From contig OZ242318.1 of NCBI GenBank assembly GCA_965208105.1, forward strand, positions 3,904,001-3,968,000: 64,000 nucleotides of DNA, written 5' to 3'. Origin of the DNA: Candidatus Latescibacterota bacterium (lineage in GTDB: Bacteria > Latescibacterota > UBA2968 > UBA8231). Below the pieces are notes generated by a model, which did not search any database, was not told the DNA's origin, and saw nothing but the letters and a program-made list of their open reading frames with translations. A program made the position numbers and the translations under genes. Positions 1-64,000 of this stretch are shown here, in pieces. Numbering within the stretch: position 1 is the stretch's first letter; the number at the start of each line of letters is the position of its first letter.

Positions 1-1
1 A

Positions 2-409
2 GCCCCTACGCCGCCGCTGCTTTTCGATCTGGCGATGCTGTTCGAGAGTGTCACCCAGCCTCGGTTCCGCCGGGACCCCGCCGGTGAGCACGATGAGCAT
101 GATTTCGAGGCGATCGAGCGCGTGCCGCCCGAATTCGACGCCGACGAGATTGGAGAAGCACAGGAGTGGCTGGTCCGGGAGATCTCGACGCGCATCCGCC
201 TGGACATGGCATCGGCAATCGGCGTCGGGGAACGACAAGGTCTCGCGGAGTCCACTCTGCGCTGCGTGCTGTTTCTGATGCTTCGGTCATGGTGCCCTCA
301 GGACGATCCTCTTGGGGTCATCGCTTCAATCGACGGGACCCTCGAACACAAGCGGGCCGCTGGTGACAATCTGGTGCTCGCCAAGGATTCAGAGCGTTGG
401 CGGACCTGA
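2..409 (+). CDS. Wadjet JetA-like protein, C-terminal part (truncated by window start)
   Basis: Frame is open from base 2 and overlaps the start of the next gene. It is the first gene of a 4-gene operon ending in SMC and Toprim genes. Identity rests on context only. Confidence 0.55.
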   Translation, partial: APTPPLLFDLAMLFESVTQPRFRRDPAGEHDEHDFEAIERVPPEFDADEIGEAQEWLVREISTRIRLDMASAIGVGERQGLAESTLRCVLFLMLRSWCPQDDPLGVIASIDGTLEHKRAAGDNLVLAKDSERWRT

Positions 410-1149
410 CACATCTGAGCGAGGCCCAGAAAGCTGTTCTTCTCCTCAACAAGGGCCTGTCCCCGCGAGCCTCCGCCCTGCAAGGCGACGTCGACTATCG
501 ACAACTGCTGGCGCACTGGCATGCCAATCCCGAGTTCCGGCAACTCGTTAACGACCTCGCGCCAATGCTCGGTGTCAGAGTCATCGATGCCCTCGATTTT
601 GCGATCGTTCTGGCGCCCTCCGGTGCGGACAGTGTCTTCGCCGCTACGCTCACGGACCTTCGCCAGGATCTCGGGGAGATGCGGCGCGGAGCGCTCGCTC
701 TCGTTCATATCGCGATTGCGGCGACCTTCTTTCCAACCTCTGCCGCCCTGACCGGAGCGCAGGACGACTTCGCGGAGGTCTCCGCCACCCCGGCGAGAGT
801 TGCGGCGGTGCTTCGCGGGCACTGCGGGCACCTGGAGGCCAAGGCAGGAGACGACCCTGATCTGGCGGAGGCGGGGCTTGCAGAAGCCTGGCGCGAGCTT
901 GCCCGCCTGCCGGAAGCCAGTCCCGACGGCAGCCAGCGCGCGGGGCTGAGGTCGCTCGCGGGCATGGTCAAGCTCGTTCTCAATCAGCTTGAAGGGCACG
1001 GGATGGTGCAAACCCTCGATACCGCGGAAGGCGAGACCTATATCCCTACACCACGCTACCGGCTGCAGGTGCGTGAGCTTGCCGCCAACGAGCTGTTCGA
1101 ACGTTGCGCCTCCGTCCTGCCCGGCTTCCTCGATCAGGGGAGAGGATGA
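397..1149 (+). CDS. Wadjet JetB-like (kite/MksE-like) subunit
   Basis: 250 aa, directly abutting the SMC gene; C-terminal winged-helix-like 'LNQLEGHGMV...YIPTPRYRLQVREL' as in MksE/JetB-type proteins. Confidence 0.65.
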   Translation: MADLTHLSEAQKAVLLLNKGLSPRASALQGDVDYRQLLAHWHANPEFRQLVNDLAPMLGVRVIDALDFAIVLAPSGADSVFAATLTDLRQDLGEMRRGALALVHIAIAATFFPTSAALTGAQDDFAEVSATPARVAAVLRGHCGHLEAKAGDDPDLAEAGLAEAWRELARLPEASPDGSQRAGLRSLAGMVKLVLNQLEGHGMVQTLDTAEGETYIPTPRYRLQVRELAANELFERCASVLPGFLDQGRG

Positions 1150-4100
1150 ATGCGGTACATCACTCGTATCCATCTCTCCGACTGTGGCTGGCGCGAGGCG
1201 TACTACCCCGGGACCACGATCGAGCTTGCCGACCCCCAGACCGGAGAGCCCACGCACACGGTGTTCAGCCTGGAGAACACCGGCGGGAAAACGTCCTTTC
1301 TGGCCCTCGTGCTGAGCTGCTTCGATCCCAGTGAAAGGCGGTTCCTGAAGACGCTGATCCGCTCCAACCAGAAGTTCGGCGACTATTTCGGCGACGTACC
1401 TGCGTTCATCCTCGTGGAATGGGACCTCTCCGGCGGCCAGACGAGCTTTCTGGACGCGCAGCGCCTGGTCACCGGCCAACTGGTGGTTCCGCGGGGGGAG
1501 GGACGGCAGCGAGAGCTCGATCGACATTTCTTTGCGTTCCGAAGCGCGCCCGGTCTCGCACTTGACGACATCCCGGCCCCAGGTCTCCCCGGATTCGAGG
1601 CGATTGGCCGGCTCAACGGGCATCAGGATGTGCAGCGGTGGCTCTACACGATGCGTTCGAGCCACCCCGGCAACTTTCAGAACTTCGACAAGCAGTCGGA
1701 TTGGAAGCGCAAGCTCGCTGAAGAGAAGATCGACACCGAGCTGCTCGCGGCCCAGGTTGAGTTCAACCGAAGCGAGGGGGGCATCGAGGACTTCCTGGAC
1801 TTCCGGAGCGAGTCTCAGTTCCTGCAGAAGTTTCTGGCGATGACCGTGCCGGAGGCGGAGGCCGGCCCGGTGCGGGCGGTGCTCGCCGAGCATGTCGGCA
1901 GGCTCGCGGACTTGCCTCGTCTGGAACGACGCCGGGAGGCGATGTTCCAGTTGAAGGAACGATTCGCTCCGTTCGTGGAAATCGCCGGTGAAGCACAGGC
2001 TGCGCAGGAGGACGTTTCCCGGCGAATCGGGAATGCCGCCGGCCTCAAGGGGGCGCTGAAGGAGCACGGAACTCAGGCCTCGCAGTGGGCCGAGGCACTA
2101 TCGGAAAAGGCGAGGGCGCACCAGACCGCCGCAAGTCAAGCCGAGGCTGCATGCAGGAAGGCGCGAGTCGAGTTCGCTTCCGCGATGGTCGCGATGGCTC
2201 GTGGCCGGCACGAAGCCGCCAAGACACTGGCCGGGACGCGAGAGGAAGAGCTGGGGCAGGCAAAGTCGCGAGCGCATCTCCTCCAAGGAGCGGTCTTGAT
2301 GCGGGAGATCCTCGACGACCGCAGGCGAAGCGAGTCGCTTCGAGAGGCGATCGATGCGGAGCACGCCGACCTCGAACCGCGTCGCCACCTGCTGAGGAGA
2401 GTTGGGGCCGACTTCGAAGCGACGCTCATCCGACGCGCCGCGGCGATGCGCGACCGACATCAGTCCCTGACGGCGGAAGCCGCGGAGTTGGAGACGGCGG
2501 CACGCCAGGCCGAAGAACAGCGAACGGCGGACGATGAAAGTGCCCAAGCCGAGCGGCGGATAATCGCTGGTATCGACGTGGATCTCGGCCACGCGCGCGA
2601 ATTCCGTGCGCGGCTGGAGGAGGAGGGGGTCCTCGAGTCCGGGGAGAGCGCCGAGGCGGCATCCAATCGCCATGCCGAAGCCGCCAGATCGGTCCGAGAT
2701 GAAGCTGAAAATCTGCGCCGACAGGCCGATGAGAAGGACGAGGCAACCCGGGCGCACCGGGATCGCCAGGGCGATCTCAAGGCCGAGCGTTCCCGTACTG
2801 CAAGCGAGATCGGATCCTTGCAGGAAACCGTTCGGGAGGGAGACGAGAAACGCCGGTCTCTGGCCCTTGATTCGACCATTCTCGAGCTAACCGGCGAGAG
2901 TGAGGTCGACCTCGATTCGGAGGCGGTCGACCGGGTGCTCGCGAATGCCAGGGGCAAGTGCGCCTCGACGCTGCGCGACAGCGAGCGACAGCAAGAGCTG
3001 CTCGAAGCCGATCGCGAGTCTCTCGAAGCCACCGGGCTCGCGTCCATTGACAAGGATGTACGCGCGGTCACCGAACGGCTCCATTCCTCGTGTATGCCGG
3101 ACGCCCAGCCATTTGCCGCCTACCTGTCCGAAATAGTGCAATCCCCTGAAGGCGTGCGCCGTTTCGCCGAGCGCGACCCCGCCCGCTTTGCCGGCGTTGC
3201 CGTCCCCAATCGGAAAGCGCTGGACGAGGCGCGCCGCTTGCTTCAGTCCACTCCGCCCCTGAGCCGGGCGGTGACCGTCGCAATCGCAAGCGATGGCCCC
3301 GGTGATGCACCGGAAGACCGGTTCGTCCTGGCGGTCGAAGAGCCGGCTGCCTACGACCGCGGGGCCGCACAAAAGTTGCAACGACGCATCGAGGACGATC
3401 TCGCCCGAATCGAGGAATCGATTGAGGCAGCACGAGGGCGATTGGATAGACTGGATTCCACGCTTCAGAACCTGGGCGCTTGGCGCGAACGGTTCGGCGG
3501 GGGTCGGCTCGATGCAATGCGGCAGTCCATCGAAAAAATGGAAGCGCGCATCGAGGAAGTCGGGGCCGAACTCGTCGCGCTGTCGGAGCGCATCGAGACC
3601 GATGAGGAAGGTGCCAAGCTCTTCCGTAATCGTGCCCGCGAATGCGACGAGCAGGCCCACATCTACACCGACCGTGCCCGCCGCTCCAGCGAGCATCACG
3701 CGCAGTGGGAGTCGCGCGAGGGAGACTGGCAATTGGAGCGCCTTCGCCACGAGAAAGCGGCGCAAGCCTCCGAGGCGCGCGCACGGGATTGCCAGACAAG
3801 GCGGGACGCGTTGGCAGACAAGGCACGCACCCACGAACGCGAGGCGGCGGACATGGCGAACCGAGCCGCGGAAATGGAGCGTGAGGCCGGGGACATCGAG
3901 TACACGGCACCGGGGGGACGGATATCGGAGGATCTCGATGCCCTGCGCCGCGACTACGGGCAGCACCTGGATACGTTGAAGAACCTGGAACAGGAGCGGG
4001 TCGACCATCTGCGCGGCCAGCAACAGGAGATACAACGGGCCCTTGCCCGGAAGGAAGACCAGTTCGGACAGGAGTTCGGCGAACTCGACCGAACGAAGGT

Positions 4101-5526
4101 CGAAGCCGAAGCCGAGCGTGACGGCCTCCGAGACGCCGCCGCTACCGCCGATGAGGCACTCGACACGGCGCGTACGAATGCTTTCTCAGCCCGCGCCGAT
4201 GCAGAGGGCGCGGAGAGAGAGTACCGATCCGAGAGAGACGGGCGCGCTGCTGCGATCAAGCCGGACACTTTCATTGATTTCCGTGCCCACGAACCGGAGG
4301 ACTTGGCCGGTATCGCGTCGCGGGCGGAAGAGACCATCGTCCAGCAAGAGGCTCTCGGAACACGGGGGGCGGAGGCGGCGGAACGGAGGCGCCGGGAGGC
4401 GTCCCGGAACGAACACACCGCGAAGGAGTACATGAACTGGGCGACTACACTGGATGGCGTGCTGCAAGGCGAGTCCGTCTCGCCGGAACGGATCGAACTC
4501 CCACGCCACGAAGAGTTAGCAACCCTCGTTAGCGACACCGTCTCCGGTCTCGGCCATGCGCGCACAGTATTGAACGAAGCGCACAAGCGGGTCTACGGCA
4601 GCTACGACGAAATCCGCAGGTTCATGAACTCCCCCACCTTCAGCCGGCTGGAAGGAGAACGCGAGGTCGCCTTGCACCTGAGCGCAAACGAACCTTTGGC
4701 CGTCGCTGCCCACGCACCCGGAACGGCGGCGCTGATCGACGATCGCCTGAAGAGCATCGAGCACGACCTGTCACGACTCGACGACGATCTCCAGGCGTGC
4801 ATCGATGAGCTGAACTATCTGTTGCGTGCAGCCTTGCATATCTTGCGGCGCATGGTCGAAGACGGACGGATTCCGGACGATGTACCGCGATTCGGGGGCC
4901 AGCCGGTGTTCCGTATCGGTGCCAACCTCTCCCGTATCCCAGCCACCCAACGCAGGGAGATTCTGCGCAGCTATATCACCGATCTGGTGGAGGTTAACCG
5001 GGTGCCGGAAAGTGGCCAGGACATCGCCTCGGAGATGGTGGAACGCATGACGGCGGCATTGGGAAGGAGCACGCTGGACATCCGACTCCTCAAGCCGAAA
5101 GGCGAGGGAGACACCGAGCACATGCCCATCGAGCGAGTGACCGTTTCGGGTGGAGAGTTGCTCACAGCCGCGATGATGATCTACCTCGTGATCGCGAAGC
5201 TGCGGGCAGACGCGATGCACGAAGGCACGGGAGAAGCCGGCGTGCTCATCCTGGACAACCCGTTGGGCAAGGCCAACAAGACGCTGCTGTTGAAGACGCA
5301 GATCGGACTCGCGGACGCAATGGGAATCCAGCTCTTCTACGCGACCGGTGTTCAGGACACGAACGCGCTTGCTGCATTCGAGAACATCGTGAGGCTGCGC
5401 CGCAACCGGCAGTCCCGAGCCACGCGCCGCATCCATGTTGAGATAGAGGCGATGCGCACGCACATCGACAGGAACACGGACGGCGAGCCCTCCGTGGCGG
5501 GGACCCTTGAGGCGGCCGCCGATTAG
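1150..5526 (+). CDS. Wadjet JetC-like SMC/MukB-family ATPase
   Basis: 1458 aa; N-terminal Walker A variant LENTGGKTS, long coiled coils, signature VSGGE, Walker B LILDNP. Confidence 0.85.
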   Translation: MRYITRIHLSDCGWREAYYPGTTIELADPQTGEPTHTVFSLENTGGKTSFLALVLSCFDPSERRFLKTLIRSNQKFGDYFGDVPAFILVEWDLSGGQTSFLDAQRLVTGQLVVPRGEGRQRELDRHFFAFRSAPGLALDDIPAPGLPGFEAIGRLNGHQDVQRWLYTMRSSHPGNFQNFDKQSDWKRKLAEEKIDTELLAAQVEFNRSEGGIEDFLDFRSESQFLQKFLAMTVPEAEAGPVRAVLAEHVGRLADLPRLERRREAMFQLKERFAPFVEIAGEAQAAQEDVSRRIGNAAGLKGALKEHGTQASQWAEALSEKARAHQTAASQAEAACRKARVEFASAMVAMARGRHEAAKTLAGTREEELGQAKSRAHLLQGAVLMREILDDRRRSESLREAIDAEHADLEPRRHLLRRVGADFEATLIRRAAAMRDRHQSLTAEAAELETAARQAEEQRTADDESAQAERRIIAGIDVDLGHAREFRARLEEEGVLESGESAEAASNRHAEAARSVRDEAENLRRQADEKDEATRAHRDRQGDLKAERSRTASEIGSLQETVREGDEKRRSLALDSTILELTGESEVDLDSEAVDRVLANARGKCASTLRDSERQQELLEADRESLEATGLASIDKDVRAVTERLHSSCMPDAQPFAAYLSEIVQSPEGVRRFAERDPARFAGVAVPNRKALDEARRLLQSTPPLSRAVTVAIASDGPGDAPEDRFVLAVEEPAAYDRGAAQKLQRRIEDDLARIEESIEAARGRLDRLDSTLQNLGAWRERFGGGRLDAMRQSIEKMEARIEEVGAELVALSERIETDEEGAKLFRNRARECDEQAHIYTDRARRSSEHHAQWESREGDWQLERLRHEKAAQASEARARDCQTRRDALADKARTHEREAADMANRAAEMEREAGDIEYTAPGGRISEDLDALRRDYGQHLDTLKNLEQERVDHLRGQQQEIQRALARKEDQFGQEFGELDRTKVEAEAERDGLRDAAATADEALDTARTNAFSARADAEGAEREYRSERDGRAAAIKPDTFIDFRAHEPEDLAGIASRAEETIVQQEALGTRGAEAAERRRREASRNEHTAKEYMNWATTLDGVLQGESVSPERIELPRHEELATLVSDTVSGLGHARTVLNEAHKRVYGSYDEIRRFMNSPTFSRLEGEREVALHLSANEPLAVAAHAPGTAALIDDRLKSIEHDLSRLDDDLQACIDELNYLLRAALHILRRMVEDGRIPDDVPRFGGQPVFRIGANLSRIPATQRREILRSYITDLVEVNRVPESGQDIASEMVERMTAALGRSTLDIRLLKPKGEGDTEHMPIERVTVSGGELLTAAMMIYLVIAKLRADAMHEGTGEAGVLILDNPLGKANKTLLLKTQIGLADAMGIQLFYATGVQDTNALAAFENIVRLRRNRQSRATRRIHVEIEAMRTHIDRNTDGEPSVAGTLEAAAD

Positions 5527-5527
5527 C

Positions 5528-6568
5528 GTGCCCACTTTCGAAGAAGCGCTTCTCGCCCTCGGCAAGCGCCGTATACGCTTGCCCGAGCTTCGAGCAGCAT
5601 ATCTTCGCGCCCATCCGGACGCACTCAATGCTCCGGACCTACGCCGGCTTTTGCTCGACGCGCTGCGCAGGCTGGAGCGAGACGAAGTGGTCGACCTTCC
5701 GGCACCGGGACGGGGGTGGGATAGGTCCGGCAGTCCCGCCCTTCCCCGGACGGCGAGTCTCCGCCACGTGGCACGCTCCCGGCGTTCCCCAGAGGCGCAT
5801 GCCTGGCTGCCGGCTCTTTCCTTCGCGGCGGACGAGCGCCATCCCGTCCGCCGGGCAAACCTTCAGGCCATCAACGAGTTCTTGGTGTCCGCGCGTGACA
5901 GGAGTCTCTACCCAGTGCCGACGCGGGAGCGCTCAATACAGATCTTCGGGGACGAGAAGCGACTCGACGAAATCCGCAAGGGTGAACCAACCCTGTTCGA
6001 TGGACGCATCTCGCTCGACGACCTCCACTGCTATCCCGTCGCACCACCGCTGCCGTTCGAAACCCCTGAAAAGCCTCCGGGCGGGCGGCCCATACTCGTG
6101 CTGGAGAACTATCATTCCTACGACAGTTTCCGCCGTTGGAACCGAGAGGCGGCACTGTATGCCGCAGTTGCTTACGGTGGCGGCAATGCGTTCAGGCAAG
6201 GAGCGGGCAATCTGGACGAACTGATCGCTCGCACCGCCGCCGATGGCGCCCTCTATGTTGGTGATTTGGATCCCAGCGGAGTTTACATACTGCTCGGCGT
6301 CAACGAGCGTCGGCGGGCAGATCGACGGGCATTGGTGCAACCCCATTGCGGCCTATATCGATGGCTGCTGGCACACGGTTGCCGGCGCCCGTTGGACAAG
6401 GCGCCTAGGGACGGCTCGACCGGCCGTCTCGGCGAGGTGTTTCCCGCCGGCATCGCCGGCGCGCTTGGCGAACTGTGGGCTGCAGGGCTGCGAATCCCGC
6501 AAGAGAGTTTTGGCCTTGAACAACTCAGTGGCGAGGAGGCGGCGATCGCCAGCCCAGAGGCCGCCTGA
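5528..6568 (+). CDS. Wadjet JetD-like Toprim nuclease
   Basis: GTG start just after the jetC stop; Toprim motifs ILVLEN and YVGDLDPSG (DxD); 'SIQIFGDEKRL' and terminal 'RIPQE'. Confidence 0.8.
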   Translation: MPTFEEALLALGKRRIRLPELRAAYLRAHPDALNAPDLRRLLLDALRRLERDEVVDLPAPGRGWDRSGSPALPRTASLRHVARSRRSPEAHAWLPALSFAADERHPVRRANLQAINEFLVSARDRSLYPVPTRERSIQIFGDEKRLDEIRKGEPTLFDGRISLDDLHCYPVAPPLPFETPEKPPGGRPILVLENYHSYDSFRRWNREAALYAAVAYGGGNAFRQGAGNLDELIARTAADGALYVGDLDPSGVYILLGVNERRRADRRALVQPHCGLYRWLLAHGCRRPLDKAPRDGSTGRLGEVFPAGIAGALGELWAAGLRIPQESFGLEQLSGEEAAIASPEAA

Positions 6569-6727
6569 ACCGCCCTGGGGGCCATTGTTTGGTTCGCGAT
6601 CACCGATGGCATTTCACCGTGCGACGCCTACCCCAGGTCGACGCATGATTCTGGCGCAGAACATCGTTGCCCCGGGAAATATGGTGACCCGGGCGCTGCC
6701 ATCCGTGCTCTTCCGTTCGGGCAAGTT

Positions 6728-9700
6728 ATGACGCGTCGACTTCATTCCGGGCTATATGAAGAATTGTTGACCTCTGCTCTGGAGGCCGAGATCGATGCCC
6801 GGACCGCGGAGGGCTGGTGGATGGATATCCGCTCGGCCGACGCAACCGTCCGACCCGAGTTCCTGGCCCGTCACGTTTATCAGCTCCTTCGCCTGGCGCT
6901 CGAAGAGATTCCCGATGAAGACGGCACCCAGTCAACCAAGCAGATCGCGCTTGCAAACCGGTTGGTGGAGGTGCTCTTCGAACATGGTGCGATGGCCGAC
7001 GACCGGGTCGCAGACACAGCGCGCCTGCTCCTGGAGGCCGTTGAACGCGGTGTGTTGGGGGTTACTCCTTCGCCAGTGCCTCGGCCGACGCTCTCTCTTC
7101 GTCGGACCGGGCTTCTTGTCAATGGACGCCGCGACGTCCAGATAGCGAGCGAGATTGCGCGGGAGATCCCAAGTGCCGATCGGGTCGATCTCCTATGCGC
7201 GTTCGTGCGTCACTCAGGGTTGCGCCTGTTCCGCTCCGAACTTGAGGAACGGGTTCGCGAGGGCGCACAGGTCAGAGTGATCGCAAGCGTCTATACCGGG
7301 TCTACCGAACGCCGGGCGCTGGACGCACTAGTCGATCTCGGGGCTCAAGTGAAGGTTTCCTACGAAATCGCGCGGACTCGGCTTCATGCCAAGGCGTGGT
7401 TGTTTCACCGCCACAGCGGTCTGCACACCGCCTATATCGGTTCGTCAAATCTCACCCACACGGCTCAGGTCGACGGCCTCGAATGGAACGTTCGGGTGAG
7501 CGCGTCCGAGAACCCCGAGGTCATCGAGCGATTCGAGGCGACCTTCGAACAGTACTGGCAAGAGCCCGAGTTCGAGAACTATACGCCCCAGAGTGACAGC
7601 GAGCGGCTCGACCACGCGCTCTCGAGACAGCGAGGCGATGCCGGAATAGGCGACAGCACTGCCCTGTCTCTTTTGGTAGACGTCGCACCGAAACCTCACC
7701 AGGCCGTCGCGTTGGAGGCCCTCGAAGCGGAGCGCCTGCGCGGGTACCACCGAAATCTCGTGGTCGCGGCGACTGGCACCGGCAAGACCTGGATTGCGGC
7801 ATTCGACTTCAAGCGGCTGCGCGACCAAGGTGAAGGCCAATCGCTGCTCTTCGTTGCGCACCGTGACGAAATCCTTCGTCAAAGCCAGCAGGTCTTCCAA
7901 CTCGTGCTGCGCGAGCCTGGGTTCGGTGAGCGGCTGGTTGGCGGCGAACGTCCACGCTCGGGTCGCCACGTCTTTGCCTCAGTGCAATCCCTTGCCAACC
8001 GTGTCGACGGCATTGAACCCGAAGGGTTCGACGTGGTCATCGTGGACGAGTTTCATCATGCAGCAGCAGCGAGCTACGAACGCCTGCTTTCGCGTTTGAA
8101 ACCGAAGATCCTTTTGGGGCTTACCGCCACGCCTGAGCGCGCCGACGGTCAGTCAATACTCGAATGGTTCGATGGCCGCATCGCCTTCGAGTCCCGGCTT
8201 TGGGATGCGCTCGACCAGGGGCTGCTCTGTCCGTTTCACTATTTCGGAGTGAACGACGCAACGGACCTCTCAACGGTACCATTCGCAGGCGGCCGATATG
8301 TTTCGAGCGAACTCGACAACGTGTTCACGGGCGATCACGTTCGAGCTGTTCGAATCCGCCAGGCCGTCGAGGAATTCGTGACGGACCCGCAAGAAATGCA
8401 GGCCTTGGGGTTCTGCGCGGGCGTCGATCACGCCCACTTCATGGCGAGCCAGTTCACAAGTTTCGGGTACCCGGCAGTGGCACTCGACGCCAGCACTCCA
8501 GTCATTGAACGACGTGCGGCGCTCGCGAGACTGCGTCAGGGGGAGCTGCGTGTCGTCTTCGCCGTCGATCTCTTTAACGAGGGTGTCGACCTGCCAGCCG
8601 TCGATACCGTGCTCATGCTTAGACCGACCGAGAGCGCCACTGTGTTTCTCCAGCAGCTGGGACGTGGATTGCGGTGGGCTGAAGGGAAGCGAGTCCTCAC
8701 CGTCCTCGACTTCGTTGGCCAAGTTCGGCGCGAGTACCGCTACGACGTGCGCTATCGGGCTCTGTTAGGGGGCACCCGCCATCAGGTCCAGCGCGCCGTC
8801 GAGGCGGACTTCCCGATGCTCCCACCGGGATGCGCGCTCAAGTTGGACCGAATTGCCAAGGAGACGGTGCTGCGCAACATGAGAGAGGCAGTGCTCAACG
8901 CCCGTCCACGTCTCGCCGATGACTTGCGTGCTCTCGGCCCTGAAACACGACTTGGCGGTTTCATGCGGGACGCTGGGGTCGAACTCGAAGATATTTACGC
9001 GCGGCCAGGATCAGGACACTGCTTTACCGAGCTCCGCCGGCGGGCTGGTTTCGTGCAAAGCCCCTGCCTGCCTGCGGTGGATGACGCTATCTACAAGGCC
9101 ATCGGCCGACTTATCCACGTGGACGATCCCGAGCGGATTGAGGCGTGGCGAGACCTCCTGCAGGCCGATAATTCCGACCAGATATCGAGGCTCGAGGGCC
9201 GTAAGCATCGTTTGGGCCTCATGTTGTTTGCCATTCTTGGTGGGCGTCGCCAGTCCATCGACGAGACCGATCGGGTCTTGGAAAAGATCCGCGGTTCTGC
9301 AGAGTTGCGCCGTGAGATCGGCGACCTACTGGAAATCGTTGCCGATCGTATTCGTACGGTCTCTCGTCCGCTCGATCCGGCCAGCGACGTTCCCCTGGCA
9401 AGCCACGCCACTTATACCCTCGGGGAGATCGTCGCGGCGCACAGGCACACCGATAAGCGCGGTGCGCTGGTCTTTCCACAAGGCGGGGTCCTTTGGAACA
9501 AGGCCACGCAGACGGATCTCCTGTTTGTTACGCTGGAAAAGTCAGACAGGGACTACTCCCCAACGACACGCTACGCCGATTACCCTATCTCGCCGACCTT
9601 GTTTCATTGGGAGTCACAGAACACCGCGTCACCCGATACGCCCACCGGATTCCGCTACATCGAACAACCGGCCCAAGGCACGAATGTCATTCTGTTTGTG

Positions 9701-9865
9701 CGCGAACGAAAAAAGGATGGCAGGGGGGAAACTCTTCCGTACCAATGCCTCGGCCCTGCCCATTTCCGAAGCCATGAGTCGGAACGACCCATGAAGATTC
9801 TGTGGGAGCTGGAACGTCCGATGCCTGGATGGCTGTATCAGGCGGGGAAAGTGGTCGCGGGTTGA
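6728..9865 (+). CDS. PLD nuclease-SF2 helicase-DUF3427 protein (SauUSI-like putative modification-dependent restriction enzyme)
   Basis: HAK...GSSNLT PLD nuclease motif, ATGTGKT, DEFHH, TATPER, QQLGRGLR, and C-terminal 'YSPTTRYADY...FHWESQN' DUF3427-type region. Confidence 0.85.
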   Translation: MTRRLHSGLYEELLTSALEAEIDARTAEGWWMDIRSADATVRPEFLARHVYQLLRLALEEIPDEDGTQSTKQIALANRLVEVLFEHGAMADDRVADTARLLLEAVERGVLGVTPSPVPRPTLSLRRTGLLVNGRRDVQIASEIAREIPSADRVDLLCAFVRHSGLRLFRSELEERVREGAQVRVIASVYTGSTERRALDALVDLGAQVKVSYEIARTRLHAKAWLFHRHSGLHTAYIGSSNLTHTAQVDGLEWNVRVSASENPEVIERFEATFEQYWQEPEFENYTPQSDSERLDHALSRQRGDAGIGDSTALSLLVDVAPKPHQAVALEALEAERLRGYHRNLVVAATGTGKTWIAAFDFKRLRDQGEGQSLLFVAHRDEILRQSQQVFQLVLREPGFGERLVGGERPRSGRHVFASVQSLANRVDGIEPEGFDVVIVDEFHHAAAASYERLLSRLKPKILLGLTATPERADGQSILEWFDGRIAFESRLWDALDQGLLCPFHYFGVNDATDLSTVPFAGGRYVSSELDNVFTGDHVRAVRIRQAVEEFVTDPQEMQALGFCAGVDHAHFMASQFTSFGYPAVALDASTPVIERRAALARLRQGELRVVFAVDLFNEGVDLPAVDTVLMLRPTESATVFLQQLGRGLRWAEGKRVLTVLDFVGQVRREYRYDVRYRALLGGTRHQVQRAVEADFPMLPPGCALKLDRIAKETVLRNMREAVLNARPRLADDLRALGPETRLGGFMRDAGVELEDIYARPGSGHCFTELRRRAGFVQSPCLPAVDDAIYKAIGRLIHVDDPERIEAWRDLLQADNSDQISRLEGRKHRLGLMLFAILGGRRQSIDETDRVLEKIRGSAELRREIGDLLEIVADRIRTVSRPLDPASDVPLASHATYTLGEIVAAHRHTDKRGALVFPQGGVLWNKATQTDLLFVTLEKSDRDYSPTTRYADYPISPTLFHWESQNTASPDTPTGFRYIEQPAQGTNVILFVRERKKDGRGETLPYQCLGPAHFRSHESERPMKILWELERPMPGWLYQAGKVVAG

Positions 9866-10173
9866 GAAATTGATATGAGACCACCGATTTCTTTCCAGAG
9901 CGAGATCCTGGGGGACCTCGTGGATTTCTCATCCGGGTCTGCCGCTCCGCTGTTGTTCTTCCCGCCGGGGAGAACAATTTCGTGCCGCGTGGGCGAATCC
10001 CGGTAGAGTTCGATTCAATCAGCAGTTGAGCGGCGTCGGCCGCCAGAAGCGAGCAGAACGAGTAGTAGAGGTCGATTTTTTGGCAACTGTCATCTGTCGA
10101 AACCACCAAGCAATTTTGGCCCGAAACAAACCGACGGACCTCACGCCTCTATGTCGCACGGGATCGAGCACCG

Positions 10174-13100
10174 TCAGCTCGCCTCTCCGGAGAGAATCTC
10201 CCAGACCCGCTTATATCCGGTGCCGGACAGCGGGGCGTCCTCCGGTCTCACCCCGTCCCATTCATCGGCGTCCAGTCCCTGCAGGAAACGCCGCGCTGCT
10301 CCCACCGAATACCGCCCCTCATCCTCACCGGTGACATCCCGGTAAAGACTCCCCAACGCCTCCGCCGCGCTACGCGGGGCGGCATTCATTCGCATTAGTA
10401 CCGCATCTTCGCTGCTAACACCGTGATAGATCATGGCGGGCAGGGCGTTGATCCGTCGCTTGTCGACTTCGGAAAGCGCGTCGAAATCGATCCCCGACAC
10501 CCGACTCAGCGCCGAAACACCCCATGTTCCGCTGTTGACAATGGTGCGATAGATCGCCCTGCACGCATCCGTCAGGGCGGCTGTGCCCACTTCGTCGTCG
10601 TTCTTGCGGCTGAAATACTCCCTCGCGATCTCTTCCAGACCCCTTCCGTTCACCCAGTCGTTGGTGATCTCGGAAATCCGGCTCCGGTCGAACCCTTGCC
10701 CCCCCAACTCGACCAAGTCCTGCTTGAGCTGCGGCACCCTCAACATGACCCCGAACAGGTCCGCCATTCTACTTCCGCTCCCGAACAGGCTCTCCGGCGC
10801 CCAGTCCGACACGGTGAGCCTGCTCTCCAGATTGCCGATGCCGCCCATTGCCGCCCGGACACCTTCCGGCGAGAACCCGGTGGAATCTGCAAGCTCCGCG
10901 ATGCCCTGAGGCATTTCGGCGAGCTCGCGAGCGTAGCTATGCGTCGCATCAAGAAGGGCATCCGCCTTCTGTCTCTGCTGGGGATCGTTCCGCATCGAGG
11001 TATATCCGTAGGTCTGCCTCAGAAGCTGCTCGGAATCCGCAAGGACCGCATCCAGGTTTTTCTTCTCCGCCCACAGGTGTGCGATGTAGCAGCGAAAATC
11101 CTCCCACTGATCCTTCCAGAGCACATCCGACAGCTGCGCCAACGACCCCTGCGCTGCCAGCTCGTCCAGAAGCACAACGAGACGGGAGACGAGCGCACCG
11201 GTGTTGCGGCTCACGAACTTGATCAAGGCATCGCGATCGGTTCCCTCGGACAGCCCGACTACACCGACGCTGTCGTGACCGATCCGTCCTGCGCGCCCAG
11301 CGAGGTTCCAGAACTCCCGCGGCGCGATCTCCACCGATCTCGTCCCCTGCGGCACATAGCGCGAGGACAGAAAGACCGACGACACCGGAAAGTTGATGCC
11401 CTGGGCGATCGTCGACGTCGCGCACAGCATTCGCAGGCTGCCCGTCTCCGCAAGCCACTCCATCAGCGCCCGGACATCATCGGACAGCCCCGCATGGTGC
11501 ACACCCACGCCCTTCTCGAGCATGCCGACCAGCCTGAAGTCGACGCTGATCTCGGTGCGCAGGAAGTCCTGAACCAGCCTTATGTCCGGCGGCACTTCCT
11601 CCATCTCGGGAAGGCTCCGCGCCGCTTCCCCCGCCATCTTCCAGACCGTGTGAATGTTGTTGGCCACCGCAACACTCGTGCCTCGCGCCGACATCACCGC
11701 GCCAATCGCCGCCGTCTGAAGTCCAAGCCCCTTCTGTGAGCCCTTCGCAAGCACCTGGCTCTTTGGCACGTCGATCGGCTTTACACCTCCCACGCGGTGC
11801 GTTCCGTGAAGCGGCATCGCTTTCTCGCTAGCCGTCAGCGTCTCGAAATCGAGGTGCCAACCCCCGCGCACGCTGTCATCGGCCACCGCCCGGTAAAGGC
11901 CGATGATTCGCTCGTTCGGCTTCCACGGAACCGTACCGAGGCTGATCGCGTTCCCCGCGTCGATGTCCTGCGCAAGCCAGCGCGCTACCGACTCAGCTCC
12001 CTCCACGTACGGCATCAGCAGGAGGAAGTTTGCCTGCGGGCAATCCCGCTTTACGGTCGCCAGCAACAGCTCGATCCGCAGGCCCCGGCCTTCCGCCTCC
12101 AGATTGTGGGCTTCGTCCATCACCACCAGCGCGAGAGGACGATCCACCTTGCTGTTTCGAATCACCAGCGACAGCTTCTCGGGCGTCGCGACCAGGATGT
12201 CGAACGGCTCGTTCCTGTCGGCCAGTAGCTCTTCCTCGAAGGCGTCCACCTCAACGGCTGCAGTCAACTGCTCAACACGCAGCCCGATCGGCTCGAAGTC
12301 CGTGCGAAGGCGCCGTGTGACCTGCGCCGACAGCGCACGGGTCGGCGCCACATAGACGACCCATCCCCCGTCGACCTGGAACTGATTCAGCGCCTGGAGG
12401 ATGCGGAACTGCGCGAGCAGCGTCTTCCCGCCAGAGGTGGGCAGATCGACCACGATCGCGGTCTTCGCCTGGTCGAGAAGCCCCTGTTCGAGCAGGGCGG
12501 CGCGCTGTGGCGGCAATAGCTCGAACATCGCCTGATGCTCCCGTTGCGTCAGCGAGCGCACGAATTCCGAGGTCTTCGAATTGACCGTCCGCGTCGCCCA
12601 CCAAAGAGAATTAGTCACCATGATGCGTGACGTCGCGTGCAGCCATCGCAGAACCACTTCGTGCTGCGCATCCCCCGAAGCGGCCGCCGCCTTGATTCCC
12701 GCCTCGAAGTGCTTGTCCAGCGTACCGAACGGATCGCCCGGTTCGCCTTGGAGCATGTATCTCGCGAGCGTCTCCGTCGCCTTCGCCCAGTTGTAAAGAG
12801 CCGCCAACCGCAGTGCGATTGCCCGGTCCACCGCCTCCGAACCGTTTCGCAGACGACGTTCTTCATGGATTCTCTGGTCATCACGAAGGCCGGAGATGAT
12901 CTCGCGGATGCGATCCAGATCGTCCCAGCCATCCTTGCGGAAAAGCCGGACCCAGCAATCGTACAGCCTGTATAGGAGCCTGCGGTCCCATTCCGCATCC
13001 GCCACACTCGGCGCCTTCAGGGCCTCTCCCTGCTCCCGATACCAGCGCCGTAAGTCAGACCAGCGATCGCCGCAATAGGCGATGGCGGAGAGCTGAAGCA

Positions 13101-13452
13101 CGAAGAACAGGCGATCCAGCGTCTCCTCCGGGACGGGAAGCAGGCGGCGGATGTCGAAGGCACGGAACGAAGCCGCCACTGCCTGGTCTCTGAGGCGCAG
13201 GTTATCCCCCGCCGGGCGACTCAACTCATCGAGCCCCTCGATGGCGGCGAGCTCGAAGGCGAGCGCCACGCGCACCAGGAACGGTTCTTCGTCAGAGCTT
13301 CCCGCGAAGGAAAAGCTGATCTGCCTGCCGACTGCTCGCTTTGCCAGCCGCTGGCCGACCAGTTCCCCCGCACGCTCCAACTCATCGGTCCCGATGGCAG
13401 CGACCGCCCAATGTTCGCTCAGCGCCTCCAATGCTCCAGTAGACAGGCTCAT
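10174..13452 (-). CDS. Hachiman HamB-like Ski2-family DEAH helicase
   Basis: PTSGGKT, DEAH, HHAGL, STIAQGINFP, NLAGRAGR; long helical N-terminal region; overlaps the stop of the upstream hamA-like gene. Confidence 0.8.
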   Translation of the reverse strand: MSLSTGALEALSEHWAVAAIGTDELERAGELVGQRLAKRAVGRQISFSFAGSSDEEPFLVRVALAFELAAIEGLDELSRPAGDNLRLRDQAVAASFRAFDIRRLLPVPEETLDRLFFVLQLSAIAYCGDRWSDLRRWYREQGEALKAPSVADAEWDRRLLYRLYDCWVRLFRKDGWDDLDRIREIISGLRDDQRIHEERRLRNGSEAVDRAIALRLAALYNWAKATETLARYMLQGEPGDPFGTLDKHFEAGIKAAAASGDAQHEVVLRWLHATSRIMVTNSLWWATRTVNSKTSEFVRSLTQREHQAMFELLPPQRAALLEQGLLDQAKTAIVVDLPTSGGKTLLAQFRILQALNQFQVDGGWVVYVAPTRALSAQVTRRLRTDFEPIGLRVEQLTAAVEVDAFEEELLADRNEPFDILVATPEKLSLVIRNSKVDRPLALVVMDEAHNLEAEGRGLRIELLLATVKRDCPQANFLLLMPYVEGAESVARWLAQDIDAGNAISLGTVPWKPNERIIGLYRAVADDSVRGGWHLDFETLTASEKAMPLHGTHRVGGVKPIDVPKSQVLAKGSQKGLGLQTAAIGAVMSARGTSVAVANNIHTVWKMAGEAARSLPEMEEVPPDIRLVQDFLRTEISVDFRLVGMLEKGVGVHHAGLSDDVRALMEWLAETGSLRMLCATSTIAQGINFPVSSVFLSSRYVPQGTRSVEIAPREFWNLAGRAGRIGHDSVGVVGLSEGTDRDALIKFVSRNTGALVSRLVVLLDELAAQGSLAQLSDVLWKDQWEDFRCYIAHLWAEKKNLDAVLADSEQLLRQTYGYTSMRNDPQQRQKADALLDATHSYARELAEMPQGIAELADSTGFSPEGVRAAMGGIGNLESRLTVSDWAPESLFGSGSRMADLFGVMLRVPQLKQDLVELGGQGFDRSRISEITNDWVNGRGLEEIAREYFSRKNDDEVGTAALTDACRAIYRTIVNSGTWGVSALSRVSGIDFDALSEVDKRRINALPAMIYHGVSSEDAVLMRMNAAPRSAAEALGSLYRDVTGEDEGRYSVGAARRFLQGLDADEWDGVRPEDAPLSGTGYKRVWEILSGEAS

Positions 13453-14246
13453 CGTTCCGCTCCTGACCGCCTCAGAACCATCGCCTCCCCAATGCCATCC
13501 AGGCTCTCATGTGGCAGGTAGAGCGCCAGCAGCTCGATACGCGTTCCCTCCCCAGAACCCAACGCAAGACCACTGACTCGCGCCCTCAAGTCATCCCGAT
13601 GGGGTTCCACGTCGCGAACAAGGAATCCGTAGAGTTGAACGTCGGACGTGTTTTTCAGATACCTGCTTGCCGCACGCTTGAACCGAGTTTCCCATGGCGC
13701 CGATCCGGCCCGGTGACCGAGATACTTCAGGAGATCGTCGCGGACTGCCTGGCTGTCGCGCAGATCTTCCAATTGCCGCTTCAATCCGGTCCGCCCGTAC
13801 ATCGCTCTTGGAGGGTAGCTGGGATCGCTCGATGTCTTCACTTCACCGAAAGCGAGACAGTCGCCGTTGTCGTCACTCCCGAACCCTGCCAGATCGGCGC
13901 CCGGCAGGCTGGACCCGCTCTTTCTCTCGTCCCGTCCGTCCGGCCAGGGAAAGCTGCACGATCGGTGGTCTGTCAGATAGACCTCGGCAATCGCTTCGCC
14001 GACCCGCCAGTCCTCGACTGCATCCGGATCCTCCAGCACGCGTCGAAGGCCGTCCTGGGCAAAGTTCGTCTCGGCCACTTCCGTAAGAATTCCCTCGAGG
14101 TTCGCCTTGCCCTCATCATCGAAGAGCACAGCGGACAACGGACCGTCCATCGCAGCATTCAATTCTGCATCTGACCATCGCAGGCCAACCCCGAAACAGG
14201 GGGCCTCACCGGTATCGTAGACAACTTCTCCTGCCCCGATGGTCAC
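13449..14246 (-). CDS. Hachiman HamA-like PD-(D/E)xK nuclease
   Basis: GEAIAEVYL...GADLAGF...FGEVKTS motifs; coupled to a Ski2 helicase. Confidence 0.7.
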   Translation of the reverse strand: MTIGAGEVVYDTGEAPCFGVGLRWSDAELNAAMDGPLSAVLFDDEGKANLEGILTEVAETNFAQDGLRRVLEDPDAVEDWRVGEAIAEVYLTDHRSCSFPWPDGRDERKSGSSLPGADLAGFGSDDNGDCLAFGEVKTSSDPSYPPRAMYGRTGLKRQLEDLRDSQAVRDDLLKYLGHRAGSAPWETRFKRAASRYLKNTSDVQLYGFLVRDVEPHRDDLRARVSGLALGSGEGTRIELLALYLPHESLDGIGEAMVLRRSGAER

Positions 14247-14869
14247 CGGCGCCCACCCGCCACACAGGCAAGCTTAATGTTCCGCCCTGGAAACCGCACC
14301 CTTTCGGTGTGCTCGTCCACCACGGTACCCGACACTAATCGCGCTGGATGTTCAACACCGTTCCACTCCATGAAACAGAATCCCTTCAAGAGTGCCCTTG
14401 ATTCAACCCCGTGTCTGCGCTGACCACCGTCAGCTGCATCGCACATCTGCCGAACATGAAGGATCGCCCCCTGTGTCGTCGATGTCTTATGTCTCCCCTG
14501 ATGGGTGAGTGACGAACCAGATAGGCAATATAGGTGCTCGAATGTTCACATGCAAGTTCAGGCGTCGGCAGGTACCGGGGAACCTTGACCTGGTGCAAGT
14601 CCGGCTCGAAACTCAGTCCTTCGCGCACTAGGGACTCCCAGCAGGCACAACTGACCAAGCGAGGATGCCCAGCAGCTCTACTCTCAGTCCGTCGATTGCA
14701 GGAACCTCCGCCTCCTCCGGCGAGCCCAGCTCAGGGCATTCATGGCGAGGGGCCCCTCTGATGGCGTTCTCATCGTCCTCAACAACCTCCTTCAGGGCCA
14801 GAACCGCCGGCTCCAGGGCGGCGCCCGCGGCAGTTGCACAGTGGAACACAGGATGACGATCGACCAGAG

Positions 14870-15060
14870 AAGCCATTTGCCTGGCGCGCTCCATGTCGGG
14901 ACAAATGCTCTTCACGGTCAACCAGAACTTCTCCGAATGATCTGGAATGACCAAATGCACGAAATCGGGCGCGAGGATGAGGTGCCAATTGAAGGACAGG
15001 TTGCTGCTGGACGAGCAGTTGCCCCATTTCGTGCGCTAGCTCATAATGTAGATCCGACCG
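14870..15060 (-). pseudogene. M48/YgjP-like metallopeptidase remnant
   Basis: Minus strand reads RIYIMS*RTKWGNCSSSSNLSFNWHLILAPDFV/HLVIPDHSEKFW. It has an in-frame stop and lacks the HExxH segment. Confidence 0.7.
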
Positions 15061-15102
15061 GGCTCTTCGCCAATGTGCGCGGTCACCGCAGGCAGGTAGT
15101 CC

Positions 15103-15177
15103 GCGCTGGTAGATCGGAATTATGAATTGCGGTGATTTTCTCAAGAATGCCAGCAAGTTGGCCGCAGTGGCTTTCAT
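15103..15177 (-). pseudogene. DUF262/GmrSD-like N-terminal stub
   Basis: MKATAANLLAFLRKSPQFIIPIYQR is the typical DUF262 start (IPxYQR); similarity stops immediately after it. Confidence 0.65.
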
Positions 15178-15377
15178 CGAGTTTTCCTCTAGGACTTGGT
15201 TAGGGTCTGTTCCCCGGAGCCTTGGATGATGCTTGGAACCGAGATGTCTCTGTGTCAGGAACGCTCACCTTTGATTCGCCCTAACCTCGATTTCAGCAAC
15301 CCTTTCCATCAAGTCGGCGAACTGCTCTTCGTCGTCGAGTAACATCCCATCGCTGAGCATCCTCGCGTAATCGTCGG

Positions 15378-16539
15378 CTAGTGCTCTGTTAAGGATTCAG
15401 GCTTGTACTTTTTCGTACATGTTGGTATCATGGGGACATATGTCCATTTTTCTGGGAGGGTCCTGCCATGTGCCTCCATGCTCGAACACCGGATGCTGCC
15501 GAATCGAAAGAACTGGGCCGATGGCTGAAGCGGCCACGCAATGCCGTACAGATGCGACGAGGGCAATTGATCTCCCTCAGTGCCCAGGGTATGCGGGTCC
15601 AGGAGCTGTCGGCGACGCTGCATCTGCACGAGGAATACATCCGCTCCCTGGTCCGACGATACAACGAGGAAGGGCTGGCGTCGCTTCGCACGCGAGCCCA
15701 CCCGGGGCGCACCCCAGCGCTGACGCCCGAAGACGAGTCCGTGGTGGTGGAGATCGCCAAGATGCCCCCTCGGGCTTTCGGCCAACCCTTCAACCAGTGG
15801 TCGCTGCGCAAGCTGACCGACTGTCTGGTCGGGCGCAAGATGATCCCCAAGGTCTCGCACGTGACCATCGCCAAGGTCTTGGACCGGCATAAGGTCACCT
15901 ACCAACGTACCCGCACCTGGAAGGAGTCGAAGGATCCGGATTTCTCCTCGAAAAAAAACGCATCGACCGCCTCTACCGGCGTGCGCCGAAGGACTCGGTC
16001 GTAGTCTGCTTCGACGAAATGGGGCCCGTGCAGATCAAGCCCCATGCCGGCTCCTCCTGGGCGCCGCAGAAGCACCCGGTGCGGCACCGAGCCACCTACA
16101 CCCGGCACGCCGGGGTCAGCTATTTCTTCGGCGCCTACAACGTCCACGAGGACGTCCTGTGGATGCATCACAAGCGAAAGAAGCACGCCTCGGAGGTGCT
16201 CACTTTCCTCAAGGCCATCCGGCACCGCTACCGCAAGGCCCAACGCATCTACCTCGTTCTGGACAATTTGTCGACGCACGCGACCCCAAAGATTCGGCAA
16301 TGGTGTCGGCAGCATCGAGTCTCCCTCGTCTTCACCGCTACCAACGCCTCCTGGATGAACCGTCTCGAATGCCATCTGACCGCCGCCCACTACTTCGTCA
16401 TCAAGAACAGCGACCCAAGGGACCATCGAGACATCGGCCAGCGCATGCAGGAATACCTCGTATGGAGAAATCGAAACCAGGACGATGCCAAGCTCGCCAA
16501 AATACAAAATTCAATGCCCACTCTTTAACAGCGCACTAG
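15378..16539 (+). mobile_element. IS630-family insertion sequence, apparently intact
   Basis: Ends CTAGTGCTCTGTTAA / TTAACAGCGCACTAG, inserted at a CTAG site (TA duplication); internal TTGTAC-17-TATCAT promoter. Confidence 0.9.
15468..16528 (+). CDS. IS630 transposase (HTH orfA + DDE orfB joined by a probable -1 frameshift)
   Basis: orfA 15468-16004 is HTH; an A8 run lies at 15951-15958; the -1 frame reads KKRIDRLY...CFDEMGP...LDNLSTH...NRLE. The first catalytic Asp lies upstream of the orfB Met. Confidence 0.85.
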
Positions 16540-16660
16540 TGCCTCGTAAGCCAAGCCACGGGGCACCAGTTGCAATGCACCCGTTACTGCCGCCTCGTAG
16601 TCGATCCAACGTCCCAGGGCGTCCCGCTGGTCTTCGAGCGAGAGTGACTGAAACGACGGG

Positions 16661-17257
16661 TCAGCCATTGGCCACCAGTGCGCTTACGTGCCCTGCCATC
16701 CAGGCAGGCATTACAGCACGCGATGCAGCCAACTCCTGAAAGTCCTCCGCTGAGAGCTTGCCACCTATCTTTTCCAGGCCAGCCTCCACCTCATCGGGAC
16801 CCAGCCAGGACAGTGCGCGCACTACTTCGCCGGCCGGCCGATGAGGCGCTGCCAACTGCCAGCGGGGTGCATGGCGCAACTCCACCGTCAACTCGCCGAG
16901 CCTCAGCTTGCGGCTGCGTCCGGAGGTCAGGTAAACCGACCGCACCGGCACTTGCGTTGTCAGTCCAAGGGCGTTGGCCGCTGCGCCGCCACATGGTACA
17001 ATCGTCTCGCCCCAGAGTTCGGCCAGCGATGCGATTACCTTTCCGACGGCAGGTGGACGTGGACCGAAGCGGGTCTGTATGGGCTGCACGTATATCCCCT
17101 GGCAAACTCGCATGAGTTCTCCCTTGCGGGAAAGGCGAGACAGCGCCTGGTCGACGGCCGCTCTGCTTCCCAAATGCAACAACGCTCTTGGGCACAGTAG
17201 CGTGCCCTCCGGCGACTCGGCAGCGTGGCTCATGATCTGAGATGGGAGGTTTCGCAC
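16661..17257 (-). CDS. DUF6088/AbiEi-like type IV antitoxin
   Basis: 'GSRAAVDQALSRL...GIY', 'AANALGLTTQVP...YLTSGRSR'; upstream of the AbiEii remnant. Confidence 0.85.
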   Translation of the reverse strand: MRNLPSQIMSHAAESPEGTLLCPRALLHLGSRAAVDQALSRLSRKGELMRVCQGIYVQPIQTRFGPRPPAVGKVIASLAELWGETIVPCGGAAANALGLTTQVPVRSVYLTSGRSRKLRLGELTVELRHAPRWQLAAPHRPAGEVVRALSWLGPDEVEAGLEKIGGKLSAEDFQELAASRAVMPAWMAGHVSALVANG

Positions 17258-17366
17258 GAATATAACCTATGTGAAATGTCAGAAATATCTCTCATTAACT
17301 GACGACCTGCAAGGGACGGTTTTGCTCTGAGCACAAACCCCCATTTCGGCCATCGCTAGCATTGCG

Positions 17367-18383
17367 TCACGTTGACGCGCGTCCCGAAGTCAATTGCGGA
17401 CTCTCGACAAGCCCCTGCCGACTCAGGAAGTTCAGCATCACCGCCGCGCACTCTTCCGGTTTATCGAGCTGCAGAAAGTGTGTCGTTCCGGGCACGACCT
17501 CGTGGTCGATCCCTGCGGCCTCGCTGTAGTCGAACTTCGGCCGGTCCGGGTCCAGGGCGGGATCTGGCCTGATGATCATGGTGGGACATCGCAGGGAGCC
17601 GAAGTCCACCGACACCGCAGGCCGCGAGGCTTCATACCAGATTTTCGCTTCGTACTCGCGCGGACATCGGAGCTCGTAACCCTGTCCGGTCCCGGACTCC
17701 CTGAGGGTCGTCCTGGCCACCAGATCGAAGACGCCCGGCACAGCCCGCTGGAAGTAATGGAGGTTGGTATGAAGTTCGGCGAGCTCTTCCCTTGCCCGGA
17801 ACCATGGCGCCCTGCGCCCGAGCATGTCGCCCGTTCGCACGGCCAGCAGCTCGAACTCCCTGTATCTCGGGCCCCTGTTGCACAGAGGCGGCGCGAACAG
17901 CACCATCGCGGAGTAACGGCTGCCCCTCGAAGGCAGGTGCAGGCCGGCCAGGGCGGAAATGGAGTGGAAGGCCCCCACTGTGGGTTTCTCGCCGTAGAGA
18001 CTTTCGATCGCTTCGAAGATGCTGTCGTGGTCGCGGGGAAAAGCATCGAAACGGTGGTCCTCCAGGGCTCCGACTTTGTTCCAGCCGTGGTTCCTGAGGT
18101 CATGGACTACCAGGTCGAAGTCGGCCGCCAGCAACGACCAGAACGGGTAGTAGAGGTCGATGGCGAGGCCATTCCCGTGACTCATGACAAGCCGGGGTCC
18201 CTCCGGATTTCCGTGGCGTCTCAGGACGATGACGGCGTCGTCGTCCACCTTTACGCTGTCAGTGGACAACGGCTCGGGTATCTCCCAGATGGCTGCCGGG
18301 GGTCCTGTCAAGATAGCTTCCTTCCTTTTCCGCCAGGAACTTAATAATCCTGAAATCCCCGTCGCCAAATATACCTCCTGCAT
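17367..18383 (-). CDS. Alpha/beta hydrolase (start uncertain)
   Basis: SHGNG, HDLRNHG, nucleophile-like FHSIS, THFLQLD. Confidence 0.75.
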   Translation of the reverse strand: MQEVYLATGISGLLSSWRKRKEAILTGPPAAIWEIPEPLSTDSVKVDDDAVIVLRRHGNPEGPRLVMSHGNGLAIDLYYPFWSLLAADFDLVVHDLRNHGWNKVGALEDHRFDAFPRDHDSIFEAIESLYGEKPTVGAFHSISALAGLHLPSRGSRYSAMVLFAPPLCNRGPRYREFELLAVRTGDMLGRRAPWFRAREELAELHTNLHYFQRAVPGVFDLVARTTLRESGTGQGYELRCPREYEAKIWYEASRPAVSVDFGSLRCPTMIIRPDPALDPDRPKFDYSEAAGIDHEVVPGTTHFLQLDKPEECAAVMLNFLSRQGLVESPQLTSGRAST

Positions 18384-18760
18384 GTAACCCGAACCAGTTG
18401 CAGGACAGTTTCTCCATCTTTTGCCCAGCGACAACGCGTGCCGAGCACATATCGAATGCGACCGTATTCGCCCTCACAGCGCTTTGGCCTACCGGCCACC
18501 GGCGCCAGAGGCGGTCCTGCCCAGGAGGCAGACAGGGAATTCTACCCTGTGGAATGGACCCCTTATGGTTCCAAGACTAACTTAAAGACTGGCACCACTC
18601 GAGGGGGCAGGTCACAGGTCAGAACTTGCACCTCTCGTGATATACGTGATCCATGTGTACGATTTATGGAGAGGATCCCGGTTTAATGAGCCGTCAGGCT
18701 GTCCGAAAACGAGGTCGCCCCACTCTCCATGTAACCCGTACCCCATAGGAGGGGAGTGCG

Positions 18761-19801
18761 ATGCGACTAATTCTCAAGTTCGGACCGGCCCATGCCGTTC
18801 TGGCGTTGGTCATGTTGGCGGGCGGTACTGCCATGGCCCAGACAACTGCCGACCAAGTCGTGGACGATGAAACCCTCAAGGCCTTCGTCGAAGGGGCGAA
18901 GGCGGAAATCGAGGCGATCACGGACGTAAACGAAGGAGCAAGGCTCAGGGAGAGGCTGAGGACGGAGGGCCCCTGGAAGTCCGGATCGATGTTCCTCATC
19001 ATCTTCCTCAAGAGCGGAGAACCGTTCATCCACGGGAACGATCGCGAGGCGGAGAGCAAGAATCTGATCGGCGTCGAGGACGACAACGGACTCAAGGTCG
19101 TCGAGGAACTCCTCGCTGCCGCTGCCCGAGGCGGCGGTTTCGTCGAATACCACGACGGGGGACTAAAGACGGCATACGCAGTCGAATACACCTCCGGGAT
19201 CACCGGAAGACAGTTCGTGCTGGTCGGCGGCTACTCGCAGGACGTCTCCCATGTCCCAATCCAGACCGCAGATCTGCCGAAGCCCTCCGTCACCGCATCG
19301 CAGGTCGTGGACCGCGAGACCCTCATCACCTTCGTCGAGGAAGCGGCCAAGGTGTACAGCGAAGCCGTCCAGTCCGAAGGCTACAGCGCCCTCACCGGGA
19401 TCAGAAACGCCTTTCGGGTGGAAGGAGGGGATTGGAAGTCAGGCTCCATTTATCTATGGGTCGTCAGTGGAGAGGGCATCATCCTGTTTCACGCAACCGA
19501 GCCGTTCCGCGAAGGCAAGGAAACAGACCTGACGAGGACGGATATCAACGGAGTGCGGTTCGCCGAGGAGCTGATCGGAGGTGCGCGGCGCGAGGGTCGG
19601 AAGTTCCTGCGGTACTACTACGACGACCCCACCATCGAGGGAGACGAGGACACCGGTTCGCCGAAGCTCGGTTACGCGGTTGGCTTCTCGGTGGCCAACT
19701 CGGACCAGAAGGCCGTCATCGGCTCCGGCATCTATCTGTCAGGACAGACGAATGTCGCGCCCATTTCGTGGGGTAGTTTAAAAGGTCTTCGCCCCAAGTG
19801 A
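18761..19801 (+). CDS. Secreted tandem Cache-domain protein
   Basis: Signal peptide (AMAQ); two repeats of 'VVDxETLxxFVE.A...GxWKSGS(M/I)(F/Y)L...DxNG'; C-terminal tail APISWGSLK. Confidence 0.75.
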   Translation: MRLILKFGPAHAVLALVMLAGGTAMAQTTADQVVDDETLKAFVEGAKAEIEAITDVNEGARLRERLRTEGPWKSGSMFLIIFLKSGEPFIHGNDREAESKNLIGVEDDNGLKVVEELLAAAARGGGFVEYHDGGLKTAYAVEYTSGITGRQFVLVGGYSQDVSHVPIQTADLPKPSVTASQVVDRETLITFVEEAAKVYSEAVQSEGYSALTGIRNAFRVEGGDWKSGSIYLWVVSGEGIILFHATEPFREGKETDLTRTDINGVRFAEELIGGARREGRKFLRYYYDDPTIEGDEDTGSPKLGYAVGFSVANSDQKAVIGSGIYLSGQTNVAPISWGSLKGLRPK

Positions 19802-19946
19802 TGGCCGCTTACCGGGACGCGGTGACCTAGGGTTGACCTTGCCTCCCTAAACGAGTCCAGGACGGGTTTCGGAGTCCTGGTTTGCGGTTGATCAGGCCCT
19901 TTTCTCCCTCCCTGTGGCACTGCCTCCTCCAGCAGTAGAAGGTCTC

Positions 19947-20060
19947 TCAAGGAATTCCGAAGTATCGACATGTCTTGAACACATTCCCACTTGAGCAAGC
20001 ATGCTCTAAGACCCTGATTTTACGCCGGATATCTCTTTTTCTTGAATCATGCTCGACTTC
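19947..20060 (-). pseudogene. IS481-like transposase N-terminal remnant
   Basis: RDIRRKIRVLEHACSSGNVFKTCRYFGIP* resembles the IS481 HTH start. Confidence 0.55.
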
Positions 20061-20083
20061 TTTCTGACAGGAATAATTCATAA

Positions 20084-20473
20084 CTAAGATGCAGGAATGC
20101 CAATCGAGGAGTGGATCTGTGCAAACTTCCACAGCTCGTCGACCTTTTCGAGGACACCGGTCATTCGCATCTCGAACTCCTCCCTCGTACCCTGCCATTT
20201 CAGTCGCCAGACCTGGCGCGTGTAGAACCACGCCACGTTGTTCCGTTCATGCACGTCAAGATTTATAAACTCGATGCTGAAATCCTCTGTGCTCGCAACG
20301 TGGTTTCGGTAATACGCCGCGATCCCTTCTCTCCCTTCAACAAATTCGCAAGCGTCGGTACCGATTTTTACATAGTGAGAGGCAGGGAGCATCATTGCGA
20401 TGATAGTTTCGGCATCTCCAATAACCAGGGCGTCGAAATACGCCTGCACCGTATCATGCGCATTCGGCATCAT
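20084..20473 (-). CDS. SnoaL/NTF2-family protein
   Basis: 'IGTD...E...G', 'RMTGVLEK...WKFAQIHSS' NTF2-like pattern. Confidence 0.8.
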   Translation of the reverse strand: MMPNAHDTVQAYFDALVIGDAETIIAMMLPASHYVKIGTDACEFVEGREGIAAYYRNHVASTEDFSIEFINLDVHERNNVAWFYTRQVWRLKWQGTREEFEMRMTGVLEKVDELWKFAQIHSSIGIPAS

Positions 20474-20764
20474 GAAGTCCCATTAGATCGTCCCATATAC
20501 TCCCGGGTGATTCGAAGGAAGTGCTCCTTTCTTTAGATTGCCTGACGTTCATTTGGTGTTTTTTGACGTTGTCTTTCTCGGCCTTGACGTGTACCCGCTT
20601 GCCTGTGAGTTTCTCGTGTAGGACCTTAAAACCAGCTTGATTTCGCCTGATAATTTTTGTGTTTATCTTTCCTGAAAGACCTTCTACTGCTGGCGTCGAG
20701 CCCAAGGGCCGGTCCATTTTATTCCAGGTCTAAAATCCTGGGTTTCCATATGGAGACAAACTTG

Positions 20765-21016
20765 ATGAACGAATCAGCAATTCGCCTTCGTATCGAACCA
20801 CTGGATGAAGGTGGTTTTCTTGCCACCAGTCCCGATGTCCCGGGTCTGGTGGCGGAAGGACGCAGCGTCACGGAAGCCGCAGAGATTGCGCAAGGTCTAG
20901 TACGCAAGATTGCAGAATCGTGCCTTGAACACGGTGATCCGCTACCTAGTGCATTGGAGACACTCCCGGAGGACATCGCCTCAATTGATCTTCTGGTACC
21001 CGTTAGTATGCCGTAA
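20765..21016 (+). CDS. hicB: HicB-family antitoxin (short form)
   Basis: EGGFLATSPDVPGLVAEGRSVTEA; GGAG RBS; TAATG coupling to the toxin. Confidence 0.85.
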   Translation: MNESAIRLRIEPLDEGGFLATSPDVPGLVAEGRSVTEAAEIAQGLVRKIAESCLEHGDPLPSALETLPEDIASIDLLVPVSMP

Positions 21017-21243
21017 TGGGACGACTCTCGGGGTTCAAGTATCGGGATGTTGTTCAGCGCCTGCGGCATTTTGGCTATGCGTTTGACCGCCCAGGGCCGG
21101 GTAGTCACGAAGTTTGGCGTCACACACGGACAGGTCGAAAGGTAACCGTACCTCATCATGCCAGAGATATGGCTGAGGGAACGTTGCGCGCCATTCTACG
21201 GGAGGCCCGAATCGGCGTCGACGACTTCCTTAGGACTCGTTAG
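21016..21243 (+). CDS. hicA: HicA-family toxin
   Basis: GSHEVW...VTVPHH...GTLRAILREA. Confidence 0.9.
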   Translation: MGRLSGFKYRDVVQRLRHFGYAFDRPGPGSHEVWRHTRTGRKVTVPHHARDMAEGTLRAILREARIGVDDFLRTR

Positions 21244-21282
21244 GTAGTGATCATAGTCCCCCTGAACACAACCACCTGCTCT

Positions 21283-22068
21283 CTAACTCCCTTCCAGGGC
21301 CTCGTCGAATATGCGACTGAAGTGCTCGAACGCCACGGTGTTGTCGACGTTCTGGCATTCGAGGGCCATGGGGGAGGTCGTCTCGTCTGTGAAGTCCCAC
21401 ACGGGCGGCTGGTCGAAGGTCCAACGGCGGAGAGAGCGGTAGTGGGGCGAGAGCAGCGCGTCGGTCGTGTCGCTCCGCGAGCCGCTGGGGTAGGCGAAGT
21501 GGTCCGGCACGAATCCGAGATTGTCTTCGAGAACCGCGTTGGACGCCACGGCCTCGGCCATGAGCGCTTCTTCTCCCTGCTCTTCGTACAAACTTCCAAG
21601 CTTGGGGTGAGTGGCGGTGTGCGCGCCGATCTCCCAGCCGGCATCGAGCAGCTCGCGGCAGTTGTCCCAGGTCAGGAACGGCTTGACCAGGAAGCCCTGG
21701 GTCATGGTCGTGATCCCTGCGGGCATGCCCTTCGATGAGGCGTCGGTGGGCTCGCTGATGACGTAGCAGGTGCCCGTCACGCCCAGTTCATCGAGAATCG
21801 GCAAGACGACCGTATGCGTGTCCAGCCAGCCGTTGTCGAAGTGCAGCGCGACGGCCTTCTCCGGCACGTCTCCCTTACCCTCCAGCCAGTCTACGATCTC
21901 AGTGGTGGAGACAACCTGCCAGCCGTTATCGAGGACGAAGTCCATCTGGCGCCGGAACTCCGATACTCCGATGACACCCGAAGCCTTCTTGTCGGTCGTG
22001 ATTGCGAGCTCAGGGTCGTCGTCCGGGAAGACGTGATGGTAGACGAGAATGGGAACACGGCTGCTCAT
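21283..22068 (-). CDS. Polysaccharide deacetylase (CE4-like)
   Basis: PILVYHH, HFDNG (variant of TFDDG), AHTATHP, FAYPSG. Confidence 0.85.
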   Translation of the reverse strand: MSSRVPILVYHHVFPDDDPELAITTDKKASGVIGVSEFRRQMDFVLDNGWQVVSTTEIVDWLEGKGDVPEKAVALHFDNGWLDTHTVVLPILDELGVTGTCYVISEPTDASSKGMPAGITTMTQGFLVKPFLTWDNCRELLDAGWEIGAHTATHPKLGSLYEEQGEEALMAEAVASNAVLEDNLGFVPDHFAYPSGSRSDTTDALLSPHYRSLRRWTFDQPPVWDFTDETTSPMALECQNVDNTVAFEHFSRIFDEALEGS

Positions 22069-22225
22069 GAGGTTTTGAAACTCCGATTTCGAATATTGAT
22101 TGCGGGGAACAGTCTACCGCAATCGGGATGGAGAGGAGTTGCCAGGATTTCGGCGCGTTTCAGGCGTCAACCGGGTCATGAGGGCGTCCCTCCCCCGTAC
22201 GGCCGTCCCGCCGGATGCACCCTTC

Positions 22226-23071
22226 TCAGGCGGCGAAGTTCTTGTCGTCGAAATACACGTTGTGGTCGATCGGTGTTCCGCGGGCGACCCAGACATCGCG
22301 GAACAGGGTGCGGCGCTTCGGGGGCATCGCCGCCACGACTTCAGGCGGCACGCTGCTTCGGCCCCACCGGCAGTTCACCGTGTTGTAGAGGCTGAACAGG
22401 GAGAGGCGGTCCCGTTCCTTGTTGGTCCAGGTCGTCCCGGTATGGCACAGGCCCTCGGTGAAGAGGACGACTGATCCCGGGGGGCAGGTGTAGGTCTCCC
22501 ACAGAGGGCTGTCCCGGCCGCTGACCTCGTCCGGTCGCTCGAACGCGGTCTTGTGGCTTCCCGGGATGAACATGGTGACCCCGTCTCCAGGACCCACCTC
22601 GTTCAGCTCCCACACCACGCGCGTGAGGCCCGCGTGGATCTTCCCCGGCAACATCTGGTAGAGATGGGAATTTCCACAGAGGTTGAAGTATCCGCCTCCC
22701 CCATGGGCGGCGAATTTGTCGTGGCCGAAGGGCCTCCGCTCGGTTCGGGTGCGCTCGAAGCGAAAACCGTAGCAGTCCTCGCTGGCCAGCCCCTGATGCG
22801 ACACGATCTCGTTGAGAACGCCGGCGAGGACCGGGTGATCGAGCATGACCTGGGAGGGACCGCCCACGGAGTTCCGCTCTTCCGGCGGCAGGGATTCCGG
22901 TTCCTCCATCAGCTTGTGTTGATGCTCGAGAACCGCTCCCAACTCGTCATCGCTCAAAAGCCCCGGCAGGCAGATCCACCCCTTGAGATCGAAGATGTAC
23001 CTCTGCGCCTCTGACATGGGAACGATCGGCAGACCGTCTCCATTCGTGGTTGGCAAAAGCTGGCTGGCCAT
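22226..23071 (-). CDS. Phytanoyl-CoA dioxygenase (PhyH)-like protein
   Basis: QRYIFDLKGW, FIPGSHK, GSVVLFTEGLCHTG. Confidence 0.8.
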   Translation of the reverse strand: MASQLLPTTNGDGLPIVPMSEAQRYIFDLKGWICLPGLLSDDELGAVLEHQHKLMEEPESLPPEERNSVGGPSQVMLDHPVLAGVLNEIVSHQGLASEDCYGFRFERTRTERRPFGHDKFAAHGGGGYFNLCGNSHLYQMLPGKIHAGLTRVVWELNEVGPGDGVTMFIPGSHKTAFERPDEVSGRDSPLWETYTCPPGSVVLFTEGLCHTGTTWTNKERDRLSLFSLYNTVNCRWGRSSVPPEVVAAMPPKRRTLFRDVWVARGTPIDHNVYFDDKNFAA

Positions 23072-23238
23072 TTTCTTCCTTTCTCATTGAAGGCGGCGAT
23101 TCGGGCACCGGTTCGCCGCGATGTCGGTTGCTTCGAGCCGCAACCCCGAAGCCCGGGAGCTTCCCCGCGCGGGCGGCAGTTGTGAGCAAGGGCCGTGGAG
23201 ACCGGATGCCGCCGTCGTCCTGGGGGAGGGCATGCCGT

Positions 23239-24042
23239 TTACAATCCCTGGATCCAGGCCGCGTTCTCCGCCAGCTCCCGCAGGTCTTCGGGCCGGCTGA
23301 TCTCGTACATGAAAACCCCGTCATAGCCCACGTCGGAGAGCGCCCTGTTCACCTCATCCCAGGCGATGTTCCCGCGTCCCGGAAGCAGGTGCTCATCCTG
23401 CTCGCCGCGGTTGTCGTGCAGGTGCAAGGTGATCAGGTGCCGCCCGACGGTCCGCAGGGCCGCGGCGGGATCACCCCCGAGGTTGCGGTGGCCGGTGTCG
23501 ATCACGGCTCCAACGTTCGGCGCACCGAGATCTTCGAGCAGCGCGAGGAGGCGTTGCGGATCGCCGGTGTAGCCGCTGGGCCCGGTGTTTTCCAGGGCAA
23601 GCCGCACGCCGGCGGGGGCGGCGTAGCCGGCGACCTGCCAGAGGTTCTGCAGGAAGGCCGCGCGCTTCTCGAGCCCAAGCTCTTCCTCCGGCCCGGGAAT
23701 GGCGATGTCGTGGGTCACCAGGATGCAGCCTCCGAGGTCGGCGGCCAGGTCCACCGCCTGCCTGTGATCGTCCAGCGCCTTGCGGCGCCCGGCAGGATCG
23801 AGACTGGCCAGATCGCAGGCCGGATCCCGGTGCTTGAGGTGGATGTGAATGGAGTTGAGGTGGAACCCCATGTCGCCGAGCGCCTGTCGAAGGAAAGCTC
23901 GGAACCCGGAGTCGGCGAAATCGAAGTTGGGGTGGTAGTCGCACAGTTCCAGCGACTCGATGCCGGCTTCGCTGAATCTCGCCAGCACCTCCCTGGTGAG
24001 AGGCTCACCGCGGAACAGTATGGTCGAAGCGCCGAGTTTCAC
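23239..24042 (-). CDS. Sugar phosphate isomerase/epimerase (AP endonuclease 2 TIM barrel)
   Basis: LALEN, DTGH, HLHDN, HLLPGRG metal-binding motifs. Confidence 0.85.
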   Translation of the reverse strand: MKLGASTILFRGEPLTREVLARFSEAGIESLELCDYHPNFDFADSGFRAFLRQALGDMGFHLNSIHIHLKHRDPACDLASLDPAGRRKALDDHRQAVDLAADLGGCILVTHDIAIPGPEEELGLEKRAAFLQNLWQVAGYAAPAGVRLALENTGPSGYTGDPQRLLALLEDLGAPNVGAVIDTGHRNLGGDPAAALRTVGRHLITLHLHDNRGEQDEHLLPGRGNIAWDEVNRALSDVGYDGVFMYEISRPEDLRELAENAAWIQGL

Positions 24043-24314
24043 GGCCTTTCACCTTCTTCCAACATGGCAGCCCCGGCGATGAAGCGGAAGTGATGGGCTG
24101 CGCAGGCTAACCGTCAGTTGCGTCCCAGGATGGTGGAGTTGTCGATCTCGATGCTCTCAACGATCAAACCAGGCTGCAATACAAACCACGCAATTCATGT
24201 GGTCGATTCTCCTCTTATGTATAGGAAAAAAGCACCGATATCGGTAATATGCGATTCACTGAAACGAACGCAAGGGGAAAGCAGGTCCGCAGGCGCCTAC
24301 CCCAATCCGGCAAG

Positions 24315-24342
24315 TTGCCATATATGCATAACATGCATATAT
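24315..24342 (+). promoter_or_regulatory. TA-operon operator palindrome overlapping a promoter
   Basis: ATATATGCAT-AAC-ATGCATATAT perfect inverted repeat right after TTGCCA, upstream of the brnT remnant and brnA. Confidence 0.6.
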
Positions 24343-24349
24343 TCAGCCG

Positions 24350-24431
24350 ATGAACATCAAAGGGGACTCGGAAAAAGCCAGGAGTAACCTTGACCCGGAG
24401 AGAAAGGAAGAGTTATGAAACAGGAATATGA
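24350..24431 (+). pseudogene. BrnT toxin remnant (internal deletion)
   Basis: MNIKGDSEKARSNL (BrnT-like start) is joined out of frame to TRRERKSYETGI* (BrnT-like end), which overlaps the brnA start. Confidence 0.7.
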
Positions 24432-24666
24432 TTTCAGTCGTGGGAGACGAGGGGCGGTAGTCCCGCAAGGGGGAAAAACCCGAATCACCATGTATGTCGA
24501 TAACGACATCCTGGATGCCTTTCGTTCATTTTCAGATGAGGCGGGGACAGGTTATCAAACCATGATCAACCAGGCATTGAGAGATTACCTTGGAAAAAGG
24601 AAGTCTCCTGTGGATGAGGATACCCTGCGTCGAGTGTTGCGCGAGGAATTGCACGCAGAGAGTTGA
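24415..24666 (+). CDS. BrnA-family antitoxin
   Basis: MKQEYDFSRG...KTRITMYVDNDIL...GYQTMINQALR. Confidence 0.85.
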   Translation: MKQEYDFSRGRRGAVVPQGGKTRITMYVDNDILDAFRSFSDEAGTGYQTMINQALRDYLGKRKSPVDEDTLRRVLREELHAES

Positions 24667-24852
24667 TTTTTGAGTTGATAGAACTTTACCTTACGGCCAA
24701 AATTCGCGTAGCGGACCGGCTTTCCGGAATGTGACCGAATCGCGGAACCAGCCAAAATCCCTTTTATCCTACCATGCATTCAAGTCGACCGGATGGCGGC
24801 CGGTTGAGGAATTCAATTTCCACAAGCCGGGCAATCGCCGCACACTGTCCCT

Positions 24853-24952
24853 CTAGTGCGCTGTTAAGTATTCAGACTTGTAATTTTTCTTTCTTCGTGG
24901 TATCACTGGCCAAGGTCTAAAACTCAATGCCGACTCATTAACAGCGCACTAG
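24853..24952 (+). mobile_element. 100-bp MITE derived from the IS630 (family A)
   Basis: CTAGTGCGCTGTTAA...TTAACAGCGCACTAG; the interior matches the left and right terminal parts of the IS630 at 15378-16539. Confidence 0.9.
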
Positions 24953-24966
24953 CCGGAGTTGTTCCC

Positions 24967-25950
24967 ATGCCCAAACCGTTTGACTTGCTCGACCGCAATC
25001 GGGCGCCCCGCGGGGTGGCCACCTTGCTGAAGACCCCGTTCGAACCGGAGAACCGGTTGGATGAGGAGTCTTACCGGCGCCAGGTGCGGCACGTGATCGA
25101 CGCCGGTACTGTCCTGCTGATTCCCGGCATGATCGGCAGCGAGACCTATTGCCTGCCGCCCGAAGACCGCGAGCGCTGTATACAGATCTCCCTCGAAGAA
25201 TCCAACGGCCTGGTTCCGGTTTGCGCCGCGGTCTGCGGCGTCGGCGTCTACGACGTGGAACGGGCCGCCGCCAGGGCGCAGGAGATGGGCGCCGACATGA
25301 TTGCGGTGATACCCCCGCCCTGGATTGCCAGGGAAGACGATGCGGCCCGGTGCTTGGCGCAGGTGGCCGGCAGCGTGGAGCTTCCGGTCATGATCCACTC
25401 GTCGTTCTCCGGTTCGGGGCAGAAGGTATTCAGTGCCGGCACCGTCGATCGCTTGGTGCGCAGCATCGCCAACATCCACTACCTGAAGGTGGAGGGGGCT
25501 CGGGTCGTTCAACTGGCAAAAGAGTTCGGGGAGAAGAGCGGAGACCGAATCGTGCGCATGATGAGCGCGCCCAACTTCGGTGAGGTCTACCGCGCGGGGT
25601 GCGGGCTGTTCATGATGGCGGCCCATATCCTCGAGCCGGTGGTGGCCCTCTTCGACGCCCTCGAAGAGGGGGACGGCTCCGCCACGGAGCAGATCGAGGC
25701 GGACATTGCGCCCTATTACGCCGTCGAGGGGTATATCCGCGGCGAGATATGCAACAAGACGGTCATGCAATGGCGCGGCATCTTCACCGACGCCCGACGC
25801 GGCAGTCCCCAACTGTCCGACGATCCTCCAACCCTGCTTCCCGGCGAGGTGCCCATGCTGGCGAGGTCGCTGGAGCCCCTGGGGAAGTATTTCTCCTCCT
25901 ATCCCCTGGATCTGCCTCCGGCTCCCCCTGCGGAGCGCCCTTGGGCCTGA
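24967..25950 (+). CDS. Dihydrodipicolinate synthase (DapA)-like aldolase family protein
   Basis: KTPF...LDE, GxxSE, VELPVMIH, Schiff-base lysine in YLKVE. Confidence 0.8.
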   Translation: MPKPFDLLDRNRAPRGVATLLKTPFEPENRLDEESYRRQVRHVIDAGTVLLIPGMIGSETYCLPPEDRERCIQISLEESNGLVPVCAAVCGVGVYDVERAAARAQEMGADMIAVIPPPWIAREDDAARCLAQVAGSVELPVMIHSSFSGSGQKVFSAGTVDRLVRSIANIHYLKVEGARVVQLAKEFGEKSGDRIVRMMSAPNFGEVYRAGCGLFMMAAHILEPVVALFDALEEGDGSATEQIEADIAPYYAVEGYIRGEICNKTVMQWRGIFTDARRGSPQLSDDPPTLLPGEVPMLARSLEPLGKYFSSYPLDLPPAPPAERPWA

Positions 25951-26103
25951 CCGCAAGGCAGGAATCGGGCTTGCCCGGAGAGTTCAGAAGGCCTCCGACC
26001 TTGTTGGCCGACAAGCTTCTGCAGCGGGTGCTGTTTCCTCGATTACCTGGTTGCGTTTCACCACGGCTTTGACAAATTTACGATCTAATCGTAAATTTGC
26101 CGC

Positions 26104-27294
26104 ATGATCAAGCGAACCCTGACCCCCTACCTGCAGCGGGATGCCGGTTTTTACCCGGTCCTCACCCTGACCGGTCCCCGCCAGTCCGGCAAGACGACGC
26201 TGGTCCGGTCTGCCTTTCCGGATCACGACTACGTCTCCCTGGAAGACCCCGACGCCCGCGCCTTCGCCACGGAAGATCCCAGGGGCTTCCTGGACCGCTT
26301 CGCGGGACCCGTCATCCTGGACGAAGCGCAGCGTGCTCCGGATCTGTTCTCCTACATCCAGGGGCTGGTTGACCAGGACGACAAGGCCGGGCGCTTTGTC
26401 CTCACGGGGTCGCAGAATTTTCTGCTGATGTCCGCCCTGTCGCAGAGTCTGGCCGGACGGTCCGCGGTGTTGCACCTGCTGCCGTTCTCTCGCGCTGAGC
26501 TCGAAGGACAATCCCCGGCCGCGCCGGACGATCCCCGGGGGTTGTTCGCCAACAGCGAGTCCAGTCTGGACCTGTGGCCGGCCATTCATACCGGGTTCTA
26601 CCCTCGGATTCACGCTCGAGGCATCCCGGCCGGGGTGTGGATGCCGGACTACGTACAGACCTACGTCGAACGCGACCTGCGCTTCCTTGTCAACATCGGC
26701 GACCTGAGCACCTTCGAGCAGTTTCTCCGTTTGTGTGCCGGCCGCGTGGGCCAGCTGCTCAACTACTCCTCCCTGGCGAACGACTGCGGTGTATCCGTGG
26801 ACACGACGCGCAGGTGGCTCTCCGTTCTGGAGACGAGCTTCCTCGTTTTCCGTCTGCCGCCCCATTACCGAAACTTCAACAAGCGTCTGGTGAAGAGTCC
26901 AAAGATCTATTTCCACGACACCGGGCTGGCCTGCTACCTGCTGGGAATCCGGGAAGCTGACATGCTGCCGACCCATCCTCTGCGGGGTGCGCTGTTCGAG
27001 AACTACGTGGTGGCAGAAGTAGCCAAGGCCTTCGCTCACCATCGGCGGCAGCGGCAGATGCACTTCTGGCGCGACCGTTCGGGCTACGAGATCAACCTCC
27101 TCCTGTCGAGGGAAGAGGACCTGTATGCGGTGGAAATCAAGTCGGGCCAGACGGTGGCGGGAGACGGTTTCGACTCGCTGACCAGGTGGAGTGACCTGGC
27201 CTCTCAGCCGTTGGACCGGGGGACGCTTGTGTACGGCGGCGACCAGGCCTATCAACGCAACGGGATTTCCGTGCGGCCGTGGTTCGGGGTGTAG
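26104..27294 (+). CDS. AAA_14 ATPase with DUF4143
   Basis: GPRQSGKTT, LDEAQ, LTGS, KSPKIYFHDTGL, AVEIKS; TTGACA upstream. Confidence 0.9.
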   Translation: MIKRTLTPYLQRDAGFYPVLTLTGPRQSGKTTLVRSAFPDHDYVSLEDPDARAFATEDPRGFLDRFAGPVILDEAQRAPDLFSYIQGLVDQDDKAGRFVLTGSQNFLLMSALSQSLAGRSAVLHLLPFSRAELEGQSPAAPDDPRGLFANSESSLDLWPAIHTGFYPRIHARGIPAGVWMPDYVQTYVERDLRFLVNIGDLSTFEQFLRLCAGRVGQLLNYSSLANDCGVSVDTTRRWLSVLETSFLVFRLPPHYRNFNKRLVKSPKIYFHDTGLACYLLGIREADMLPTHPLRGALFENYVVAEVAKAFAHHRRQRQMHFWRDRSGYEINLLLSREEDLYAVEIKSGQTVAGDGFDSLTRWSDLASQPLDRGTLVYGGDQAYQRNGISVRPWFGV

Positions 27295-27337
27295 GGCCCA
27301 GCCGCAGGTGGACCGCAGGAGCTCCCGCGCCTTCGGT

Positions 27338-27508
27338 CCTCGACCGAGGCCGCTCCGCGACGCACCCAGGACAGGCGGTAGCCAGCCAGCGCATATCAGC
27401 CGGATCAACCGCCGCTACAGCGTCCCTTCTGTTCCCGAACAAACCCATGCAAAGATAACACCCGAAATTACCACCCTGAGTGGATTGACAACCGTTAATA
27501 CATGTCAG
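27338..27508 (+). mobile_element. Orphan right end / non-coding RNA region of the IS110 element
   Basis: Reverse-complement match to about 60968-61145, ending TTGACAACCGTTAATACATGTCAG; no transposase nearby. Confidence 0.85.
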
Positions 27509-27580
27509 TGCCTGCTTGCGCAATTCCGGGTGAACTCTGCAGCCGCAGCATCCGTTTCGGGGCGTTGCCCTCGCTTGGCC
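27507..27580 (+). mobile_element. Partial MITE family B copy
   Basis: AGTGCCTGCTTGCGCAATTCCGGGTGAA...GGCGTTGCCCTC matches the left part of 41697-41863. Confidence 0.75.
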
Positions 27581-27640
27581 ACCTTGTGAGCCGTGGCCCT
27601 CGGCGCCCCGATATCGTCAACCTGTCTCTGCGACGCGACC

Positions 27641-28930
27641 CTAGCGCCGCATGGTGATGTACACGTCGGTCCTGGCGGGTTTGCCGGCCATCGCCGATTT
27701 CGCCCGCGCCATGATGAAGTTCCAGGGTCGGTCCACCACCAGGTGGGTGCTCTGCCCGGGACCCAGCCATTCCTCCGGCTCGTGGATGATATGCCAGCCG
27801 CGGGCGTCGGCGGAGCCGAGCAGCTGCCACTGCATGGCCCCGGATCCCTCCGCATTGCTGACCTGGAGGTTTTTTTCGCGGTAGCCCCTCGCCTCCATTA
27901 TGCCGCTGTCGGCGACCTGGTCGGTGGTGGCGTAGCCCTTGAACAGGTAGGCGTCCTTCTCCGTCCGCGGGGGAATGCAGAAAGGATTCACCTCGTAGAT
28001 CATGTTGCGGCCCCAGTCGGTCACCAGCAGCGTTCCCCTGCGGGACAGGTGAACGTAGGTCGGGGACACCATATGCGGGGTGGCCGTAAGGAGCCGCCCG
28101 GGGCTGGCGCCGCCCAGCTCCCAAACCAGCTCCTTGTCCTCGTTGACGCAGAGGATGCGGGCGCGCTCGTCGGCGATGATGGTAAGGCCGGCCCCGTGCT
28201 CGTTGATGCCGTAGCGCAGGGCGCGCACCGGACAGCTCAGGCGGTCGTAGAGGTCGCCCGAACCCTGCTGGTGGCGCTCGCCGTAGAGCCAGACTGTTTC
28301 GCTCTTCCGGGTATCGACCTCGCGCACCACGGGATCGGGCCCGTAGTAACCGACCAGGAGGTCGCCTCCATATGAATCGCAGAACTGGGGATTGAGCTTG
28401 TGCAGATAGAAGGGATTGCGGTGAGGCTGGGGATCGAAGCGCCACAACCGGGCACCGTCGCTCATTCGGATTTTGAAAACGCCGTGGTCCCGGTCCGAGG
28501 CCATGATGTGGTCGTCGTCCCAGTAGATGGCCTCGAGCGGCGCCTCCAGCCCGGTGTGGCACCAGAGGATCTCTCCCGAGTCCCGGTGCAGGATCATGAC
28601 CCGGTGTTCTCCCTGGTACTCGGTGATCAGCAGGTGTTCCTGGTAGGGGCCGGAGGGCATGAAATGGACTGAATGCGCCGCGCTGAGGCGCTGCCCTGAG
28701 CCGGCCACCCCTCTCTCGCCGAAGAGAACCCTCATCTCCCGGCTGGAGCGGCTGATGATCAGGATGTCGTTGCCGTACTGCTCGGCGACCGCGATCTCGT
28801 CGGGATTGAAGGGGTTCTCCTCGGCGGCGTGAGGCCCCGACAGCTCTCCATCTCCGACACCGGGATTGCCGGTCCCGTAGGACCACACCGGGTATTGGCC
28901 GGTTGGCGATGTTTTCAAATCATCGTGCAT
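27641..28930 (-). CDS. Beta-propeller repeat protein (PQQ/arylsulfotransferase-like), function unknown
   Basis: Repeated 'LIT(E/D)...RV...GE(I/L)xW' blades. Confidence 0.6.
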   Translation of the reverse strand: MHDDLKTSPTGQYPVWSYGTGNPGVGDGELSGPHAAEENPFNPDEIAVAEQYGNDILIISRSSREMRVLFGERGVAGSGQRLSAAHSVHFMPSGPYQEHLLITEYQGEHRVMILHRDSGEILWCHTGLEAPLEAIYWDDDHIMASDRDHGVFKIRMSDGARLWRFDPQPHRNPFYLHKLNPQFCDSYGGDLLVGYYGPDPVVREVDTRKSETVWLYGERHQQGSGDLYDRLSCPVRALRYGINEHGAGLTIIADERARILCVNEDKELVWELGGASPGRLLTATPHMVSPTYVHLSRRGTLLVTDWGRNMIYEVNPFCIPPRTEKDAYLFKGYATTDQVADSGIMEARGYREKNLQVSNAEGSGAMQWQLLGSADARGWHIIHEPEEWLGPGQSTHLVVDRPWNFIMARAKSAMAGKPARTDVYITMRR

Positions 28931-29191
28931 GGCGGCTCCTGAATCCTGGCTGAAGGCGGACCCGCGCCGGTCCGCTGCTGCAAAAGTCAAGGATTATCGA
29001 ATTTTTCCAGGGAGCGGTCAAGATAGGGAACGGTCAAGGGAATCGAAAACCAGGGCGGAATGGTGGTCAGCCGCGGTTCCCCTTTTCAGGGCCCGGAGCT
29101 TGTCTGCCGCCACGGGGTGGGATATCTTTGCAGCCGAATCCCGGCCGCTTCTGCCGCGCCGGCCATGAAAAGACCAATCCTGGAGGAGAAA

Positions 29192-30592
29192 ATGGCCCTG
29201 GAGCTTATCGATCCCAAGAAGTACCGGCAGTTGTTTCTCGACGACTTCGCCGTGGAAAAAATGACCGGTGTCTACCGCACGTTGCACCAGCCCGAGAAGG
29301 TGGGTCCCGCGGTGAGGCCGGACCGCAGCCGCGGTGAAACCGCCCTGCAGAGCCGCATCTCTCCCCAGTGGAACAGTGAGAAGGAGCGCTGGGAGTGGTG
29401 GTTCGGCAGTGACTTCGCCACCTCCGCAGACGGCGAACACTGGGAGCGTTTTCCGCAGAAGGTCGTCCCCTCGCACGCGGTCCGCGACGAGCGCGACCCG
29501 GATCCCCGGCGGCGCTACAAAGGCCTGCTGGGCAGCCGCCACGGCAACGATCAATGCCCCGCCTTTTCGGCTGACGGCATCGAGTGGGAGCGCCTCGACG
29601 TGCCTCCCATACCCAGCCAGGACGAGCACCAGTTCACCTACGACCCCTATGGCGACCGCTACATCGCCATGGTCAAGCACGGCACCGAGTGGGGGCGCTC
29701 GGTGTTTCTCGCCTCCAGCGAGGACGGCGTACACTACACCGAGCCCGAGTTGATCTTCCACACCGACGAGATCGACCGCGAGAACCGCAGGAAACGGGTG
29801 CGCGAGGTCCTCGAGAATCCGGTCTACATAAAACCTGCCTTCATCGACGACGTCGACTATATCGCCGAGGCGTATCACATGGCGGTGATGCCCTACCAGG
29901 GGTTCTACATCGGCTTTCCGCTGATCTTCAACCCCATCGGCGCGGTGCCGCCGCCGCATACCAACTTCACCCGCATCAACCAGATCGAACTGGCGGTCTC
30001 GCGCGACCTCCACAACTGGGAGCGGGTCGCCGACCGCGCCCTGTTCATCGGCATCGAGCCGTGGGACGGGAAACGCTACGACACCAACCAGGTGGGCATG
30101 TCGGGGCAGCCGGTGGTGCGCGAGGACGGGGAGATCTGGATCTACTACATCGGCTCCCGCATTCCTTCCAGAAAGGAGCAGTACGAGCGCTATAATCACA
30201 ACGAGGAGCTGTTCCGCCTCGGGGTCGACCCGGACCTCTTCGACGACAGCACCACCATCTGTCTGGCGAAACTGCGCCCCGACGGCTTTGTCTCGCTGGA
30301 CGCCGATGCCGCCGGCACCATTACCTCCAAGCCCTTCATCTGGAGGGGCGAGGACCTGTACGTGAACGTGGATGCGCGCTGGGGCGAGTTCTACGCCGAG
30401 ATCGTGGACGCCGAGAGCAACAAGGTCTTTCCCGGTTTCTGGGTGCCCGCCGAGCTTCCCGCTCCACTGAAGGGGAATCATCTGCGGGCCAAGGTCGAGT
30501 GGAAGCCGGACCACGATCTGGTTTTCGAAAAGCCGGTGCGGGTGCGCTTCTACCTGCACCAGGCGCGGCTCTTCTCCTTCTGGCTGGAATGA
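29192..30592 (+). CDS. Glycosidase-like five-bladed beta-propeller protein (paralogue 1)
   Basis: RQLFLDD, DPDPRRRYK, SxDGxxW boxes, LRPDGFVSL, ARLFSFW; GGAGGAG RBS. Confidence 0.65.
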   Translation: MALELIDPKKYRQLFLDDFAVEKMTGVYRTLHQPEKVGPAVRPDRSRGETALQSRISPQWNSEKERWEWWFGSDFATSADGEHWERFPQKVVPSHAVRDERDPDPRRRYKGLLGSRHGNDQCPAFSADGIEWERLDVPPIPSQDEHQFTYDPYGDRYIAMVKHGTEWGRSVFLASSEDGVHYTEPELIFHTDEIDRENRRKRVREVLENPVYIKPAFIDDVDYIAEAYHMAVMPYQGFYIGFPLIFNPIGAVPPPHTNFTRINQIELAVSRDLHNWERVADRALFIGIEPWDGKRYDTNQVGMSGQPVVREDGEIWIYYIGSRIPSRKEQYERYNHNEELFRLGVDPDLFDDSTTICLAKLRPDGFVSLDADAAGTITSKPFIWRGEDLYVNVDARWGEFYAEIVDAESNKVFPGFWVPAELPAPLKGNHLRAKVEWKPDHDLVFEKPVRVRFYLHQARLFSFWLE

Positions 30593-30678
30593 GTCAGGTC
30601 ATCGCCCGTTTCACAGCCGATCCACCATCTCGATGACACCCGCATCATTGGCCGGTCCGGAATAACCTGGCAGAATCG

Positions 30679-32649
30679 ATGGCGTCAAGCGAACCGTCCC
30701 CACAAGACCTGACTGCCGGCGACGGATCGCCCCGCATCACCCTCAGGGCGCTCGTCCTCGGGGCGCTCACCATCGCCGTCAGCTTCTATTTCACCATCGC
30801 CGAGATCGCCGGCCGCGGCATGGGGGGATTCGTCGCCTCCCAGTTGCCCATGGTGGCGCTGGCTCCCTTCGTCCTGTGGCTCTTCGCCAATCTCGGGCTG
30901 CAGCGGCTGTGGCCTTCCATCGCCCTGCGCCGCGGCGAACTGCTCACCATCTTCTGCATGCTGTGGGTGGTGGGCACCGTGCCGCTCTACGGCTGGAGCA
31001 GCTACTGGGTCATGTGGCTGGCGGTGCCGGGCTATTTCGCCTCCCCGGAGAACCAGTGGGCGGCGACCTTCTTCGACTTTCTGCCCTGGCACGTGTTCCC
31101 CGAAAGCTCGCCGCGGGTATTGCAGGGGCTGTGGCAGGAGTTGCCCGAAGGGGCCGACATTCCCTGGGAGGCCTGGCTCGGCCTGGCGGGCAACTGGCTG
31201 GGGGTGTCGGTGGCCATGGTGGTCTTCGGCTTCTGCATGGTGGTGCTGCTGCAGCGGCAGTGGGAGGAGGGGGAGAAGCTGACCTTTCCGCTGGCCCAGT
31301 TGCCGCTGGATCTGACCGCGGGATTCGACGGCACCCGGCGCGTCCCGCAGATCTTCCGCAAGCCGCTGTTCTGGATCGGCTTCTTCGCCGTCTTCGGCCC
31401 CGCCCTCTACAACATAGTCACCTATTTCACCCCCGGCCTGCCCCAGTTCGAGCTCTACTGGAAGCGCTATACCTACGACCTGGGACCCGGTTATCCGGAG
31501 TTCTACTTTCGCGTACTGCCCCTGGTGATTGCGGTCACCTACCTCTGTCCTCTCGATATCCTGGGCAGCATGGTGGCCTTCGCGCTCCTGGCCCTGCTGA
31601 AGGGATCGGCAATGCAGCGGGTGGGGTTTTCCCTCGGATCCCAGGGACAGCCCCTGGAGTGGCACCGCATCCTTCACATAGAGAGCTACGGGGCCATGCT
31701 CTTCATCGGTTTGTGGTCGCTGTGGCTCGCCCGCGGCCACCTGCGCCGGGTGTGGCTGCAGGTGCGCCAGGGAGGGGGGGATCCGGGGGAGGTCAGACGC
31801 TACCGCATGGCCCTCATCGGCCTTCTGCTGTCCGGCGCCTACGTGGTGGCATGGCAGATGGGTCTGGGCATGAGCCTGCCTTTGGCCCTGTGCGTGTTCA
31901 TCGTCACTTTCCTGACCTACCTGGTGATCATCAAGCTGATCGCCGCAACCGGATGTGCCTACCTGCTCACCGATTGGGGCCACATGAAGGCGGAGACCTT
32001 CGTGCAGGAGCTGCTCGGCAACGCCAACCTGTCGCCGCGCAACTACGTGGCCTTCAAGGTGTTCTCCGGCCGGGCCTTCTTCGGCAACCTGCGCATCCCG
32101 GCGTTGCCTTCACTGCCTCACATCCTGCGCATCTTCTCCCTGGAGCGGCAGCCGCGCTGGGTGACGGCCATCGTCTTCGTCGCCTTTCCCCTCGGATTCC
32201 TCGTTGCCGTGAGCTCCAATCTCTACCTGGGCTACGGCAGGGGCGAGCTGGTATTCATGGCCAGCGGCACCATCAGCCAGTTTACCCAAACCGCCTCGTT
32301 TCTGAACAACCCCCGGGACCTGGACCTCGACCGCTGGGCAGTCTGGCTCGTGGGCTTTCTGGAGGCGGCCGGGCTGGCGTTATTGCGCGCCCGCTTCCAC
32401 TGGTTTCCCCTGCACCCGGTGGGCCTGGCCTTCCAGTGGACCATCGTCGCCATTATCTACTGGAGTACCTTGATGATCGTCTGGATCGTCAAGTTCCTCC
32501 TCCTGCGCTTCGGCGGCGTGCGCGCCTACCTGGCGGGGAAGCCCTTCTTCTACGGGCTGGGAATCGGCTACGTGGCCGCGGTCATCGTCTCGGTGGCCGT
32601 GGACCTGATCTGGTTTCCCACCGCGGGTCACCTGATTCACGGCTGGTAG
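30679..32649 (+). CDS. Large polytopic membrane protein (DUF6785/DUF6784-like putative transporter)
   Basis: Many TM segments; YFASPENQW, QWEEGEKLTFPL, WFPLHPVG, KPFFYGL motifs. Confidence 0.75.
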   Translation: MASSEPSPQDLTAGDGSPRITLRALVLGALTIAVSFYFTIAEIAGRGMGGFVASQLPMVALAPFVLWLFANLGLQRLWPSIALRRGELLTIFCMLWVVGTVPLYGWSSYWVMWLAVPGYFASPENQWAATFFDFLPWHVFPESSPRVLQGLWQELPEGADIPWEAWLGLAGNWLGVSVAMVVFGFCMVVLLQRQWEEGEKLTFPLAQLPLDLTAGFDGTRRVPQIFRKPLFWIGFFAVFGPALYNIVTYFTPGLPQFELYWKRYTYDLGPGYPEFYFRVLPLVIAVTYLCPLDILGSMVAFALLALLKGSAMQRVGFSLGSQGQPLEWHRILHIESYGAMLFIGLWSLWLARGHLRRVWLQVRQGGGDPGEVRRYRMALIGLLLSGAYVVAWQMGLGMSLPLALCVFIVTFLTYLVIIKLIAATGCAYLLTDWGHMKAETFVQELLGNANLSPRNYVAFKVFSGRAFFGNLRIPALPSLPHILRIFSLERQPRWVTAIVFVAFPLGFLVAVSSNLYLGYGRGELVFMASGTISQFTQTASFLNNPRDLDLDRWAVWLVGFLEAAGLALLRARFHWFPLHPVGLAFQWTIVAIIYWSTLMIVWIVKFLLLRFGGVRAYLAGKPFFYGLGIGYVAAVIVSVAVDLIWFPTAGHLIHGW

Positions 32650-32693
32650 GATAGGAAAGGGTAATTCCGGCTCGGGAGGAGGTCCTGCCTCGG

Positions 32694-34901
32694 CTACTCG
32701 GTCCAGAAGGAGTAGAACTCTGCGTTGCGCAGGTAGAAGCGCAGGCGCACCGTCTGGTTCTTCAGGTGGCTCAGGTCGCCGCCGAAATCCACGGCCATCC
32801 GGGTGTGGTCGCCGTCAATGGGTGCGGACCTGTTCCTGGATTGCCCGGAGCCCCAGAGGTTTCCCGCTTCGTCCAGGATCTCCACCTCCACCTCGCCCTC
32901 GGCGGCGGCAGCGTTGATCCACAGGGTGGAGCCGCGCCATATCAGGGGCCTGGTCAGCAGGACCCCTTCGCCTTCATCGGCGTCGAGGGAGACGAAGCCG
33001 TCCCGGCGCAGCACCGCCAGGCAGATCGCTCCCGCGTCCTCCTCGTAACCGGGCCGGGGAACGAACTCTCCGTGGGGGAAGGTGCCCTCGTAGCGCCAGG
33101 CGCCGCGATACTTGATGCCGGTATAGTAGAACCACAGCTCGTCGCCGCGCACCAGGGCATTGGAAGGGCCGATGAGCTGGGTGAGATCGTAGGCCCCCGA
33201 ATCGCGCCGCGAGGGGCCGATGAAGGGCTGGCGGTCGCCGACGCGCTCCCAATCTTTCAGGTTGCGGCTGACGGCCAGCTGGATCAGGTGGAAGCCCACG
33301 GTGTTGGGGTAGTTGGGCACCGGCGCGACGGCGTGGTAGAGGGCAGGGGTTCCGATGTAGACCGATTCGTAGCGGAAGACCCCCATGTTGTAGGCGTCGA
33401 CGTTGTAGACGCGGGGATCGTTCCAGGGCGGGTGCTGCAGGCTTTCGTCGGCGAATCGCGCGGCGATATTGCGGCGCCCCAGCTCCTGGTCGAGATCGTC
33501 GGCGTGGAAGATCAACTCGGGAATACTCCAGCGCTTGAAATCCTTGCTGGTGGACAGGTAGACGGCGCGTCCGTATGGCCCGCCTTGCTTGACGGTGGCG
33601 ATGTAGAGGTGGTCTTCCAGATCGAGGGAGAAGTTCCATTCGTCCTGGGAGCGAATCTGCGCCCCGACCACCTGCCAGTTGCGGCCGTCGGGAGAGACGG
33701 CCAAACGGCGGGGATGGAAGGCTTTGTAGCGTCTCTCCGGATCGGGGTCGAGCGGATCGAAGAAGACTCCCGCGGGAGCCTCCGCGTCCCGATCGATGAC
33801 CCAGTGCAGACCGTCCACGCTGGTGCGGTAAAGGCCGTCGGTGAAGAGCCAGACCTTGAACACACGGTCCAGCGGATCCCAGAACGGGGCGGCGCGCGTC
33901 TGCAGACTGGTCACACCTGCGGGCCAGTCGGGCCTGATCACCGCCCCTTTTTTCACCGGCTGGTGCATGGTCCGGCGCAGCCGGTTCCTGTCCTCGATGA
34001 CGAAGTCGTCGAGGAAAAGCTGGCGCTGGCCCTCCTTCAGGAACACGACGCCTTCGCGGCGGTCCTCCGCTACGATGAAATCGAGCTGGGTGTCCGCTTC
34101 GACCACGACGCCGGAGAGCTCGAAGGGAACGAGCTTGAAACCGTCGATGACGACGCGATAGGTTCGCCCCCGGGCGATTTTGGCCGCCGCTCCCCGGAGC
34201 CGGGGCATGCCTTCCACCAGTCCGGGGTCGGAAGCTCCGCCAGGATCCGCCCTCATGGGCAAAGGTCGGTTTTCTCCCGCAGCGCCTCTGTCCGGGGTGG
34301 TCGCATGCAGCATCGGAAAAGGCGCCGCGCCGTCGATCAGGACCATCTTTCTGGAGTCGCTGAAGTCGCCCGCCTCGAGGCGGTAGATGTAGACCCCGGA
34401 GGCCAGACTGGCGCCGCTGTCGTCGCGGCCGTCCCACACCGCTGCGTGCGAACCGGCGGTCCTCCAGGCATCGACCAGGGTGCGCACCCGCTGACCTACG
34501 CTGTTGTAGATGTCCAGCCGTACCGGCACGTCCCGGGCAAGCTGGTAGGAGACCACGGTCCCGGGGTTGAAGGGGTTGGGATAGTTCTGGTCCAGCCGGA
34601 AGGCGACGGGCTTGGCGCTCTCGCCTCTTTCCACTCCGGTGGCCGGCTCCAGTTCGATCCTGTAGCGTCCTTCCACATCCGTGGTATCGGAGAAGACCTC
34701 GGGAGGATCGGTCTCGCTGATGAAACTGACAACCGCCCCGCGGATGGGGACCTTCTGCCGGAATGGAGGTCCGGCGATGGCCTCTTCCTTCTGCACCAGG
34801 CCGGTCACTTCCAGGCCGGATGCGGCAACGGCCAAGAAAAGCAGCCAAATTGCCGGCAAAAAACCCACCGGCGCAAACAATCCCTTTGGTCCGGCTGTCA
34901 T
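32694..34901 (-). CDS. Secreted glycosidase-like beta-propeller with N-proximal FlgD/T9SS-CTD-like domain (paralogue 2)
   Basis: Signal peptide; QNYPNPFNP...ASGVYIYRL...RKMVL; then RQLFLDD...LRRDGFVSL...AEFYSFW. Confidence 0.7.
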   Translation of the reverse strand: MTAGPKGLFAPVGFLPAIWLLFLAVAASGLEVTGLVQKEEAIAGPPFRQKVPIRGAVVSFISETDPPEVFSDTTDVEGRYRIELEPATGVERGESAKPVAFRLDQNYPNPFNPGTVVSYQLARDVPVRLDIYNSVGQRVRTLVDAWRTAGSHAAVWDGRDDSGASLASGVYIYRLEAGDFSDSRKMVLIDGAAPFPMLHATTPDRGAAGENRPLPMRADPGGASDPGLVEGMPRLRGAAAKIARGRTYRVVIDGFKLVPFELSGVVVEADTQLDFIVAEDRREGVVFLKEGQRQLFLDDFVIEDRNRLRRTMHQPVKKGAVIRPDWPAGVTSLQTRAAPFWDPLDRVFKVWLFTDGLYRTSVDGLHWVIDRDAEAPAGVFFDPLDPDPERRYKAFHPRRLAVSPDGRNWQVVGAQIRSQDEWNFSLDLEDHLYIATVKQGGPYGRAVYLSTSKDFKRWSIPELIFHADDLDQELGRRNIAARFADESLQHPPWNDPRVYNVDAYNMGVFRYESVYIGTPALYHAVAPVPNYPNTVGFHLIQLAVSRNLKDWERVGDRQPFIGPSRRDSGAYDLTQLIGPSNALVRGDELWFYYTGIKYRGAWRYEGTFPHGEFVPRPGYEEDAGAICLAVLRRDGFVSLDADEGEGVLLTRPLIWRGSTLWINAAAAEGEVEVEILDEAGNLWGSGQSRNRSAPIDGDHTRMAVDFGGDLSHLKNQTVRLRFYLRNAEFYSFWTE

Positions 34902-35321
34902 GAGTGGCCTCTCTCGCTGCAGGTGAGGCTAATCATCCCGAGAATTAGAGGTGCGGCTCAATCCTTGAAACCAGGGCCGGGAAAGCCGGGAGTAATATGG
35001 TCGATCGCACATGGATGATCAACGGGGAAGGGTTTCTTTCATCCTGCTCTCCATTTTGGCCACCCAGGCTCTATTCCAAGGCACTATTGAAATCCCGCGA
35101 CAATGGCCGGGGCCACCCCATTCTGCCTTGATCGCCCTGGAACAGAATGCTATACTTTCGGCCCTGAGAAATCCGCCGAAAGCGATTCCGCCGGCCTGGT
35201 GGTGCCTCTTGCCAAGTGGTATGCACCGCGGCCCTCGCCAATGGTCCGGCCCCTTACCCGGCGCAAGGAAGCGAGACGATTTTTCGCCAGGTTTCAACGG
35301 TGCTGCAGAAAGGAAAATCCA

Positions 35322-36764
35322 ATGCCTCTCGAAATGATTGACCCCAAGAAAAACCGCCAGCTATTCCTCGACGACCACGCAGTGGAGGAGATGAGCAGAA
35401 CGACCCGCACCCTGCATTCTCCGAAGAAATGGGGGCCTCTCATAAACGGGGGGGTTCAGACCAGGATCTGTCCCCAGTGGAACTCGGAGAAGGGACTGTG
35501 GGAGTGGTGGTACTCCGGGGACCATGTCTACTACGCCACCTCGGAGGATGGAGAGCACTGGGAGAAACCCGTCCTGGGGCTGTTCGAATGGAATGGATCG
35601 AAGGACAACAACATTGCCTTCGATCCACAGGACAAAGGTCCGGGAAGGCCGTATCACGTTTTGCGCGACGAAACCGACCCGGACCCGGCCCGCCGCTACA
35701 AGGCGATGCTCGCCACCGACAACCGCCATCCGGCCGTTTCCCCGGACGGATTTCACTGGACCATGGTGGATACCCCTCCCGTTCCCAGCTACGACGAGTC
35801 CCAGTTCACCCACGACCACCAGTCCGGGCAATTCCTCGCCCTGGTGAAGCTGGGCACCGAATGGGGGCGCTCGGTTTGGCTATCCACCAGTTCGGACTTC
35901 AAGGAATTCTCAGAGCCTGAGCTGATCTTCCACACCGACGAGATCGACCGCGAGAACCGCCGCCGCCGGGTCCGGGAGGTCATCGAAAACCCGGCCTATA
36001 TCACTCCTGCCGTCATCGACGACGAGGACTACATCGCCGAGTGCTACAACATGGCGGTCCTGCCCTACCAGGGATTTTACATCGGTTTCCCGACCATCTT
36101 CAATCCCTTCGGCGCCATCCCTGCGCCGGCTACCAACTTCACCCGCATCAACCAGATCGAAATGACGGTCTCGCGCGATCTCCACCATTGGGAGCGCGTC
36201 GCCGACCGCGCCCTGTTCATCGGGATCGAACCTTTCGACGGAGAGAACTACGGTTGCACCCAGTTGCTGATGGCGGGGCATCCCATCGTGCGCGACGACG
36301 GCGAGATCTGGTGTTACTACAATGCCCTGAGGACCCCTTCGAGAATCGAGCAGTACAGGGAGTTCGGCGCCACCGGGGAGCTCTTCAGGCTCAACGCCAA
36401 ACCCGAGCACTTCGAAGATTCCGGCGCCCTGTCCCTGGCCAAGCTGCGCCCTGACGGATTCGTTTCGATCGACGGCGACCGGTGCGGCACCATCCTGACC
36501 AAACCCTTCGAACTCAAGGGCGAGGATGTCTATATCAACGCCAGCGCCGATTGGGGCGAGATTTACGCCGAGATCGTCGATGCGGAAACCAGGAAACCGC
36601 ACGAAGGATTCTGGGTCCCCGGACAGGAGCCGCCGGCCTTCACCGGCGACAGCACCAGGGCGAAGGTCCGGTGGAAACATCCGCACGACCTGGTGTTCGA
36701 AAAGCCGGTGCGCCTCAAGTTCTATCTGCGCCAGGCCCGCCTGTTTTCCTTCTGGATCGAGTAA
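35322..36764 (+). CDS. Glycosidase-like beta-propeller protein (paralogue 3)
   Basis: Long near-identical blocks with 29192-30592 (EPELIFHTDEIDRENRR, NFTRINQIE). Confidence 0.65.
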   Translation: MPLEMIDPKKNRQLFLDDHAVEEMSRTTRTLHSPKKWGPLINGGVQTRICPQWNSEKGLWEWWYSGDHVYYATSEDGEHWEKPVLGLFEWNGSKDNNIAFDPQDKGPGRPYHVLRDETDPDPARRYKAMLATDNRHPAVSPDGFHWTMVDTPPVPSYDESQFTHDHQSGQFLALVKLGTEWGRSVWLSTSSDFKEFSEPELIFHTDEIDRENRRRRVREVIENPAYITPAVIDDEDYIAECYNMAVLPYQGFYIGFPTIFNPFGAIPAPATNFTRINQIEMTVSRDLHHWERVADRALFIGIEPFDGENYGCTQLLMAGHPIVRDDGEIWCYYNALRTPSRIEQYREFGATGELFRLNAKPEHFEDSGALSLAKLRPDGFVSIDGDRCGTILTKPFELKGEDVYINASADWGEIYAEIVDAETRKPHEGFWVPGQEPPAFTGDSTRAKVRWKHPHDLVFEKPVRLKFYLRQARLFSFWIE

Positions 36765-36848
36765 TCCCCGGGGTCTCCCGTACTCGGCCCGTGTCCGGAC
36801 CCGGCACCGGGTTCTCCATGCGGCCTCGCGTATTTCGCTTTCCAGCCG

Positions 36849-38024
36849 CTACTTCGACCCGGCCTGATTCTGACTTTTTGCCGCAGCCCCTGCCCGGAAC
36901 CGTTCCAACACCTCGGCCAGGGCCGTGCAGATGTAGGATACGTCCTCCTCGGTCAATCCACAGAACAAGGGCAGAGTAAGAGTGCGGGACAAAACCTCTT
37001 CGGCAACCGGAAAGCTCCCGGCTTTCCATCCGAATTGGCGGCGGAAATAGGGTTGCAGATGACAGGGGGGCCAGTAGATGCTGCCCCCGATAACGCCGAA
37101 TTCCTCCTGCAATGCGCCCAGGATTTCCTCGCGCCCGCAGCCCGCGGGCAGGAGCAGGGGGAACTTGTAGTAGGCGTGAACCTGGTCGGCAGGAGGAGGA
37201 AACAATCCTATCCCCGGATATCGCCCCAGCTTGTCCAGGTAGAGCCGGGCAAGAGAGTTGCGCTCCCCTATGAACTCGTCGAGGCGCTGCAGCTGCCGCA
37301 GACCCAGGGCGGCACTCAGCTCGGGAAGGCGGTAGTTGGCACCGAGGCGCACCAGTTCCCCGCCGTCTTCGGCAATGCCGTGGCAGCGAAAGCTGCGGGC
37401 GAAAGCCGCCAGTTCGGCGCTGTCGGTGGTGAGCATGCCGCCCTCGCCACAGCTCATCACCTTGGTAGGGTAGAAGGAGAAGCTGGCCGCGTCTCCCAGG
37501 CTTCCGGCTTTGCGCCCCCGCCAGGCCGCTCCGGCGGCATGGGCGGCGTCTTCGAGCAAAAACAGTCCGCGCTTGCGGCAGAATTCCGCGATCCTTTCCA
37601 TGTCCGGCGAGACCAGGCCGGCTATGTGCACTGATACGACCCCGCGGGTTTTCGGCGTGACCTTTTCCCGGAGCTCGTCCATCCCCATGCAGAGGGATTC
37701 AGGATGGATGTCGGCCAGCACCGGGGTCCCGCCGGCCAGGGTCACCGCATTGGCAGAGGCCGCGAAGGTGTTGGTGGGCACGACGACCTCGCGTCCCCGA
37801 ACCTGCCAGTGGCGCATGGCGATCTCCAGTGGCGCCGTCCCCGAGTTGAGTCCAACGGCGTATTTCGTCCCCACGTAGCGGGCAAACTCCGCTTCAAACC
37901 GTTCCAGGTACTCACCCTGGGTCAGCCGGCCGCTGCGCAGGATCGCGGCAAAATCTTCCAGCAGGCAGCCCAGGTCCTCCTCGGGTATCCAGGGTCTGGC
38001 TTTTGGAAGGGATCTATCGTTCAT
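36849..38024 (-). CDS. DegT/DnrJ/EryC1/StrS PLP aminotransferase
   Basis: NSGT, EDAAHA, SFYPTK, GEGG, GANYRL. Confidence 0.9.
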   Translation of the reverse strand: MNDRSLPKARPWIPEEDLGCLLEDFAAILRSGRLTQGEYLERFEAEFARYVGTKYAVGLNSGTAPLEIAMRHWQVRGREVVVPTNTFAASANAVTLAGGTPVLADIHPESLCMGMDELREKVTPKTRGVVSVHIAGLVSPDMERIAEFCRKRGLFLLEDAAHAAGAAWRGRKAGSLGDAASFSFYPTKVMSCGEGGMLTTDSAELAAFARSFRCHGIAEDGGELVRLGANYRLPELSAALGLRQLQRLDEFIGERNSLARLYLDKLGRYPGIGLFPPPADQVHAYYKFPLLLPAGCGREEILGALQEEFGVIGGSIYWPPCHLQPYFRRQFGWKAGSFPVAEEVLSRTLTLPLFCGLTEEDVSYICTALAEVLERFRAGAAAKSQNQAGSK

Positions 38025-38127
38025 AGCCAATGAAATCCTCATCCCATGCCCGGCTTTGACAGGGTATCCTGCCGGGCGTATAATTTGAAAATCCGACGCC
38101 GCGCAAAATTTTTCCTGGCAGAATATC

Positions 38128-39264
38128 ATGGGAACAGCAAAGCGCAATCCGACCCGGCCGGTCGAAATCGGCTCCACCACCATAGGAGACGGGCATCCCA
38201 TTGCCGTTCAGAGCATGGCCGCGACCCGCACCCGTGATATTGCAGCTACGGTGCGCCAGGTCCAGCTTCTGGAGCAAGCCGGCGCCGACATAATCCGCAT
38301 AGCGGTGGACAGCAAGCGCGACGTCGAGGCCCTCGCCCGGATCAGCCGGCATGCCACCGTTCCGCTCAGCGTCGATCTCCAGGAAAACTACCGGCTCGCA
38401 AGCCTGGTGGCTCCCTACGTCCAGAAGATCCGCTACAATCCCGGTCATCTCTACCACCACGAAAAGGACCGTCCGGTGGAGGAAAAGGTCGCCTTCATTG
38501 CCACGGAGGCCGAAAACAACGACTGCGCCATTCGCATCGGAGTGAACTGCGGCTCGGTGGATCCGGAGAAGCGCGACCGGTTCGATCCGGAGGATTCGAT
38601 TTCGCCCATGCTGGCCTCGGCGCTGGAACACTGCGAGATCCTCGACGGACGGGGATTCCAGCGCTACTGCGTATCCCTCAAGGATTCCGACCCCCAAAAG
38701 GTCATCGAAGCCAATTTGCGCTTCGCGGACCAGCGCCCGGACGTGCCTTTGCACCTGGGAGTGACCGAAGCCGGAATGCCGCCCGACGGAGTCATCAAGA
38801 CGCGGATCGCATTCGAGCAGCTCATTTCGCGGGGCATCGGCGATACCATTCGCGTCTCCCTCACCTTGCCCTTCGATGACAAGGGCGAGGAGGTTCACGT
38901 GGGCAGGGAGATTCTCAGGGACATCGAGGCGGGGCGCTTTCGATCCGTTCCCAAATTCTTCGGTACGGGGATGAACATCATCTCCTGCCCTTCCTGCTCC
39001 AGGGTCGAAAACGAGGCCTTCATCGAGTTGGCCCAGAAGGTGCGCGAAGTGACGGCCTACGCCAGCGAGCACTCCATCACCATCGCCGTCATGGGTTGCC
39101 GGGTCAACGGTCCTGGTGAAACCGATGATGCCGACCTGGGATTGTGGTGCGCCCCCAATTTCGTCAATCTGAAAAGAGGACCCGAGCATATAGGGCATTT
39201 TTCCTACGACGAGGTCCTCGGCCGCCTGAAGGAAGAGGTGGACCAGCTGATCTCGTCCCGCTAG
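38128..39264 (+). CDS. ispG: HMBPP synthase (MEP pathway)
   Basis: [45 protein letters not shown]. Confidence 0.95.
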
Positions 39265-39427
39265 CAGCCCGTTGATAAAGTTGCTCTGCAGGCGAGGCCG
39301 AGTCATGGCGGCCGAAGGCAAGGCGTGCGACCGAGGCGAATCGAGGGGCTTCGGGGAGGGAGCGCAACGCCGTATTCGAACGCCAGGTCCGGCCGCAGCC
39401 CGGATGGACTTTTTCAACGGGCTGCTA
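39262..39427. mobile_element. 166-bp MITE (family C)
   Basis: 14-bp TIR TAGCAGCCCGTTGA / TCAACGGGCTGCTA; a partial second copy lies at 60196-60226. Confidence 0.8.
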
Positions 39428-39504
39428 TGTTGCGCCCGCCTCAACCTCGGAAACGGCCGCCAATCCTTCACCACCGGGCTCCGTCCCCGGATAGGTGATT
39501 TTCC

Positions 39505-40566
39505 TCAGGCCACCTCAGCGCACGCCACCGCCTCGGCGTGCGCGTTCCTCAACATTCTCTCGGTGGTTTCCCAGCCTACGCACTCGTCGGTAATGGAGAC
39601 CCCGTACTGCAGGTGCTCCAGATCCTCGGGAATCTTCTGGTTTCCGGGGTTGAGGTTGCTTTCGATCATCACCCCGATCAACGCGTCGTTGCCCGACCTG
39701 CGCTGGTGGACTACGCTTTCGCAAACAGCTTCCTGGAGTTCGTGCTTTTTGCCCGAGTTGGCATGGCTGCAGTCGACCATGAACACGGGGTCGAGGCCGC
39801 CCTGGTGCATCTGCCGCGCCGCCTCCTCGATGCTCTCGGGCTCGTAGTTGGGACCTCTGCCACCCCCGCGCAGCACCACGTGCCTCCAGGGATTGCCGGT
39901 GGTCCTGACTACGCAGGTCCGGCCTTCCTGGTCGATGCCAAGGAAACTGTGCGGATGCCGGGCCGACTCCATGGCGTCGATGGCTACCTGCAGGTTGCCG
40001 TCGGTGCTGTTCTTGAATCCAACGGGCATTGACAAGCCGCTTGCCATCTCCCGGTGAGTCTGGGACTCGGTGGTCCGCGCGCCGATCGCCGCCCAGCAGA
40101 TCAGGTCGGCGGTGTACTGGGGGGTGATCGGGTCCAGCATCTCCGTTGCGGCGGGAAGTCCCATGCCGTTGATCTCGAGCAGGAGCCTGCGGGCGATCTT
40201 CAATCCGTTCGGCATATCCCCGGAACCGTCGAGGTGGGGATCGTAGACCAGGCCCTTCCACCCGATGGTGGTGCGGGGTTTTTCAAAGTAGACGCGCATC
40301 ACAATGCAGAGGCGGTCTTCAAGCTGCGACCTCAGTTCATTCAAGCGGTGAGCATACTCCTGCGCTGCATCCAGATCGTGCAGCGAACAGGGTCCGACGA
40401 TGGCCAACAGCCTCTGGTCCTCCTTGCGCAGGATGCGCTTGATTTCCTCGCGTCCCCTGGTCACCGTCTCGTTGGCGATCTCGGTCATCGGCAACTCTTC
40501 CTTCAATCTGCGGGGTGACAAAAGGGTCTGGGTGGCGCGAATGTTCAGGTCATAGGTTTTTTCCAT
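39505..40566 (-). CDS. Class I (type I-alpha) DAHP synthase, AroF/G/H family
   Basis: [45 protein letters not shown]. Confidence 0.95.
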
Positions 40567-40593
40567 GGAATGTTCCCCTTTCTGCTGGGCAAT

Positions 40594-40620
40594 AAAAAAG
40601 CCCCTGAATATTCAGGGGCT
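40594..40620 (-). terminator. Attenuator terminator in the DAHP synthase leader
   Basis: Minus strand AGCCCCTGAATATTCAGGGGCT followed by a T-run, about 28 nt before the start codon. Confidence 0.9.
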
Positions 40621-40657
40621 AGAAGCGGAATTGATCAAAGGCGTACGCCGGTACCTT

Positions 40658-40723
40658 CTAACCCCCGGAAAATTTCCAGGTGAAAAAATAAAATGAAAAG
40701 TACCGCGCGGTCCGACAGGTCAT
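40658..40723 (-). CDS. Aromatic amino-acid leader peptide MTCRTARYFSFYFFTWKFSGG
   Basis: 21 codons with 5 Phe, 2 Tyr and 1 Trp clustered; lies between the promoter and the attenuator. Confidence 0.85.
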   Translation of the reverse strand: MTCRTARYFSFYFFTWKFSGG

Positions 40724-40764
40724 GTTCTGCAGCCTCGGTAAAGGCGGGAAAAAATAGAGTTGGA

Positions 40765-40793
40765 ATAATAATTAATCCCATCCACTTCGTCAA
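40765..40793 (-). promoter_or_regulatory. Sigma70 promoter for the leader and DAHP synthase
   Basis: TTGACG-17 bp-TATTAT on the minus strand. Confidence 0.75.
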
Positions 40794-40928
40794 GTAAGCA
40801 AACCAGTTCGAGGGGGCTTCGAGGCTTGTCCGGCTGGAAATTTACCGTTATTTTCCTGCCTCGCCATTTCAAACCGCAATAATGATCCGCAATTCAGAAA
40901 ATGGAAATGCCATCACCAGGAGGAGATC

Positions 40929-41669
40929 ATGGAAAACCCGATTCGCGCATCCCTGGCCCAGGGCCAACCGTCGATTGGCAGCTGGCTCAATCTGGCTTCT
41001 CCCCTCGCCGCCGAGGTTATGGCGGCGGCCGGCTACCCCTGGATCGTGGTGGACGCTGAGCACGCGCCATTCGATCTCGATCTCATTACCCACACCTTCC
41101 GCGCCATCGAGTCGCGGGGGTCCGTTCCCATCGTCCGCACCTGGGACCACGACCCCGTCACCGTAGCCCGCCTCCTGGACGCAGGCGCCTACGGCATCAT
41201 CTTTCCCCATGTAAGCACTCCCGAGCAGGCTGAAATACTCGCCAGGGCGATGCGCTATCCTCCGGCGGGAACGCGTTCTTCGGGGACTGGCCGCTGCGTG
41301 ACCATCTCGCCCGACTACCGCAGCAAGGCCAACGACGAGGTTCTTTGTATCCCGCAGATCGAGGATCTTCAGGGAGTGGACAACGGCGAGGCGATCGCCC
41401 GCGTCGAAGGGGTGGATATCGGGTTTCTGGGCCCCAACGATCTGGCACTCTCCATGGGGGTGGAAGCAGGGCATCCGGACCACGAAGCGGCTCTGCAGCG
41501 TTTTCTCGCCGGCTGTCGGCGGGCGGGCAAGCCATGCGGTCTCCCCGTGCCAGACTCGGCTGGTGTATCCCGGCGCCTCCAGGAAGGTTTTCAGTTTATC
41601 GATCTGGGGAACGACCTGCGGTTTCTGGAAGGGGTAGCCAAAAAACAACTCGAAGACGTTCAACAATAG
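40929..41669 (+). CDS. HpcH/HpaI aldolase family
   Basis: VDAEH, LLDAGAYG, YPPAGTR, QIE, GPNDL. Confidence 0.9.
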   Translation: MENPIRASLAQGQPSIGSWLNLASPLAAEVMAAAGYPWIVVDAEHAPFDLDLITHTFRAIESRGSVPIVRTWDHDPVTVARLLDAGAYGIIFPHVSTPEQAEILARAMRYPPAGTRSSGTGRCVTISPDYRSKANDEVLCIPQIEDLQGVDNGEAIARVEGVDIGFLGPNDLALSMGVEAGHPDHEAALQRFLAGCRRAGKPCGLPVPDSAGVSRRLQEGFQFIDLGNDLRFLEGVAKKQLEDVQQ

Positions 41670-41696
41670 GCGGGGGAAGTTCGGTCCGGCGGGATA

Positions 41697-41863
41697 CTAG
41701 TGCCTGCTTGCGTAATTCCGCGTGAATTCGGCCGCCGCTGCATCCCGGCTCGCGGCGTTGCCCTCCCTCGCCGTACACTCCAGGTACGACTCGCTCAGGC
41801 GCCTTGCGAGCCGGGCGCTTCTGCGCCCTCGTTCGTACGCTTAATTACGCAAGCAGGCACTAG
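41697..41863. mobile_element. 167-bp MITE (family B)
   Basis: Perfect 21-bp TIR CTAGTGCCTGCTTGCGTAATT / AATTACGCAAGCAGGCACTAG. Confidence 0.9.
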
Positions 41864-42068
41864 CTCCGCGGTGTTGGAGCTGATTCCAGGCTCCGGGCAA
41901 GAAGGCCGGTGGGATATATTTTCCTTTGCGCCCAGGCACCGGCATGCCGGTTGCCGTCCAGGATGCTTGCGGTGGAATATCGAGAACGAGTGAACGCGGA
42001 TTCCCCCTCACATGTCTTGCCGCCATCTCTCTCTCTCCATATATTCATCAGGGAAAAAGGAGACTAGT

Positions 42069-42323
42069 GTGCCAATCCTGAAATCTTCGAAAAAACGCTT
42101 GCGTACCAACCTCAAGGCGCGGATGAGAAACAAGGCCATTCGCACGCGGATGCGCACCGCAATCAAGGCCGTGCGCCAGGCTGAGGACCAAGCCAGTGCC
42201 CAGGAAGCCCTGCAGCTCGCATTCTCCAAGATAGACAAGTCCGCCAAGCACAACGTCATCCACAGGAATATGGCAGCGCGCTACAAGTCGCGTCTTGCCC
42301 GTTATGCCCAGGGCTTGTCCTGA
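42069..42323 (+). CDS. rpsT: 30S ribosomal protein S20
   Basis: GTG start after AGGAG; KSSKKRLR...RNKAIRTRMRTAIK...IHRNMAARYKSRL. Confidence 0.95.
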   Translation: MPILKSSKKRLRTNLKARMRNKAIRTRMRTAIKAVRQAEDQASAQEALQLAFSKIDKSAKHNVIHRNMAARYKSRLARYAQGLS

Positions 42324-42461
42324 CCTGTCTCCAGTTTTTTTAGAAGAAGCCGCTTCAGCTCGGAACGAAATCCAGGGGGATGCTTTTGGACCGGGCAAGT
42401 TGGATGAACTTGAGATGGATTCAGGGATTTGCGGGGGCAAGTGGATTTTTGTGGGGAAGCA

Positions 42462-43379
42462 TCACTCGTACACCCGGGTACTCAGGTAGCGCTGTCCGCT
42501 GTCGCAAAGGATGGTGACTACCTTTTTACCGGGACCTAGCTCGCGCGCCACCTCTGCGGCCTTGTGGGCATTGGCGCCAGCCGAAATGCCTACCAGCAGC
42601 CCCTCCTCGCGCGCCAGGCGACGAGCCATCTCGTAGGCATCGTCGTCGCTTATGGTGCGCACTTCGTCGAATATCCCGCTGTTCAGAACCTCGGGCACGA
42701 AACCGGCGCCCAATCCTTCTATGTAGCTGAATCCAGGGTTGCCGCCGGAGAGGACCGCGGAGCCTTCGGGCTCTACGGCTATGATGCGTACCCGGGGGAG
42801 GGCATCCTTGACGATTTCGCCCACTCCGGTGATCGATCCTCCCGTCCCGACCCCTGCCACGAGGGCATCGATCTCTCCGTCCATTTGGGAGAGAACTTCC
42901 CGGCCGGTGGTGCGGCGGTGGATCTCCGGGTTGGCGGGATTGATGAATTGCTGGGGCAGGAAGTAGTCGGGGTTTTTCGCCTTTAGTTCAAGCGCCTTCT
43001 CAATGGCTCCCCGCATACCATCGGCTGACGAAGTCAGCACAACCTCGGCACCATAGGCCTGGATCTGCATGCGCCGCTCCCGGCTGGCAGTATCGAACAT
43101 GGTGATGATGAGGCGGTATCCCTTCACTGCCGCCACCATGGCGAGGCCTATTCCGGTATTGCCGCTGGTCGGTTCGACGATGGTTCCTCCCGGCCGCAGA
43201 ACCCCCGCCTCCTCCGCGGCCTCGATCATGGCCAGAGCGATCCGGTCCTTGACACTGCCTGCCGGGTTGGCGGACTCCAGCTTTGCCCAGACCTCGGCCG
43301 CCGGTTCTCCCACTACCTGATTCAGGCGTACGATGGGGGTAGCTCCAACCAGTTCCAGCACATTATTAGCTTTCTTCAA
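42462..43379 (-). CDS. cysK: Cysteine synthase A
   Basis: NPAGSVKDR, EPTSGNTG, QQFINPAN, GVGTGG, GLGAGFVP. Confidence 0.9.
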   Translation of the reverse strand: MKKANNVLELVGATPIVRLNQVVGEPAAEVWAKLESANPAGSVKDRIALAMIEAAEEAGVLRPGGTIVEPTSGNTGIGLAMVAAVKGYRLIITMFDTASRERRMQIQAYGAEVVLTSSADGMRGAIEKALELKAKNPDYFLPQQFINPANPEIHRRTTGREVLSQMDGEIDALVAGVGTGGSITGVGEIVKDALPRVRIIAVEPEGSAVLSGGNPGFSYIEGLGAGFVPEVLNSGIFDEVRTISDDDAYEMARRLAREEGLLVGISAGANAHKAAEVARELGPGKKVVTILCDSGQRYLSTRVYE

Positions 43380-43397
43380 TGGAGCCCCACCTCCACC

Positions 43398-43685
43398 CTA
43401 CCCTCGCAGGCAGCCGCCTGCAATAGCCGGCACGATGGTGAGACTGTCCCCTTCCCGCAGCTCCGTACCCGCGCCTTCGAGAAAGCGGATGTCCTCGTCG
43501 TTGACGTAGATGTTGACGTAGCGCCTGATTTCACCGGCCTCGTCGACCAGCTTGTCCTTCATGCCGCTGTAGGCCAGGTTCAGATTTTCCACCAATTCGC
43601 CCACCGAACCGGCTTCGACCTCGACCTCGGCCTGGTTGTCGGTCAGCTTGCGCAAAGGTGTGGGAATATGGACGGTAACGGGCAT
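43398..43685 (-). CDS. MoaD/ThiS-family sulfur carrier (CysO-like)
   Basis: MPVTVHIPTPLR...VNIYVNDEDIRF...PAIAGG plus a CLRG extension. Confidence 0.85.
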   Translation of the reverse strand: MPVTVHIPTPLRKLTDNQAEVEVEAGSVGELVENLNLAYSGMKDKLVDEAGEIRRYVNIYVNDEDIRFLEGAGTELREGDSLTIVPAIAGGCLRG

Positions 43686-43843
43686 TTTTATCCTCCTGTG
43701 TTTGACTATGGATGAAACATTTTGAATGAAATTATAAATACCCCTCAGGCTGAGGACCACCCCGCTATTGCCGGGATGGAAGATGCCACGGGCCGGAATG
43801 AGAAGTCGGTTCACGGCCTCTCCGACTGCAGGGAATATTGAGC

Positions 43844-44311
43844 TCAGCCTATGATTTGGAGGCCGGTTTCGGCAAAATCCCGCGAGGATTCAACCCAGCC
43901 AAAGCACTTGTAGCCGATAATTTTTCTGTCGCAGACCGAGATGACCAGGTAGATTGCATCGGCGTAGGCTGGCTCATCCCATACCATGGCGCGCTCCCTG
44001 TCTTCCTCGGAGAAATAGGCGTCGCAGTCGATGTGGGAATGGTAGAAACCGGATATCCGACCTCCGGACTTTTCCGCGGAGGAGCCAACCTCGTAGAGTT
44101 CCTGGGGATCAATGCAGTACGCCGTACTCGAGTCTCGGGGGTAGCTTTCCGGGTCCTGTCGGTGGAGATGATCCTGGATATTCCTGCAAGGGTGGATCTT
44201 CGAAACTGATTCACCGGCGCCAACTGTGAGGATGCCGCAGCACTCCGAGGGGTATTCCCCGAGGGCATGGGCATATATCTGGTCGAGATCAGCTCTTTTT
44301 ATTTTCAGCAA
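43844..44311 (-). CDS. JAMM/M67 metallopeptidase (Mec-like)
   Basis: YPSECCG and YHSH...FSEED JAMM motif. Confidence 0.9.
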   Translation of the reverse strand: MLKIKRADLDQIYAHALGEYPSECCGILTVGAGESVSKIHPCRNIQDHLHRQDPESYPRDSSTAYCIDPQELYEVGSSAEKSGGRISGFYHSHIDCDAYFSEEDRERAMVWDEPAYADAIYLVISVCDRKIIGYKCFGWVESSRDFAETGLQIIG

Positions 44312-44326
44312 CGGGCACCTCGGCTT

Positions 44327-45270
44327 TCAAATCGTGCCATTCAAGGATGTGCGCCACATCGGGGTGCTCATGTACTTGTCTCCGCCGTCGCAAAAAATGG
44401 TTGCCACGACCCCTTCGTCCAGCTCTTTGGCCACCTCGATGGCGGCCCAATAGGCCGCGCCGGAGGATTGTCCCACCAGTACTCCGGTCTCCCGCGGCAG
44501 CCGCAGGGTCGTGTCGTAGGCGACTTCGGTGTCAACCGTGATCTTGTGATCGAGAAAACTCTCGCTATAGATTTCCGGAACGATGGAACTCTCCATGTGC
44601 TTGAGGCCTTCGATGCCGTGAAAGGAGGTGGGTTCGACGGCGATGACCTCGATGTCCGGGTTCAAGGCTTTCAAGCCTCGGCCAGTGCCCATGACCGTGC
44701 CGCTGGTCCCGATAGTGGCGACAAAGTGGGTAACGCGCCCCTGAGTTTGCTTCCAGATCTCAGGCGCCGTGGTATCGCGGTGGGCTTTCCAGTTGGAAGG
44801 ATTGTTGTATTGGTCGGGTTTGAAGTAGAGGCCGGGGTTTTCCTCGTAGATTCGGCGAGCCTCGAGAATGGCCCCGTCGGACAATTCCCCCGGGTCGGTG
44901 AAGATGACCTCCGCCCCGTAGGCAGCCAGAACCGCCTTGCGCTCCTGGCTGACATTGGCCGGCATCGCCAGCCTCACGCGATACCCTTTGGCCGCCCCGA
45001 TCATTGCGTAGGCGATTCCCGTATTGCCGGAAGTGGAGTCCAGGATGATCTTGCCCGGGCGCAATTTCCCGCTGCGCTCACCGTCTTCGATCATCCGGCG
45101 CGCCGGTCGGTCCTTCACCGAGCCGCCCGGGTTGAAGAATTCAAGCTTGGCATAGACCTCGACCCTGGAGGGCAATGCCGGATCGCGCAGGCGCAACAAC
45201 GGTGTGTTGCGATCGCTTCGATGAGGGATCGACCCGATTGTATGCAGGATCGTCCCGTCTGGGCAGCCAA
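44327..45270 (-). CDS. CysM-like PLP cysteine synthase with an apparent 1-nt frameshift near the 5' end
   Basis: NPGGSVKDR, DSTSGNTG, DQYNN, GTSGT. The RBS-preceded TTG at 45270 reads ...SLIEAI, out of frame with NTPLLRL. Confidence 0.8.
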
Positions 45271-45439
45271 ATTCAGACCTCTCCTATTCGCAGTGCGGCC
45301 CTCCTTTCCCCTGCGGCTCTTCGCTCCCTCCCGAGGTTCTTCGAGTTTGGTTCAGACCGTGTTCCGCGGCGCTTCCGACAGCCACCCGCCCCGGCGGGGC
45401 CAATTCTCTCAACCGCCTGCAAAATCATCAAGTTCCACC

Positions 45440-45517
45440 AATATATTCCCCCCCCAAAGCACTGTCAAGCGAGGTCCCCGGGCACTGCTTGACATTCCGC
45501 GGGCAAGGATTTATTTT
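45440..45517. promoter_or_regulatory. Divergent sigma70 promoters (cys cluster / aspS)
   Basis: Minus: TTGACA(45463-68)-17-TATATT. Plus: TTGACA(45489-94)-17-TATTTT. Confidence 0.65.
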
Positions 45518-45581
45518 CTCAGGTCTTTCTTTAGAGTTCCTCTGAAACTTCAACCCGACCCTCAGCATTCAGCACCACCTC

Positions 45582-47369
45582 ATGCCCACTCTTATCGAAC
45601 CATTGGGCGACTGGCAGCGCAGCCACGACTGCGGTTCCCTGGACGACACCCAAATCGGCGCAAATGTCACCCTCATGGGTTGGGCTTCGCGCCGGCGCGA
45701 CCACGGCGGGGTTATCTTCATAGACCTGCGGGACCGATGCGGCATTACTCAGGTCGTCTTCAATCCTCAGCACAATTCCGCCGCCCACCACAAGGCCGAG
45801 AGCCTGCGCAACGAATCGGTTCTGGCGGTGCAGGGGGTCGTGGAGGCCCGGCCGGAGGGCATGGTCAACCCCAGAATCAAAACGGGGACCATCGAGGTCA
45901 ACTGCCACGCCGTCCGCGTCCTCAACATCTCCCAGGCCCCGCCCTTTCTTCCGGACGACTCTCTCGACGTTGGAGAAGAGACCCGCCTCAAATACCGCTA
46001 TCTCGACCTGCGGCGACCCCACATGCAGCGCAACCTGCTTTTGCGCCACCGTGCCTACCAGGTTACCCGAAAGCTCTTCGACAGTCTGAACTTCATCGAA
46101 ATAGAGACCCCCTTCCTGACCAGAAGTACCCCTGAAGGCGCGCGAGACTACCTGGTCCCGAGCCGGGTCCACGCCGGACAATTCTTCGCGCTTCCCCAGT
46201 CCCCCCAGACCTACAAACAACTCCTCATGATGTCCGGATTCGACCGTTACTTTCAGATCGTCAAGTGCTTCCGGGACGAGGACCTGCGGGCTGACCGCCA
46301 GCCTGAATTCACCCAGATAGACGTGGAGATGTCCTTCGTCGGCGAAGACGATGTCATGGGGGTTTCGGAGCAGGTCACTCGCGCCTTGTTCAGGGAGGTA
46401 GGTGGTGTGGATCTTCCCGATCCCTTTCCTCGCCTTTCCCACAAGGAGGCCATGGAGCGCTATGGGACGGACAAGCCGGACCTGCGCTTTGGTCTCGAAC
46501 TGCGCGATATGGCCGAAGCGGCGCGCGGGTCGGAGTTCGAGGTCTTTCGCTCCGCGATTGAAAGTGGCGGCCAGGTAAAGGGTATCAACGTCAGGGGCCG
46601 CGGAGATTTGCCGAGGAGCCAGATCGATCAGCTTATCGCCTTCGCCCGGCAGGCGGGGGCGAAGGGGTTGAGCTGGATCAAACACACGGAAAGGGGACTT
46701 GAATCCTCCATTGTAAAGTTCTTCCCCGAGCCGGCAAGGCAGCTTCTGATCGCTGGACTGGACTCGAAGCCAGGAGATTTATTGCTCTTCGTGGCCGACC
46801 GGGCCGAAGAGACCGCCAGGATCCTCAGCGCCTTGCGGCTCGAGCTGGGACGCCGCCTCGACCTGATCGACTCCCGCATGTGGCGGCCGCTCTGGGTTAC
46901 CGAATTTCCTTTGCTGGAACGCGATCCCGAGGCCGATCGTTTTGCCGCAGTACACCACCCGTTCACCGCGCCCATGGAGGAAGATATCCCTCTTCTCGAA
47001 ACCGATCCCGGTTCCGCCCGCGCCCGCGCCTATGATCTGGTCCTCAACGGCAACGAGATCGCCGGCGGCAGTATTCGCATCTTCCAGCGTCCGACTCAAA
47101 GCCGGATTTTCGAATTGCTGGCCATCGAGGCGGAGGAAGCCACCCGGAAATTCGGATTTCTTCTCGAGGCCCTCGACTACGGTGCCCCGCCCCATGGCGG
47201 AATAGCTTTCGGCTTTGACCGGCTCGTCGCTTTGCTGGCGGGAGAGGACTCTATTCGCGAGGTAATCGCCTTTCCCAAGACCAATAAAGCCGCGGGGTTG
47301 ATGGAAAGCGCTCCCGCCTCCGCCGACGCCGCCCAACTGCGCGAATTGAGCCTTGTCGTACCCCCCTGA
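45582..47369 (+). CDS. aspS: Aspartyl-tRNA synthetase, probably non-discriminating
   Basis: RRDHGG (His typical of ND-AspRS), PEGARDY, FRDEDLRADRQPEFTQ, GAPPHGGIAFG. Confidence 0.95.
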   Translation: MPTLIEPLGDWQRSHDCGSLDDTQIGANVTLMGWASRRRDHGGVIFIDLRDRCGITQVVFNPQHNSAAHHKAESLRNESVLAVQGVVEARPEGMVNPRIKTGTIEVNCHAVRVLNISQAPPFLPDDSLDVGEETRLKYRYLDLRRPHMQRNLLLRHRAYQVTRKLFDSLNFIEIETPFLTRSTPEGARDYLVPSRVHAGQFFALPQSPQTYKQLLMMSGFDRYFQIVKCFRDEDLRADRQPEFTQIDVEMSFVGEDDVMGVSEQVTRALFREVGGVDLPDPFPRLSHKEAMERYGTDKPDLRFGLELRDMAEAARGSEFEVFRSAIESGGQVKGINVRGRGDLPRSQIDQLIAFARQAGAKGLSWIKHTERGLESSIVKFFPEPARQLLIAGLDSKPGDLLLFVADRAEETARILSALRLELGRRLDLIDSRMWRPLWVTEFPLLERDPEADRFAAVHHPFTAPMEEDIPLLETDPGSARARAYDLVLNGNEIAGGSIRIFQRPTQSRIFELLAIEAEEATRKFGFLLEALDYGAPPHGGIAFGFDRLVALLAGEDSIREVIAFPKTNKAAGLMESAPASADAAQLRELSLVVPP

Positions 47370-47495
47370 ATGGAGGTCTGTAACTCTTTGTAAGGACAGT
47401 AATTTTCACTTGACATCCAACCTTGGGAATATTACTTTTTGACGGTATTGCACTGCTGAAACAAATTCTCTTTCTCTGCCGGAGGTAACCCTTTA

Positions 47496-47780
47496 ATGAG
47501 CCGTTGTTTTTCCCTCATCGCAAAATTTCAGGCAGTTGGGCTTGTGGCAGCATTCTCTTTTGCTCTTTTGTCCGGATGTGCCGGAGTGCCGTCCAAAGAG
47601 GAAATGAGCATGCTGGAAGAGAAACGGCAAGCCGTGGAAAAAGCCGAAAATACTGTTGCGGAACGCAAGGCCGAGAAAGCGCAACTGGAGAAGAAGGTGG
47701 CCGAAAAGAAGGCCGCCCTCGAGGAGGCCAAGGCAAAGAACGAAGCCACCAAGGCGGCCCTCGCCGCGCGTTCCGAGTAA
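47496..47780 (+). CDS. Small coiled-coil lipoprotein
   Basis: Lipobox LSGC followed by a Lys/Ala/Glu coiled coil; TTGACA upstream at 47409. Confidence 0.8.
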   Translation: MSRCFSLIAKFQAVGLVAAFSFALLSGCAGVPSKEEMSMLEEKRQAVEKAENTVAERKAEKAQLEKKVAEKKAALEEAKAKNEATKAALAARSE

Positions 47781-47825
47781 GTTTGGAGAAGTTGAGATTC
47801 TCTTTAGAGAAAGGTCATTTTAATA

Positions 47826-48662
47826 ATGATTGGGAAATATATTTCGGGTGCCTGGGTTCTCTCCCTTTTCATCCTGGCCTCGGGTGTAGATTCGGTCGCC
47901 GAGCAGAAATTGACATGTGTTCAATATCTTGCCGAAGTAGCCAGGTTGACCGAAGCCGATGCCGCGGCTTGGGAGGAGATCAGCAGGTTGGATGCCGACA
48001 TAGCCTCTCTGCAGGAGGAACTCGACTCGCTGAAAGCCGAGATTGCGTCGGTCGCTGACGAGACTCTGGGCCTGATTGGCGTGACCATGGGTGGGTTCCA
48101 GGCTACTCAAAAGAGGCTTGGGGATCTTGCTGAAATTCTCCGTGGATTGGCTTCGCTGCCCATTGAAGAACTCTTCAATCAACGAGACCAGCTCGATGCG
48201 ATCGCAGCCGAGATCGCCGCCCTCAAGGCGGACAAAGTTTCTGCTCACCCGGACATTGCGGCGCAGATTCCATCCCTCGTTGATATGGTTACTGAACTCC
48301 AGGCCCAACTGCCTCGCCAGACCGATATAGACTACGTCGTGAACCACGGCGACAACCTGTGGGATATTGCAGGGGCAGAGGATATCTACTCAGATCCCTA
48401 TATGTGGCCGCGGATCTATCGCGCCAACCGGGATCAGATCCGTGACCCCGACCTTATTTTTCCCAAGCAGACCCTGGTAGTTCCTTTTGGAGTAGGAGAA
48501 AATCAGTACTTGGTAACCCGAGGGGATTTCCTTACGAAGATTGCTGCCGACGTCTACAACGATCCCACGAAGTGGCACAGGATTTACAAGGCCAACAAGG
48601 AACAGATTGTTGATCCTGCCATGGTATTCCCCGCCCAGGTCTTTGATATCCCAGACGATTAA
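47826..48662 (+). CDS. Secreted coiled-coil protein with two LysM domains
   Basis: YVVNHGDNLWDIA...WPRIYRAN...PDLIFP and YLVTRGDFLTKIA...WHRIYKAN. Confidence 0.9.
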   Translation: MIGKYISGAWVLSLFILASGVDSVAEQKLTCVQYLAEVARLTEADAAAWEEISRLDADIASLQEELDSLKAEIASVADETLGLIGVTMGGFQATQKRLGDLAEILRGLASLPIEELFNQRDQLDAIAAEIAALKADKVSAHPDIAAQIPSLVDMVTELQAQLPRQTDIDYVVNHGDNLWDIAGAEDIYSDPYMWPRIYRANRDQIRDPDLIFPKQTLVVPFGVGENQYLVTRGDFLTKIAADVYNDPTKWHRIYKANKEQIVDPAMVFPAQVFDIPDD

Positions 48663-48706
48663 GCGCGGGCTCTGCTGTGCAGCGTTGAAATTATCCTGAG
48701 CAAATA

Positions 48707-48752
48707 CAAAAAGGGGTTTGAATCTCCATTGAGAGACTCAAGCCCCTTTTTG
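48707..48752. terminator. Bidirectional-type intrinsic terminator
   Basis: CAAAAAGGGGTTTGA...TCAAGCCCCTTTTTG hairpin with A/T tails. Confidence 0.75.
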
Positions 48753-48774
48753 CATTGATTCCCTTGTATTCCAT

Positions 48775-49743
48775 TTGAAATTCCACAACAGCATACCCAT
48801 TGACAAAGTCGACCTGCTCGCCCTTTTTGGCAGAAACGACCGTAATCTGGCCCTCATTGAGAGTGGCTATGGCGTTTCGTTGGTTGCCCGAGGCGACCAA
48901 CTCCTGCTCAAAGGTCCGGCAGAATCGATTCGCGCCGCCGCCGGGTTGCTCAACTTCCTTATTGATAGACTCCGCAAGGGTGTCTCTATTGAAGAAGAGG
49001 ATCTCAGAAGGCTTATCAAACAGGACCGTCTCTTGAAAGATTCCAGCAATGACCAGGTAGTTGAAACCTACAAGGGCCCGATTAGAGCTCGAACCGATGG
49101 CCAAGCAGCCTACCTCGATGCCATGGAAGCCAAGGAGATAATTTTTGCAATAGGCCCGGCAGGTACCGGGAAGACCTACCTGGCCGTGGCGGCGGCCGTT
49201 GCGGCCCTGAGGCAAAAGCGCGTTTCAAGGCTGGTGCTGGCACGTCCTGCGGTAGAGGCAGGCGAGCGCCTGGGCTTTCTGCCCGGTGCCCTCGAAGAAA
49301 AAGTGCACCCATATCTGCATCCGCTCTACGATGCGCTTCAAAACCTGTTGGAACCCGAGCGACTGCGCAGGTTCCAGGAAATGCAGATAATCGAGATTGT
49401 TCCCTTGGCCTATATGCGGGGCCGAACCCTTGACGACGCGTTTATCATTCTCGATGAGGCCCAGAATACCACTCCCCAGCAGATGAAAATGTTTCTCACC
49501 CGACTCGGCAGCCGTTCCAAGGCGGTCGTAACCGGCGACATTACCCAGACTGATTTACCGCAGGACCAACCTTGCGGTCTGGTCGAGGTTCAGAAGGTGT
49601 TAACCGGTATTGCCAACCTGACCTTTGTATATCTCAGCGAACACGACGTCATTCGCAATCCGCTGGTCCAGCACATCATCAGGGCTTACGATTACTATGA
49701 ACAGGCGCCCTTGCGAATGGATGCCGAAGCCAACGGGCAATGA
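48775..49743 (+). CDS. PhoH-like ATPase (YbeZ)
   Basis: GPAGTGKT, RPAVEAGE, AYMRGRTL, DEAQN. Confidence 0.95.
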   Translation: MKFHNSIPIDKVDLLALFGRNDRNLALIESGYGVSLVARGDQLLLKGPAESIRAAAGLLNFLIDRLRKGVSIEEEDLRRLIKQDRLLKDSSNDQVVETYKGPIRARTDGQAAYLDAMEAKEIIFAIGPAGTGKTYLAVAAAVAALRQKRVSRLVLARPAVEAGERLGFLPGALEEKVHPYLHPLYDALQNLLEPERLRRFQEMQIIEIVPLAYMRGRTLDDAFIILDEAQNTTPQQMKMFLTRLGSRSKAVVTGDITQTDLPQDQPCGLVEVQKVLTGIANLTFVYLSEHDVIRNPLVQHIIRAYDYYEQAPLRMDAEANGQ

Positions 49744-52013
49744 ATTTCCTCGATTTCCAGCGGTTCTTGTATCGTCCCAGGTCACTGATTCGCTCCATTC
49801 TCGGAGACAAGCCGGGGTGGAGCCAGCACGGGTTGTGGTTTTACCGCGTGCTTCTGGCAGCCGTGGCCATTGGGTCGTTGACTTATTTTTCTTCATATCA
49901 CAGGCCCTACAACATCGGCGAAATGAGGATTGGAAGCGTTGCTCCGGAGCGGATCAAGGCACCCTTCCTCTTCCAGGTTCCCAAAAATGAAAACGCACTG
50001 GCGAAAGAACGATGGGCAGCTGAGGCGGCTGTTCCCACCCTCCTTCTCCATAATCCCGAGGTGAAGGCTGAACAAATAGCCCGCCTGGATTCGGTATTCA
50101 AGATCCTTATTCCGGGATTGCGGCTGCAAATGCCCGAGTCGCTCAAACAGCGACATCTTCAACGCGAACTACCTCACGTAATCGGTTCCCTCTCCGACCA
50201 GGCGCTCAGCAACCTTGCGCAGGTCCTCTCCAGGACGAGCACATCCTACATTCGGGAGTTTGAGGCCGTCTGCAAGCAGATCCTCGAAAATATTTACACC
50301 ACAGGGGTCCTCTCTTCCAAGCAGGTTATCCTTGACGATGTCTCTCAGCAGGTGAAAATAGGAGAACGCGAACTGCCAGTCGACGCGGTCTATAGCGAAG
50401 AATCGCTCAAGCAAGGTGAAGCCATTTCCCTCATAGAAGGATATCGAGCCATAGTCGACCACCAGGCAGTAGAAGCGGTGCATGAGTTACTGAGCCTTTT
50501 CATCACTCCAAACCTGACCATTGCCGAAGGAGAGACTCAACGTCTCCGAGCAGAGGCTCGCGGGGGGATTGCAAGCATCAAACGAATTTATGCGCAGGAT
50601 GACGTGATCGTTGAAAAAAACGAGACCGTTACCGAGGAGCATGTCGAAGCGTTGAACGCGCTCGCCGAAAGGATTGCCGCCCGGGAATTGGAAAACCCGG
50701 TAACACGTATTTCGCAGACCGCTGCGGCCGTCGTGATATCTACCTTTCTCATTTTCGTCTTCGGCTACTATCTGGCCACTCGTGAAGGGGAAGTTTACCA
50801 GCAACCCGGCTCATTGCTTCTTCTGGCCATTCTCGTTTGCGCCGTAGCGGCAACAGCATCCTATATAAAAAACAATTCCCTGGACGTGTATCTCGTCCCC
50901 ACTCCCCTGTCTGCGATGCTGGCTACGATTTTGCTCAACCCGCAGATCGGACTGGTCGTTTCCCTGCTTCTCGGGCTCTTCGTTGGCAACCTCTTCGGCG
51001 ATTTTTACGTAGCTTTGATCTGCGCACTCACCTCTGCAGTGGCCGTATATTCCGTGCGCCAGGTCAGGCATCGGAACCAGTTCTACCGGGCAATGACCCT
51101 GCTTCCCATTTCCTATGGGCTGCTCATTGCGGCTGCCGACATTTTGCGCTTCGTACCGGTTGAAGAGCTGTACGACCATATCCTGCCTGGAATTTTCATT
51201 GGGGTCGCTACCCCCATTCTCACCATTGGTCTTCTGCCCATCTTTGAGAGTCTCTTTCGCCGAACCACGGACATTACCTTGCTCGAACTCTCGGATCTGA
51301 ATCGGCCCCTGCTGCGGGACCTGGCAATCCGTGCTCCCGGGACCTATACTCATAGCCTGATCATGGCCAATTTGTCCGAGAGTGCGGCCGAAGCCATAGG
51401 CGCAAACTCTCTTCTGGCGCGGGTTGGCTGCTATTATCATGATATTGGAAAGATGATCAAGCCTGAGTATTTTGCGGAGAATCAGGGGTTGCAGGGCGGG
51501 CGCAACCCCCACAATCACCTGACGCCGAACATGAGCATGCTCGTGATAACTTCACATGTAAAGGAAGGTCTCGAGCTGGCCGAGGATCACGGGCTGCCCC
51601 AATCGATTTCCGATCTCATTCCACAGCACCATGGTACAACGGTGGTTGATTACTTCTACAACCGCGCGGTCGAACTCGGTGACGAAAACGTGCGGCAGGA
51701 CGATTTTCGATACAATGGCCCCAAGCCCCAAACCAAGGAGGCCGGTATCCTCATGCTCGCCGATTCCGTGGAATCGGCCGTGCGCACCCTGACCGAACGC
51801 ACGCCCAACAGGGTCCGCCAACTGGTGCAGAATATCACCCAGCAAAAGTTTACCCTGGGAGAACTTGACGAATGCGCCCTCACTCTGCAGGACCTCCACA
51901 AAATTGAGGAGAGTTTTATTCCCGTGCTCATGGGTACGTTGCACGGTCGAGTGGAGTATCCCTGGCAACAAACGAAAAAGAAGGCACGCAAAAGTCTTGC
52001 AGGTTCTGTATAG
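49740..52013 (+). CDS. 7TM-HD phosphohydrolase (PgpH/YqfF-like)
   Basis: Extracellular domain, 7 TM, APGTYTHS, YYHDIGK, QHHGT, MLADSVE. Confidence 0.9.
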   Translation: MNFLDFQRFLYRPRSLIRSILGDKPGWSQHGLWFYRVLLAAVAIGSLTYFSSYHRPYNIGEMRIGSVAPERIKAPFLFQVPKNENALAKERWAAEAAVPTLLLHNPEVKAEQIARLDSVFKILIPGLRLQMPESLKQRHLQRELPHVIGSLSDQALSNLAQVLSRTSTSYIREFEAVCKQILENIYTTGVLSSKQVILDDVSQQVKIGERELPVDAVYSEESLKQGEAISLIEGYRAIVDHQAVEAVHELLSLFITPNLTIAEGETQRLRAEARGGIASIKRIYAQDDVIVEKNETVTEEHVEALNALAERIAARELENPVTRISQTAAAVVISTFLIFVFGYYLATREGEVYQQPGSLLLLAILVCAVAATASYIKNNSLDVYLVPTPLSAMLATILLNPQIGLVVSLLLGLFVGNLFGDFYVALICALTSAVAVYSVRQVRHRNQFYRAMTLLPISYGLLIAAADILRFVPVEELYDHILPGIFIGVATPILTIGLLPIFESLFRRTTDITLLELSDLNRPLLRDLAIRAPGTYTHSLIMANLSESAAEAIGANSLLARVGCYYHDIGKMIKPEYFAENQGLQGGRNPHNHLTPNMSMLVITSHVKEGLELAEDHGLPQSISDLIPQHHGTTVVDYFYNRAVELGDENVRQDDFRYNGPKPQTKEAGILMLADSVESAVRTLTERTPNRVRQLVQNITQQKFTLGELDECALTLQDLHKIEESFIPVLMGTLHGRVEYPWQQTKKKARKSLAGSV

Positions 52014-52482
52014 TCCGGACATTCCCGAGTTGTCCCCGACCCAATGTGAGCTCCTGGAGCAACTGGCAGGGGACATAACTGCCGTCCATCCTGTTGTGGG
52101 CGGCCAGGTCCAGCTCATTTTCACCGATGATGCACACATGCGTCATCTCAACGCTTCCTTTGGAGGTGTCGACCGGACTACGGATGTGCTATCTTTCTAT
52201 CTCGGACCAAGTGCATGCCCCGAGCTGCCTGGGGTGGATACTGTGGCGGGAGAGATTTACATTTCCCTGGAGCGAGCCCGGCTTCAAGCCTCCGAGCAGC
52301 AGGTTTCCACCAGCCAGGAAGTCGCTCGCCTGTTTGTCCACGGGCTTTTGCATCTAGCCGGATTTGATCACGATACGCCGGATAAATTGGCCGTTATGGA
52401 GCGAGAGACCGATCGCTTCCTACAGGCAGCCGACCTGTTTGCAGCTTCCCAAACCATGGACTGCCCTGGCGGGCAGTGTTGA
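51997..52482 (+). CDS. ybeY: rRNA maturation endoribonuclease
   Basis: TDVLSF, GEIYIS, HGLLHLAGFDH. Confidence 0.9.
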   Translation: MQVLYSPDIPELSPTQCELLEQLAGDITAVHPVVGGQVQLIFTDDAHMRHLNASFGGVDRTTDVLSFYLGPSACPELPGVDTVAGEIYISLERARLQASEQQVSTSQEVARLFVHGLLHLAGFDHDTPDKLAVMERETDRFLQAADLFAASQTMDCPGGQC

Positions 52483-52503
52483 CGCGAAAGGAGTACCTCC
52501 TTT

Positions 52504-53823
52504 TTGGAACCTCCACAGGCTGCAGCCCTAATTATTGCCGTTTTATCATCCACAGAGCTATTTCTGGTAGCCACCTACGAAGCTACCTTCTCGGTCCTCT
52601 CGAGATCTTCCCTGGAAAAATTGCAGGACGAACGCTCTCGCCTCATGCTCCGGATCTACGAGCCGCGCCACAGGTTGCGATTGCTCGCCCGGATTGGCGA
52701 GGTCCTGGGGACCGTGGCTCTCACTCTCTCCCTCCTCCTTCTGGTTTATCCCGTCCTCGAAGCCTACGATTTTCCAGGGTATTATGCCGTCGTAATTTCC
52801 GCCCTCTGCACGGTGGTAATCTACCTGACAATATGTGCCCCGCGCCGAATTCGCTTTGACGAGGACGGCGAGGAAATGCGGATTCCGGCGCTGGCCCTGG
52901 CATTCGTGCCACTGCACGCGATGCTGCTTCCCCTGACCAATCTTTTCGACCGCATTACTTCCGGAGACTACAACGACGAGGAATTTCGCGCCGAAAAGGA
53001 AGAGGAATTGCGCAGCATCGTGGAGTCCGAAAGCGAAACCGGGGTTATAGAGGAAGGAGAAAGGGAAATGATCCAGGGCGTCTTCGGCTTTCACGACAGG
53101 ATTGCCCGTGAGGTCATGGTGCCCAGGGTAGATATCGCCGCAGTGGAATTGACGGATACGCTCGAAGACCTCCTCCGCGTCATCGGAGAGGCCGGACACT
53201 CCCGGATTCCGCTTTACCAGGAAAGCCTGGACAACATTCGCGGCATAATCTTTGCAAGGGATTTGCTTCAACTCCTGATAAACGGAGAGCACATGGACCT
53301 GGGGACACCTCTGTCCGTCCTTGTAAAGGGACGGGATGGAGGAGGGCTCAACGGATCATTTGTCCACGAGCCATACTATGTGCCTGAAACCAAGAAGATT
53401 GAAGCATTGTTGCGCGATTTCCGAGCTGCCAGAAATCGACTGGCTATCGTCGTCGACGAGTATGGAGGCACGGCGGGGCTTTTGACCATAGAGGATATGG
53501 TCGAAGAAATCGTAGGAGAGATTCAGGATGAGTACGATGACGAAGAGGAACTTTTCCGCTGGGAAAAGCCCGAGGATATTCTCATCGCCAATGGCCGCAT
53601 CGATATCGACGATCTGAACAATATGCTTGAGACCGAACTTCCCAACGAGGGTTTTGAGACCCTGGGTGGATTCATCTATGACCACCTGGGCCACATCCCC
53701 AGCGCCGGGCAGAGTTTTCGCGCAGATAATCTCGAAATCACCGTACTCAAGGTCGAAGGCCAGCGGATCAGCGAAGTACAGATCAAGCGTATCTCCAGGA
53801 CCAGCAGGGAAGAGGTAAAGTAG
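52504..53823 (+). CDS. HlyC/CorC (CNNM) family CBS-domain transporter
   Basis: TM region, REVMVPR, HSRIP, VVDEYGGTAG, EEIVGEIQDEYD, ETLGG. Confidence 0.9.
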   Translation: MEPPQAAALIIAVLSSTELFLVATYEATFSVLSRSSLEKLQDERSRLMLRIYEPRHRLRLLARIGEVLGTVALTLSLLLLVYPVLEAYDFPGYYAVVISALCTVVIYLTICAPRRIRFDEDGEEMRIPALALAFVPLHAMLLPLTNLFDRITSGDYNDEEFRAEKEEELRSIVESESETGVIEEGEREMIQGVFGFHDRIAREVMVPRVDIAAVELTDTLEDLLRVIGEAGHSRIPLYQESLDNIRGIIFARDLLQLLINGEHMDLGTPLSVLVKGRDGGGLNGSFVHEPYYVPETKKIEALLRDFRAARNRLAIVVDEYGGTAGLLTIEDMVEEIVGEIQDEYDDEEELFRWEKPEDILIANGRIDIDDLNNMLETELPNEGFETLGGFIYDHLGHIPSAGQSFRADNLEITVLKVEGQRISEVQIKRISRTSREEVK

Positions 53824-53908
53824 AGGACCAGGGAATCGGGCCTTGCGGCGGAAGGACCTTGCGTCTCTTAGATACAGTAATTATATTATTTATTCAGAAT
53901 CTGGGTAA

Positions 53909-53985
<77 letters not shown>

Positions 53986-53992
53986 ATATCAC

Positions 53993-54029
53993 AAAGCGCA
54001 GTTCTCTTTTCTGAGAGTTGCGCTTTTTT
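53993..54029 (+). terminator. tRNA terminator
   Basis: AAAGCGCAGTTCTC...GAGAGTTGCGCTTTTTT. Confidence 0.8.
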
Positions 54030-54095
54030 ATTTTCCTGCCCCTCCAATCATTTAATCATTCAATTCCGGCACCAGGCGATCATTCGGGCAAAATT

Positions 54096-54150
54096 GAACA
54101 AGAATACCCTTGAAGGAGATTGAGTTGGTCTCCCTCAAGGGTATTTGTTC
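54096..54150 (-). terminator. Long hairpin downstream of the autotransporter
   Basis: AATACCCTTGAAGGAGA...TCTCCCTCAAGGGTATT. Confidence 0.6.
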
Positions 54151-54173
54151 AGGCCGGATGAAATGTCAGGGTG

Positions 54174-57100
54174 CTAAAACCGAACTGCCCCCCTCACATC
54201 TATGCGATGTTCGGCGGATTGCTGGACTCGATTGCCTCGTCCGGCGGAAACGTTGAGGTCCAGCATCTCAAAGGCCGTACCAGTGAAGCGGCCCAGTTGG
54301 AATCCAAGGCGCATTAGCGACCGCTCCGAGCTGACAGGTCCGAACTCGGCAAACGGGGTCAGCACTCCATGCAAGGGCTCGACTCGCATACTGTAGCCGA
54401 CCAGGGCATCCATGGACCAAACGTCGGGGGAAAGCCCGAAACGGCCGGTCTGGAGCGCACCGTCGCGCCACAGGGCATGGGTACCGCGGTCGGCAGCACC
54501 CCAACGCGGGGCAAGCGACATCGACAGGCCAAGGCCGTCCCTGCCCGGTGACAGGCTGGCAATGATGCTGCCTCCACTCTCCTGGTAGGTTGAATTTAAC
54601 GCAAGCATGCGGCCCCTGGCCTCGATCTGGAATCGCGACCTCGGGCACTGGTAACGCAACCCACCAGCTACCTCCAGGCCCCCGCCGGTCTGGCCATCAC
54701 CGCCGTCGTAGCGGCCACCAAGTTCACCGAAGGGAGTTATCGTTGCGCAGCTGGCCAATACCACGGTGCGAGCGCCTTCCACACCAAGGCGGAAGCGTTG
54801 ACCCGCCACGGCTTGATCGTCGAGTACTTCCTCTCCTTCGGCAGTGGAGAGATTCACGATTCCCACGTCGCCCCGGAGAGACATGTCCAACCCACCCATG
54901 GATCCCAGGGATTGCCTCGCTCCCAGGAGCCCCAGGGACATGGAGAGATCGCTTTCCTCCGTGGTAGAAGTGACCCCTCGCTCGTTTTCGGCAGTGCCTA
55001 CCCCGACGCCACCCAGGGCCCAGATGTCCATTCCGGCACTAGGTGCCCAGCGCACATAGGGATATACACTTGTCAGAACCGTGGTCAACGTGCCGCCTCC
55101 AATTGCTCCATCTCCAGAGAAGGTGTAGTTGGCCTCACCCATACTGTAGGATACCGACACACCTGCCTGACCGGTTGCGGCCACGCGCTTGTCGGCTCCG
55201 AGATATACCGTCATCAAGGTCCCGTCGTGGCTGCCGTGATCCGGGGTACCTTCGAAGGCCTGGTAGTCGCCCAGGCCCCACAAGGTCCAGTTCGGCAGTC
55301 CTTGATCGGCATCGCTGGATCCTACCGGGACGGCGAAGGAGGTGTTCCGAATGGCCTGTTTCCAGGAAATTCCTCCTCCAAGGGTGCCCAATCCGCGAGG
55401 ATAGCGGAAATCGCCCTCCAGGCCTGTGACCTGGGAAGCCAACGGATCTCTATCGCTTCCACTCAGGAGGGAAAGCCCCGCCAGGGTTGCTTTATTGGAG
55501 CCCGAACTGGAGGCGAAGCGAGCACCGATTGCCGATGAAACGCTCGATAGAGTGCTCCGGCCAATCGCTGCCAACGCGTCGCCTACAATTGCCACCTCAG
55601 CCGGTTCGGTGACCACGGTCACGACGAAGGTTTGAGAAGCATCGGGGCCAATTGTGTTCATTGCAACCACTTCAATGGTAGATTCACCTTCTATTACGGC
55701 CGCCACGGTTACCTCAGACCCCGCGACGGAAACGGTGGCAACCCCGGGATTCGAGGAGGTTGCGCTATAGTTCAGGTCAAGGCCGCGGAAATTGTCCGAA
55801 ACGTCCTCGACCCCGTCAGCACCGCCGACGTACAGCATCATGACGGGGATTGGATCGACCCTGGTCGGCTCGTCGTCGTTGTCGGTCAGAGTAATGGTCA
55901 CTGACTCGACCGTAAAGCCCTCTGCGGACCCCTCGACCACGATGGTCTCATCGTACTCGGGAATGAGCTCCTCGGGCGGGGTCAGCGTCAGGGTCCCGCT
56001 GCTTTCAGTCGTACGGGCTCCAACCGTGATCGTTGGAATCGATGCGGCGTAGTCCGTGCCTTCTTCGGCAGTTCCCGACAAGGACAGCGATACTTGCGTA
56101 TCAGTCAGCAGGGCGGTGCTGCCATCGCCCAGAACGGCCGTCACTTCGAACGAGGTTTCCCCATCTCCTTCGTCAAAGCTGGGCACGTCCACGCTCAGAG
56201 TGATGGAGGTTGGCGCCACATCGTTGTCGGTCACGGTCAGCTCGACAGAAGCGATTTCGAACCCCTCGGCGCTGCCTTCGAGGACGATGATCTCGTCTCC
56301 CTCAGCCAGGTTGTCGTCCACCAGAGAAATGGGAATGGTTGCGCTGCCCGTCGTGCCCCTGGCGGCGATGGTCAGAGTGGCAGCTGTGGCGGCATTGTCT
56401 TCGCTTTCGGCCACCGAGAGGGCGACCTGGGTGTCGGTCAACAGGGCGGTGCTGCCGTCGCCCAGGACCGCCGACACCGTGGCCTCGCCGCCGGTCCCTT
56501 CGTCGAAGCTGGACACGTCCACGCTCAGAGAGATGGTGGTCGGCATCACGTCGTTGTCGGTTACGGTCAACTCGACGGAGGCGATACCATATCCCTCGGC
56601 GCTGCCTTCGAGGACGATGGTTTCGTCGCCCTCGACCAGGTTGTCGTCCACCAGGGAAATGGGAATGGTTGCGCTGCCCGTCGTGCCCCTGGCGGCGATG
56701 GTCAGAGTGGCAGCTGTGGCGGCATTGTCTTCGCTTTCGGCCACCGAGAGGGCGACCTGGATGTCGGTCAGCAGGGCGGTGCTGCCGTCGCCCAGGACCG
56801 CGGTCACCGTGGCCTCGCCGCCGGTCCCTTCGTCGAAGCTGGACACGTCCACGCTCAGAGAGATGGTGGTCGGCATCACGTCGTTGTCGGTCACGGTCAA
56901 CTCGACGGAGGCGATATCATATCCCTCGGCGCTGCCTTCGAGGACGATGGTTTCGTCGCCCTCGACCAGGTTGTCGTCCACCAGGGAAATGGGAATGGTT
57001 GCGCTGCCTGCCGTCTCCCTGGCGGGAATGGTCAGGGTGGCTTCGGCGGCGGCGTTGTCTTCGCTTTCGGTCACCGAGAGGGCGACCTGGGTGTCGGTCA

Positions 57101-59747
57101 GCAGGGCGGTGCTGCCGTCGCCCAAGACCGCGGTCACCGTGGCCTCGCCGCCGGTCCCTTCGTCGAAGCTGGACACGTCCACGCTCAGAGAGATGGTGGT
57201 CGGCATCACGTCGTTGTCGGTCACGGTCAACTCGACGGAGGCGATTTCAAACCCTTCGGCGCTGCCTTCGAGTGCGATGGTTTCGTCGCCCTCGACCAGG
57301 TTGTCGTCCACTAGAAAGAAGGGAAGGGTTGCGCTGCCTGTCGTCTCTGTGGCGGGAATGGTCAGGGTGGCTTCGGCGCCGGCATTGTCTTCACTTTCGG
57401 CCACCGAGAGGGCGACCTGGGTGTCGACCAACAGGGCGGCGCTGCCGTCGCCCAAGACCGCGGTCACCACGACCTGGCCTCCCGGACCTTCTTCAAAGCT
57501 GTTCGGGTCGAGGCTCAGAGAGATGGTGGTCGGCATCACGTCGTTGTCGGTTACCGTCAACTCGACGGAGGCGATTTCAAATCCACCTGCGCTGCCTTCG
57601 AGTGCGATGGCTTCGTCACCCTCGACCAGGTTGTCGTCCACCAGGGACAGGGGCAGGCTCACGCTGCCTGTCGTCTCCCTGGCGGGAATGGTCAGGGTGG
57701 CTTCGGCGCCGGCATTGTCTTCACTTTCGGCCACCGAGAGGGCGACCTGGGTGTCGACCAACAAGGCGGCGCTGCCGTCGCCCAAGACCGCGGTCACCGT
57801 CACCTCGCCGCCCGTTCCTTCATCGAAACTGGATGCGTCCACGCCCAGAGAGATGGTGGTCGGCATCACGTCGTTGTCGGTTACCGTCAACTCGACGGAG
57901 GCGATTTCAAATCCACCTGCGCTGCCTTCGAGTGCGATGGCTTCGTCACCCTCGACCAGGTTGTCGTCCACCAGGGACAGGGGCAGGCTCACGCTGCCTG
58001 TCGTCTCCCTGGCGGGAATGGTCAGGGTGGCTTCGGCGCCGGCATTGTCTTCACTTTCGGCCACCGAGAGGGCGACCTGGGTGTCGGTCAACAGGGCGGT
58101 GCTGCCGTCGCCCAAGACCGCGGTCACCGTCACCTCGCCGCCCCTTCCTTCATCAAAACTGGATGCGTCCACGCTCAGAGAGATGGTCGTCGGCATCACG
58201 TCGTTGTCGATTACCGTCAACTCGACGGAGGCGATTTCCAGACCATCTGCGTTGCCTTCGAGTGTGATGGTCTCGTCACCCTCGACCAGGTTGTCGTCCA
58301 CCAGGGATATGGGCAGGGTTGCGCTGCCTGTCGTCTCTGTGGCGGGAATGGTCAGAGTGGCAACTGTGGCTGCATTGTCTTCGCTTTCGGCCACCGAGAG
58401 GGCGACCTGGGTGTCGGTCAACAGGGCGGTGCTGCCGTCGCCCAAGACCGCGGTCACCGTCACCTCGCCGCCCCTTCCTTCATCGAAACTGGATGCGTCC
58501 ACGCTCAGGGTAACGGAAGTGGGCGCCACATCATTGTCGCTCAACCCGACCATGGCCGATTCGACGATGAAACCGGGGGAAACACCCGACACTTCGATCG
58601 TCTCTTCGCCTTCGGCCAAATTATCCTCGATCAAGGTTAAGGCTATGGTTCCCGACCCTTCTGCTTGCTCGGCGGGAATCGTAATGGTCAGCTCGGAGGC
58701 CTCGTAGTCGGGGCCGAATTCCACGTGAGTGCCGGACAGCGACACCACCACTTCCGTGTCCACCAGAAGGACAGTGGAGCCGTCACCCAGCAGGCCTGTC
58801 ACGTTGACCGAGACTCCTCCTTCCCCTTCCCCAACGTTGGAAGGATCGACTGAAAGGGAAATCGAAGTCGGGGTTATGTCGTTATCCGTCAAGGCAACCT
58901 CTGCGGTGGAAACCTCCAGATCCTGGGCGTCCACAGTGGCACCACCGGTGGCGGAGGATGAACCCACGATCACGATGGTCTCGGGATCATCCCCTTCTAC
59001 GATGTTGTCGTCGTTGATGTTCAGGGTCAGGATCGTCCTTCCCTCGGTTCCGCCGGCTGGAATGACAACTTCCTGATCACCCAACTCCCCAACGTAATCT
59101 CGGCCATCCACATTCTCCGCCGTACCAGACAAGGAGAGCTGAATCGGGGTGGCAAGGGACCACGACTTGCTCAAGGTCGCGGTTACGACCGAATTCACCA
59201 CACCATCATCCTCGGCTACACTGTTGGGGTCAACAGACAGGGTTACAGTGGGCAGAGTAAAGTCAATTTGAGGACTGGCCTCGGCGGGGATGCTCTCTTC
59301 GCCACTAATCGTAGAGATGGTAGTGACAGAAAAGGTATAAGTTGCACCCAGGGTGAGAGAGTTGTCCACGAAGGAGGTCTGGCCGGAGGGAACAGTACCT
59401 AATAGTGCAGGTTCGGAACCTCCTGAGGCTGAACGCCACACATTATACCCAGCCACATCGTTGAAATTGAGAAAGTTTCCCTCAGAGGTAAAATTGCTGC
59501 CGGCCGGGACACTGCGCAGTTGGTCATTCGGCGACAGGTTCCAGGAGATGGTGACACTCCTTCCGTCCGCGCTTAGGTCAGCCCGAACCCCGCTGATCGG
59601 CTCAAAGACTCGCTCAGCGCTACCCCCCGCTCCGGACCCATCCTCTGTGCTGCCCGTGAGCTGTGCTGCCAGGGGGCTTGAGCACAGGAAAACGCTCAGG
59701 CCCAGCAGAATGGAAATTGTGATTAGGCCTTCTTTACTTCTTGACAT
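54174..59747 (-). CDS. Large autotransporter adhesin with Fn3-like and Calx-beta-like repeats
   Basis: Signal peptide, acidic repeats 'DDNLVEGDETI...TDND', C-terminal beta-barrel ending in VRF. Confidence 0.85.
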   Translation of the reverse strand: MSRSKEGLITISILLGLSVFLCSSPLAAQLTGSTEDGSGAGGSAERVFEPISGVRADLSADGRSVTISWNLSPNDQLRSVPAGSNFTSEGNFLNFNDVAGYNVWRSASGGSEPALLGTVPSGQTSFVDNSLTLGATYTFSVTTISTISGEESIPAEASPQIDFTLPTVTLSVDPNSVAEDDGVVNSVVTATLSKSWSLATPIQLSLSGTAENVDGRDYVGELGDQEVVIPAGGTEGRTILTLNINDDNIVEGDDPETIVIVGSSSATGGATVDAQDLEVSTAEVALTDNDITPTSISLSVDPSNVGEGEGGVSVNVTGLLGDGSTVLLVDTEVVVSLSGTHVEFGPDYEASELTITIPAEQAEGSGTIALTLIEDNLAEGEETIEVSGVSPGFIVESAMVGLSDNDVAPTSVTLSVDASSFDEGRGGEVTVTAVLGDGSTALLTDTQVALSVAESEDNAATVATLTIPATETTGSATLPISLVDDNLVEGDETITLEGNADGLEIASVELTVIDNDVMPTTISLSVDASSFDEGRGGEVTVTAVLGDGSTALLTDTQVALSVAESEDNAGAEATLTIPARETTGSVSLPLSLVDDNLVEGDEAIALEGSAGGFEIASVELTVTDNDVMPTTISLGVDASSFDEGTGGEVTVTAVLGDGSAALLVDTQVALSVAESEDNAGAEATLTIPARETTGSVSLPLSLVDDNLVEGDEAIALEGSAGGFEIASVELTVTDNDVMPTTISLSLDPNSFEEGPGGQVVVTAVLGDGSAALLVDTQVALSVAESEDNAGAEATLTIPATETTGSATLPFFLVDDNLVEGDETIALEGSAEGFEIASVELTVTDNDVMPTTISLSVDVSSFDEGTGGEATVTAVLGDGSTALLTDTQVALSVTESEDNAAAEATLTIPARETAGSATIPISLVDDNLVEGDETIVLEGSAEGYDIASVELTVTDNDVMPTTISLSVDVSSFDEGTGGEATVTAVLGDGSTALLTDIQVALSVAESEDNAATAATLTIAARGTTGSATIPISLVDDNLVEGDETIVLEGSAEGYGIASVELTVTDNDVMPTTISLSVDVSSFDEGTGGEATVSAVLGDGSTALLTDTQVALSVAESEDNAATAATLTIAARGTTGSATIPISLVDDNLAEGDEIIVLEGSAEGFEIASVELTVTDNDVAPTSITLSVDVPSFDEGDGETSFEVTAVLGDGSTALLTDTQVSLSLSGTAEEGTDYAASIPTITVGARTTESSGTLTLTPPEELIPEYDETIVVEGSAEGFTVESVTITLTDNDDEPTRVDPIPVMMLYVGGADGVEDVSDNFRGLDLNYSATSSNPGVATVSVAGSEVTVAAVIEGESTIEVVAMNTIGPDASQTFVVTVVTEPAEVAIVGDALAAIGRSTLSSVSSAIGARFASSSGSNKATLAGLSLLSGSDRDPLASQVTGLEGDFRYPRGLGTLGGGISWKQAIRNTSFAVPVGSSDADQGLPNWTLWGLGDYQAFEGTPDHGSHDGTLMTVYLGADKRVAATGQAGVSVSYSMGEANYTFSGDGAIGGGTLTTVLTSVYPYVRWAPSAGMDIWALGGVGVGTAENERGVTSTTEESDLSMSLGLLGARQSLGSMGGLDMSLRGDVGIVNLSTAEGEEVLDDQAVAGQRFRLGVEGARTVVLASCATITPFGELGGRYDGGDGQTGGGLEVAGGLRYQCPRSRFQIEARGRMLALNSTYQESGGSIIASLSPGRDGLGLSMSLAPRWGAADRGTHALWRDGALQTGRFGLSPDVWSMDALVGYSMRVEPLHGVLTPFAEFGPVSSERSLMRLGFQLGRFTGTAFEMLDLNVSAGRGNRVQQSAEHRIDVRGAVRF
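56221..58540 (-). repeat. About 7 tandem 330-bp (110-aa) coding repeats
   Basis: The anchor CGGCATCACGTCGTTGTCG recurs at 56541, 56871, 57201, 57531, 57861 and 58191. Confidence 0.95.
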
Positions 59748-60195
59748 TTTCGATATCCTCCTCAACGATTTTCCCGCAAATGTAGGAATGAAAATTTAGA
59801 GTTAGAATTTGATTTGGAATTGGAATTCTCAGATGCCCTTCGTCCTGTTTGTGAAATAATTACATAAAGTTATGCGCAGTTATACAAATTCACATTAAAC
59901 ATTATAAGCTACGAAAAACCGCTGAGTAGCGCAACGGATTATTATGGATCAACTTCCATTTAGTGGTCCAAATCGCCCTTCTCCCGGCATGGGATCTTGG
60001 ACGGCATGGGATCTTGGATTCGGGACGGGTCCGGTTTGAGTCGCTCCTGTGGACGAGCCACAGCGATATGGCCTCTCCTGAGGTCCCCGGCAGGTGAAAT
60101 CGCCCCATCTCTCCACGGACGGCAAATGATGAAGCAGCCATGGTCCGGTTCCTTTCCACTGCAGCCCAGGGTCATCGAGAGTATGGAGAGGGCCC

Positions 60196-60226
60196 AGCAG
60201 CCCGTTGAAATAGCCCATCCGGGCCG
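60196..60226. mobile_element. End fragment of MITE family C
   Basis: AGCAGCCCGTTGAAATAGCCCATCCGGGC matches the reverse complement of the right end of 39262-39427. Confidence 0.7.
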
Positions 60227-60969
60227 CTAGTGCGCTGTTAAAGAGTCGGCATTGAATTTTGTATTTTGGCGAGCTTGGCATCGTCCTGGTTTCGATTTCT
60301 CCATACGAGGTATTCCTGCATGTGCTGGCCGATGTCTCGATGGTCCCTTGGGTCGCTGTTCTTGATGACGAAGTAGTGGGCGGCCGTCATGTGGCATTCG
60401 AGACGGTTCATCCAGGAGGCGTTGGTAGCGATGAAGACGAGGGAGACTCGATGCTGCCGACACCATTGCCGAATCTTTTGGGTCGCGTGCGTCGACAAAT
60501 TGTCCAGAACGAGGTAGATGCGTTGGGCCTTGCGGTAGCGGTGCCGGATGGCCTTGAGGAAAGTGAGCACCTCCGAGGCGTGCTTCTTTCGCTTGTGATG
60601 CATCCACAGGACGTCCTCGTGGACGTTGTAGGCGCCGAAGAAATAGTGACCCCGGCGTGCCGGGTGTAGGTGGCTCGGTGCCGCACCGGGTGCTTCTGCG
60701 GCGCCCAGGAGGAGCCGGCATGGGGCTTGATCTGCACGGGTCCCATTTCGTCGAAGCAGACTACGACCGAGTCCTTCGGCGCACGCCGGTAGAGGCGGTC
60801 GATGCGTTTTTTTCTGAGGAGAAATCCGGATCCTTCGACTCTTTCCAGGTGCGGGTACGTTGGTAGGTGACCTTATGCCGGTCCAAGACCTTGGCGATGG
60901 TCACGTGCGAGACCTTGGGGATCATCTTGCGCCCGACCAGACAGTCGGTCATCTTGCGCAGCGACCACT
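60227..60969 (-). pseudogene. Second IS630 copy, 5'-truncated and frameshifted
   Basis: Near-identical to about 15795-16539; 1-nt deletion near 60647; left part missing at the IS110 junction. Confidence 0.9.
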
Positions 60970-61039
60970 GATATGTATTGACGGTTGTCAACCCTCTCCG
61001 GGGTGGTCGTTTCGGGTGTTATCTTTGCATAGTTTGTTC

Positions 61040-61208
61040 GGGGACAGATGGGACGCTGTAGCGACGGTTGATCCGACTGATATTCGCGGGTTGGCTACCG
61101 CCTGTCCTGGGTGCGTCGCGGAGCGGCCTCAATCTAGAGTCGAGGGTCAGCCTGAAAAGGCGCCTCATAGTGTCTTCGAGGATTCTCCTGACCGGTCCCT
61201 TCTGTCCC
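61040..61208 (-). ncRNA. Putative bridge/seek RNA of the IS110
   Basis: Closed by the GGGACAGAAGGGAC / GTCCCATCTGTCCC stem; internal segments match the target (CACTA, CTAG) and the element end (ATATCAG). Confidence 0.65.
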
Positions 61209-61262
61209 GTTTCGATTTACATGAGCAAAGGTCCTATGCCGGCTTCTGAGACGATGAGCTTA

Positions 61263-62402
61263 TCAGGCGGCGATCCGAGGTCTCCTGGCCACGAGGCGGC
61301 CGGGGCGTTTCTGCTCCCAGGCGATGGCCCAGATGAAACCCAAAAGCTCCCGCGCGATCGCGGTGCAGACTTTGTTTTTCGGCATCCCTCGCCCACTCAG
61401 CCGTCGATAGCGTCCACACAGGCGTTTCTGTGCCTTCCAGGCGATGGCCTGTATGGGGGGTGCGGTCTGTTCGGCGCGTCGTTGCAAGGCGGCCGTCTTG
61501 CGGGCGGGAAAGCGATAGCACCAGGCCGCTTCCACCAGCACGCGCCGCACGTGGGCGTTGCCCGCCTTGGTGATCGCCCCTCGCTTTTGGCGGGAGCCGC
61601 TGGAATGCTCGCTGGGGACCAGACCGACGAAGGCCATCAGTTGGCGCGGCGAGTCAAAGCGGGTGAGGTCCCCCAACTCGGCCAGGGTCGTAACCGCGGT
61701 GAGCGTGTCTACCCCGCGCAGCGCCCTCATAGCCCGCGTCTCCCCTTCCAAAGACCATCCCTCCAGCGCCTGCTGCAGGGCCTGGTCCAACCCCTGGATC
61801 CGACCTTGGGCTTCCTGTACCGCGTCCACGTATTCCTGAAAGACGATCTGCTGGGCCGGATGATCGAAGCGCTGGGTCTGCAGCCAGCGAAAGTGGGCTT
61901 GGGTCCAGCGACTGCGCCCGGAGTAGATCCGGCCGTGGCGCTGCAAGAAGCTGTTCAGCCGCTGGCGCACGCGGCGCTCGGCGTGCTTGAAGTCTTCCCG
62001 GCAGCGCTCCAGATCGCGCATCGCCTCCTGCGCTTGGTCGGGCACCCACACGGGGGTCAACTCGCCGTGTTGGAAAAGCCGCACCAGAGACACAGCATCG
62101 CGGCGGTCGGTCTTGATGCGGTCGCCCGGCCGACGCGGGATCAGCGAGGGCGCCACCACCGTGCAGGCGTGCCCTAGGGCTGTGAGCTGACGGTAGACGC
62201 CGTAGCCGCAGGGTCCGGCCTCGTAGCAAAACCGCAACGACGTCTCCGAGCCGGCCAGTTTGGCCGCCAGTTGGGACAACGCGGCGCCCGTAGAAGGTAT
62301 CGTTCCATACAGGTCCGGCCCTTTTCGGCCTTCACCGGCCAGGGCGACGGTGATCGAATCTTTATGTATGTCCAAGGCGACGAATTTCGTAGATTTACGC
62401 AT
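61263..62402 (-). CDS. IS110 DEDD recombinase/transposase
   Basis: ALDIHK, CYEAGP, KTDRRDA, GLVPSEHSSG; GGAGGAGG RBS. Confidence 0.95.
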   Translation of the reverse strand: MRKSTKFVALDIHKDSITVALAGEGRKGPDLYGTIPSTGAALSQLAAKLAGSETSLRFCYEAGPCGYGVYRQLTALGHACTVVAPSLIPRRPGDRIKTDRRDAVSLVRLFQHGELTPVWVPDQAQEAMRDLERCREDFKHAERRVRQRLNSFLQRHGRIYSGRSRWTQAHFRWLQTQRFDHPAQQIVFQEYVDAVQEAQGRIQGLDQALQQALEGWSLEGETRAMRALRGVDTLTAVTTLAELGDLTRFDSPRQLMAFVGLVPSEHSSGSRQKRGAITKAGNAHVRRVLVEAAWCYRFPARKTAALQRRAEQTAPPIQAIAWKAQKRLCGRYRRLSGRGMPKNKVCTAIARELLGFIWAIAWEQKRPGRLVARRPRIAA

Positions 62403-62516
62403 GGCCTCCTCCTTTTCGCTGGGGATAGGTCTTTGGGTGAACTCCGTTTTCCCAAAGATAACCCCCGAAAACCGAAATCGGAGGAGGTCTTTCATATCTC
62501 CGTCAATACATAAGGT

Positions 62517-63410
62517 CTAGCGCTCGATCTCATCGGTATGAGAGCTGATAATTCCATATGTCTCCGGGCGGCGGTCGCGATACATGAAATGCAGGCGGCG
62601 TGCATGGAGCAGGTGGTCTCTGTCAATGACCACGTTCAGAACCTCCTCGCGGTCATTGCTGCCCTCGGTCATCAGCTCACCCAGAGGGTCGAAAGCGATG
62701 CTGCGCCCTCCCATTAGAATGGGCATGTCCGGAGCTGGCACCCAGCCAATGCTGTTGGCAGCGAGGATGTAGGCAATATTTTCGAAGGCACGGGTGGCCA
62801 GAAGCTCCTTCCAGATAGTCTTTTTCGTATCCGAGATTCCAAACGGCGCCAGAATCGCCTCGGCTCCCGACAGTGCAAGACAACGGGCAGCCTCGGGGAA
62901 GTAGGCGTCATAGCAGAGGAGGATGCCTATCTTCCAGGCCCCGATCCGGAATACCGGATAGCGAGAGCCGGTGCGGAAGTAGATCGACTCGATTCCCAGG
63001 TCCGTTACTATCTCACCGTCGATCAGGATGTGCCTCTGGCCGCCAATATGGGTCTTGCGGTACTTGCCGACGATGTCCCCTCCGGGCCCGATCAGGATGG
63101 CCGTGTCGTAGAACAGATCGGTTCCGTCGCGCTCGAAGATGGTAGCCACGATATGGCACCGGTACTGTGCGGCTTTCGATCTCATGGTGGCTATGGCAGG
63201 ATCCTCAACGGTGGATGCGAGGTCGAAAAGGGCATAGTCGCGCGAGGCAGGGAAGAAGCCGGTGCTCCAGTACTCGGGCAGAAGGATCGCGTCGGAACCC
63301 TCCGCAGCCGCCAGGTCGACGAGGCGAACGGCCGTCTCGATGTTGCGTTCGACTTCTCCGACCGCGCTTTCCATCTGGATCAGCCCGACATTTAAATTTT
63401 CAGGAGCCAT
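62517..63410 (-). CDS. Carbon-nitrogen hydrolase (nitrilase superfamily)
   Basis: E-K-C triad motifs LLPEYW, YRKTH, LCYD; RDRRPETY. Confidence 0.9.
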   Translation of the reverse strand: MAPENLNVGLIQMESAVGEVERNIETAVRLVDLAAAEGSDAILLPEYWSTGFFPASRDYALFDLASTVEDPAIATMRSKAAQYRCHIVATIFERDGTDLFYDTAILIGPGGDIVGKYRKTHIGGQRHILIDGEIVTDLGIESIYFRTGSRYPVFRIGAWKIGILLCYDAYFPEAARCLALSGAEAILAPFGISDTKKTIWKELLATRAFENIAYILAANSIGWVPAPDMPILMGGRSIAFDPLGELMTEGSNDREEVLNVVIDRDHLLHARRLHFMYRDRRPETYGIISSHTDEIER

Positions 63411-63603
63411 TGGTCCATACCCGGGGGTTCCAGGGGTGTTTCGGGTCCCGGCGTCGCCGTGCTGATGCGGACCCCGGAAGGGCGCAAATTAATCTTTTCA
63501 AGCTAACCCGCAGTTCATATTATAATCGAAATATAAGCGAAAAATATATAAGCGAAAAACCCATACTGAAGCTGTCAACTTGCATGCAACCGACCTGTCT
63601 AGG

Positions 63604-64000
63604 ATGGAGAACAGCACCTTTCAAAAGAACCTGGATCTCCTGAATAATCAGGGGTTTCTGCTGATCGAGCAGGCCCTGGACCGTGAAACGGTAGATTCAT
63701 GGGCGCGAACTTTGTACGATCTCTACGATGAAGGTCGGCATCAGGTCGACAACAGTGTCGGCAACGTGGCCTTCGAGAAGCTGCTGGAATTGCAGCCCGA
63801 GAGATCCAGACGACTGGTAGGGCACGAAAGTGTTGCTCCCTACCTGCAGTCGGTGCTGGGCAAACAGTGCCAGCTGCGCAGTATAAGGGCGCACCTCAAT
63901 CCCCGGGACTACCTCCAGGAATGGCACATGGATTTCTACGATTACTGGTACCAGGAGGAAAAAGCCGGGGCCAGCCGTCCTCTGGCCGGAACCTGCATGA
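63604..64000 (+). CDS. PhyH-like dioxygenase, N-terminal part (runs off window)
   Basis: MENSTFQKNLDLLNNQGFLLIEQAL...QEWHMD; frame open to the window end. Confidence 0.7.
   Translation, partial: MENSTFQKNLDLLNNQGFLLIEQALDRETVDSWARTLYDLYDEGRHQVDNSVGNVAFEKLLELQPERSRRLVGHESVAPYLQSVLGKQCQLRSIRAHLNPRDYLQEWHMDFYDYWYQEEKAGASRPLAGTCM

Follow-up and report, generated by a model that had tools for sequence, protein, structure and literature searches.

A transposase-free tail of an IS110-family element next to an IS630-type MITE: a probable decaying insertion remnant in a Candidatus Latescibacterota genome

The genome under study is a single contig of 4.85 Mb, of which we analyzed a stretch of 64,000 nucleotides corresponding to positions 3904001 to 3968000 (called "the window" throughout; coordinates refer to the window unless they are said to be genomic). 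The locus of interest begins directly downstream of a gene for a DUF4143 ATPase (26104 to 27294) and lies on the same strand. It consists of a copy of the last 164 nt of an insertion sequence (IS) of the IS110 family, without a transposase (27343 to 27506, forward strand; IS positions 1388 to 1551), followed by a dinucleotide AG (27507 to 27508, forward strand) and by an IS630-type MITE (27508 to 27641, forward strand), after which a TA is found at 27642 to 27643. The first-pass annotation had placed an orphan IS110 end at 27338 to 27580; the fragment does lie inside this span, which also takes in approximately 70 nt of the MITE. Two further features of the window are noted for completeness. 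An open reading frame (ORF) of 1863 aa (54174 to 59765, reverse strand), probably encoding a repetitive surface protein, contains seven to nine tandem 330-bp repeats that are 81 to 92% identical (56166 to 58446), and two regions with 72 to 83% identical stretches, located 6.1 to 6.2 kb apart (29348 to 30609 and 35457 to 36781), are probably paralogous genes.

The parent element of the fragment is present in the genome in 12 full copies (95 to 100% identity), in addition to the fragment itself and two small pieces near 4.0 Mb. One full copy of about 1.55 kb is located in the window (62516 to 60971, reverse strand) and was taken as the reference for comparison. Its transposase ORF of 410 aa (61263 to 62495, reverse strand) matches PF01548 (4.2e-13) and PF02371 (2e-22) in Pfam and reaches 262.6 bits, against a cut-off of 140, for the NCBIfam model NF033542, "IS110 family RNA-guided transposase"; both the DEDD (RuvC-like) N-terminal domain and the PF02371 C-terminal domain are present. 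The stop codon is followed by a non-coding region of 292 nt (60971 to 61262, reverse strand), which includes the module homologous to the fragment (60971 to 61133, reverse strand), and the left end is short, with at most about 46 nt ahead of the ORF. All 12 copies carry 13-bp subterminal inverted repeats, TATGTATTGACGG on the left and CCGTCAATACATA on the right, a length within the 7 to 17 bp by which we recognized an IS1111-like layout. Judged by these sequence features, the parent is an IS110-family element of IS1111-like layout with a predicted non-coding region of the bridge/seekRNA type. Rfam yielded no family over the non-coding region when the whole window was searched at gathering thresholds, and at E <= 1 the interval from 60900 to 61300 returned a chance snoRNA match alone. 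Two of the full copies, at genomic positions 1994946 to 1996379 and 2923416 to 2924969, are damaged, one by an internal gap between IS positions 1230 and 1322 and the other by a transposase frame split at approximately residue 269. In the window's full copy, the CTAG of the left junction (62517 to 62520) overlaps the TAG stop codon of a gene for a carbon-nitrogen hydrolase (62517 to 63410, reverse strand).

When the fragment is aligned with this full copy, as the first-pass annotation had proposed, 27330 to 27506 on the forward strand pairs with the reverse complement of 60968 to 61146. With the 292-nt non-coding end as query, a genome-wide BLAST search recovered the fragment with an E value of 3.4e-54 and 90% identity over positions 133 to 290 of the non-coding region, and its identity to the full copies is 91 to 92% in 10 of 12 cases and 88% in the other two, the window's own copy being among the latter. 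A tblastn search of the genome with the 410-aa transposase matched the 12 full copies alone, and no transposase is found at the fragment locus. The alignment, BLAST, and tblastn results thus bear out the view that a transposase-free, diverged copy of an IS110 non-coding end lies here; it occurs once in this genome. In terms of the fold predicted below, three parts survive in the fragment: RNA domain 2 (CGCGACG...CGCCGC, whose loop bears ATATCAG), one strand (3') of the closing stem, and, as the subterminal inverted repeat of the right end, CCGTTAATACAT. The ATATCAG motif is kept at 27394 to 27400, while TCTAGATT and all sequence of the non-coding region upstream of it are missing; domain 1 is lost with them, as is the other strand (5') of the predicted closing stem.

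Insertion of the parent element is site specific at a conserved short core. In all 12 full copies the left junction reads flank-CT/AG-ACCTTATG and the right junction ...ACATATC-AG/TG, which gives the consensus layout flank-CT/AG-ACCTTATGTATTGACGG ... CCGTCAATACATATC-AG/TG-flank (12/12). The right flank is the tip of an element termed MITE C in 10 of these copies and another MITE-like tip in one; in the remaining copy, that of the window, it is an internal site of an IS630-family element. None of the 12 copies has a random flank unrelated to AGTG, a pattern that the first-pass annotation had named as speaking against its proposed target preference. In relatives that have TT or AG after the core, the changes in the guide described below match. 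The frequent use of MITE tips follows from their structure: these MITEs sit in C-TA-G with a duplicated TA and begin with GTG, and therefore every MITE tip offers CT-AG-TG.

The right junction of the fragment has the same form. Its 3' end, ...ACATGTC (up to 27506), is followed by AG, whose A doubles as the A of the TA target duplication of the MITE, and then by TGCCTGCTTGCG, the tip of an IS630-type MITE inverted repeat. The letters after the AG core, TGCCTGCTTGCGCAATTCC, are the left inverted repeat of the family termed MITE B, and the 47 nt past the junction match the left end of an intact MITE at 41697 to 41862 (family D12) at 87%. The MITE B left end has 22 matches, and among the 12 commonest flank contexts listed for them the IS-derived TGTC-AGTGCC occurs here alone, the others being ..CT or, once, AATT. 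The fragment's right flank is thereby a MITE type unlike those carrying the 12 full copies. The ending ...CATGTC-AG at a MITE B-type terminus had been described correctly, and, as had been suggested, the fragment adds one more event at the preferred target, in the same CT/AG/TG context as 12 of 12 full copies.

How the terminus beside the fragment looks without interruption can be seen in an intact MITE B of the window (41697 to 41863, forward strand, with the MITE proper at 41700 to 41860 between the flanks C-TA and TA-G). It reads C-TA-GTGCCTGCTTGCG...CGCAAGCAGGCAC-TA-G or, with more of the ends written out, C-TA-GTGCCTGCTTGCGTAATT...AATTACGCAAGCAGGCAC-TA-G. MITE B (GTGCCTGCTTGCG) and MITE C (GTGTCCCGTCGCAG), with 19 and 92 full-length copies in the genome, respectively, are abundant 166-bp families that have a common central core and distinct terminal repeats. 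The MITE adjacent to the fragment is a hybrid of the two, whose left inverted repeat is of the B type (GTGCCTGCTTGCGCAATT) and whose right end resembles that of MITE C (...CTCTGCGACGCGACCC); a BLAST search of the genome gave 22 matches for its left end and 89 for its right end, and over the full length only the MITE itself. The window also contains an IS630-family element (15375 to 16546) with the ends C-TA-GTGC...GCAC-TA-G, whose transposase is distributed over two ORFs (15468 to 16004 and 16019 to 16528) that both match NF033545 and is probably frameshifted. A second IS630 copy (60220 to 60970, 98% identity) is cut at 60970, where it abuts the right end of the window's full IS110-family copy at an internal CC/AG/TGG; given that the left flank of that IS copy is not IS630 sequence, this copy has been rearranged. 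Another MITE, of approximately 100 bp (24850 to 24953), consists of the two termini of this IS630-family element (CTAGTGCGCTGTTAAG...CTTAACAGCGCACTAG; families D9/D13/I6/I8).

To place the fragment within the putative guide RNA, we built an alignment of the non-coding regions from 25 transposase-linked copies, of which this genome contributed 12 and other genomes and metagenome contigs 13, and predicted a fold from 13 lineages with RNAalifold. The predicted structure features a long closing stem (CGGGACAGAAGGGAC with GTCCCATCTGTCCCCG), a domain 1 in which AAGACACUA and ACUCUAGAU form the two sides of an internal loop, and a domain 2 (CGCGACG...CGUCGC) with loops that contain CACCCAG, GAAUAUCA, and GGAUCAAC. 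Since almost all predicted pairs are invariant, covariation speaks neither for nor against the fold; the stability of domain 2 does not exceed that of shuffled sequences (z of -0.1 to -0.8). The loop of domain 1 offers a clearer signal. The reverse complement of its 5' side gives T-AG followed by the right flank, and this side and the flank vary in step from lineage to lineage, as in the guide/flank pairs GACACTA with TAGTGTC, AAACTA with TAGTTT, ACGACACTA with TAGTGTCGT, and CTGCACTA with TAGTGCAG. The contiguous match between guide and flank averages 3.47 for a guide's own pairing versus 1.71 for non-own pairings, and the summed contiguous matches of the eight distinct guides, 30, were reached in none of 10000 permutations. 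By eye, the 3' side of the loop (CTCTAG, then ACC) tracks the left junction, from the flank through the core to the element's first three bases, and TTAG variants of the guide occur together with TT/AG left junctions. This co-change with the right flank, together with the tracking of the left junction, points to domain 1 as the target-binding part. Thus, a loop of the non-coding region co-varies with the target flank, as expected of the target guide of a bridge RNA or seekRNA, the RNA itself being a prediction. On the donor side, the right junction (ATATC-AG-T) recurs as the ATATCAGT loop of domain 2; since the donor ends are nearly invariant, they leave no room for an equivalent covariation test of the donor-side guide. 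The first-pass distinction between a donor-like half that was kept and a target-like half that was lost fits both the predicted two-domain fold and the guide-target covariation.

What remains of the RNA gene in the fragment has accumulated changes at positions that are otherwise conserved. In the 180-column alignment of the module, there are 95 invariant columns, judged on the full set of 25 transposase-linked copies. At those columns the fragment has seven changes (7/95), as compared to 0 to 2 in 23 of the 25 transposase-linked copies, 7 and 8 in two degenerate ones, and a single change (1/95) in the other clean transposase-free copy that was found, a solo element from genome G030 described below. 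One of the seven changes affects the core, four lie around ATATCAG in the invariant GCCAACCCGCGAATATCAGTCGGATCAACCGTCGC block, and two lie in the right inverted repeat and end. The changes in the ATATCAG loop region and those in the fragment's own end fall at different positions and are consequently not compensatory. Furthermore, 3 of the 13 predicted pairs of domain 2 are broken in the fragment, while they are kept in 13 of 13 lineages and in the G030 solo; given how little covariation and stability the predicted fold shows, these broken pairs are weak evidence. The outer stem is absent from the fragment's minimum-energy fold. A consensus scan of 27100 to 27750 detected neither a promoter-like nor a terminator-like site.

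Contigs from RNA libraries (X1 and X2, small shares) align over 27338 to 27441. Upstream, they extend into complete non-coding regions that belong to related elements, which indicates that they do not stem from the fragment locus; none of them bridges 27340 or 27507, parts of the fragment are uncovered, and they have no bearing on its transcription either way. Their loose ends read ...TATGAGGCGCCTTTCAGGCGGACCCTCGAC and ...GGGCTGACCCTCGACACTA. One X2 contig of 302 nt has a depth of 30, versus 2.4 to 2.5 for the other two X2 contigs, a hint that the non-coding region may be transcribed in relatives.

Against this background, the idea that the fragment might provide a trans-acting partial RNA is unlikely and not supported. 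A complete RNA would comprise a target-binding part, a donor-side part, and a closing stem, of which the fragment lacks the first entirely and retains a single strand of the last, in addition to the altered invariant positions, the broken pairs, and the absence of a promoter-like site in the scanned interval. Seen as a mobile module, it has a right end with two changes and a left side that reads CT-CG-ACC, versus CT-AG-ACC in the G030 solo, without a left subterminal repeat. There is one copy rather than the several expected of a non-autonomous mobile module. Most likely, the fragment is a relic without activity today; we infer this lack of function from the sequence.

Next, we turn to the left boundary. 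The non-coding region of the parent contains an internal CTAG (61134 to 61137, reverse strand; CTCTAG/ATTGAGG in the window's copy) that mimics the element's left junction, CT-AG-ACC. In most lineages this internal motif reads CTAG/ACCGAGG and is identical to the left junction over CTAGACC, and in the full copies of this genome it reads CTAG/ATTGAGG or ATAG/ACTGAGG. The resemblance is a necessary one, given that the guide DNA encodes the left-target guide, the core, and the "handshake" bases and must therefore copy the element's own CT-AG-ACC. The fragment starts at this motif or within 11 nt of it: its IS homology begins at GACCGAGG (27342/27343), preceded by CG (27341 to 27342, forward strand) where the AG crossover core is expected, and by a CT (27339 to 27340, forward strand) that is common to the chromosomal flank of relatives and stands in the place of either the left-target CT or the CT of the internal CTAG. 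The C of this CG falls in column 2 of the module alignment, which holds A in 25 of 25 transposase-linked copies; it may represent an A-to-C change or a remnant of a deletion junction. One substitution, or a deletion ending 11 nt upstream (CCT/CGAC) followed by a 7-nt slippage loss of TCTAGAC, would fit the CG junction equally well.

The G030 solo (L052/L064) begins exactly at the internal motif. It reads AAGTA-CT-AG-ACCGAGGTC on the left, with the start CT-AG-ACCGAGG, and ...ACATATC-AG-TATTGTGTCCCC on the right, with the end ATATC-AG-TATTGTG, so that a canonical AG is found on both sides. It too is present in one copy, and nowhere else in G030 is the sequence of approximately 110 nt just to its left matched in full, the sole hit being one of 31 nt. 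Pattern scans of genome contigs (11 matches) and metagenome contigs (4 matches) returned more full copies and no new solos; two of the matches, in genome G134, end at contig edges. Other right-end pieces without a transposase start elsewhere, namely, at approximately IS position 1449 (fuzzy) in G001 (L039), at approximately 1445 to 1457 in G030 (L055), at 1486 in G040 (L021), and at 1401 in G053 (L048). In genome G041, three transposase-free elements (L056, L059, and L061) consist of about 25 nt of the IS left end plus the target-loop half and stop within 1 to 2 nt of the internal site; GTGGCAC(A/G)CGTGA lies on both sides of them, inside a larger shared repeat. Two clean solos (n = 2) suggest a site-specific left boundary; the case for a possible cryptic site would draw on these and on this one reciprocal family. 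Outside the window, on the minus strand of the same contig (genomic positions 3999575 to 3999611 and 4001325 to 4001432; L014 and L015), there is a second diverged (~85%) transposase-free piece of the non-coding region, covering non-coding positions 14 to ~165. It is split at the internal TTAG by a MITE C that itself carries a full IS copy in its tip, making three nested insertions; this split indicates that the internal (C/T)TAG is also a target of IS630-type elements.

Comparison with relatives shows which state of the locus came first. In G001, a genome of the same genus, the window is syntenic from 26005 to 27335 (90.6%) and from 27574 to 29499 (85.8%); approximately 29 unrelated bases replace 27341 to 27573, and the right part of the MITE is present. 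Synteny on the left stops right after the CT at 27339 to 27340. The 29 bases have no other match in this genome or in G001; by eye, three short ordered matches between them and the fragment were noted, candidates at most for remains of the fragment. A DNA contig of run X7 is much closer to this genome than G001 is (8 differences over 441 nt of left flank) and joins 27340 to 27508 via 28 letters homologous to those of G001, followed by the left end of the MITE. The CT at 27339 to 27340 is thus chromosomal DNA located 27 nt further left than the original flank of the MITE. Because both relatives have 28 to 29 bases in the place of the fragment, this genome shows a derived state, in which the left junction arose by deletion. 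The same comparison with G001 and X7 marks the MITE as old, and the most parsimonious assumption is that the 28-nt state is ancestral. The fragment differs by 8 to 12% from the resident copies, while the flanks of the X7 relative, which lacks it, are only ~2 to 5% off, a discrepancy that calls for either fast neutral decay or an extinct source lineage. We also considered 27275 to 27342, which is present in G001 as well, as a degenerate target-binding half. Its local alignment scored 27.25, a value that 93 of 1000 shuffles and 288 of 1000 random genomic 68-mers attained as well, and the idea was rejected.

We consider it probable (roughly 70%) that the fragment is what remains, in a state of decay, of the right-hand side of an old IS110-family insertion whose left part was deleted near the internal motif. 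The order of events that we infer is as follows. The parent element would first have inserted at its usual CT/AG/TG target, here ...CC-T/A-GTGCC, formed by the MITE tip GTG... within its CTAG/TA target. A deletion would then have removed 27 nt of chromosomal flank, the left end, the gene for the transposase, and the half of the RNA gene responsible for target binding; it would have ended at, or within 11 nt of, the internal CTAG/ACC motif. As this motif encodes the guide for the left target, the core, and 3 donor nucleotides, it copies the element's own left junction. The parts left over, namely, domain 2, one strand (3') of the closing stem, and the inverted repeat of the right end, would since have gathered changes at otherwise invariant positions.

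Alternatively, the 164-nt unit could be a non-autonomous mini-element that was excised between the internal CT-AG-ACC, serving as a cryptic left end, and the true right end, and that then inserted into the MITE tip with the help of the transposase and RNA of full copies; the present left junction would in that case require a subsequent 27-nt deletion between CCT repeats and a change from AG to CG. The identity of the internal site with the left junction over CTAGACC in most lineages would suit such an excision, as would the canonical junctions of the G030 solo on both sides (CT-AG-...-AG-T). Precedents exist as well: ISPpu9 is described as forming circles from alternative internal boxes with an AG crossover and as having transposase-free modules (PMC12288879), and a mini IS with nothing but the two ends is reported to be mobile once transposase and seekRNA are provided in trans (PMC11187229). 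Nevertheless, we regard this course of events as unlikely. The unit has no left subterminal inverted repeat, is found as a single copy in both this genome and G030 with no sign of amplification, and in the window has a left flank that is not the MITE's own, 27 nt being missing. A double-stranded circle of 166 bp would moreover be under strong strain. Finally, a deletion in situ yields the identical product.

A simpler view is that the left boundary is a random deletion end point of an ordinary truncated IS, its nearness to the internal CTAG being a coincidence. The four right-end pieces that start elsewhere would agree with this, as would the CG in place of AG at the junction. However, the two independent clean solos, from different genome families, both start at GACCGAGG, and by our own estimate the chance of falling within 2 nt on either side of one site in ~1390 nt is roughly 0.3%, which leaves this view with a low probability. 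Least probable of all is that the fragment has been kept for a useful RNA, be it a donor-loop-only half-bridge acting in trans or a transposase-binding decoy that damps transposition: split bridge RNAs are reported to work and read-through transcripts can supply functional bridge RNA in IS621 (both PMC13626964), and read-through from the DUF4143 ATPase gene just upstream is conceivable, but 7 of 95 invariant positions are altered (four in the GCCAACCCGCGAATATCAGTCGGATCAACCGTCGC block and two in the right end/inverted repeat), 3 of 13 predicted pairs are broken, the loop and end changes are not compensatory, no promoter-like site was found in the scan, and the two relatives G001 and X7 do without the fragment.

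It is tempting to speculate, and we do so with considerable reserve, that the guide-encoding DNA constitutes a cryptic recombination site and that recombination between it and a true end splits the guide-RNA gene. Under this tentative scheme, the products might be half-bridge solos, as in the window and G030, and reciprocal elements of left end and target loop, as in the three of G041. If it were true, a 1.39-kb circle from the left end and the internal site would be expected to join ...GACTCT-AG-ACCTTATGTATTGAC, where the normal circle junction would read ...ATATC-AG-ACCTTATG. Self-targeting would then be a built-in liability of RNA-guided recombinases and, at the same time, a route to modular RNA halves that complement each other in trans; a mimic that is truly a cryptic site would bear on the design of bridge recombinase cassettes and on how natural elements break down.

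What makes the locus informative is, accordingly, less the fragment, which is most likely an ordinary dead IS remnant, the solo tail of a known kind of element, than what followed from its study. The small IS family provides a natural guide code in the form of guide-target covariation across lineages, it exemplifies a layered parasitism in which an IS110-type element lives on the tips of IS630-type MITEs, and it exposes a possible structural weak point, in that the guide-encoding DNA mimics the element's own junction. IS4321 and IS5075, which belong to this group of ISs, land specifically in the terminal repeats of Tn3-family transposons. The parent IS likewise lands in a terminal repeat of another mobile element, the hosts here being IS630-type MITEs.

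The parent resembles ISEc11, ISKpn4, ISPa11, and IS621 in its DEDD transposase, its long downstream non-coding region, and its insertion at a 2-nt core, and the subterminal repeats and downstream non-coding region agree with the bridge/seekRNA-type IS1111 layout as described in PMC11187229 and PMC11208160. As in the IS1111 group, its non-coding region holds short matches to both target strands, one of which co-varies with the target. It differs from the IS1111 type in the length of its transposases, 403 to 410 aa and thus outside the 330 to 350 aa that PMC11187229 gives as typical, and from that group in its target, the CTAG/TA junction of IS630-type MITE tips, and in having left the fragment, a 164-nt tail without a transposase. 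The closest parallel to the internal mimic is ISPpu9 with its module ssr9 in Pseudomonas putida KT2440, which likewise belongs to the IS110 family, uses an AG crossover, and has internal boxes that copy the ends; according to PMC12288879, ISPpu9 forms alternative circles, transposase-free modules are scattered through the genome, and ssr9 has copies of the two end boxes (A' and B') at its borders, occurs in several copies, is separate from the guide RNA, and is dispensable for transposition. The fragment departs from ssr9 in that it belongs to the guide-RNA gene itself, is a single decayed copy, and has a cryptic left site of only 7 nt (CTAGACC). With ordinary partial ISs, be they solo ends or pseudogenized copies, the fragment shares the lack of a transposase, the presence of one end, the accrual of substitutions, and the absence from close relatives. 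In contrast to them, it is broken off at, or close beside, a motif resembling the recombination site of the element itself, which suggests a possible site-specific origin.

What the first reader, a model, noticed from the sequence alone, without database searches (positions are those of the whole stretch)
40566..40793. Complete tri-aromatic (Phe/Tyr/Trp) ribosome-mediated attenuator on DAHP synthase
Seen on minus, in order: promoter; leader MTCRTARYFSFYFFTWKFSGG*; hairpin 1:2 (CCTGGAAA/TTTCCGGG); antiterminator 2:3 (GGGGTTAGAAG/CTTCTAGCCCC); terminator 3:4 with U-tract. Known: pheA and trp attenuators mostly sense one amino acid, and E. coli DAHP synthases are controlled by TyrR/TrpR and feedback. 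Inference: one leader integrates all three end products at the pathway entry step. It is absent from the ORF track.
Basis: partly seen in the sequence, partly recalled or inferred. Interest (0 to 1): 0.8.

Follow-up and report, generated by a model that had tools for sequence, protein, structure and literature searches.

The report
Aromatic leader-peptide attenuator before DAHP synthase
A tiny upstream gene packed with phenylalanine, tyrosine and one tryptophan codon, followed by a switchable transcription stop signal, most likely lets this bacterium turn on its only recognisable first enzyme of aromatic amino-acid synthesis when those amino acids run short; this is a well-formed new example of a textbook kind of switch.

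Summary
On the minus strand, 40793..40566, lie these elements in order:
- a sigma-70-like promoter;
- a 21-codon ORF with 8 aromatic codons (5 Phe, 2 Tyr, 1 Trp);
- a 1:2 hairpin;
- a 13-bp antiterminator that overlaps the leader stop codon;
- a 9-bp terminator with a T-run;
- an AroFGH-type DAHP synthase gene.

The antiterminator complementarity beat all 1000 shuffles. Genome-wide, this is the top of only two aromatic-rich small ORFs followed by a terminator.

A leader plus terminator recurs in 9 of 12 close orthologues in the same family. It was found upstream of 0 of 29 paralogue loci. It also recurs in Desulfobacterales, Dehalococcoidia and Polyangiaceae relatives: 15 of 128 loci on the sense strand against 1 of 128 in a reverse-complement control.

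The most likely reading is a classical ribosome-mediated attenuator that reads charged tRNA-Phe and tRNA-Tyr. Trp sensing rests on one well-placed codon that is kept only within the genus, so "tri-aromatic" is only partly supported.

The closest precedent is the Corynebacterium glutamicum aroR-aroF attenuator. No Rfam family matches. This scan has noted similar leaders on other DNA before. I found no usable expression data.

Verdict: a real feature, and a new member of a known kind.

The parts
40765..40793 (-). Sigma-70-like promoter (-35 hexamer, 17-nt spacer, -10 hexamer)
   Evidence: 10 of 12 consensus matches. It is the only site found in 39000-42000. The same -35 hexamer and 17-nt spacing are seen by eye in L002-L005, L007 and L111-L113.
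40733..40736 (-). Short Shine-Dalgarno-like purine motif, 9 nt before the leader ATG
   Evidence: Read from the sequence and the upstream print-out. It is only 4 nt long, so this is weak evidence.
40658..40723 (-). Leader ORF: 21 codons plus a TAG stop, with 5 Phe, 2 Tyr and 1 Trp
   Evidence: Four of the 5 Phe codons are TTT, which makes up only 23.4% of Phe codons in 1,524 long open frames of this genome.
40670..40702 (-). Run of regulatory codons (codons 8-18). The Trp codon is 40678-40676.
   Evidence: With the ribosome A-site on codons 7-16 the antiterminator forms. It weakens at codons 17-18 and is lost from codon 19 to the stop.
40646..40709 (-). 1:2 (anti-antiterminator) hairpin complex. 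The outer stem is 40709-40696 with 40658-40646; the inner hairpin is 40683-40662.
   Evidence: It is the MFE structure. On alignment A1 the 1:2 helices plus the terminator are 84.1% paired, 7 of 31 pairs change on both sides, and 0 of 500 shuffles reach the score.
40655..40667 (-). Antiterminator 5' arm (region 2). It contains the leader stop codon.
   Evidence: 13 bp, fold about -24 kcal/mol; duplex -24.0 against -11.6 +/- 2.3, with 0 of 1000 shuffles reaching it.
40613..40625 (-). Antiterminator 3' arm (region 3). It overlaps 8 of the 9 nt of the terminator's 5' arm.
   Evidence: 79.8% of cells paired and 2 of 12 pairs change on both sides. The helix register is ambiguous, because sliding by +1 gives 81%.
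40591..40620 (-). Intrinsic terminator: a 9-bp stem, a 4-nt loop and a T-run
   Evidence: Across 7 aligned sequences 100% of cells are paired and one pair is compensatory (G-C in 5, A-U in 2).
40574..40580 (-). Shine-Dalgarno-like motif of the DAHP synthase gene
   Evidence: Read from the sequence. It lies 7 nt before the ATG.
39505..40566 (-). AroFGH-type (class I alpha) DAHP synthase, 353 aa. It is the regulated gene.
   Evidence: NF009395 scores 527.8 bits (cut-off 343) and TIGR00034 scores 488.9 bits (cut-off 173.2). It is the only PF00793 match in the genome, and PF01474 has no match.

Best explanation
This is a classical ribosome-mediated (leader-peptide) transcription attenuator. It controls the only DAHP synthase gene I could recognise in this genome.

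Transcription starts about 35 nt before a 21-codon leader ORF. What happens next depends on the ribosome.
- Ample supply: when charged tRNA-Phe and tRNA-Tyr are plentiful, the ribosome runs to the leader stop codon. That codon lies inside region 2, so the ribosome masks region 2. Region 3 is then free to pair with region 4, the terminator forms, and transcription stops 32 nt before the DAHP synthase start.
- Short supply: when an aromatic aminoacyl-tRNA is scarce, the ribosome stalls on codons 8-16. It then covers region 1 and the inner hairpin but leaves region 2 free. Region 2 pairs with region 3 before region 4 is made, the terminator cannot form, and the gene is transcribed.
- No translation: region 1 pairs with region 2 first, and the terminator forms.

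Shown here: the sequence elements, their mutually exclusive pairings, the position of the codons relative to the switch, and conservation in relatives.

Inferred: that the leader is translated, that stalling happens, and which amino acids count. I rate a Phe/Tyr response as likely. I put a real Trp contribution through the single TGG codon at about 0.4.
For: Anatomy: promoter, ORF, terminator and gene are all in place.

Fold model: I folded the RNA from the ribosome's leading edge to the terminator loop.
- With the A-site on codons 7-16, the 13-bp antiterminator holds 11 core pairs.
- It holds 9 pairs at codon 17 and 6 at codon 18.
- It holds none from codon 19 to the stop.
- The free full-length RNA folds as 1:2 plus terminator.

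Chance controls: the antiterminator duplex was reached by 0 of 1000 shuffles.

No second promoter: no other promoter-like site was found, and only 32 nt separate the terminator from the ATG. The gene must therefore be read through from the leader promoter.

Conservation in the family: 9 of the 12 orthologue loci at 64% identity or more have a leader plus terminator. They span 4 genera, and the two largest groups share the same promoter spacing. None of the 29 loci of the 48-55% paralogue has one, and none of the 7 loci at 36-39% identity.

Nature of the constraint: among the leaders, Phe and Tyr codons swap and synonymous codons change while the aromatic run is kept. That points to selection on the codons read.

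Wider distribution: similar leaders occur in at least 3 further DAHP synthase clades.
- The scan found 15 of 128 loci on the sense strand against 1 of 128 on the reverse complement.
- In all 15 the upstream antiterminator arm ends within -15 to +10 nt of the leader stop.

Same device elsewhere in the genome: trpE carries its own Trp-codon leader with a promoter and a terminator.

Precedent: C. glutamicum aroR-aroF (passages of PMC11802643 and of PMC4046766).
Against: - No expression data. The only RNA-library material is contigs of a 95-99% relative that cover parts of the coding region and not the leader.
- At thermodynamic equilibrium on the full transcript, the terminator form wins at 20 of 21 modelled ribosome positions. 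The switch therefore works only if folding is kinetic, as is assumed for all such attenuators.
- With no ribosome, and with the RNA cut at the terminator loop, the antiterminator is still the lowest-energy fold. The 1:2 trap is thus not strongly favoured by energy.
- The leader's Shine-Dalgarno motif is short. In the sister genus it lies 13-15 nt from the start codon.
- Three of the 12 close orthologues lack the leader.
- Antiterminator covariation is modest and its register is ambiguous. In 5 of the 15 loci the complementarity was not unusual, with 15-42 of 300 shuffles as good.
- The Trp codon is not kept outside the genus.
- In C. glutamicum the leader's Tyr codon did not confer a Tyr response.
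Confidence: 0.8

Rival explanations
1. The terminator and antiterminator switch is real but is set by something other than the ribosome. A protein or a small molecule would bind the leader RNA, as in a TRAP-like, PyrR-like or riboswitch-like attenuator, and the aromatic ORF would be incidental.
For: Two close orthologues, L006 and L007, keep the promoter and terminator without any aromatic ORF. L007 has a highly structured leader of about 240 nt. So control of this gene without a leader peptide exists in the family.
Against: - No Rfam family comes near threshold in the window: the best match is 20.5 bits against a 90-bit cut-off. None reaches threshold in 12 related loci.
- The aromatic run is the best-kept feature across lineages whose RNA sequences otherwise differ.
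- The boundary of the switch falls exactly at the end of the codon run.
- The antiterminator arm abuts the leader stop codon in all 15 loci.
Confidence: 0.07
2. The promoter, ORF and terminator unit is an independent gene for a small RNA or a small hydrophobic peptide, and DAHP synthase is transcribed on its own.
For: The unit has its own promoter and terminator and would give a transcript of about 165 nt. Weak Rfam sRNA matches (PrrF, anti-hemB) land on it.
Against: - Those matches are far below threshold and align only the promoter-like and terminator parts.
- No promoter-like site lies between the terminator and the gene, and only 32 nt separate them.
- The unit is always found directly upstream of the same gene, in several phyla.
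- Phe and Tyr swap freely within the peptide, which does not fit a peptide with a structural role.
Confidence: 0.05
3. It is a chance assembly of an ORF and hairpins in an AT-richer intergenic region, with no function.
For: Small ORFs are abundant: 145,230 starts in the genome.
Against: - 0 of 1000 shuffles reach the antiterminator duplex.
- Only 2 aromatic ORFs with a terminator exist genome-wide.
- The unit is conserved in 9 of 12 orthologues and in other phyla, against 1 of 128 control hits.
Confidence: 0.02

Closest known systems
Corynebacterium glutamicum aroR-aroF leader-peptide attenuator (Neshat et al. 2014, J Biotechnol 190:55). I saw it only through passages of the review PMC11802643 and of PMC4046766; I did not read the original paper.
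   Same: A short leader ORF with mixed aromatic codons lies upstream of a DAHP synthase gene. Ribosome stalling raises transcription. Attenuation was shown experimentally there.
   Different: - The aroR leader carries only a Phe-Tyr-Phe motif. Here 8 of 21 codons are aromatic, and one of them is Trp.
- The host there is an actinobacterium with a second DAHP synthase. Here the regulated gene is the only PF00793 or PF01474 match in the genome.
- Common descent was not tested, because I had no aroR sequence to compare.
E. coli pheL-pheA and trpL-trpEDCBA attenuators (Rfam Phe_leader and Trp_leader; the names and details are recalled)
   Same: The four-region logic is the same: 1:2, 2:3 and 3:4 pairings, regulatory codons in or next to region 1, and an intrinsic terminator before the structural gene.
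   Different: - Those leaders read a single amino acid and control terminal-branch genes, not the pathway's entry step.
- Neither family appears among the 6 Rfam matches at E-value 10 or better in this region, so this is not a sequence member of those families.
Multivalent attenuators of the thr and ilv operons of enterobacteria (recalled, not checked here)
   Same: One leader peptide mixes codons for several end products, so a shortage of any one of them can relieve termination.
   Different: They act on different pathways and amino acids. Here the three end products share one entry enzyme.
The trpE leader of this same genome (G000:C1:3207274-3207360, outside the window)
   Same: It has a promoter, a short ORF with regulatory codons (3 Trp codons within 5), a strong terminator and then the structural gene.
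   Different: It is specific for Trp and controls the Trp branch. The Trp branch therefore has its own sensor, separate from the entry-step leader.

Membership tests
Classical ribosome-mediated (leader-peptide) transcription attenuator | A promoter followed by a short translatable ORF in the 5' leader of a biosynthetic gene | tested here: met
   The promoter is and the ATG-started 21-codon ORF. A 4-nt SD-like motif lies 9 nt upstream. Translation itself is not shown.
Classical ribosome-mediated (leader-peptide) transcription attenuator | A cluster of codons for the pathway's end product or products in the leader ORF | tested here: met
   8 of 21 codons are Phe, Tyr or Trp, against 6.9% of codons in long open frames. 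This is the top aromatic small ORF with a terminator in the genome.
Classical ribosome-mediated (leader-peptide) transcription attenuator | An intrinsic terminator between the leader ORF and the structural gene | tested here: met
   a 9-bp stem with a T-run, ending 32 nt before the ATG.
Classical ribosome-mediated (leader-peptide) transcription attenuator | An antiterminator that excludes the terminator, and an upstream hairpin that excludes the antiterminator | tested here: met
   Covariation supports the 1:2 helices and the terminator. It is modest for the antiterminator.
Classical ribosome-mediated (leader-peptide) transcription attenuator | Stalling at the regulatory codons frees region 2, while a ribosome at the stop codon masks it | tested here: met
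   Fold model. The same step pattern appears in L002-L005, L052 and L105. This is a model, not a measurement.
Classical ribosome-mediated (leader-peptide) transcription attenuator | Read-through rises when the cognate amino acid or charged tRNA is limiting | not testable with these tools
   No raw RNA reads of this organism were on offer.
Rfam leader families (Phe_leader, Trp_leader and others) | A covariance-model score at or above the family's gathering score | tested here: not met
   6 matches at E-value 10 or better in 39500-41500, none near its gathering score. The one leader-family match, leuA-Halobacteria at 14.1 bits against a 47.9-bit cut-off, lies at 41229-41269, outside the element; 0 matches at gathering score in 12 related loci.
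C. glutamicum aroR-aroF attenuator | An aromatic-codon leader directly upstream of a DAHP synthase gene | tested here: met
   This shows that it works alike. It does not show common descent.
C. glutamicum aroR-aroF attenuator | Sequence or structure homology to aroR | not tested
   No aroR sequence was fetched.
T-box or riboswitch leader | A match to a known ligand-binding or tRNA-binding RNA model | tested here: not met

The most novel reading that the evidence does not exclude
Mixed Phe/Tyr/Trp leader peptides in front of AroFGH-type DAHP synthase genes form a widespread class of multivalent attenuators that is not in Rfam. In this reading, the ratio of Phe, Tyr and Trp codons and their position relative to the switch are tuned lineage by lineage. 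The entry enzyme would then read a weighted sum of three charged-tRNA pools. The ratios seen here are 5:2:1 in this genus, about 5:5:0 in the sister genus, 0:7:0 in one deltaproteobacterial MAG, and 4:1:2 in a Polyangiaceae MAG. In this genome, where the enzyme is the only recognisable DAHP synthase, the single Trp codon placed at the last effective position would give a real third input.
Probability: 0.3. Interest if true: 0.55.

Novelty: new member of a known kind. Interest (0 to 1): 0.38.

Why it matters
DAHP synthase commits carbon to all three aromatic amino acids. In the textbook enterobacterial case it is controlled by repressors and by feedback-inhibited isozymes.

Here a genome with a single recognisable DAHP synthase appears to use one RNA switch instead, reading aromatic aminoacyl-tRNA supply directly. 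The same solution turns up in several distant lineages.

Three practical points follow:
- These leader ORFs are missing from gene calls and from Rfam. A covariance model or an annotation rule for aromatic leaders before DAHP synthase genes would fill that gap.
- The varying Phe:Tyr:Trp make-up offers a natural series for testing how codon number and position set the sensitivity of an attenuator.
- The element is an obvious target for deregulating the shikimate pathway in these organisms.

None of this changes how attenuation is understood.

Tried and rejected
- Expression evidence. Only assembled contigs were available. Two metatranscriptome runs hold contigs 95-99% like parts of the coding region (39429-39850 and 39943-40298) and none over the leader. 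Contigs cannot show starts, ends or levels, so this says nothing about the leader either way. A strain-variant DNA contig (X7) differs at 42 letters and 4 gaps over 1601 nt. Only about 31 of its differences were listed, so I draw no conclusion about which leader positions vary.
- Equilibrium folding of the whole transcript with the ribosome footprint masked. It gave the terminator at 20 of 21 positions. I replaced it with the co-transcriptional model, which is the appropriate one, but the equilibrium result is reported as a caveat.
- A strict perfect-stem terminator rule. It missed terminators in L057, L078 and L082 that are visible by eye. A relaxed rule recovered L057 and L078 but not L082, whose T-run is weak.
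I repeated the analysis with ORFs computed inside the script.
- Literature. I found no description of such a leader outside Corynebacterium. I also read passages of Rodionov 2004 (PMC545781), Naville and Gautheret 2010 (PMC2965389), Seliverstov 2005 (PMC1262725) and PMC3937554. Subscription papers were not searchable; the ones I recall as relevant are Vitreschak 2004, Panina 2001 and Merino and Yanofsky 2005. I did not open supplements.
- Other aromatic-pathway genes of this genome. pheA (a PF00800 match) follows the upstream ORF directly and has no leader. At my thresholds the genome scan found no other Phe-rich, Tyr-rich or aromatic-rich leader with a terminator that looked like an attenuator.
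- Earlier notes of this scan: a look-up by place and by sequence returned nothing.
Full report
**1. The observation**

I read the minus strand of 39000-41300 and listed the ORFs. The elements come in this order:
- A promoter-like site at 40793->40765. It matches 10 of 12 consensus positions with a 17-nt spacer. It is the only such site in 39000-42000, where shuffles expect 0.5 +/- 0.8.
- A 4-nt Shine-Dalgarno-like motif at 40736-40733.
- A terminator hairpin at 40620..40599 with 9 pairs (6 G-C), a 4-nt loop and a T-run.
- A 353-aa ORF at 40566..39505.

The 353-aa ORF is an AroFGH-type DAHP synthase. NF009395 scores 527.8 bits against a cut-off of 343, and TIGR00034 scores 488.9 against 173.2. 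The isozyme-specific AroH and AroG models both fall below their cut-offs.

The upstream neighbour is a divergent HpcH/HpaI-type aldolase gene. The downstream neighbour is a convergent ispG. The terminator therefore cannot belong to another gene, and DAHP synthase is transcribed alone.

- The 1:2 hairpin has 7 pairs, not 8. It is nested in a longer outer stem, 40709-40696 with 40658-40646.
- The antiterminator extends to 13 bp, 40667-40655 with 40625-40613.

**2. More than chance?**

- The leader folds at -52.1 kcal/mol. Shuffles give -41.8 +/- 3.7, so z is -2.82, and 1 of 200 shuffles folds as well.
- The antiterminator duplex is -24.0 kcal/mol. Dinucleotide-preserving shuffles of the upstream 92 nt give -11.6 +/- 2.3, and 0 of 1000 reach the observed value.
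- The whole genome is 4.85 Mb with 61.6% G+C and 145,230 small-ORF starts. There were 63 raw hits with at least 6 aromatic residues in a 10-residue window. Only 2 distinct stops also have a terminator-like hairpin within about 110 nt, and this leader (7 in 10) is the stronger.
- Phe, Tyr and Trp together make up 6.9% of codons in 1,524 long open frames, against 8 of 21 in the leader.
- Four of the 5 Phe codons in the leader are TTT, which accounts for only 23.4% of Phe codons genome-wide.

**3. How the switch would work**

I masked a ribosome footprint and folded the RNA from its leading edge, taken as 12 nt past the first A-site base, to the terminator loop. This is the state just before region 4 is transcribed.
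- A-site on codons 7-16: the antiterminator forms at about -24 kcal/mol and holds 8 of the 9 nt of the terminator's 5' arm.
- Codon 17: 9 pairs are left.
- Codon 18: 6 pairs are left.
- Codon 19 to the stop: none are left.

The leader stop codon lies inside region 2, so a terminating ribosome masks the antiterminator. The free full-length RNA folds as 1:2 plus terminator.

By this model the effective codons are Tyr8, Phe9, Phe11, Tyr12, Phe13, Phe14 and Trp16. Phe18 lies beyond the useful range. Trp16 sits at the last effective position.

There are two caveats:
- At equilibrium on the full transcript the terminator wins at 20 of 21 ribosome positions.
- With no ribosome and truncated RNA, the antiterminator is still the lowest-energy fold.

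The device therefore depends on the order of folding during transcription, as is assumed for all attenuators of this type.

**4. Relatives in the same family**

I searched 41 related genomes and then all 76 genomes of the order, which form one family. Two DAHP synthase groups appear.

Group A is at least 64% identical to the query and has 12 loci. A 13th partial hit, at the edge of a G051 contig, had no upstream DNA and was not examined. Nine of the 12 loci carry an aromatic leader ORF and a terminator:
- both genomes of the window's genus;
- all 5 genomes of a second genus;
- one genome in each of two further genera.

Three of the 12 do not:
- L006 and L007 keep the promoter and terminator but have no aromatic ORF.
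- L008 has no intergenic space.

Group B is 48-55% identical. It is the only copy in most genomes of the family. None of the 29 loci examined has such a leader. One locus, L119, has an aromatic-rich ORF that runs into the gene start and has no terminator. None of the 7 loci at 36-39% identity has a leader either.

In the window's genome and in its congener, the group A gene is the only match. In the window's genome it is also the only PF00793 match, and PF01474 has no match.

**5. Conservation of the structure**

I aligned 7 leaders from two genera: 205 columns with 71% mean identity.
- For the 1:2 helices plus the terminator, 84.1% of cells are paired. Seven of 31 pairs change on both sides. 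0 of 500 shuffles reach the score, and slid controls give 38-55%.
- For the antiterminator, 79.8% of cells are paired and 2 of 12 pairs change on both sides. Sliding by one column pairs equally well, so the register is ambiguous.

These sequences are close kin, and the structure was derived from one of them, so this is supportive rather than decisive.

The leader codons are more telling. Phe and Tyr codons swap places and synonymous codons vary, yet the aromatic run persists.

**6. Beyond the family**

Among 80 loci from named public genomes, aromatic leaders with terminators occur in these records:
- Desulfococcaceae, Desulfobacteraceae and a "Deltaproteobacteria" MAG (L042, L045, L057);
- two Dehalococcoidia (L052, L105);
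- a Polyangiaceae MAG (L078). A Myxococcales MAG (L082) has a similar leader but a weaker T-run.

A uniform scan required at least 4 aromatic residues in 8 plus a terminator within 110 nt. It hit 15 of 128 loci on the sense strand and 1 of 128 on the reverse complement.

On a protein tree these 15 fall in at least four separate DAHP synthase clades. That was a quick tree with a midpoint root, and it does not decide between one origin and several.

In all 15 loci the upstream antiterminator arm ends within -15 to +10 nt of the leader stop. The complementarity was unusual in 10 of the 15, where at most 8 of 300 shuffles did as well. It was not unusual in the other 5.

The codon make-up varies from lineage to lineage. 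It is 5 Phe, 2 Tyr, 1 Trp here, and about 5 Phe and 4-6 Tyr with no Trp in the sister genus. L057 has 0 Phe and 7 Tyr, L042 has 5 Phe, 4 Tyr and 2 Trp, and L078 has 4 Phe, 1 Tyr and 2 Trp.

**7. Context in this genome**

trpE lies outside the window and has its own leader. That leader has a promoter, a 28-codon ORF with three Trp codons within five, and a strong terminator. The organism therefore uses this kind of device elsewhere, and the Trp branch has a separate sensor. pheA has no leader.

**8. What is known**

- No Rfam family comes near threshold in the window or in 12 related loci.
- The closest published case I found is C. glutamicum aroR-aroF. It is a leader with a Phe-Tyr-Phe motif upstream of a DAHP synthase gene. 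It responded to Phe limitation but not to Tyr limitation. I read passages of PMC11802643 and PMC4046766, not the original paper.
- Six full-text searches and passages of four comparative papers gave no other description. Several relevant subscription papers could not be searched.
- A word look-up in this scan's own earlier notes returned 206 notes, in at least 203 genomes, that hold all the search words. The 8 notes shown describe similar aromatic leaders before DAHP synthase in cyanobacteria, planctomycetes, Chloroflexota, actinobacteria and archaea. These are unchecked AI notes. They show that the scan has met this theme before on other DNA. One of them, which describes an 8-codon leader, prompted the relaxed re-scan.

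**9. Verdict**

The feature is real and is almost certainly a leader-peptide transcription attenuator of DAHP synthase. It is a new member of a known kind, in a lineage and with a codon make-up that I did not find described. It adds no new principle.

The "tri-aromatic" claim is the uncertain part:
- For it: the Trp codon is well placed, it is kept within the genus, and Trp codons recur in some distant leaders.
- Against it: there is only one such codon, the sister genera lack it, and the tested precedent warns that codon content does not guarantee a response.

Noticed in passing
G000:C1:3207210-3207446 (+), outside the window: trpE has its own classical-looking attenuator. It has a promoter-like site and a 28-codon leader ORF (3207274-3207360) with three Trp codons within five. 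A strong terminator hairpin with a T-run follows, and then the trpE start at about 3207446.
   Followed up: partly
L007 (about -300 to -28 relative to the DAHP synthase start) and L006 (about -114 to -29): Two close orthologues in one genus keep the conserved promoter and a terminator but have no aromatic leader ORF. L007 instead has a leader of about 240 nt that folds into one long, very stable structure (-142 kcal/mol) just upstream of the terminator hairpin. No Rfam family matches it. It may be a different kind of leader control on the same gene.
   Followed up: partly
L042, -98 to -25 relative to the gene start: In a Desulfococcaceae MAG the aromatic leader is followed by two terminator-like hairpins in tandem before the DAHP synthase gene.
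   Followed up: no
Whole genome G000: PF00793 covers KDO-8-phosphate synthase as well as class I DAHP synthases (this coverage is recalled, not checked here). It has only one match in the genome, the gene studied here, so no KDO-8-P synthase was recognised with this query. The genome is a single contig with an estimated completeness of 93.9%.
   Followed up: no
G000:C1:1854070-1853954 (-), outside the window: This is the only other small ORF in the genome with at least 6 aromatic residues in 10 and a terminator-like hairpin downstream. It is Trp- and Phe-rich, and the hairpin is weak and lies 76 nt after the stop. I did not examine its context.
   Followed up: no

Follow-up and report, generated by a model that had tools for sequence, protein, structure and literature searches.

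A predicted bridge RNA in the 3' end of an IS110-family insertion sequence with IS1111-type ends from a Latescibacterota genome

The insertion sequence and its surroundings

The window, a 64,000-nucleotide stretch of a Candidatus Latescibacterota genome, contains an intact 1,549-bp IS110-family element with IS1111-type ends, whose 3' non-coding end is the region of the predicted RNA (Table 1). The AG cores of the window element lie at 62518-62517 and 60969-60968. In total the genome carries 12 copies of the element that are 95-100% alike, including one with an internal deletion and one with a frameshift. All 12 have the left end CT-AG-ACCTT and the right end CATATC-AG-TG, all occupy insertion sites with CTAGTG, and their left flanks all differ (12 flanks for 12 copies). 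A sequence-only reading of the locus had described the junctions as CT-AG on the left and AG-TG on the right, which applies to every copy. It had also counted the right junction twice, and the second instance (window 27495-27510) belongs not to this element but to a remnant of an 88%-alike sibling. A tblastn search of the genome returned no other IS110 family, only the 12 copies.

The transposase, for which the ORF caller placed the start at 62495 to give 410 aa, contains the Pfam domains DEDD_Tnp_IS110 (PF01548) and Transposase_20 (PF02371) and scores 262.6 bits against NCBIfam NF033542, the cutoff being 140. Residues D11, E61, D99, and D102 are kept, together with S268 in an SG motif, and the protein has the N-terminal DEDD RuvC-like domain and the C-terminal Tnp domain with catalytic serine typical of IS110. 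Also typical of IS110 are the lack of terminal inverted repeats and the short core at both junctions, AG in every one of the 12 copies. The subterminal repeats are strongly conserved, and their length and offsets (12 bp, 7/3) are those of IS1111, in which repeats of 11-13 bp are accompanied by 7-bp left and 3-bp right extensions. The non-coding stretch downstream of the transposase measures 295 nt vs. 116 nt upstream, which is the IS1111 layout, and the IS1111 guide order is found as well, the top-strand complement preceding the bottom-strand match. Because the transposase has 379 aa, outside the 330-350 aa range of IS1111 (PMC11187229), the element is filed as having IS1111-type ends and not as IS1111 proper. 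It departs from the IS621/Piv group, with its upstream RNA, proteins of 315-330 aa, and very short subterminal repeats, in having a downstream RNA, 379 aa, and 12-bp repeats.

The circle junction of the window element, as reconstructed, scores 8 of 12 for a sigma-70 promoter, and 72 of 90 homologous loci score at least 9; a scan of 60900-62600 returned 0 sigma-70 sites. Two metatranscriptome runs and two other runs were compared as contigs. The assembled contigs of the two metatranscriptomes, in which strand, ends, and level are not visible, cover the transposase and the RNA region alike, and the contig joints listed include no end-to-end circle joint. Judged by its sequence, the element is very probably an active IS110-family insertion sequence of the ISSfr2/ISEc45/ISCARN28 clade that carries a bridge RNA in its 3' end.

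Table 1. Features of the insertion sequence, its predicted RNA, and neighbouring elements (window coordinates).
Feature	Position	Strand	Basis
Truncated IS630 copy without its first ~417 bp, abutting the IS110 right end	60227-60970	-	DDE_3; 98% to IS630 positions 418-1162
Complete IS110-family element, 1,549 bp plus second AG core	60968-62518	-	Identical ends in 12 copies
Right subterminal inverted repeat, 12 bp	60973-60984	-	3 nt inside right end
Predicted bridge RNA core, ~168 nt	61041-61208	-	Fold vs. shuffles; compensatory change in 48 homologues
Right-end donor guide, ATATCAG (61083-61077) then TC at handshake	61075-61083	-	Co-changes with right end
Left-end donor guide, CAGGAC	61104-61109	-	4/6 match to left-end reverse complement
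Target-binding internal loop, outer and inner 4-bp stems	61127-61181	-	4/4 pairs per stem change on both sides
Target guide 2, CTCTAG (left flank and core) then AT at handshake	61132-61139	-	Covaries with left flank
Target guide 1, GACACTA	61168-61174	-	Complement of T-AG-TGTC: last left-flank base, core, right flank
DEDD recombinase/transposase, 379 aa from RBS-preceded ATG	61263-62402	-	Pfam, NCBIfam, motifs
Left subterminal inverted repeat, 12 bp	62500-62511	-	7 nt inside left end, core counted
Nitrilase-family gene; TAG stop supplies left-junction CTAG	62517-63410	-	CN_hydrolase; syntenic empty locus in G001
Diverged sibling remnant, donor arm and right end only	27338-27508	+	88% alike to 61001-61146

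The truncated IS630 copy was compared with an intact IS630 at window 15378-16539. In the same-genus genome G001 the locus has neither IS630 nor IS110 and is colinear on both sides. Most likely the window copy hit the near-cognate left tip of this IS630, which then lost 416 bp: IS630 would have inserted at the stop-codon CTAG, the IS110 element would have followed at its left tip, and the loss would have occurred between two CAGTG microhomologies. Conceivable alternatives are a pair of insertions with subsequent homologous recombination and an assembly error; among the contig pieces listed, neither junction of the window copy is bridged by at least 31 letters on both sides.

IS630 is present in nine complete copies of 1,162 bp with a split reading frame and 99.5-100% identity. 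Two of them are inserted at the CTAG tip of a 168-bp MITE (genome near 392,924 and 756,792), and CTAG tips thus act as nesting spots. A 100-bp MITE with IS630-type ends (CTAGTGCGCTGTTAA) lies at window 24853-24952; the genome has four such 100-bp pairs, and this MITE is likely a non-autonomous partner of IS630. REP-like palindromes of ~35 bp with TAG ends occur at window 60193-60230 and 39395-39426, the former just beyond the IS630 right end; the palindrome is absent from the matching locus of G001. A surface protein of 1,863 aa, also encoded on the minus strand (window 54174-59765), contains a 110-aa unit repeated in tandem seven to nine times and probably ends in a C-terminal barrel.

Structure and guides of the predicted RNA

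The motifs quoted in the sequence-only reading, CCTCGAAGACACTATGAGG (61181-61163), CCTCGACTCTAGATTGAGG (61145-61127), ATATCAG, and CAGGAC, are all found on the minus strand. Its 14-bp closing stem exists as well (61208-61195 with 61054-61041), although pairing extends to 13 of the 14 positions. The 168-nt core folds better than shuffled sequences (z -2.2, 3/300), and the full 295-nt region folds no better than its shuffles (z -0.96). The consensus structure obtained from 48 aligned homologues of <80% protein identity consists of the closing stem and two arms, a target arm containing a symmetric internal loop and a donor arm, which is the most conserved part of the alignment. Two-sided change is seen in 23 of 32 pairs, with 0 of 500 shuffles reaching the observed values, and the consensus is 92% paired vs. 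39-51% for slid controls, the structure having been derived from the same alignment, which favours it. Two CCTC...GAGG motifs pair crosswise, and this pairing creates the single internal loop. Folding each of them into a local hairpin was rejected (1 of 8 pairs covaries; 352 of 500 shuffles score as high). An Rfam search of 60900-62600 gave no match at E<=1.

Some homologues depart from this architecture. In a Bryobacterales MAG the inner hairpin of the target arm is duplicated in eight of nine copies examined (L028, L029, L030, L032, L041, L044, L048, and L049), giving an extra guide-like strand between the two guides, and variable tandem repeats lie upstream of the RNA; L025 is without the duplication. 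A tandem duplication in L034 and a short deletion in L168 each have a breakpoint at the CTAG within guide 2 of the element itself, a hint that this DNA may be a recombination or insertion hot spot.

The single predicted internal loop matches both strands of YCT-AG-TGTC, while the second arm matches the joined ends ATATC-AG-ACCT. The CACTA earlier proposed as a guide is present, but the match is in fact 7 nt long, GACACTA. Dinucleotide shuffling of the 295-nt region brings all three guide words into the same sequence in 2 of 5000 cases; the word CTAG alone occurs in 3226 of 5000 and is therefore uninformative on its own. Covariation was assessed in a sample of at least 160 homologous loci, 161 with the window element. 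The RNA motif is present in 137 of the 161, and ends could be called from repeat geometry alone in 104, with AG as the left core in 101 (AG/AG in 89 loci, AG/AA in 11). Leaving out 57 loci without RNA or ends, four with non-AG ends, eight with short flanks, and two without a 5' anchor gives 90 loci, which are partly related and not fully independent, though their guides still take dozens of values.

Across these loci the target guides follow the flanks. At <80% identity (n = 48), 4.25 of 6 guide-1 positions are complementary to the right flank vs. 1.70 when permuted (z 15.6, 0/5000), and 2.94 of 4 guide-2 positions are identical to the left flank vs. 1.60 (z 12.0, 0/5000); a one-base register shift lowers the scores to 2.29 and 0.94, respectively. 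Below 70% protein identity (n = 27) the z values are 10.6 for guide 1 and 8.9 for guide 2, and 0 of 5000 permutations reach the observed covariation at any of four redundancy levels, a target-loop behaviour characteristic of IS110. Natural reprogramming of the kind the sequence-only reading had envisaged is thus visible among the homologues. In all 90 loci guide 2 agrees with the base preceding the core, and in 89 of them its first post-core base is the same as left-end +1, mostly an invariant A with one T/T case. Since an internal IS630 site, CC-AG-TGG, would mismatch guide 2 at the base before the core, it is unlikely to have been a guide-chosen target of the window copy.

Variation is also found close to home. 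Near-identical copies at 2,089,780, 2,701,793, and 2,923,416, and one in run X16, carry single- or double-base variants confined to guide 2. In two of the 12 genome copies the guide-2 variant mismatches the element's own insertion site, which suggests movement in trans or later drift. A subclade (L007, L012, L013, L096, L102, and L155) is aimed at a palindromic, REP-like target, GATTCCGGACA-AG-CCGGAATGAC.

The donor arm behaves in a comparable way at the right end. ATATCAG had been equated with the element's own right end, and this guide equals the element end in 57 of 60 homologues and changes together with it in four variant lineages (ACC/ACC in three, AAC/AAC in one), as expected of an IS110 donor loop. 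The left-end guide is weaker: CAGGAC, already described as an imperfect match, agrees at 4 of 6 positions here, and across homologues it covaries weakly (1.46 vs. 1.04 of 3, 0/3000, in a register picked among three offsets), with a 30-49% match at position -3. The donor handshake base is A in 46 of 60 homologues, where it would pair with the element's own donor; whenever it is not A it equals target +1 (14 of 14, 4.7 expected, 0 of 20000 permutations). The window element has T, which fits its target.

These observations bear on whether the RNA addresses the target only. IS1111 elements yield short RNAs of 70-100 nt that match the target, and the accessible text of that work suggests a different mode of end recognition (PMC11187229). 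On a model of this seekRNA type, the protein would read the ends through the subterminal repeats and the donor-arm matches would be secondary or dispensable. The weak left-end guide and the strongly conserved repeats would suit such a model; nevertheless, the right-end guide changes with the end, the base next to it tracks target +1, and no part of the alignment is more conserved than the donor arm, all of which makes a target-only RNA somewhat unlikely. The bridge-type RNA with an AG core and donor CATATC-AG-ACCT, as originally proposed, is the reading to which the covariation and the junctions of all 12 copies point.

Targets in the genome and competing explanations

Because guide 1 reads 7 nt, TAGTGTC, the target is YCT-AG-TGTC and not CT-AG-TGC. 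A 168-bp MITE with CTAGTGTCCCGT ends is present in about 92 near-full copies with 101 free ends, no copy being in the 64-kb window. Ten of the 12 element copies lie in tips of this MITE, seven at one end and three at the other; the eleventh is at the tip of a rare MITE of ~120 bp, and the twelfth is the window copy. Guide 2 has a U three bases before the core, for which wobble pairing predicts C or T, and all 10 occupied MITE ends have a pyrimidine at this position, compared with 52 of the 101 free ends (p = 0.002). Since 75 of the 87 free CTAGTGTC sites in the genome are tips of the 168-bp MITE, the guide amounts to a MITE homing signal, and sequence match alone explains the MITE preference: the element keeps landing at MITE tips because its RNA loops spell those tips. 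Two of the 12 copies have flanks that mismatch guide 1 beyond TG.

The same association is seen outside this assembly. In an independent run (X16, loose end at 60966) a variant element copy is joined to the 168-bp MITE, and MITE-like tips are occupied in G016 and the same-genus G001 by elements whose guide is identical or nearly so; one G001 copy whose guide is identical has a mismatched right flank.

A MITE copy that splits a sibling RNA shows that the 168-bp MITE duplicates TA, as is the habit of IS630, so that the AG core lies across the boundary between duplication and terminal repeat. Insertion at this boundary leaves the repeat whole and converts the flanking TA to CA, a change that may immobilise the host MITE in what may be an RNA-level pursuit between selfish elements. 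No transposase-sized element with 168-bp MITE-type ends that could serve as its autonomous partner was found in the genome, in which one long pair of such ends spans 2,843 bp, and no other IS630-like transposase turned up except one fragment. By eye, the 167-bp MITE (window 41697-41863) and the 168-bp MITE (genome 40121-40288) share an interior in reversed orientation and differ in their ends.

Preference for MITE tips could also arise if MITE and IS630 ends were recognised as such, through a hairpin or a bound host transposase, beyond the match of ~10 nt. Eleven of 12 copies are at MITE tips, and the insertions at perfect CTAGTGTC sites, all 10 of them, are in the MITE and none at the 12 free non-MITE sites. 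The difference in occupancy is, however, not significant (10 of 85 MITE sites vs. 0 of 12 others, p = 0.35). In the clade as a whole, transposon ends are hit often but make up a minority of the targets: 11 of 69 right flanks have a terminal-repeat partner vs. 1 left-flank control in the sample of at least 160 loci, and a transposase stands beside one of 31 right flanks and none of 31 left flanks. Recognition of ends as such is accordingly judged unlikely. Clade-wide targeting of autonomous IS ends was rejected on the transposase counts, which make such targeting a subclade habit.

The sequence-only reading had seen the element as a parasite of IS630 and MITE ends with the target nnCT-AG-TGC. 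The tips of other mobile elements are indeed where it inserts, but the CTAGTGC ends of IS630 and the 167-bp MITE are not what its guide describes: guide and site mismatch at +3, the present guide having A and G at positions for which CTAGTGC ends would call for G and other bases. In favour of CTAGTGC as the main programmed target, the window copy replaces an IS630 left end, the sibling remnant at 27338-27508 lies at the tip of the 167-bp CTAGTGCC MITE, a second sibling remnant (genome near 4,001,325-4,001,432) has the guide TGCACTA, and relatives such as ISSfr2 adjoin IS630 transposases (IS630 domains in 5 of 17 loci, which were chosen for a TG flank and include ISSfr2). Occupancy argues the other way. 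Of the 111 ends of the 168-bp MITE, 10 are occupied; the corresponding counts are 1 of 72 for CTAGTGC-type ends (p = 0.052) and 2 of 246 for the remaining CTAGTG sites (p = 0.0002). All nine complete IS630 copies are free of the element, leaving the window copy as the sole inferred insertion at an IS630 tip. As the main target of the present element, CTAGTGC ends are very unlikely, and the idea is largely refuted; it may hold for the extinct sibling. Protein-only targeting, with the loop matches due to chance or being relics of the element's own DNA ends, is scarcely credible, the words being individually short (hence the frequency of CTAG in shuffles) but the loops following dozens of flanks across homologues down to 50% protein identity.

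Under the favoured explanation, a bridge RNA with target and donor loops, the element would excise as a circle, and a tetramer of RNA-bound recombinase would open target and donor and exchange strands at the core, by analogy with IS621. Considered on the opposite DNA strand, the core would be CT, and the guide order and handshake bases would match the IS621 layout. A more far-reaching version may tentatively be entertained, in which the clade is a full two-loop bridge system that engages DNA opposite to IS621 and has repeatedly been re-aimed, by guide changes of one to three bases, at TA-duplicating IS630/MITE tips, with living and extinct guide variants in this genome tracking different MITE families.

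Relation to known systems

Both the mechanism, described in 2024, and the targeting of transposon ends or MITEs have already been published for the family. IS4321 and IS5075 reportedly target Tn21 terminal repeats. In Coxiella, 20 of 21 IS1111 copies lie in the QMITE2 MITE, according to the accessible text (PMC5896051); there IS1111 enters the REP-like part of QMITE2, while an element of the window type inserts at the very tip and leaves the terminal repeat whole. ISPye46, another IS110 element, is described in the part of its report consulted as adjoining IS5/IS256 elements and not as lying in its MITE (PMC11578231). Our search found no paper on IS110 bridge-RNA targeting of IS630 or TA-MITE tips, with most subscription papers and the ISfinder entries outside its reach. 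A 2026 preprint clusters bridge RNAs at scale and, going by the portion available, may include the present clade (10.64898/2026.10.21.760802).

Within the clade, the nearest named comparison is with ISSfr2, whose transposase is 53.7% identical to that of the window element. Its locus is likewise built, with an AG core, 7/3 subterminal repeats, and the same RNA scaffold in the 3' end, and its guide matches its flank, an IS630 end, although guides and target differ from those of the window element. ISCARN28 shares the clade motifs with the window protein by eye; it neighbours ISEc45 and ISSfr2 in the portion seen of the source data of Siddiquee (PMC11187229), and in the accessible text of Durrant et al. 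it is one of six elements for which a bridge RNA was predicted and guides were aligned (PMC11208160). The same text reports bridge RNAs predicted in 93% of IS1111 elements, mostly at the right end and with donor guides in multi-loops (PMC11208160). Among the matches listed, the closest relatives are unnamed (77-78%), with no near named element. The literature as accessible yielded no experimental test of a member of the ISSfr2/ISEc45/ISCARN28 clade.

The IS1111 seekRNA elements ISEc11, ISKpn4, ISPa11, and ISPst6, as far as their published description could be consulted, have in common with the window element the downstream non-coding region, the 11-13 bp repeats, the 7/3 extensions, and the order of top-strand complement before bottom-strand match (PMC11187229). 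The window element differs from them in its transposase of 379 aa and in an evident, covarying donor arm. With IS621 and ISCro4 (IS622) it shares, on the available descriptions, two loops, four guides, a 2-nt core, and handshake positions (PMC11208160, PMC11208158), whereas its RNA is downstream, its subterminal repeats are long, its guides are shorter (about 5+2+3 nt), and its donor arm is multi-branched; protein similarity to the window transposase is confined to 72 residues (E 1e-5 to 1e-8). The handshake bases described above for guide 2 and the right-end donor guide occupy the positions known from IS621, in which the G166A state lowered activity (PMC11208158). Most relatives (the 46 of 60 noted above) have this donor-handshake A, unlike the window element with its T, so that control of directionality may differ in this clade. 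If it does, the clade would serve as an orthogonal scaffold for tools and as a way to find out whether seekRNAs and bridge RNAs share a single mechanism.

The practical value of such a tool is limited by its short recognition site of about 10 nt. As a distant candidate recombinase scaffold, the element comes with about 70 relatives whose natural reprogramming shows which loop bases are changeable. The predicted RNA is well supported by covariation, and the element, with its IS1111-type ends, would work like the IS621 bridge system. The element thereby offers a natural demonstration, at the sequence level, of an IS1111-type element with target and donor guides and handshake positions, and bears on the question of seekRNA vs. 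bridge RNA in elements whose RNA lies downstream.
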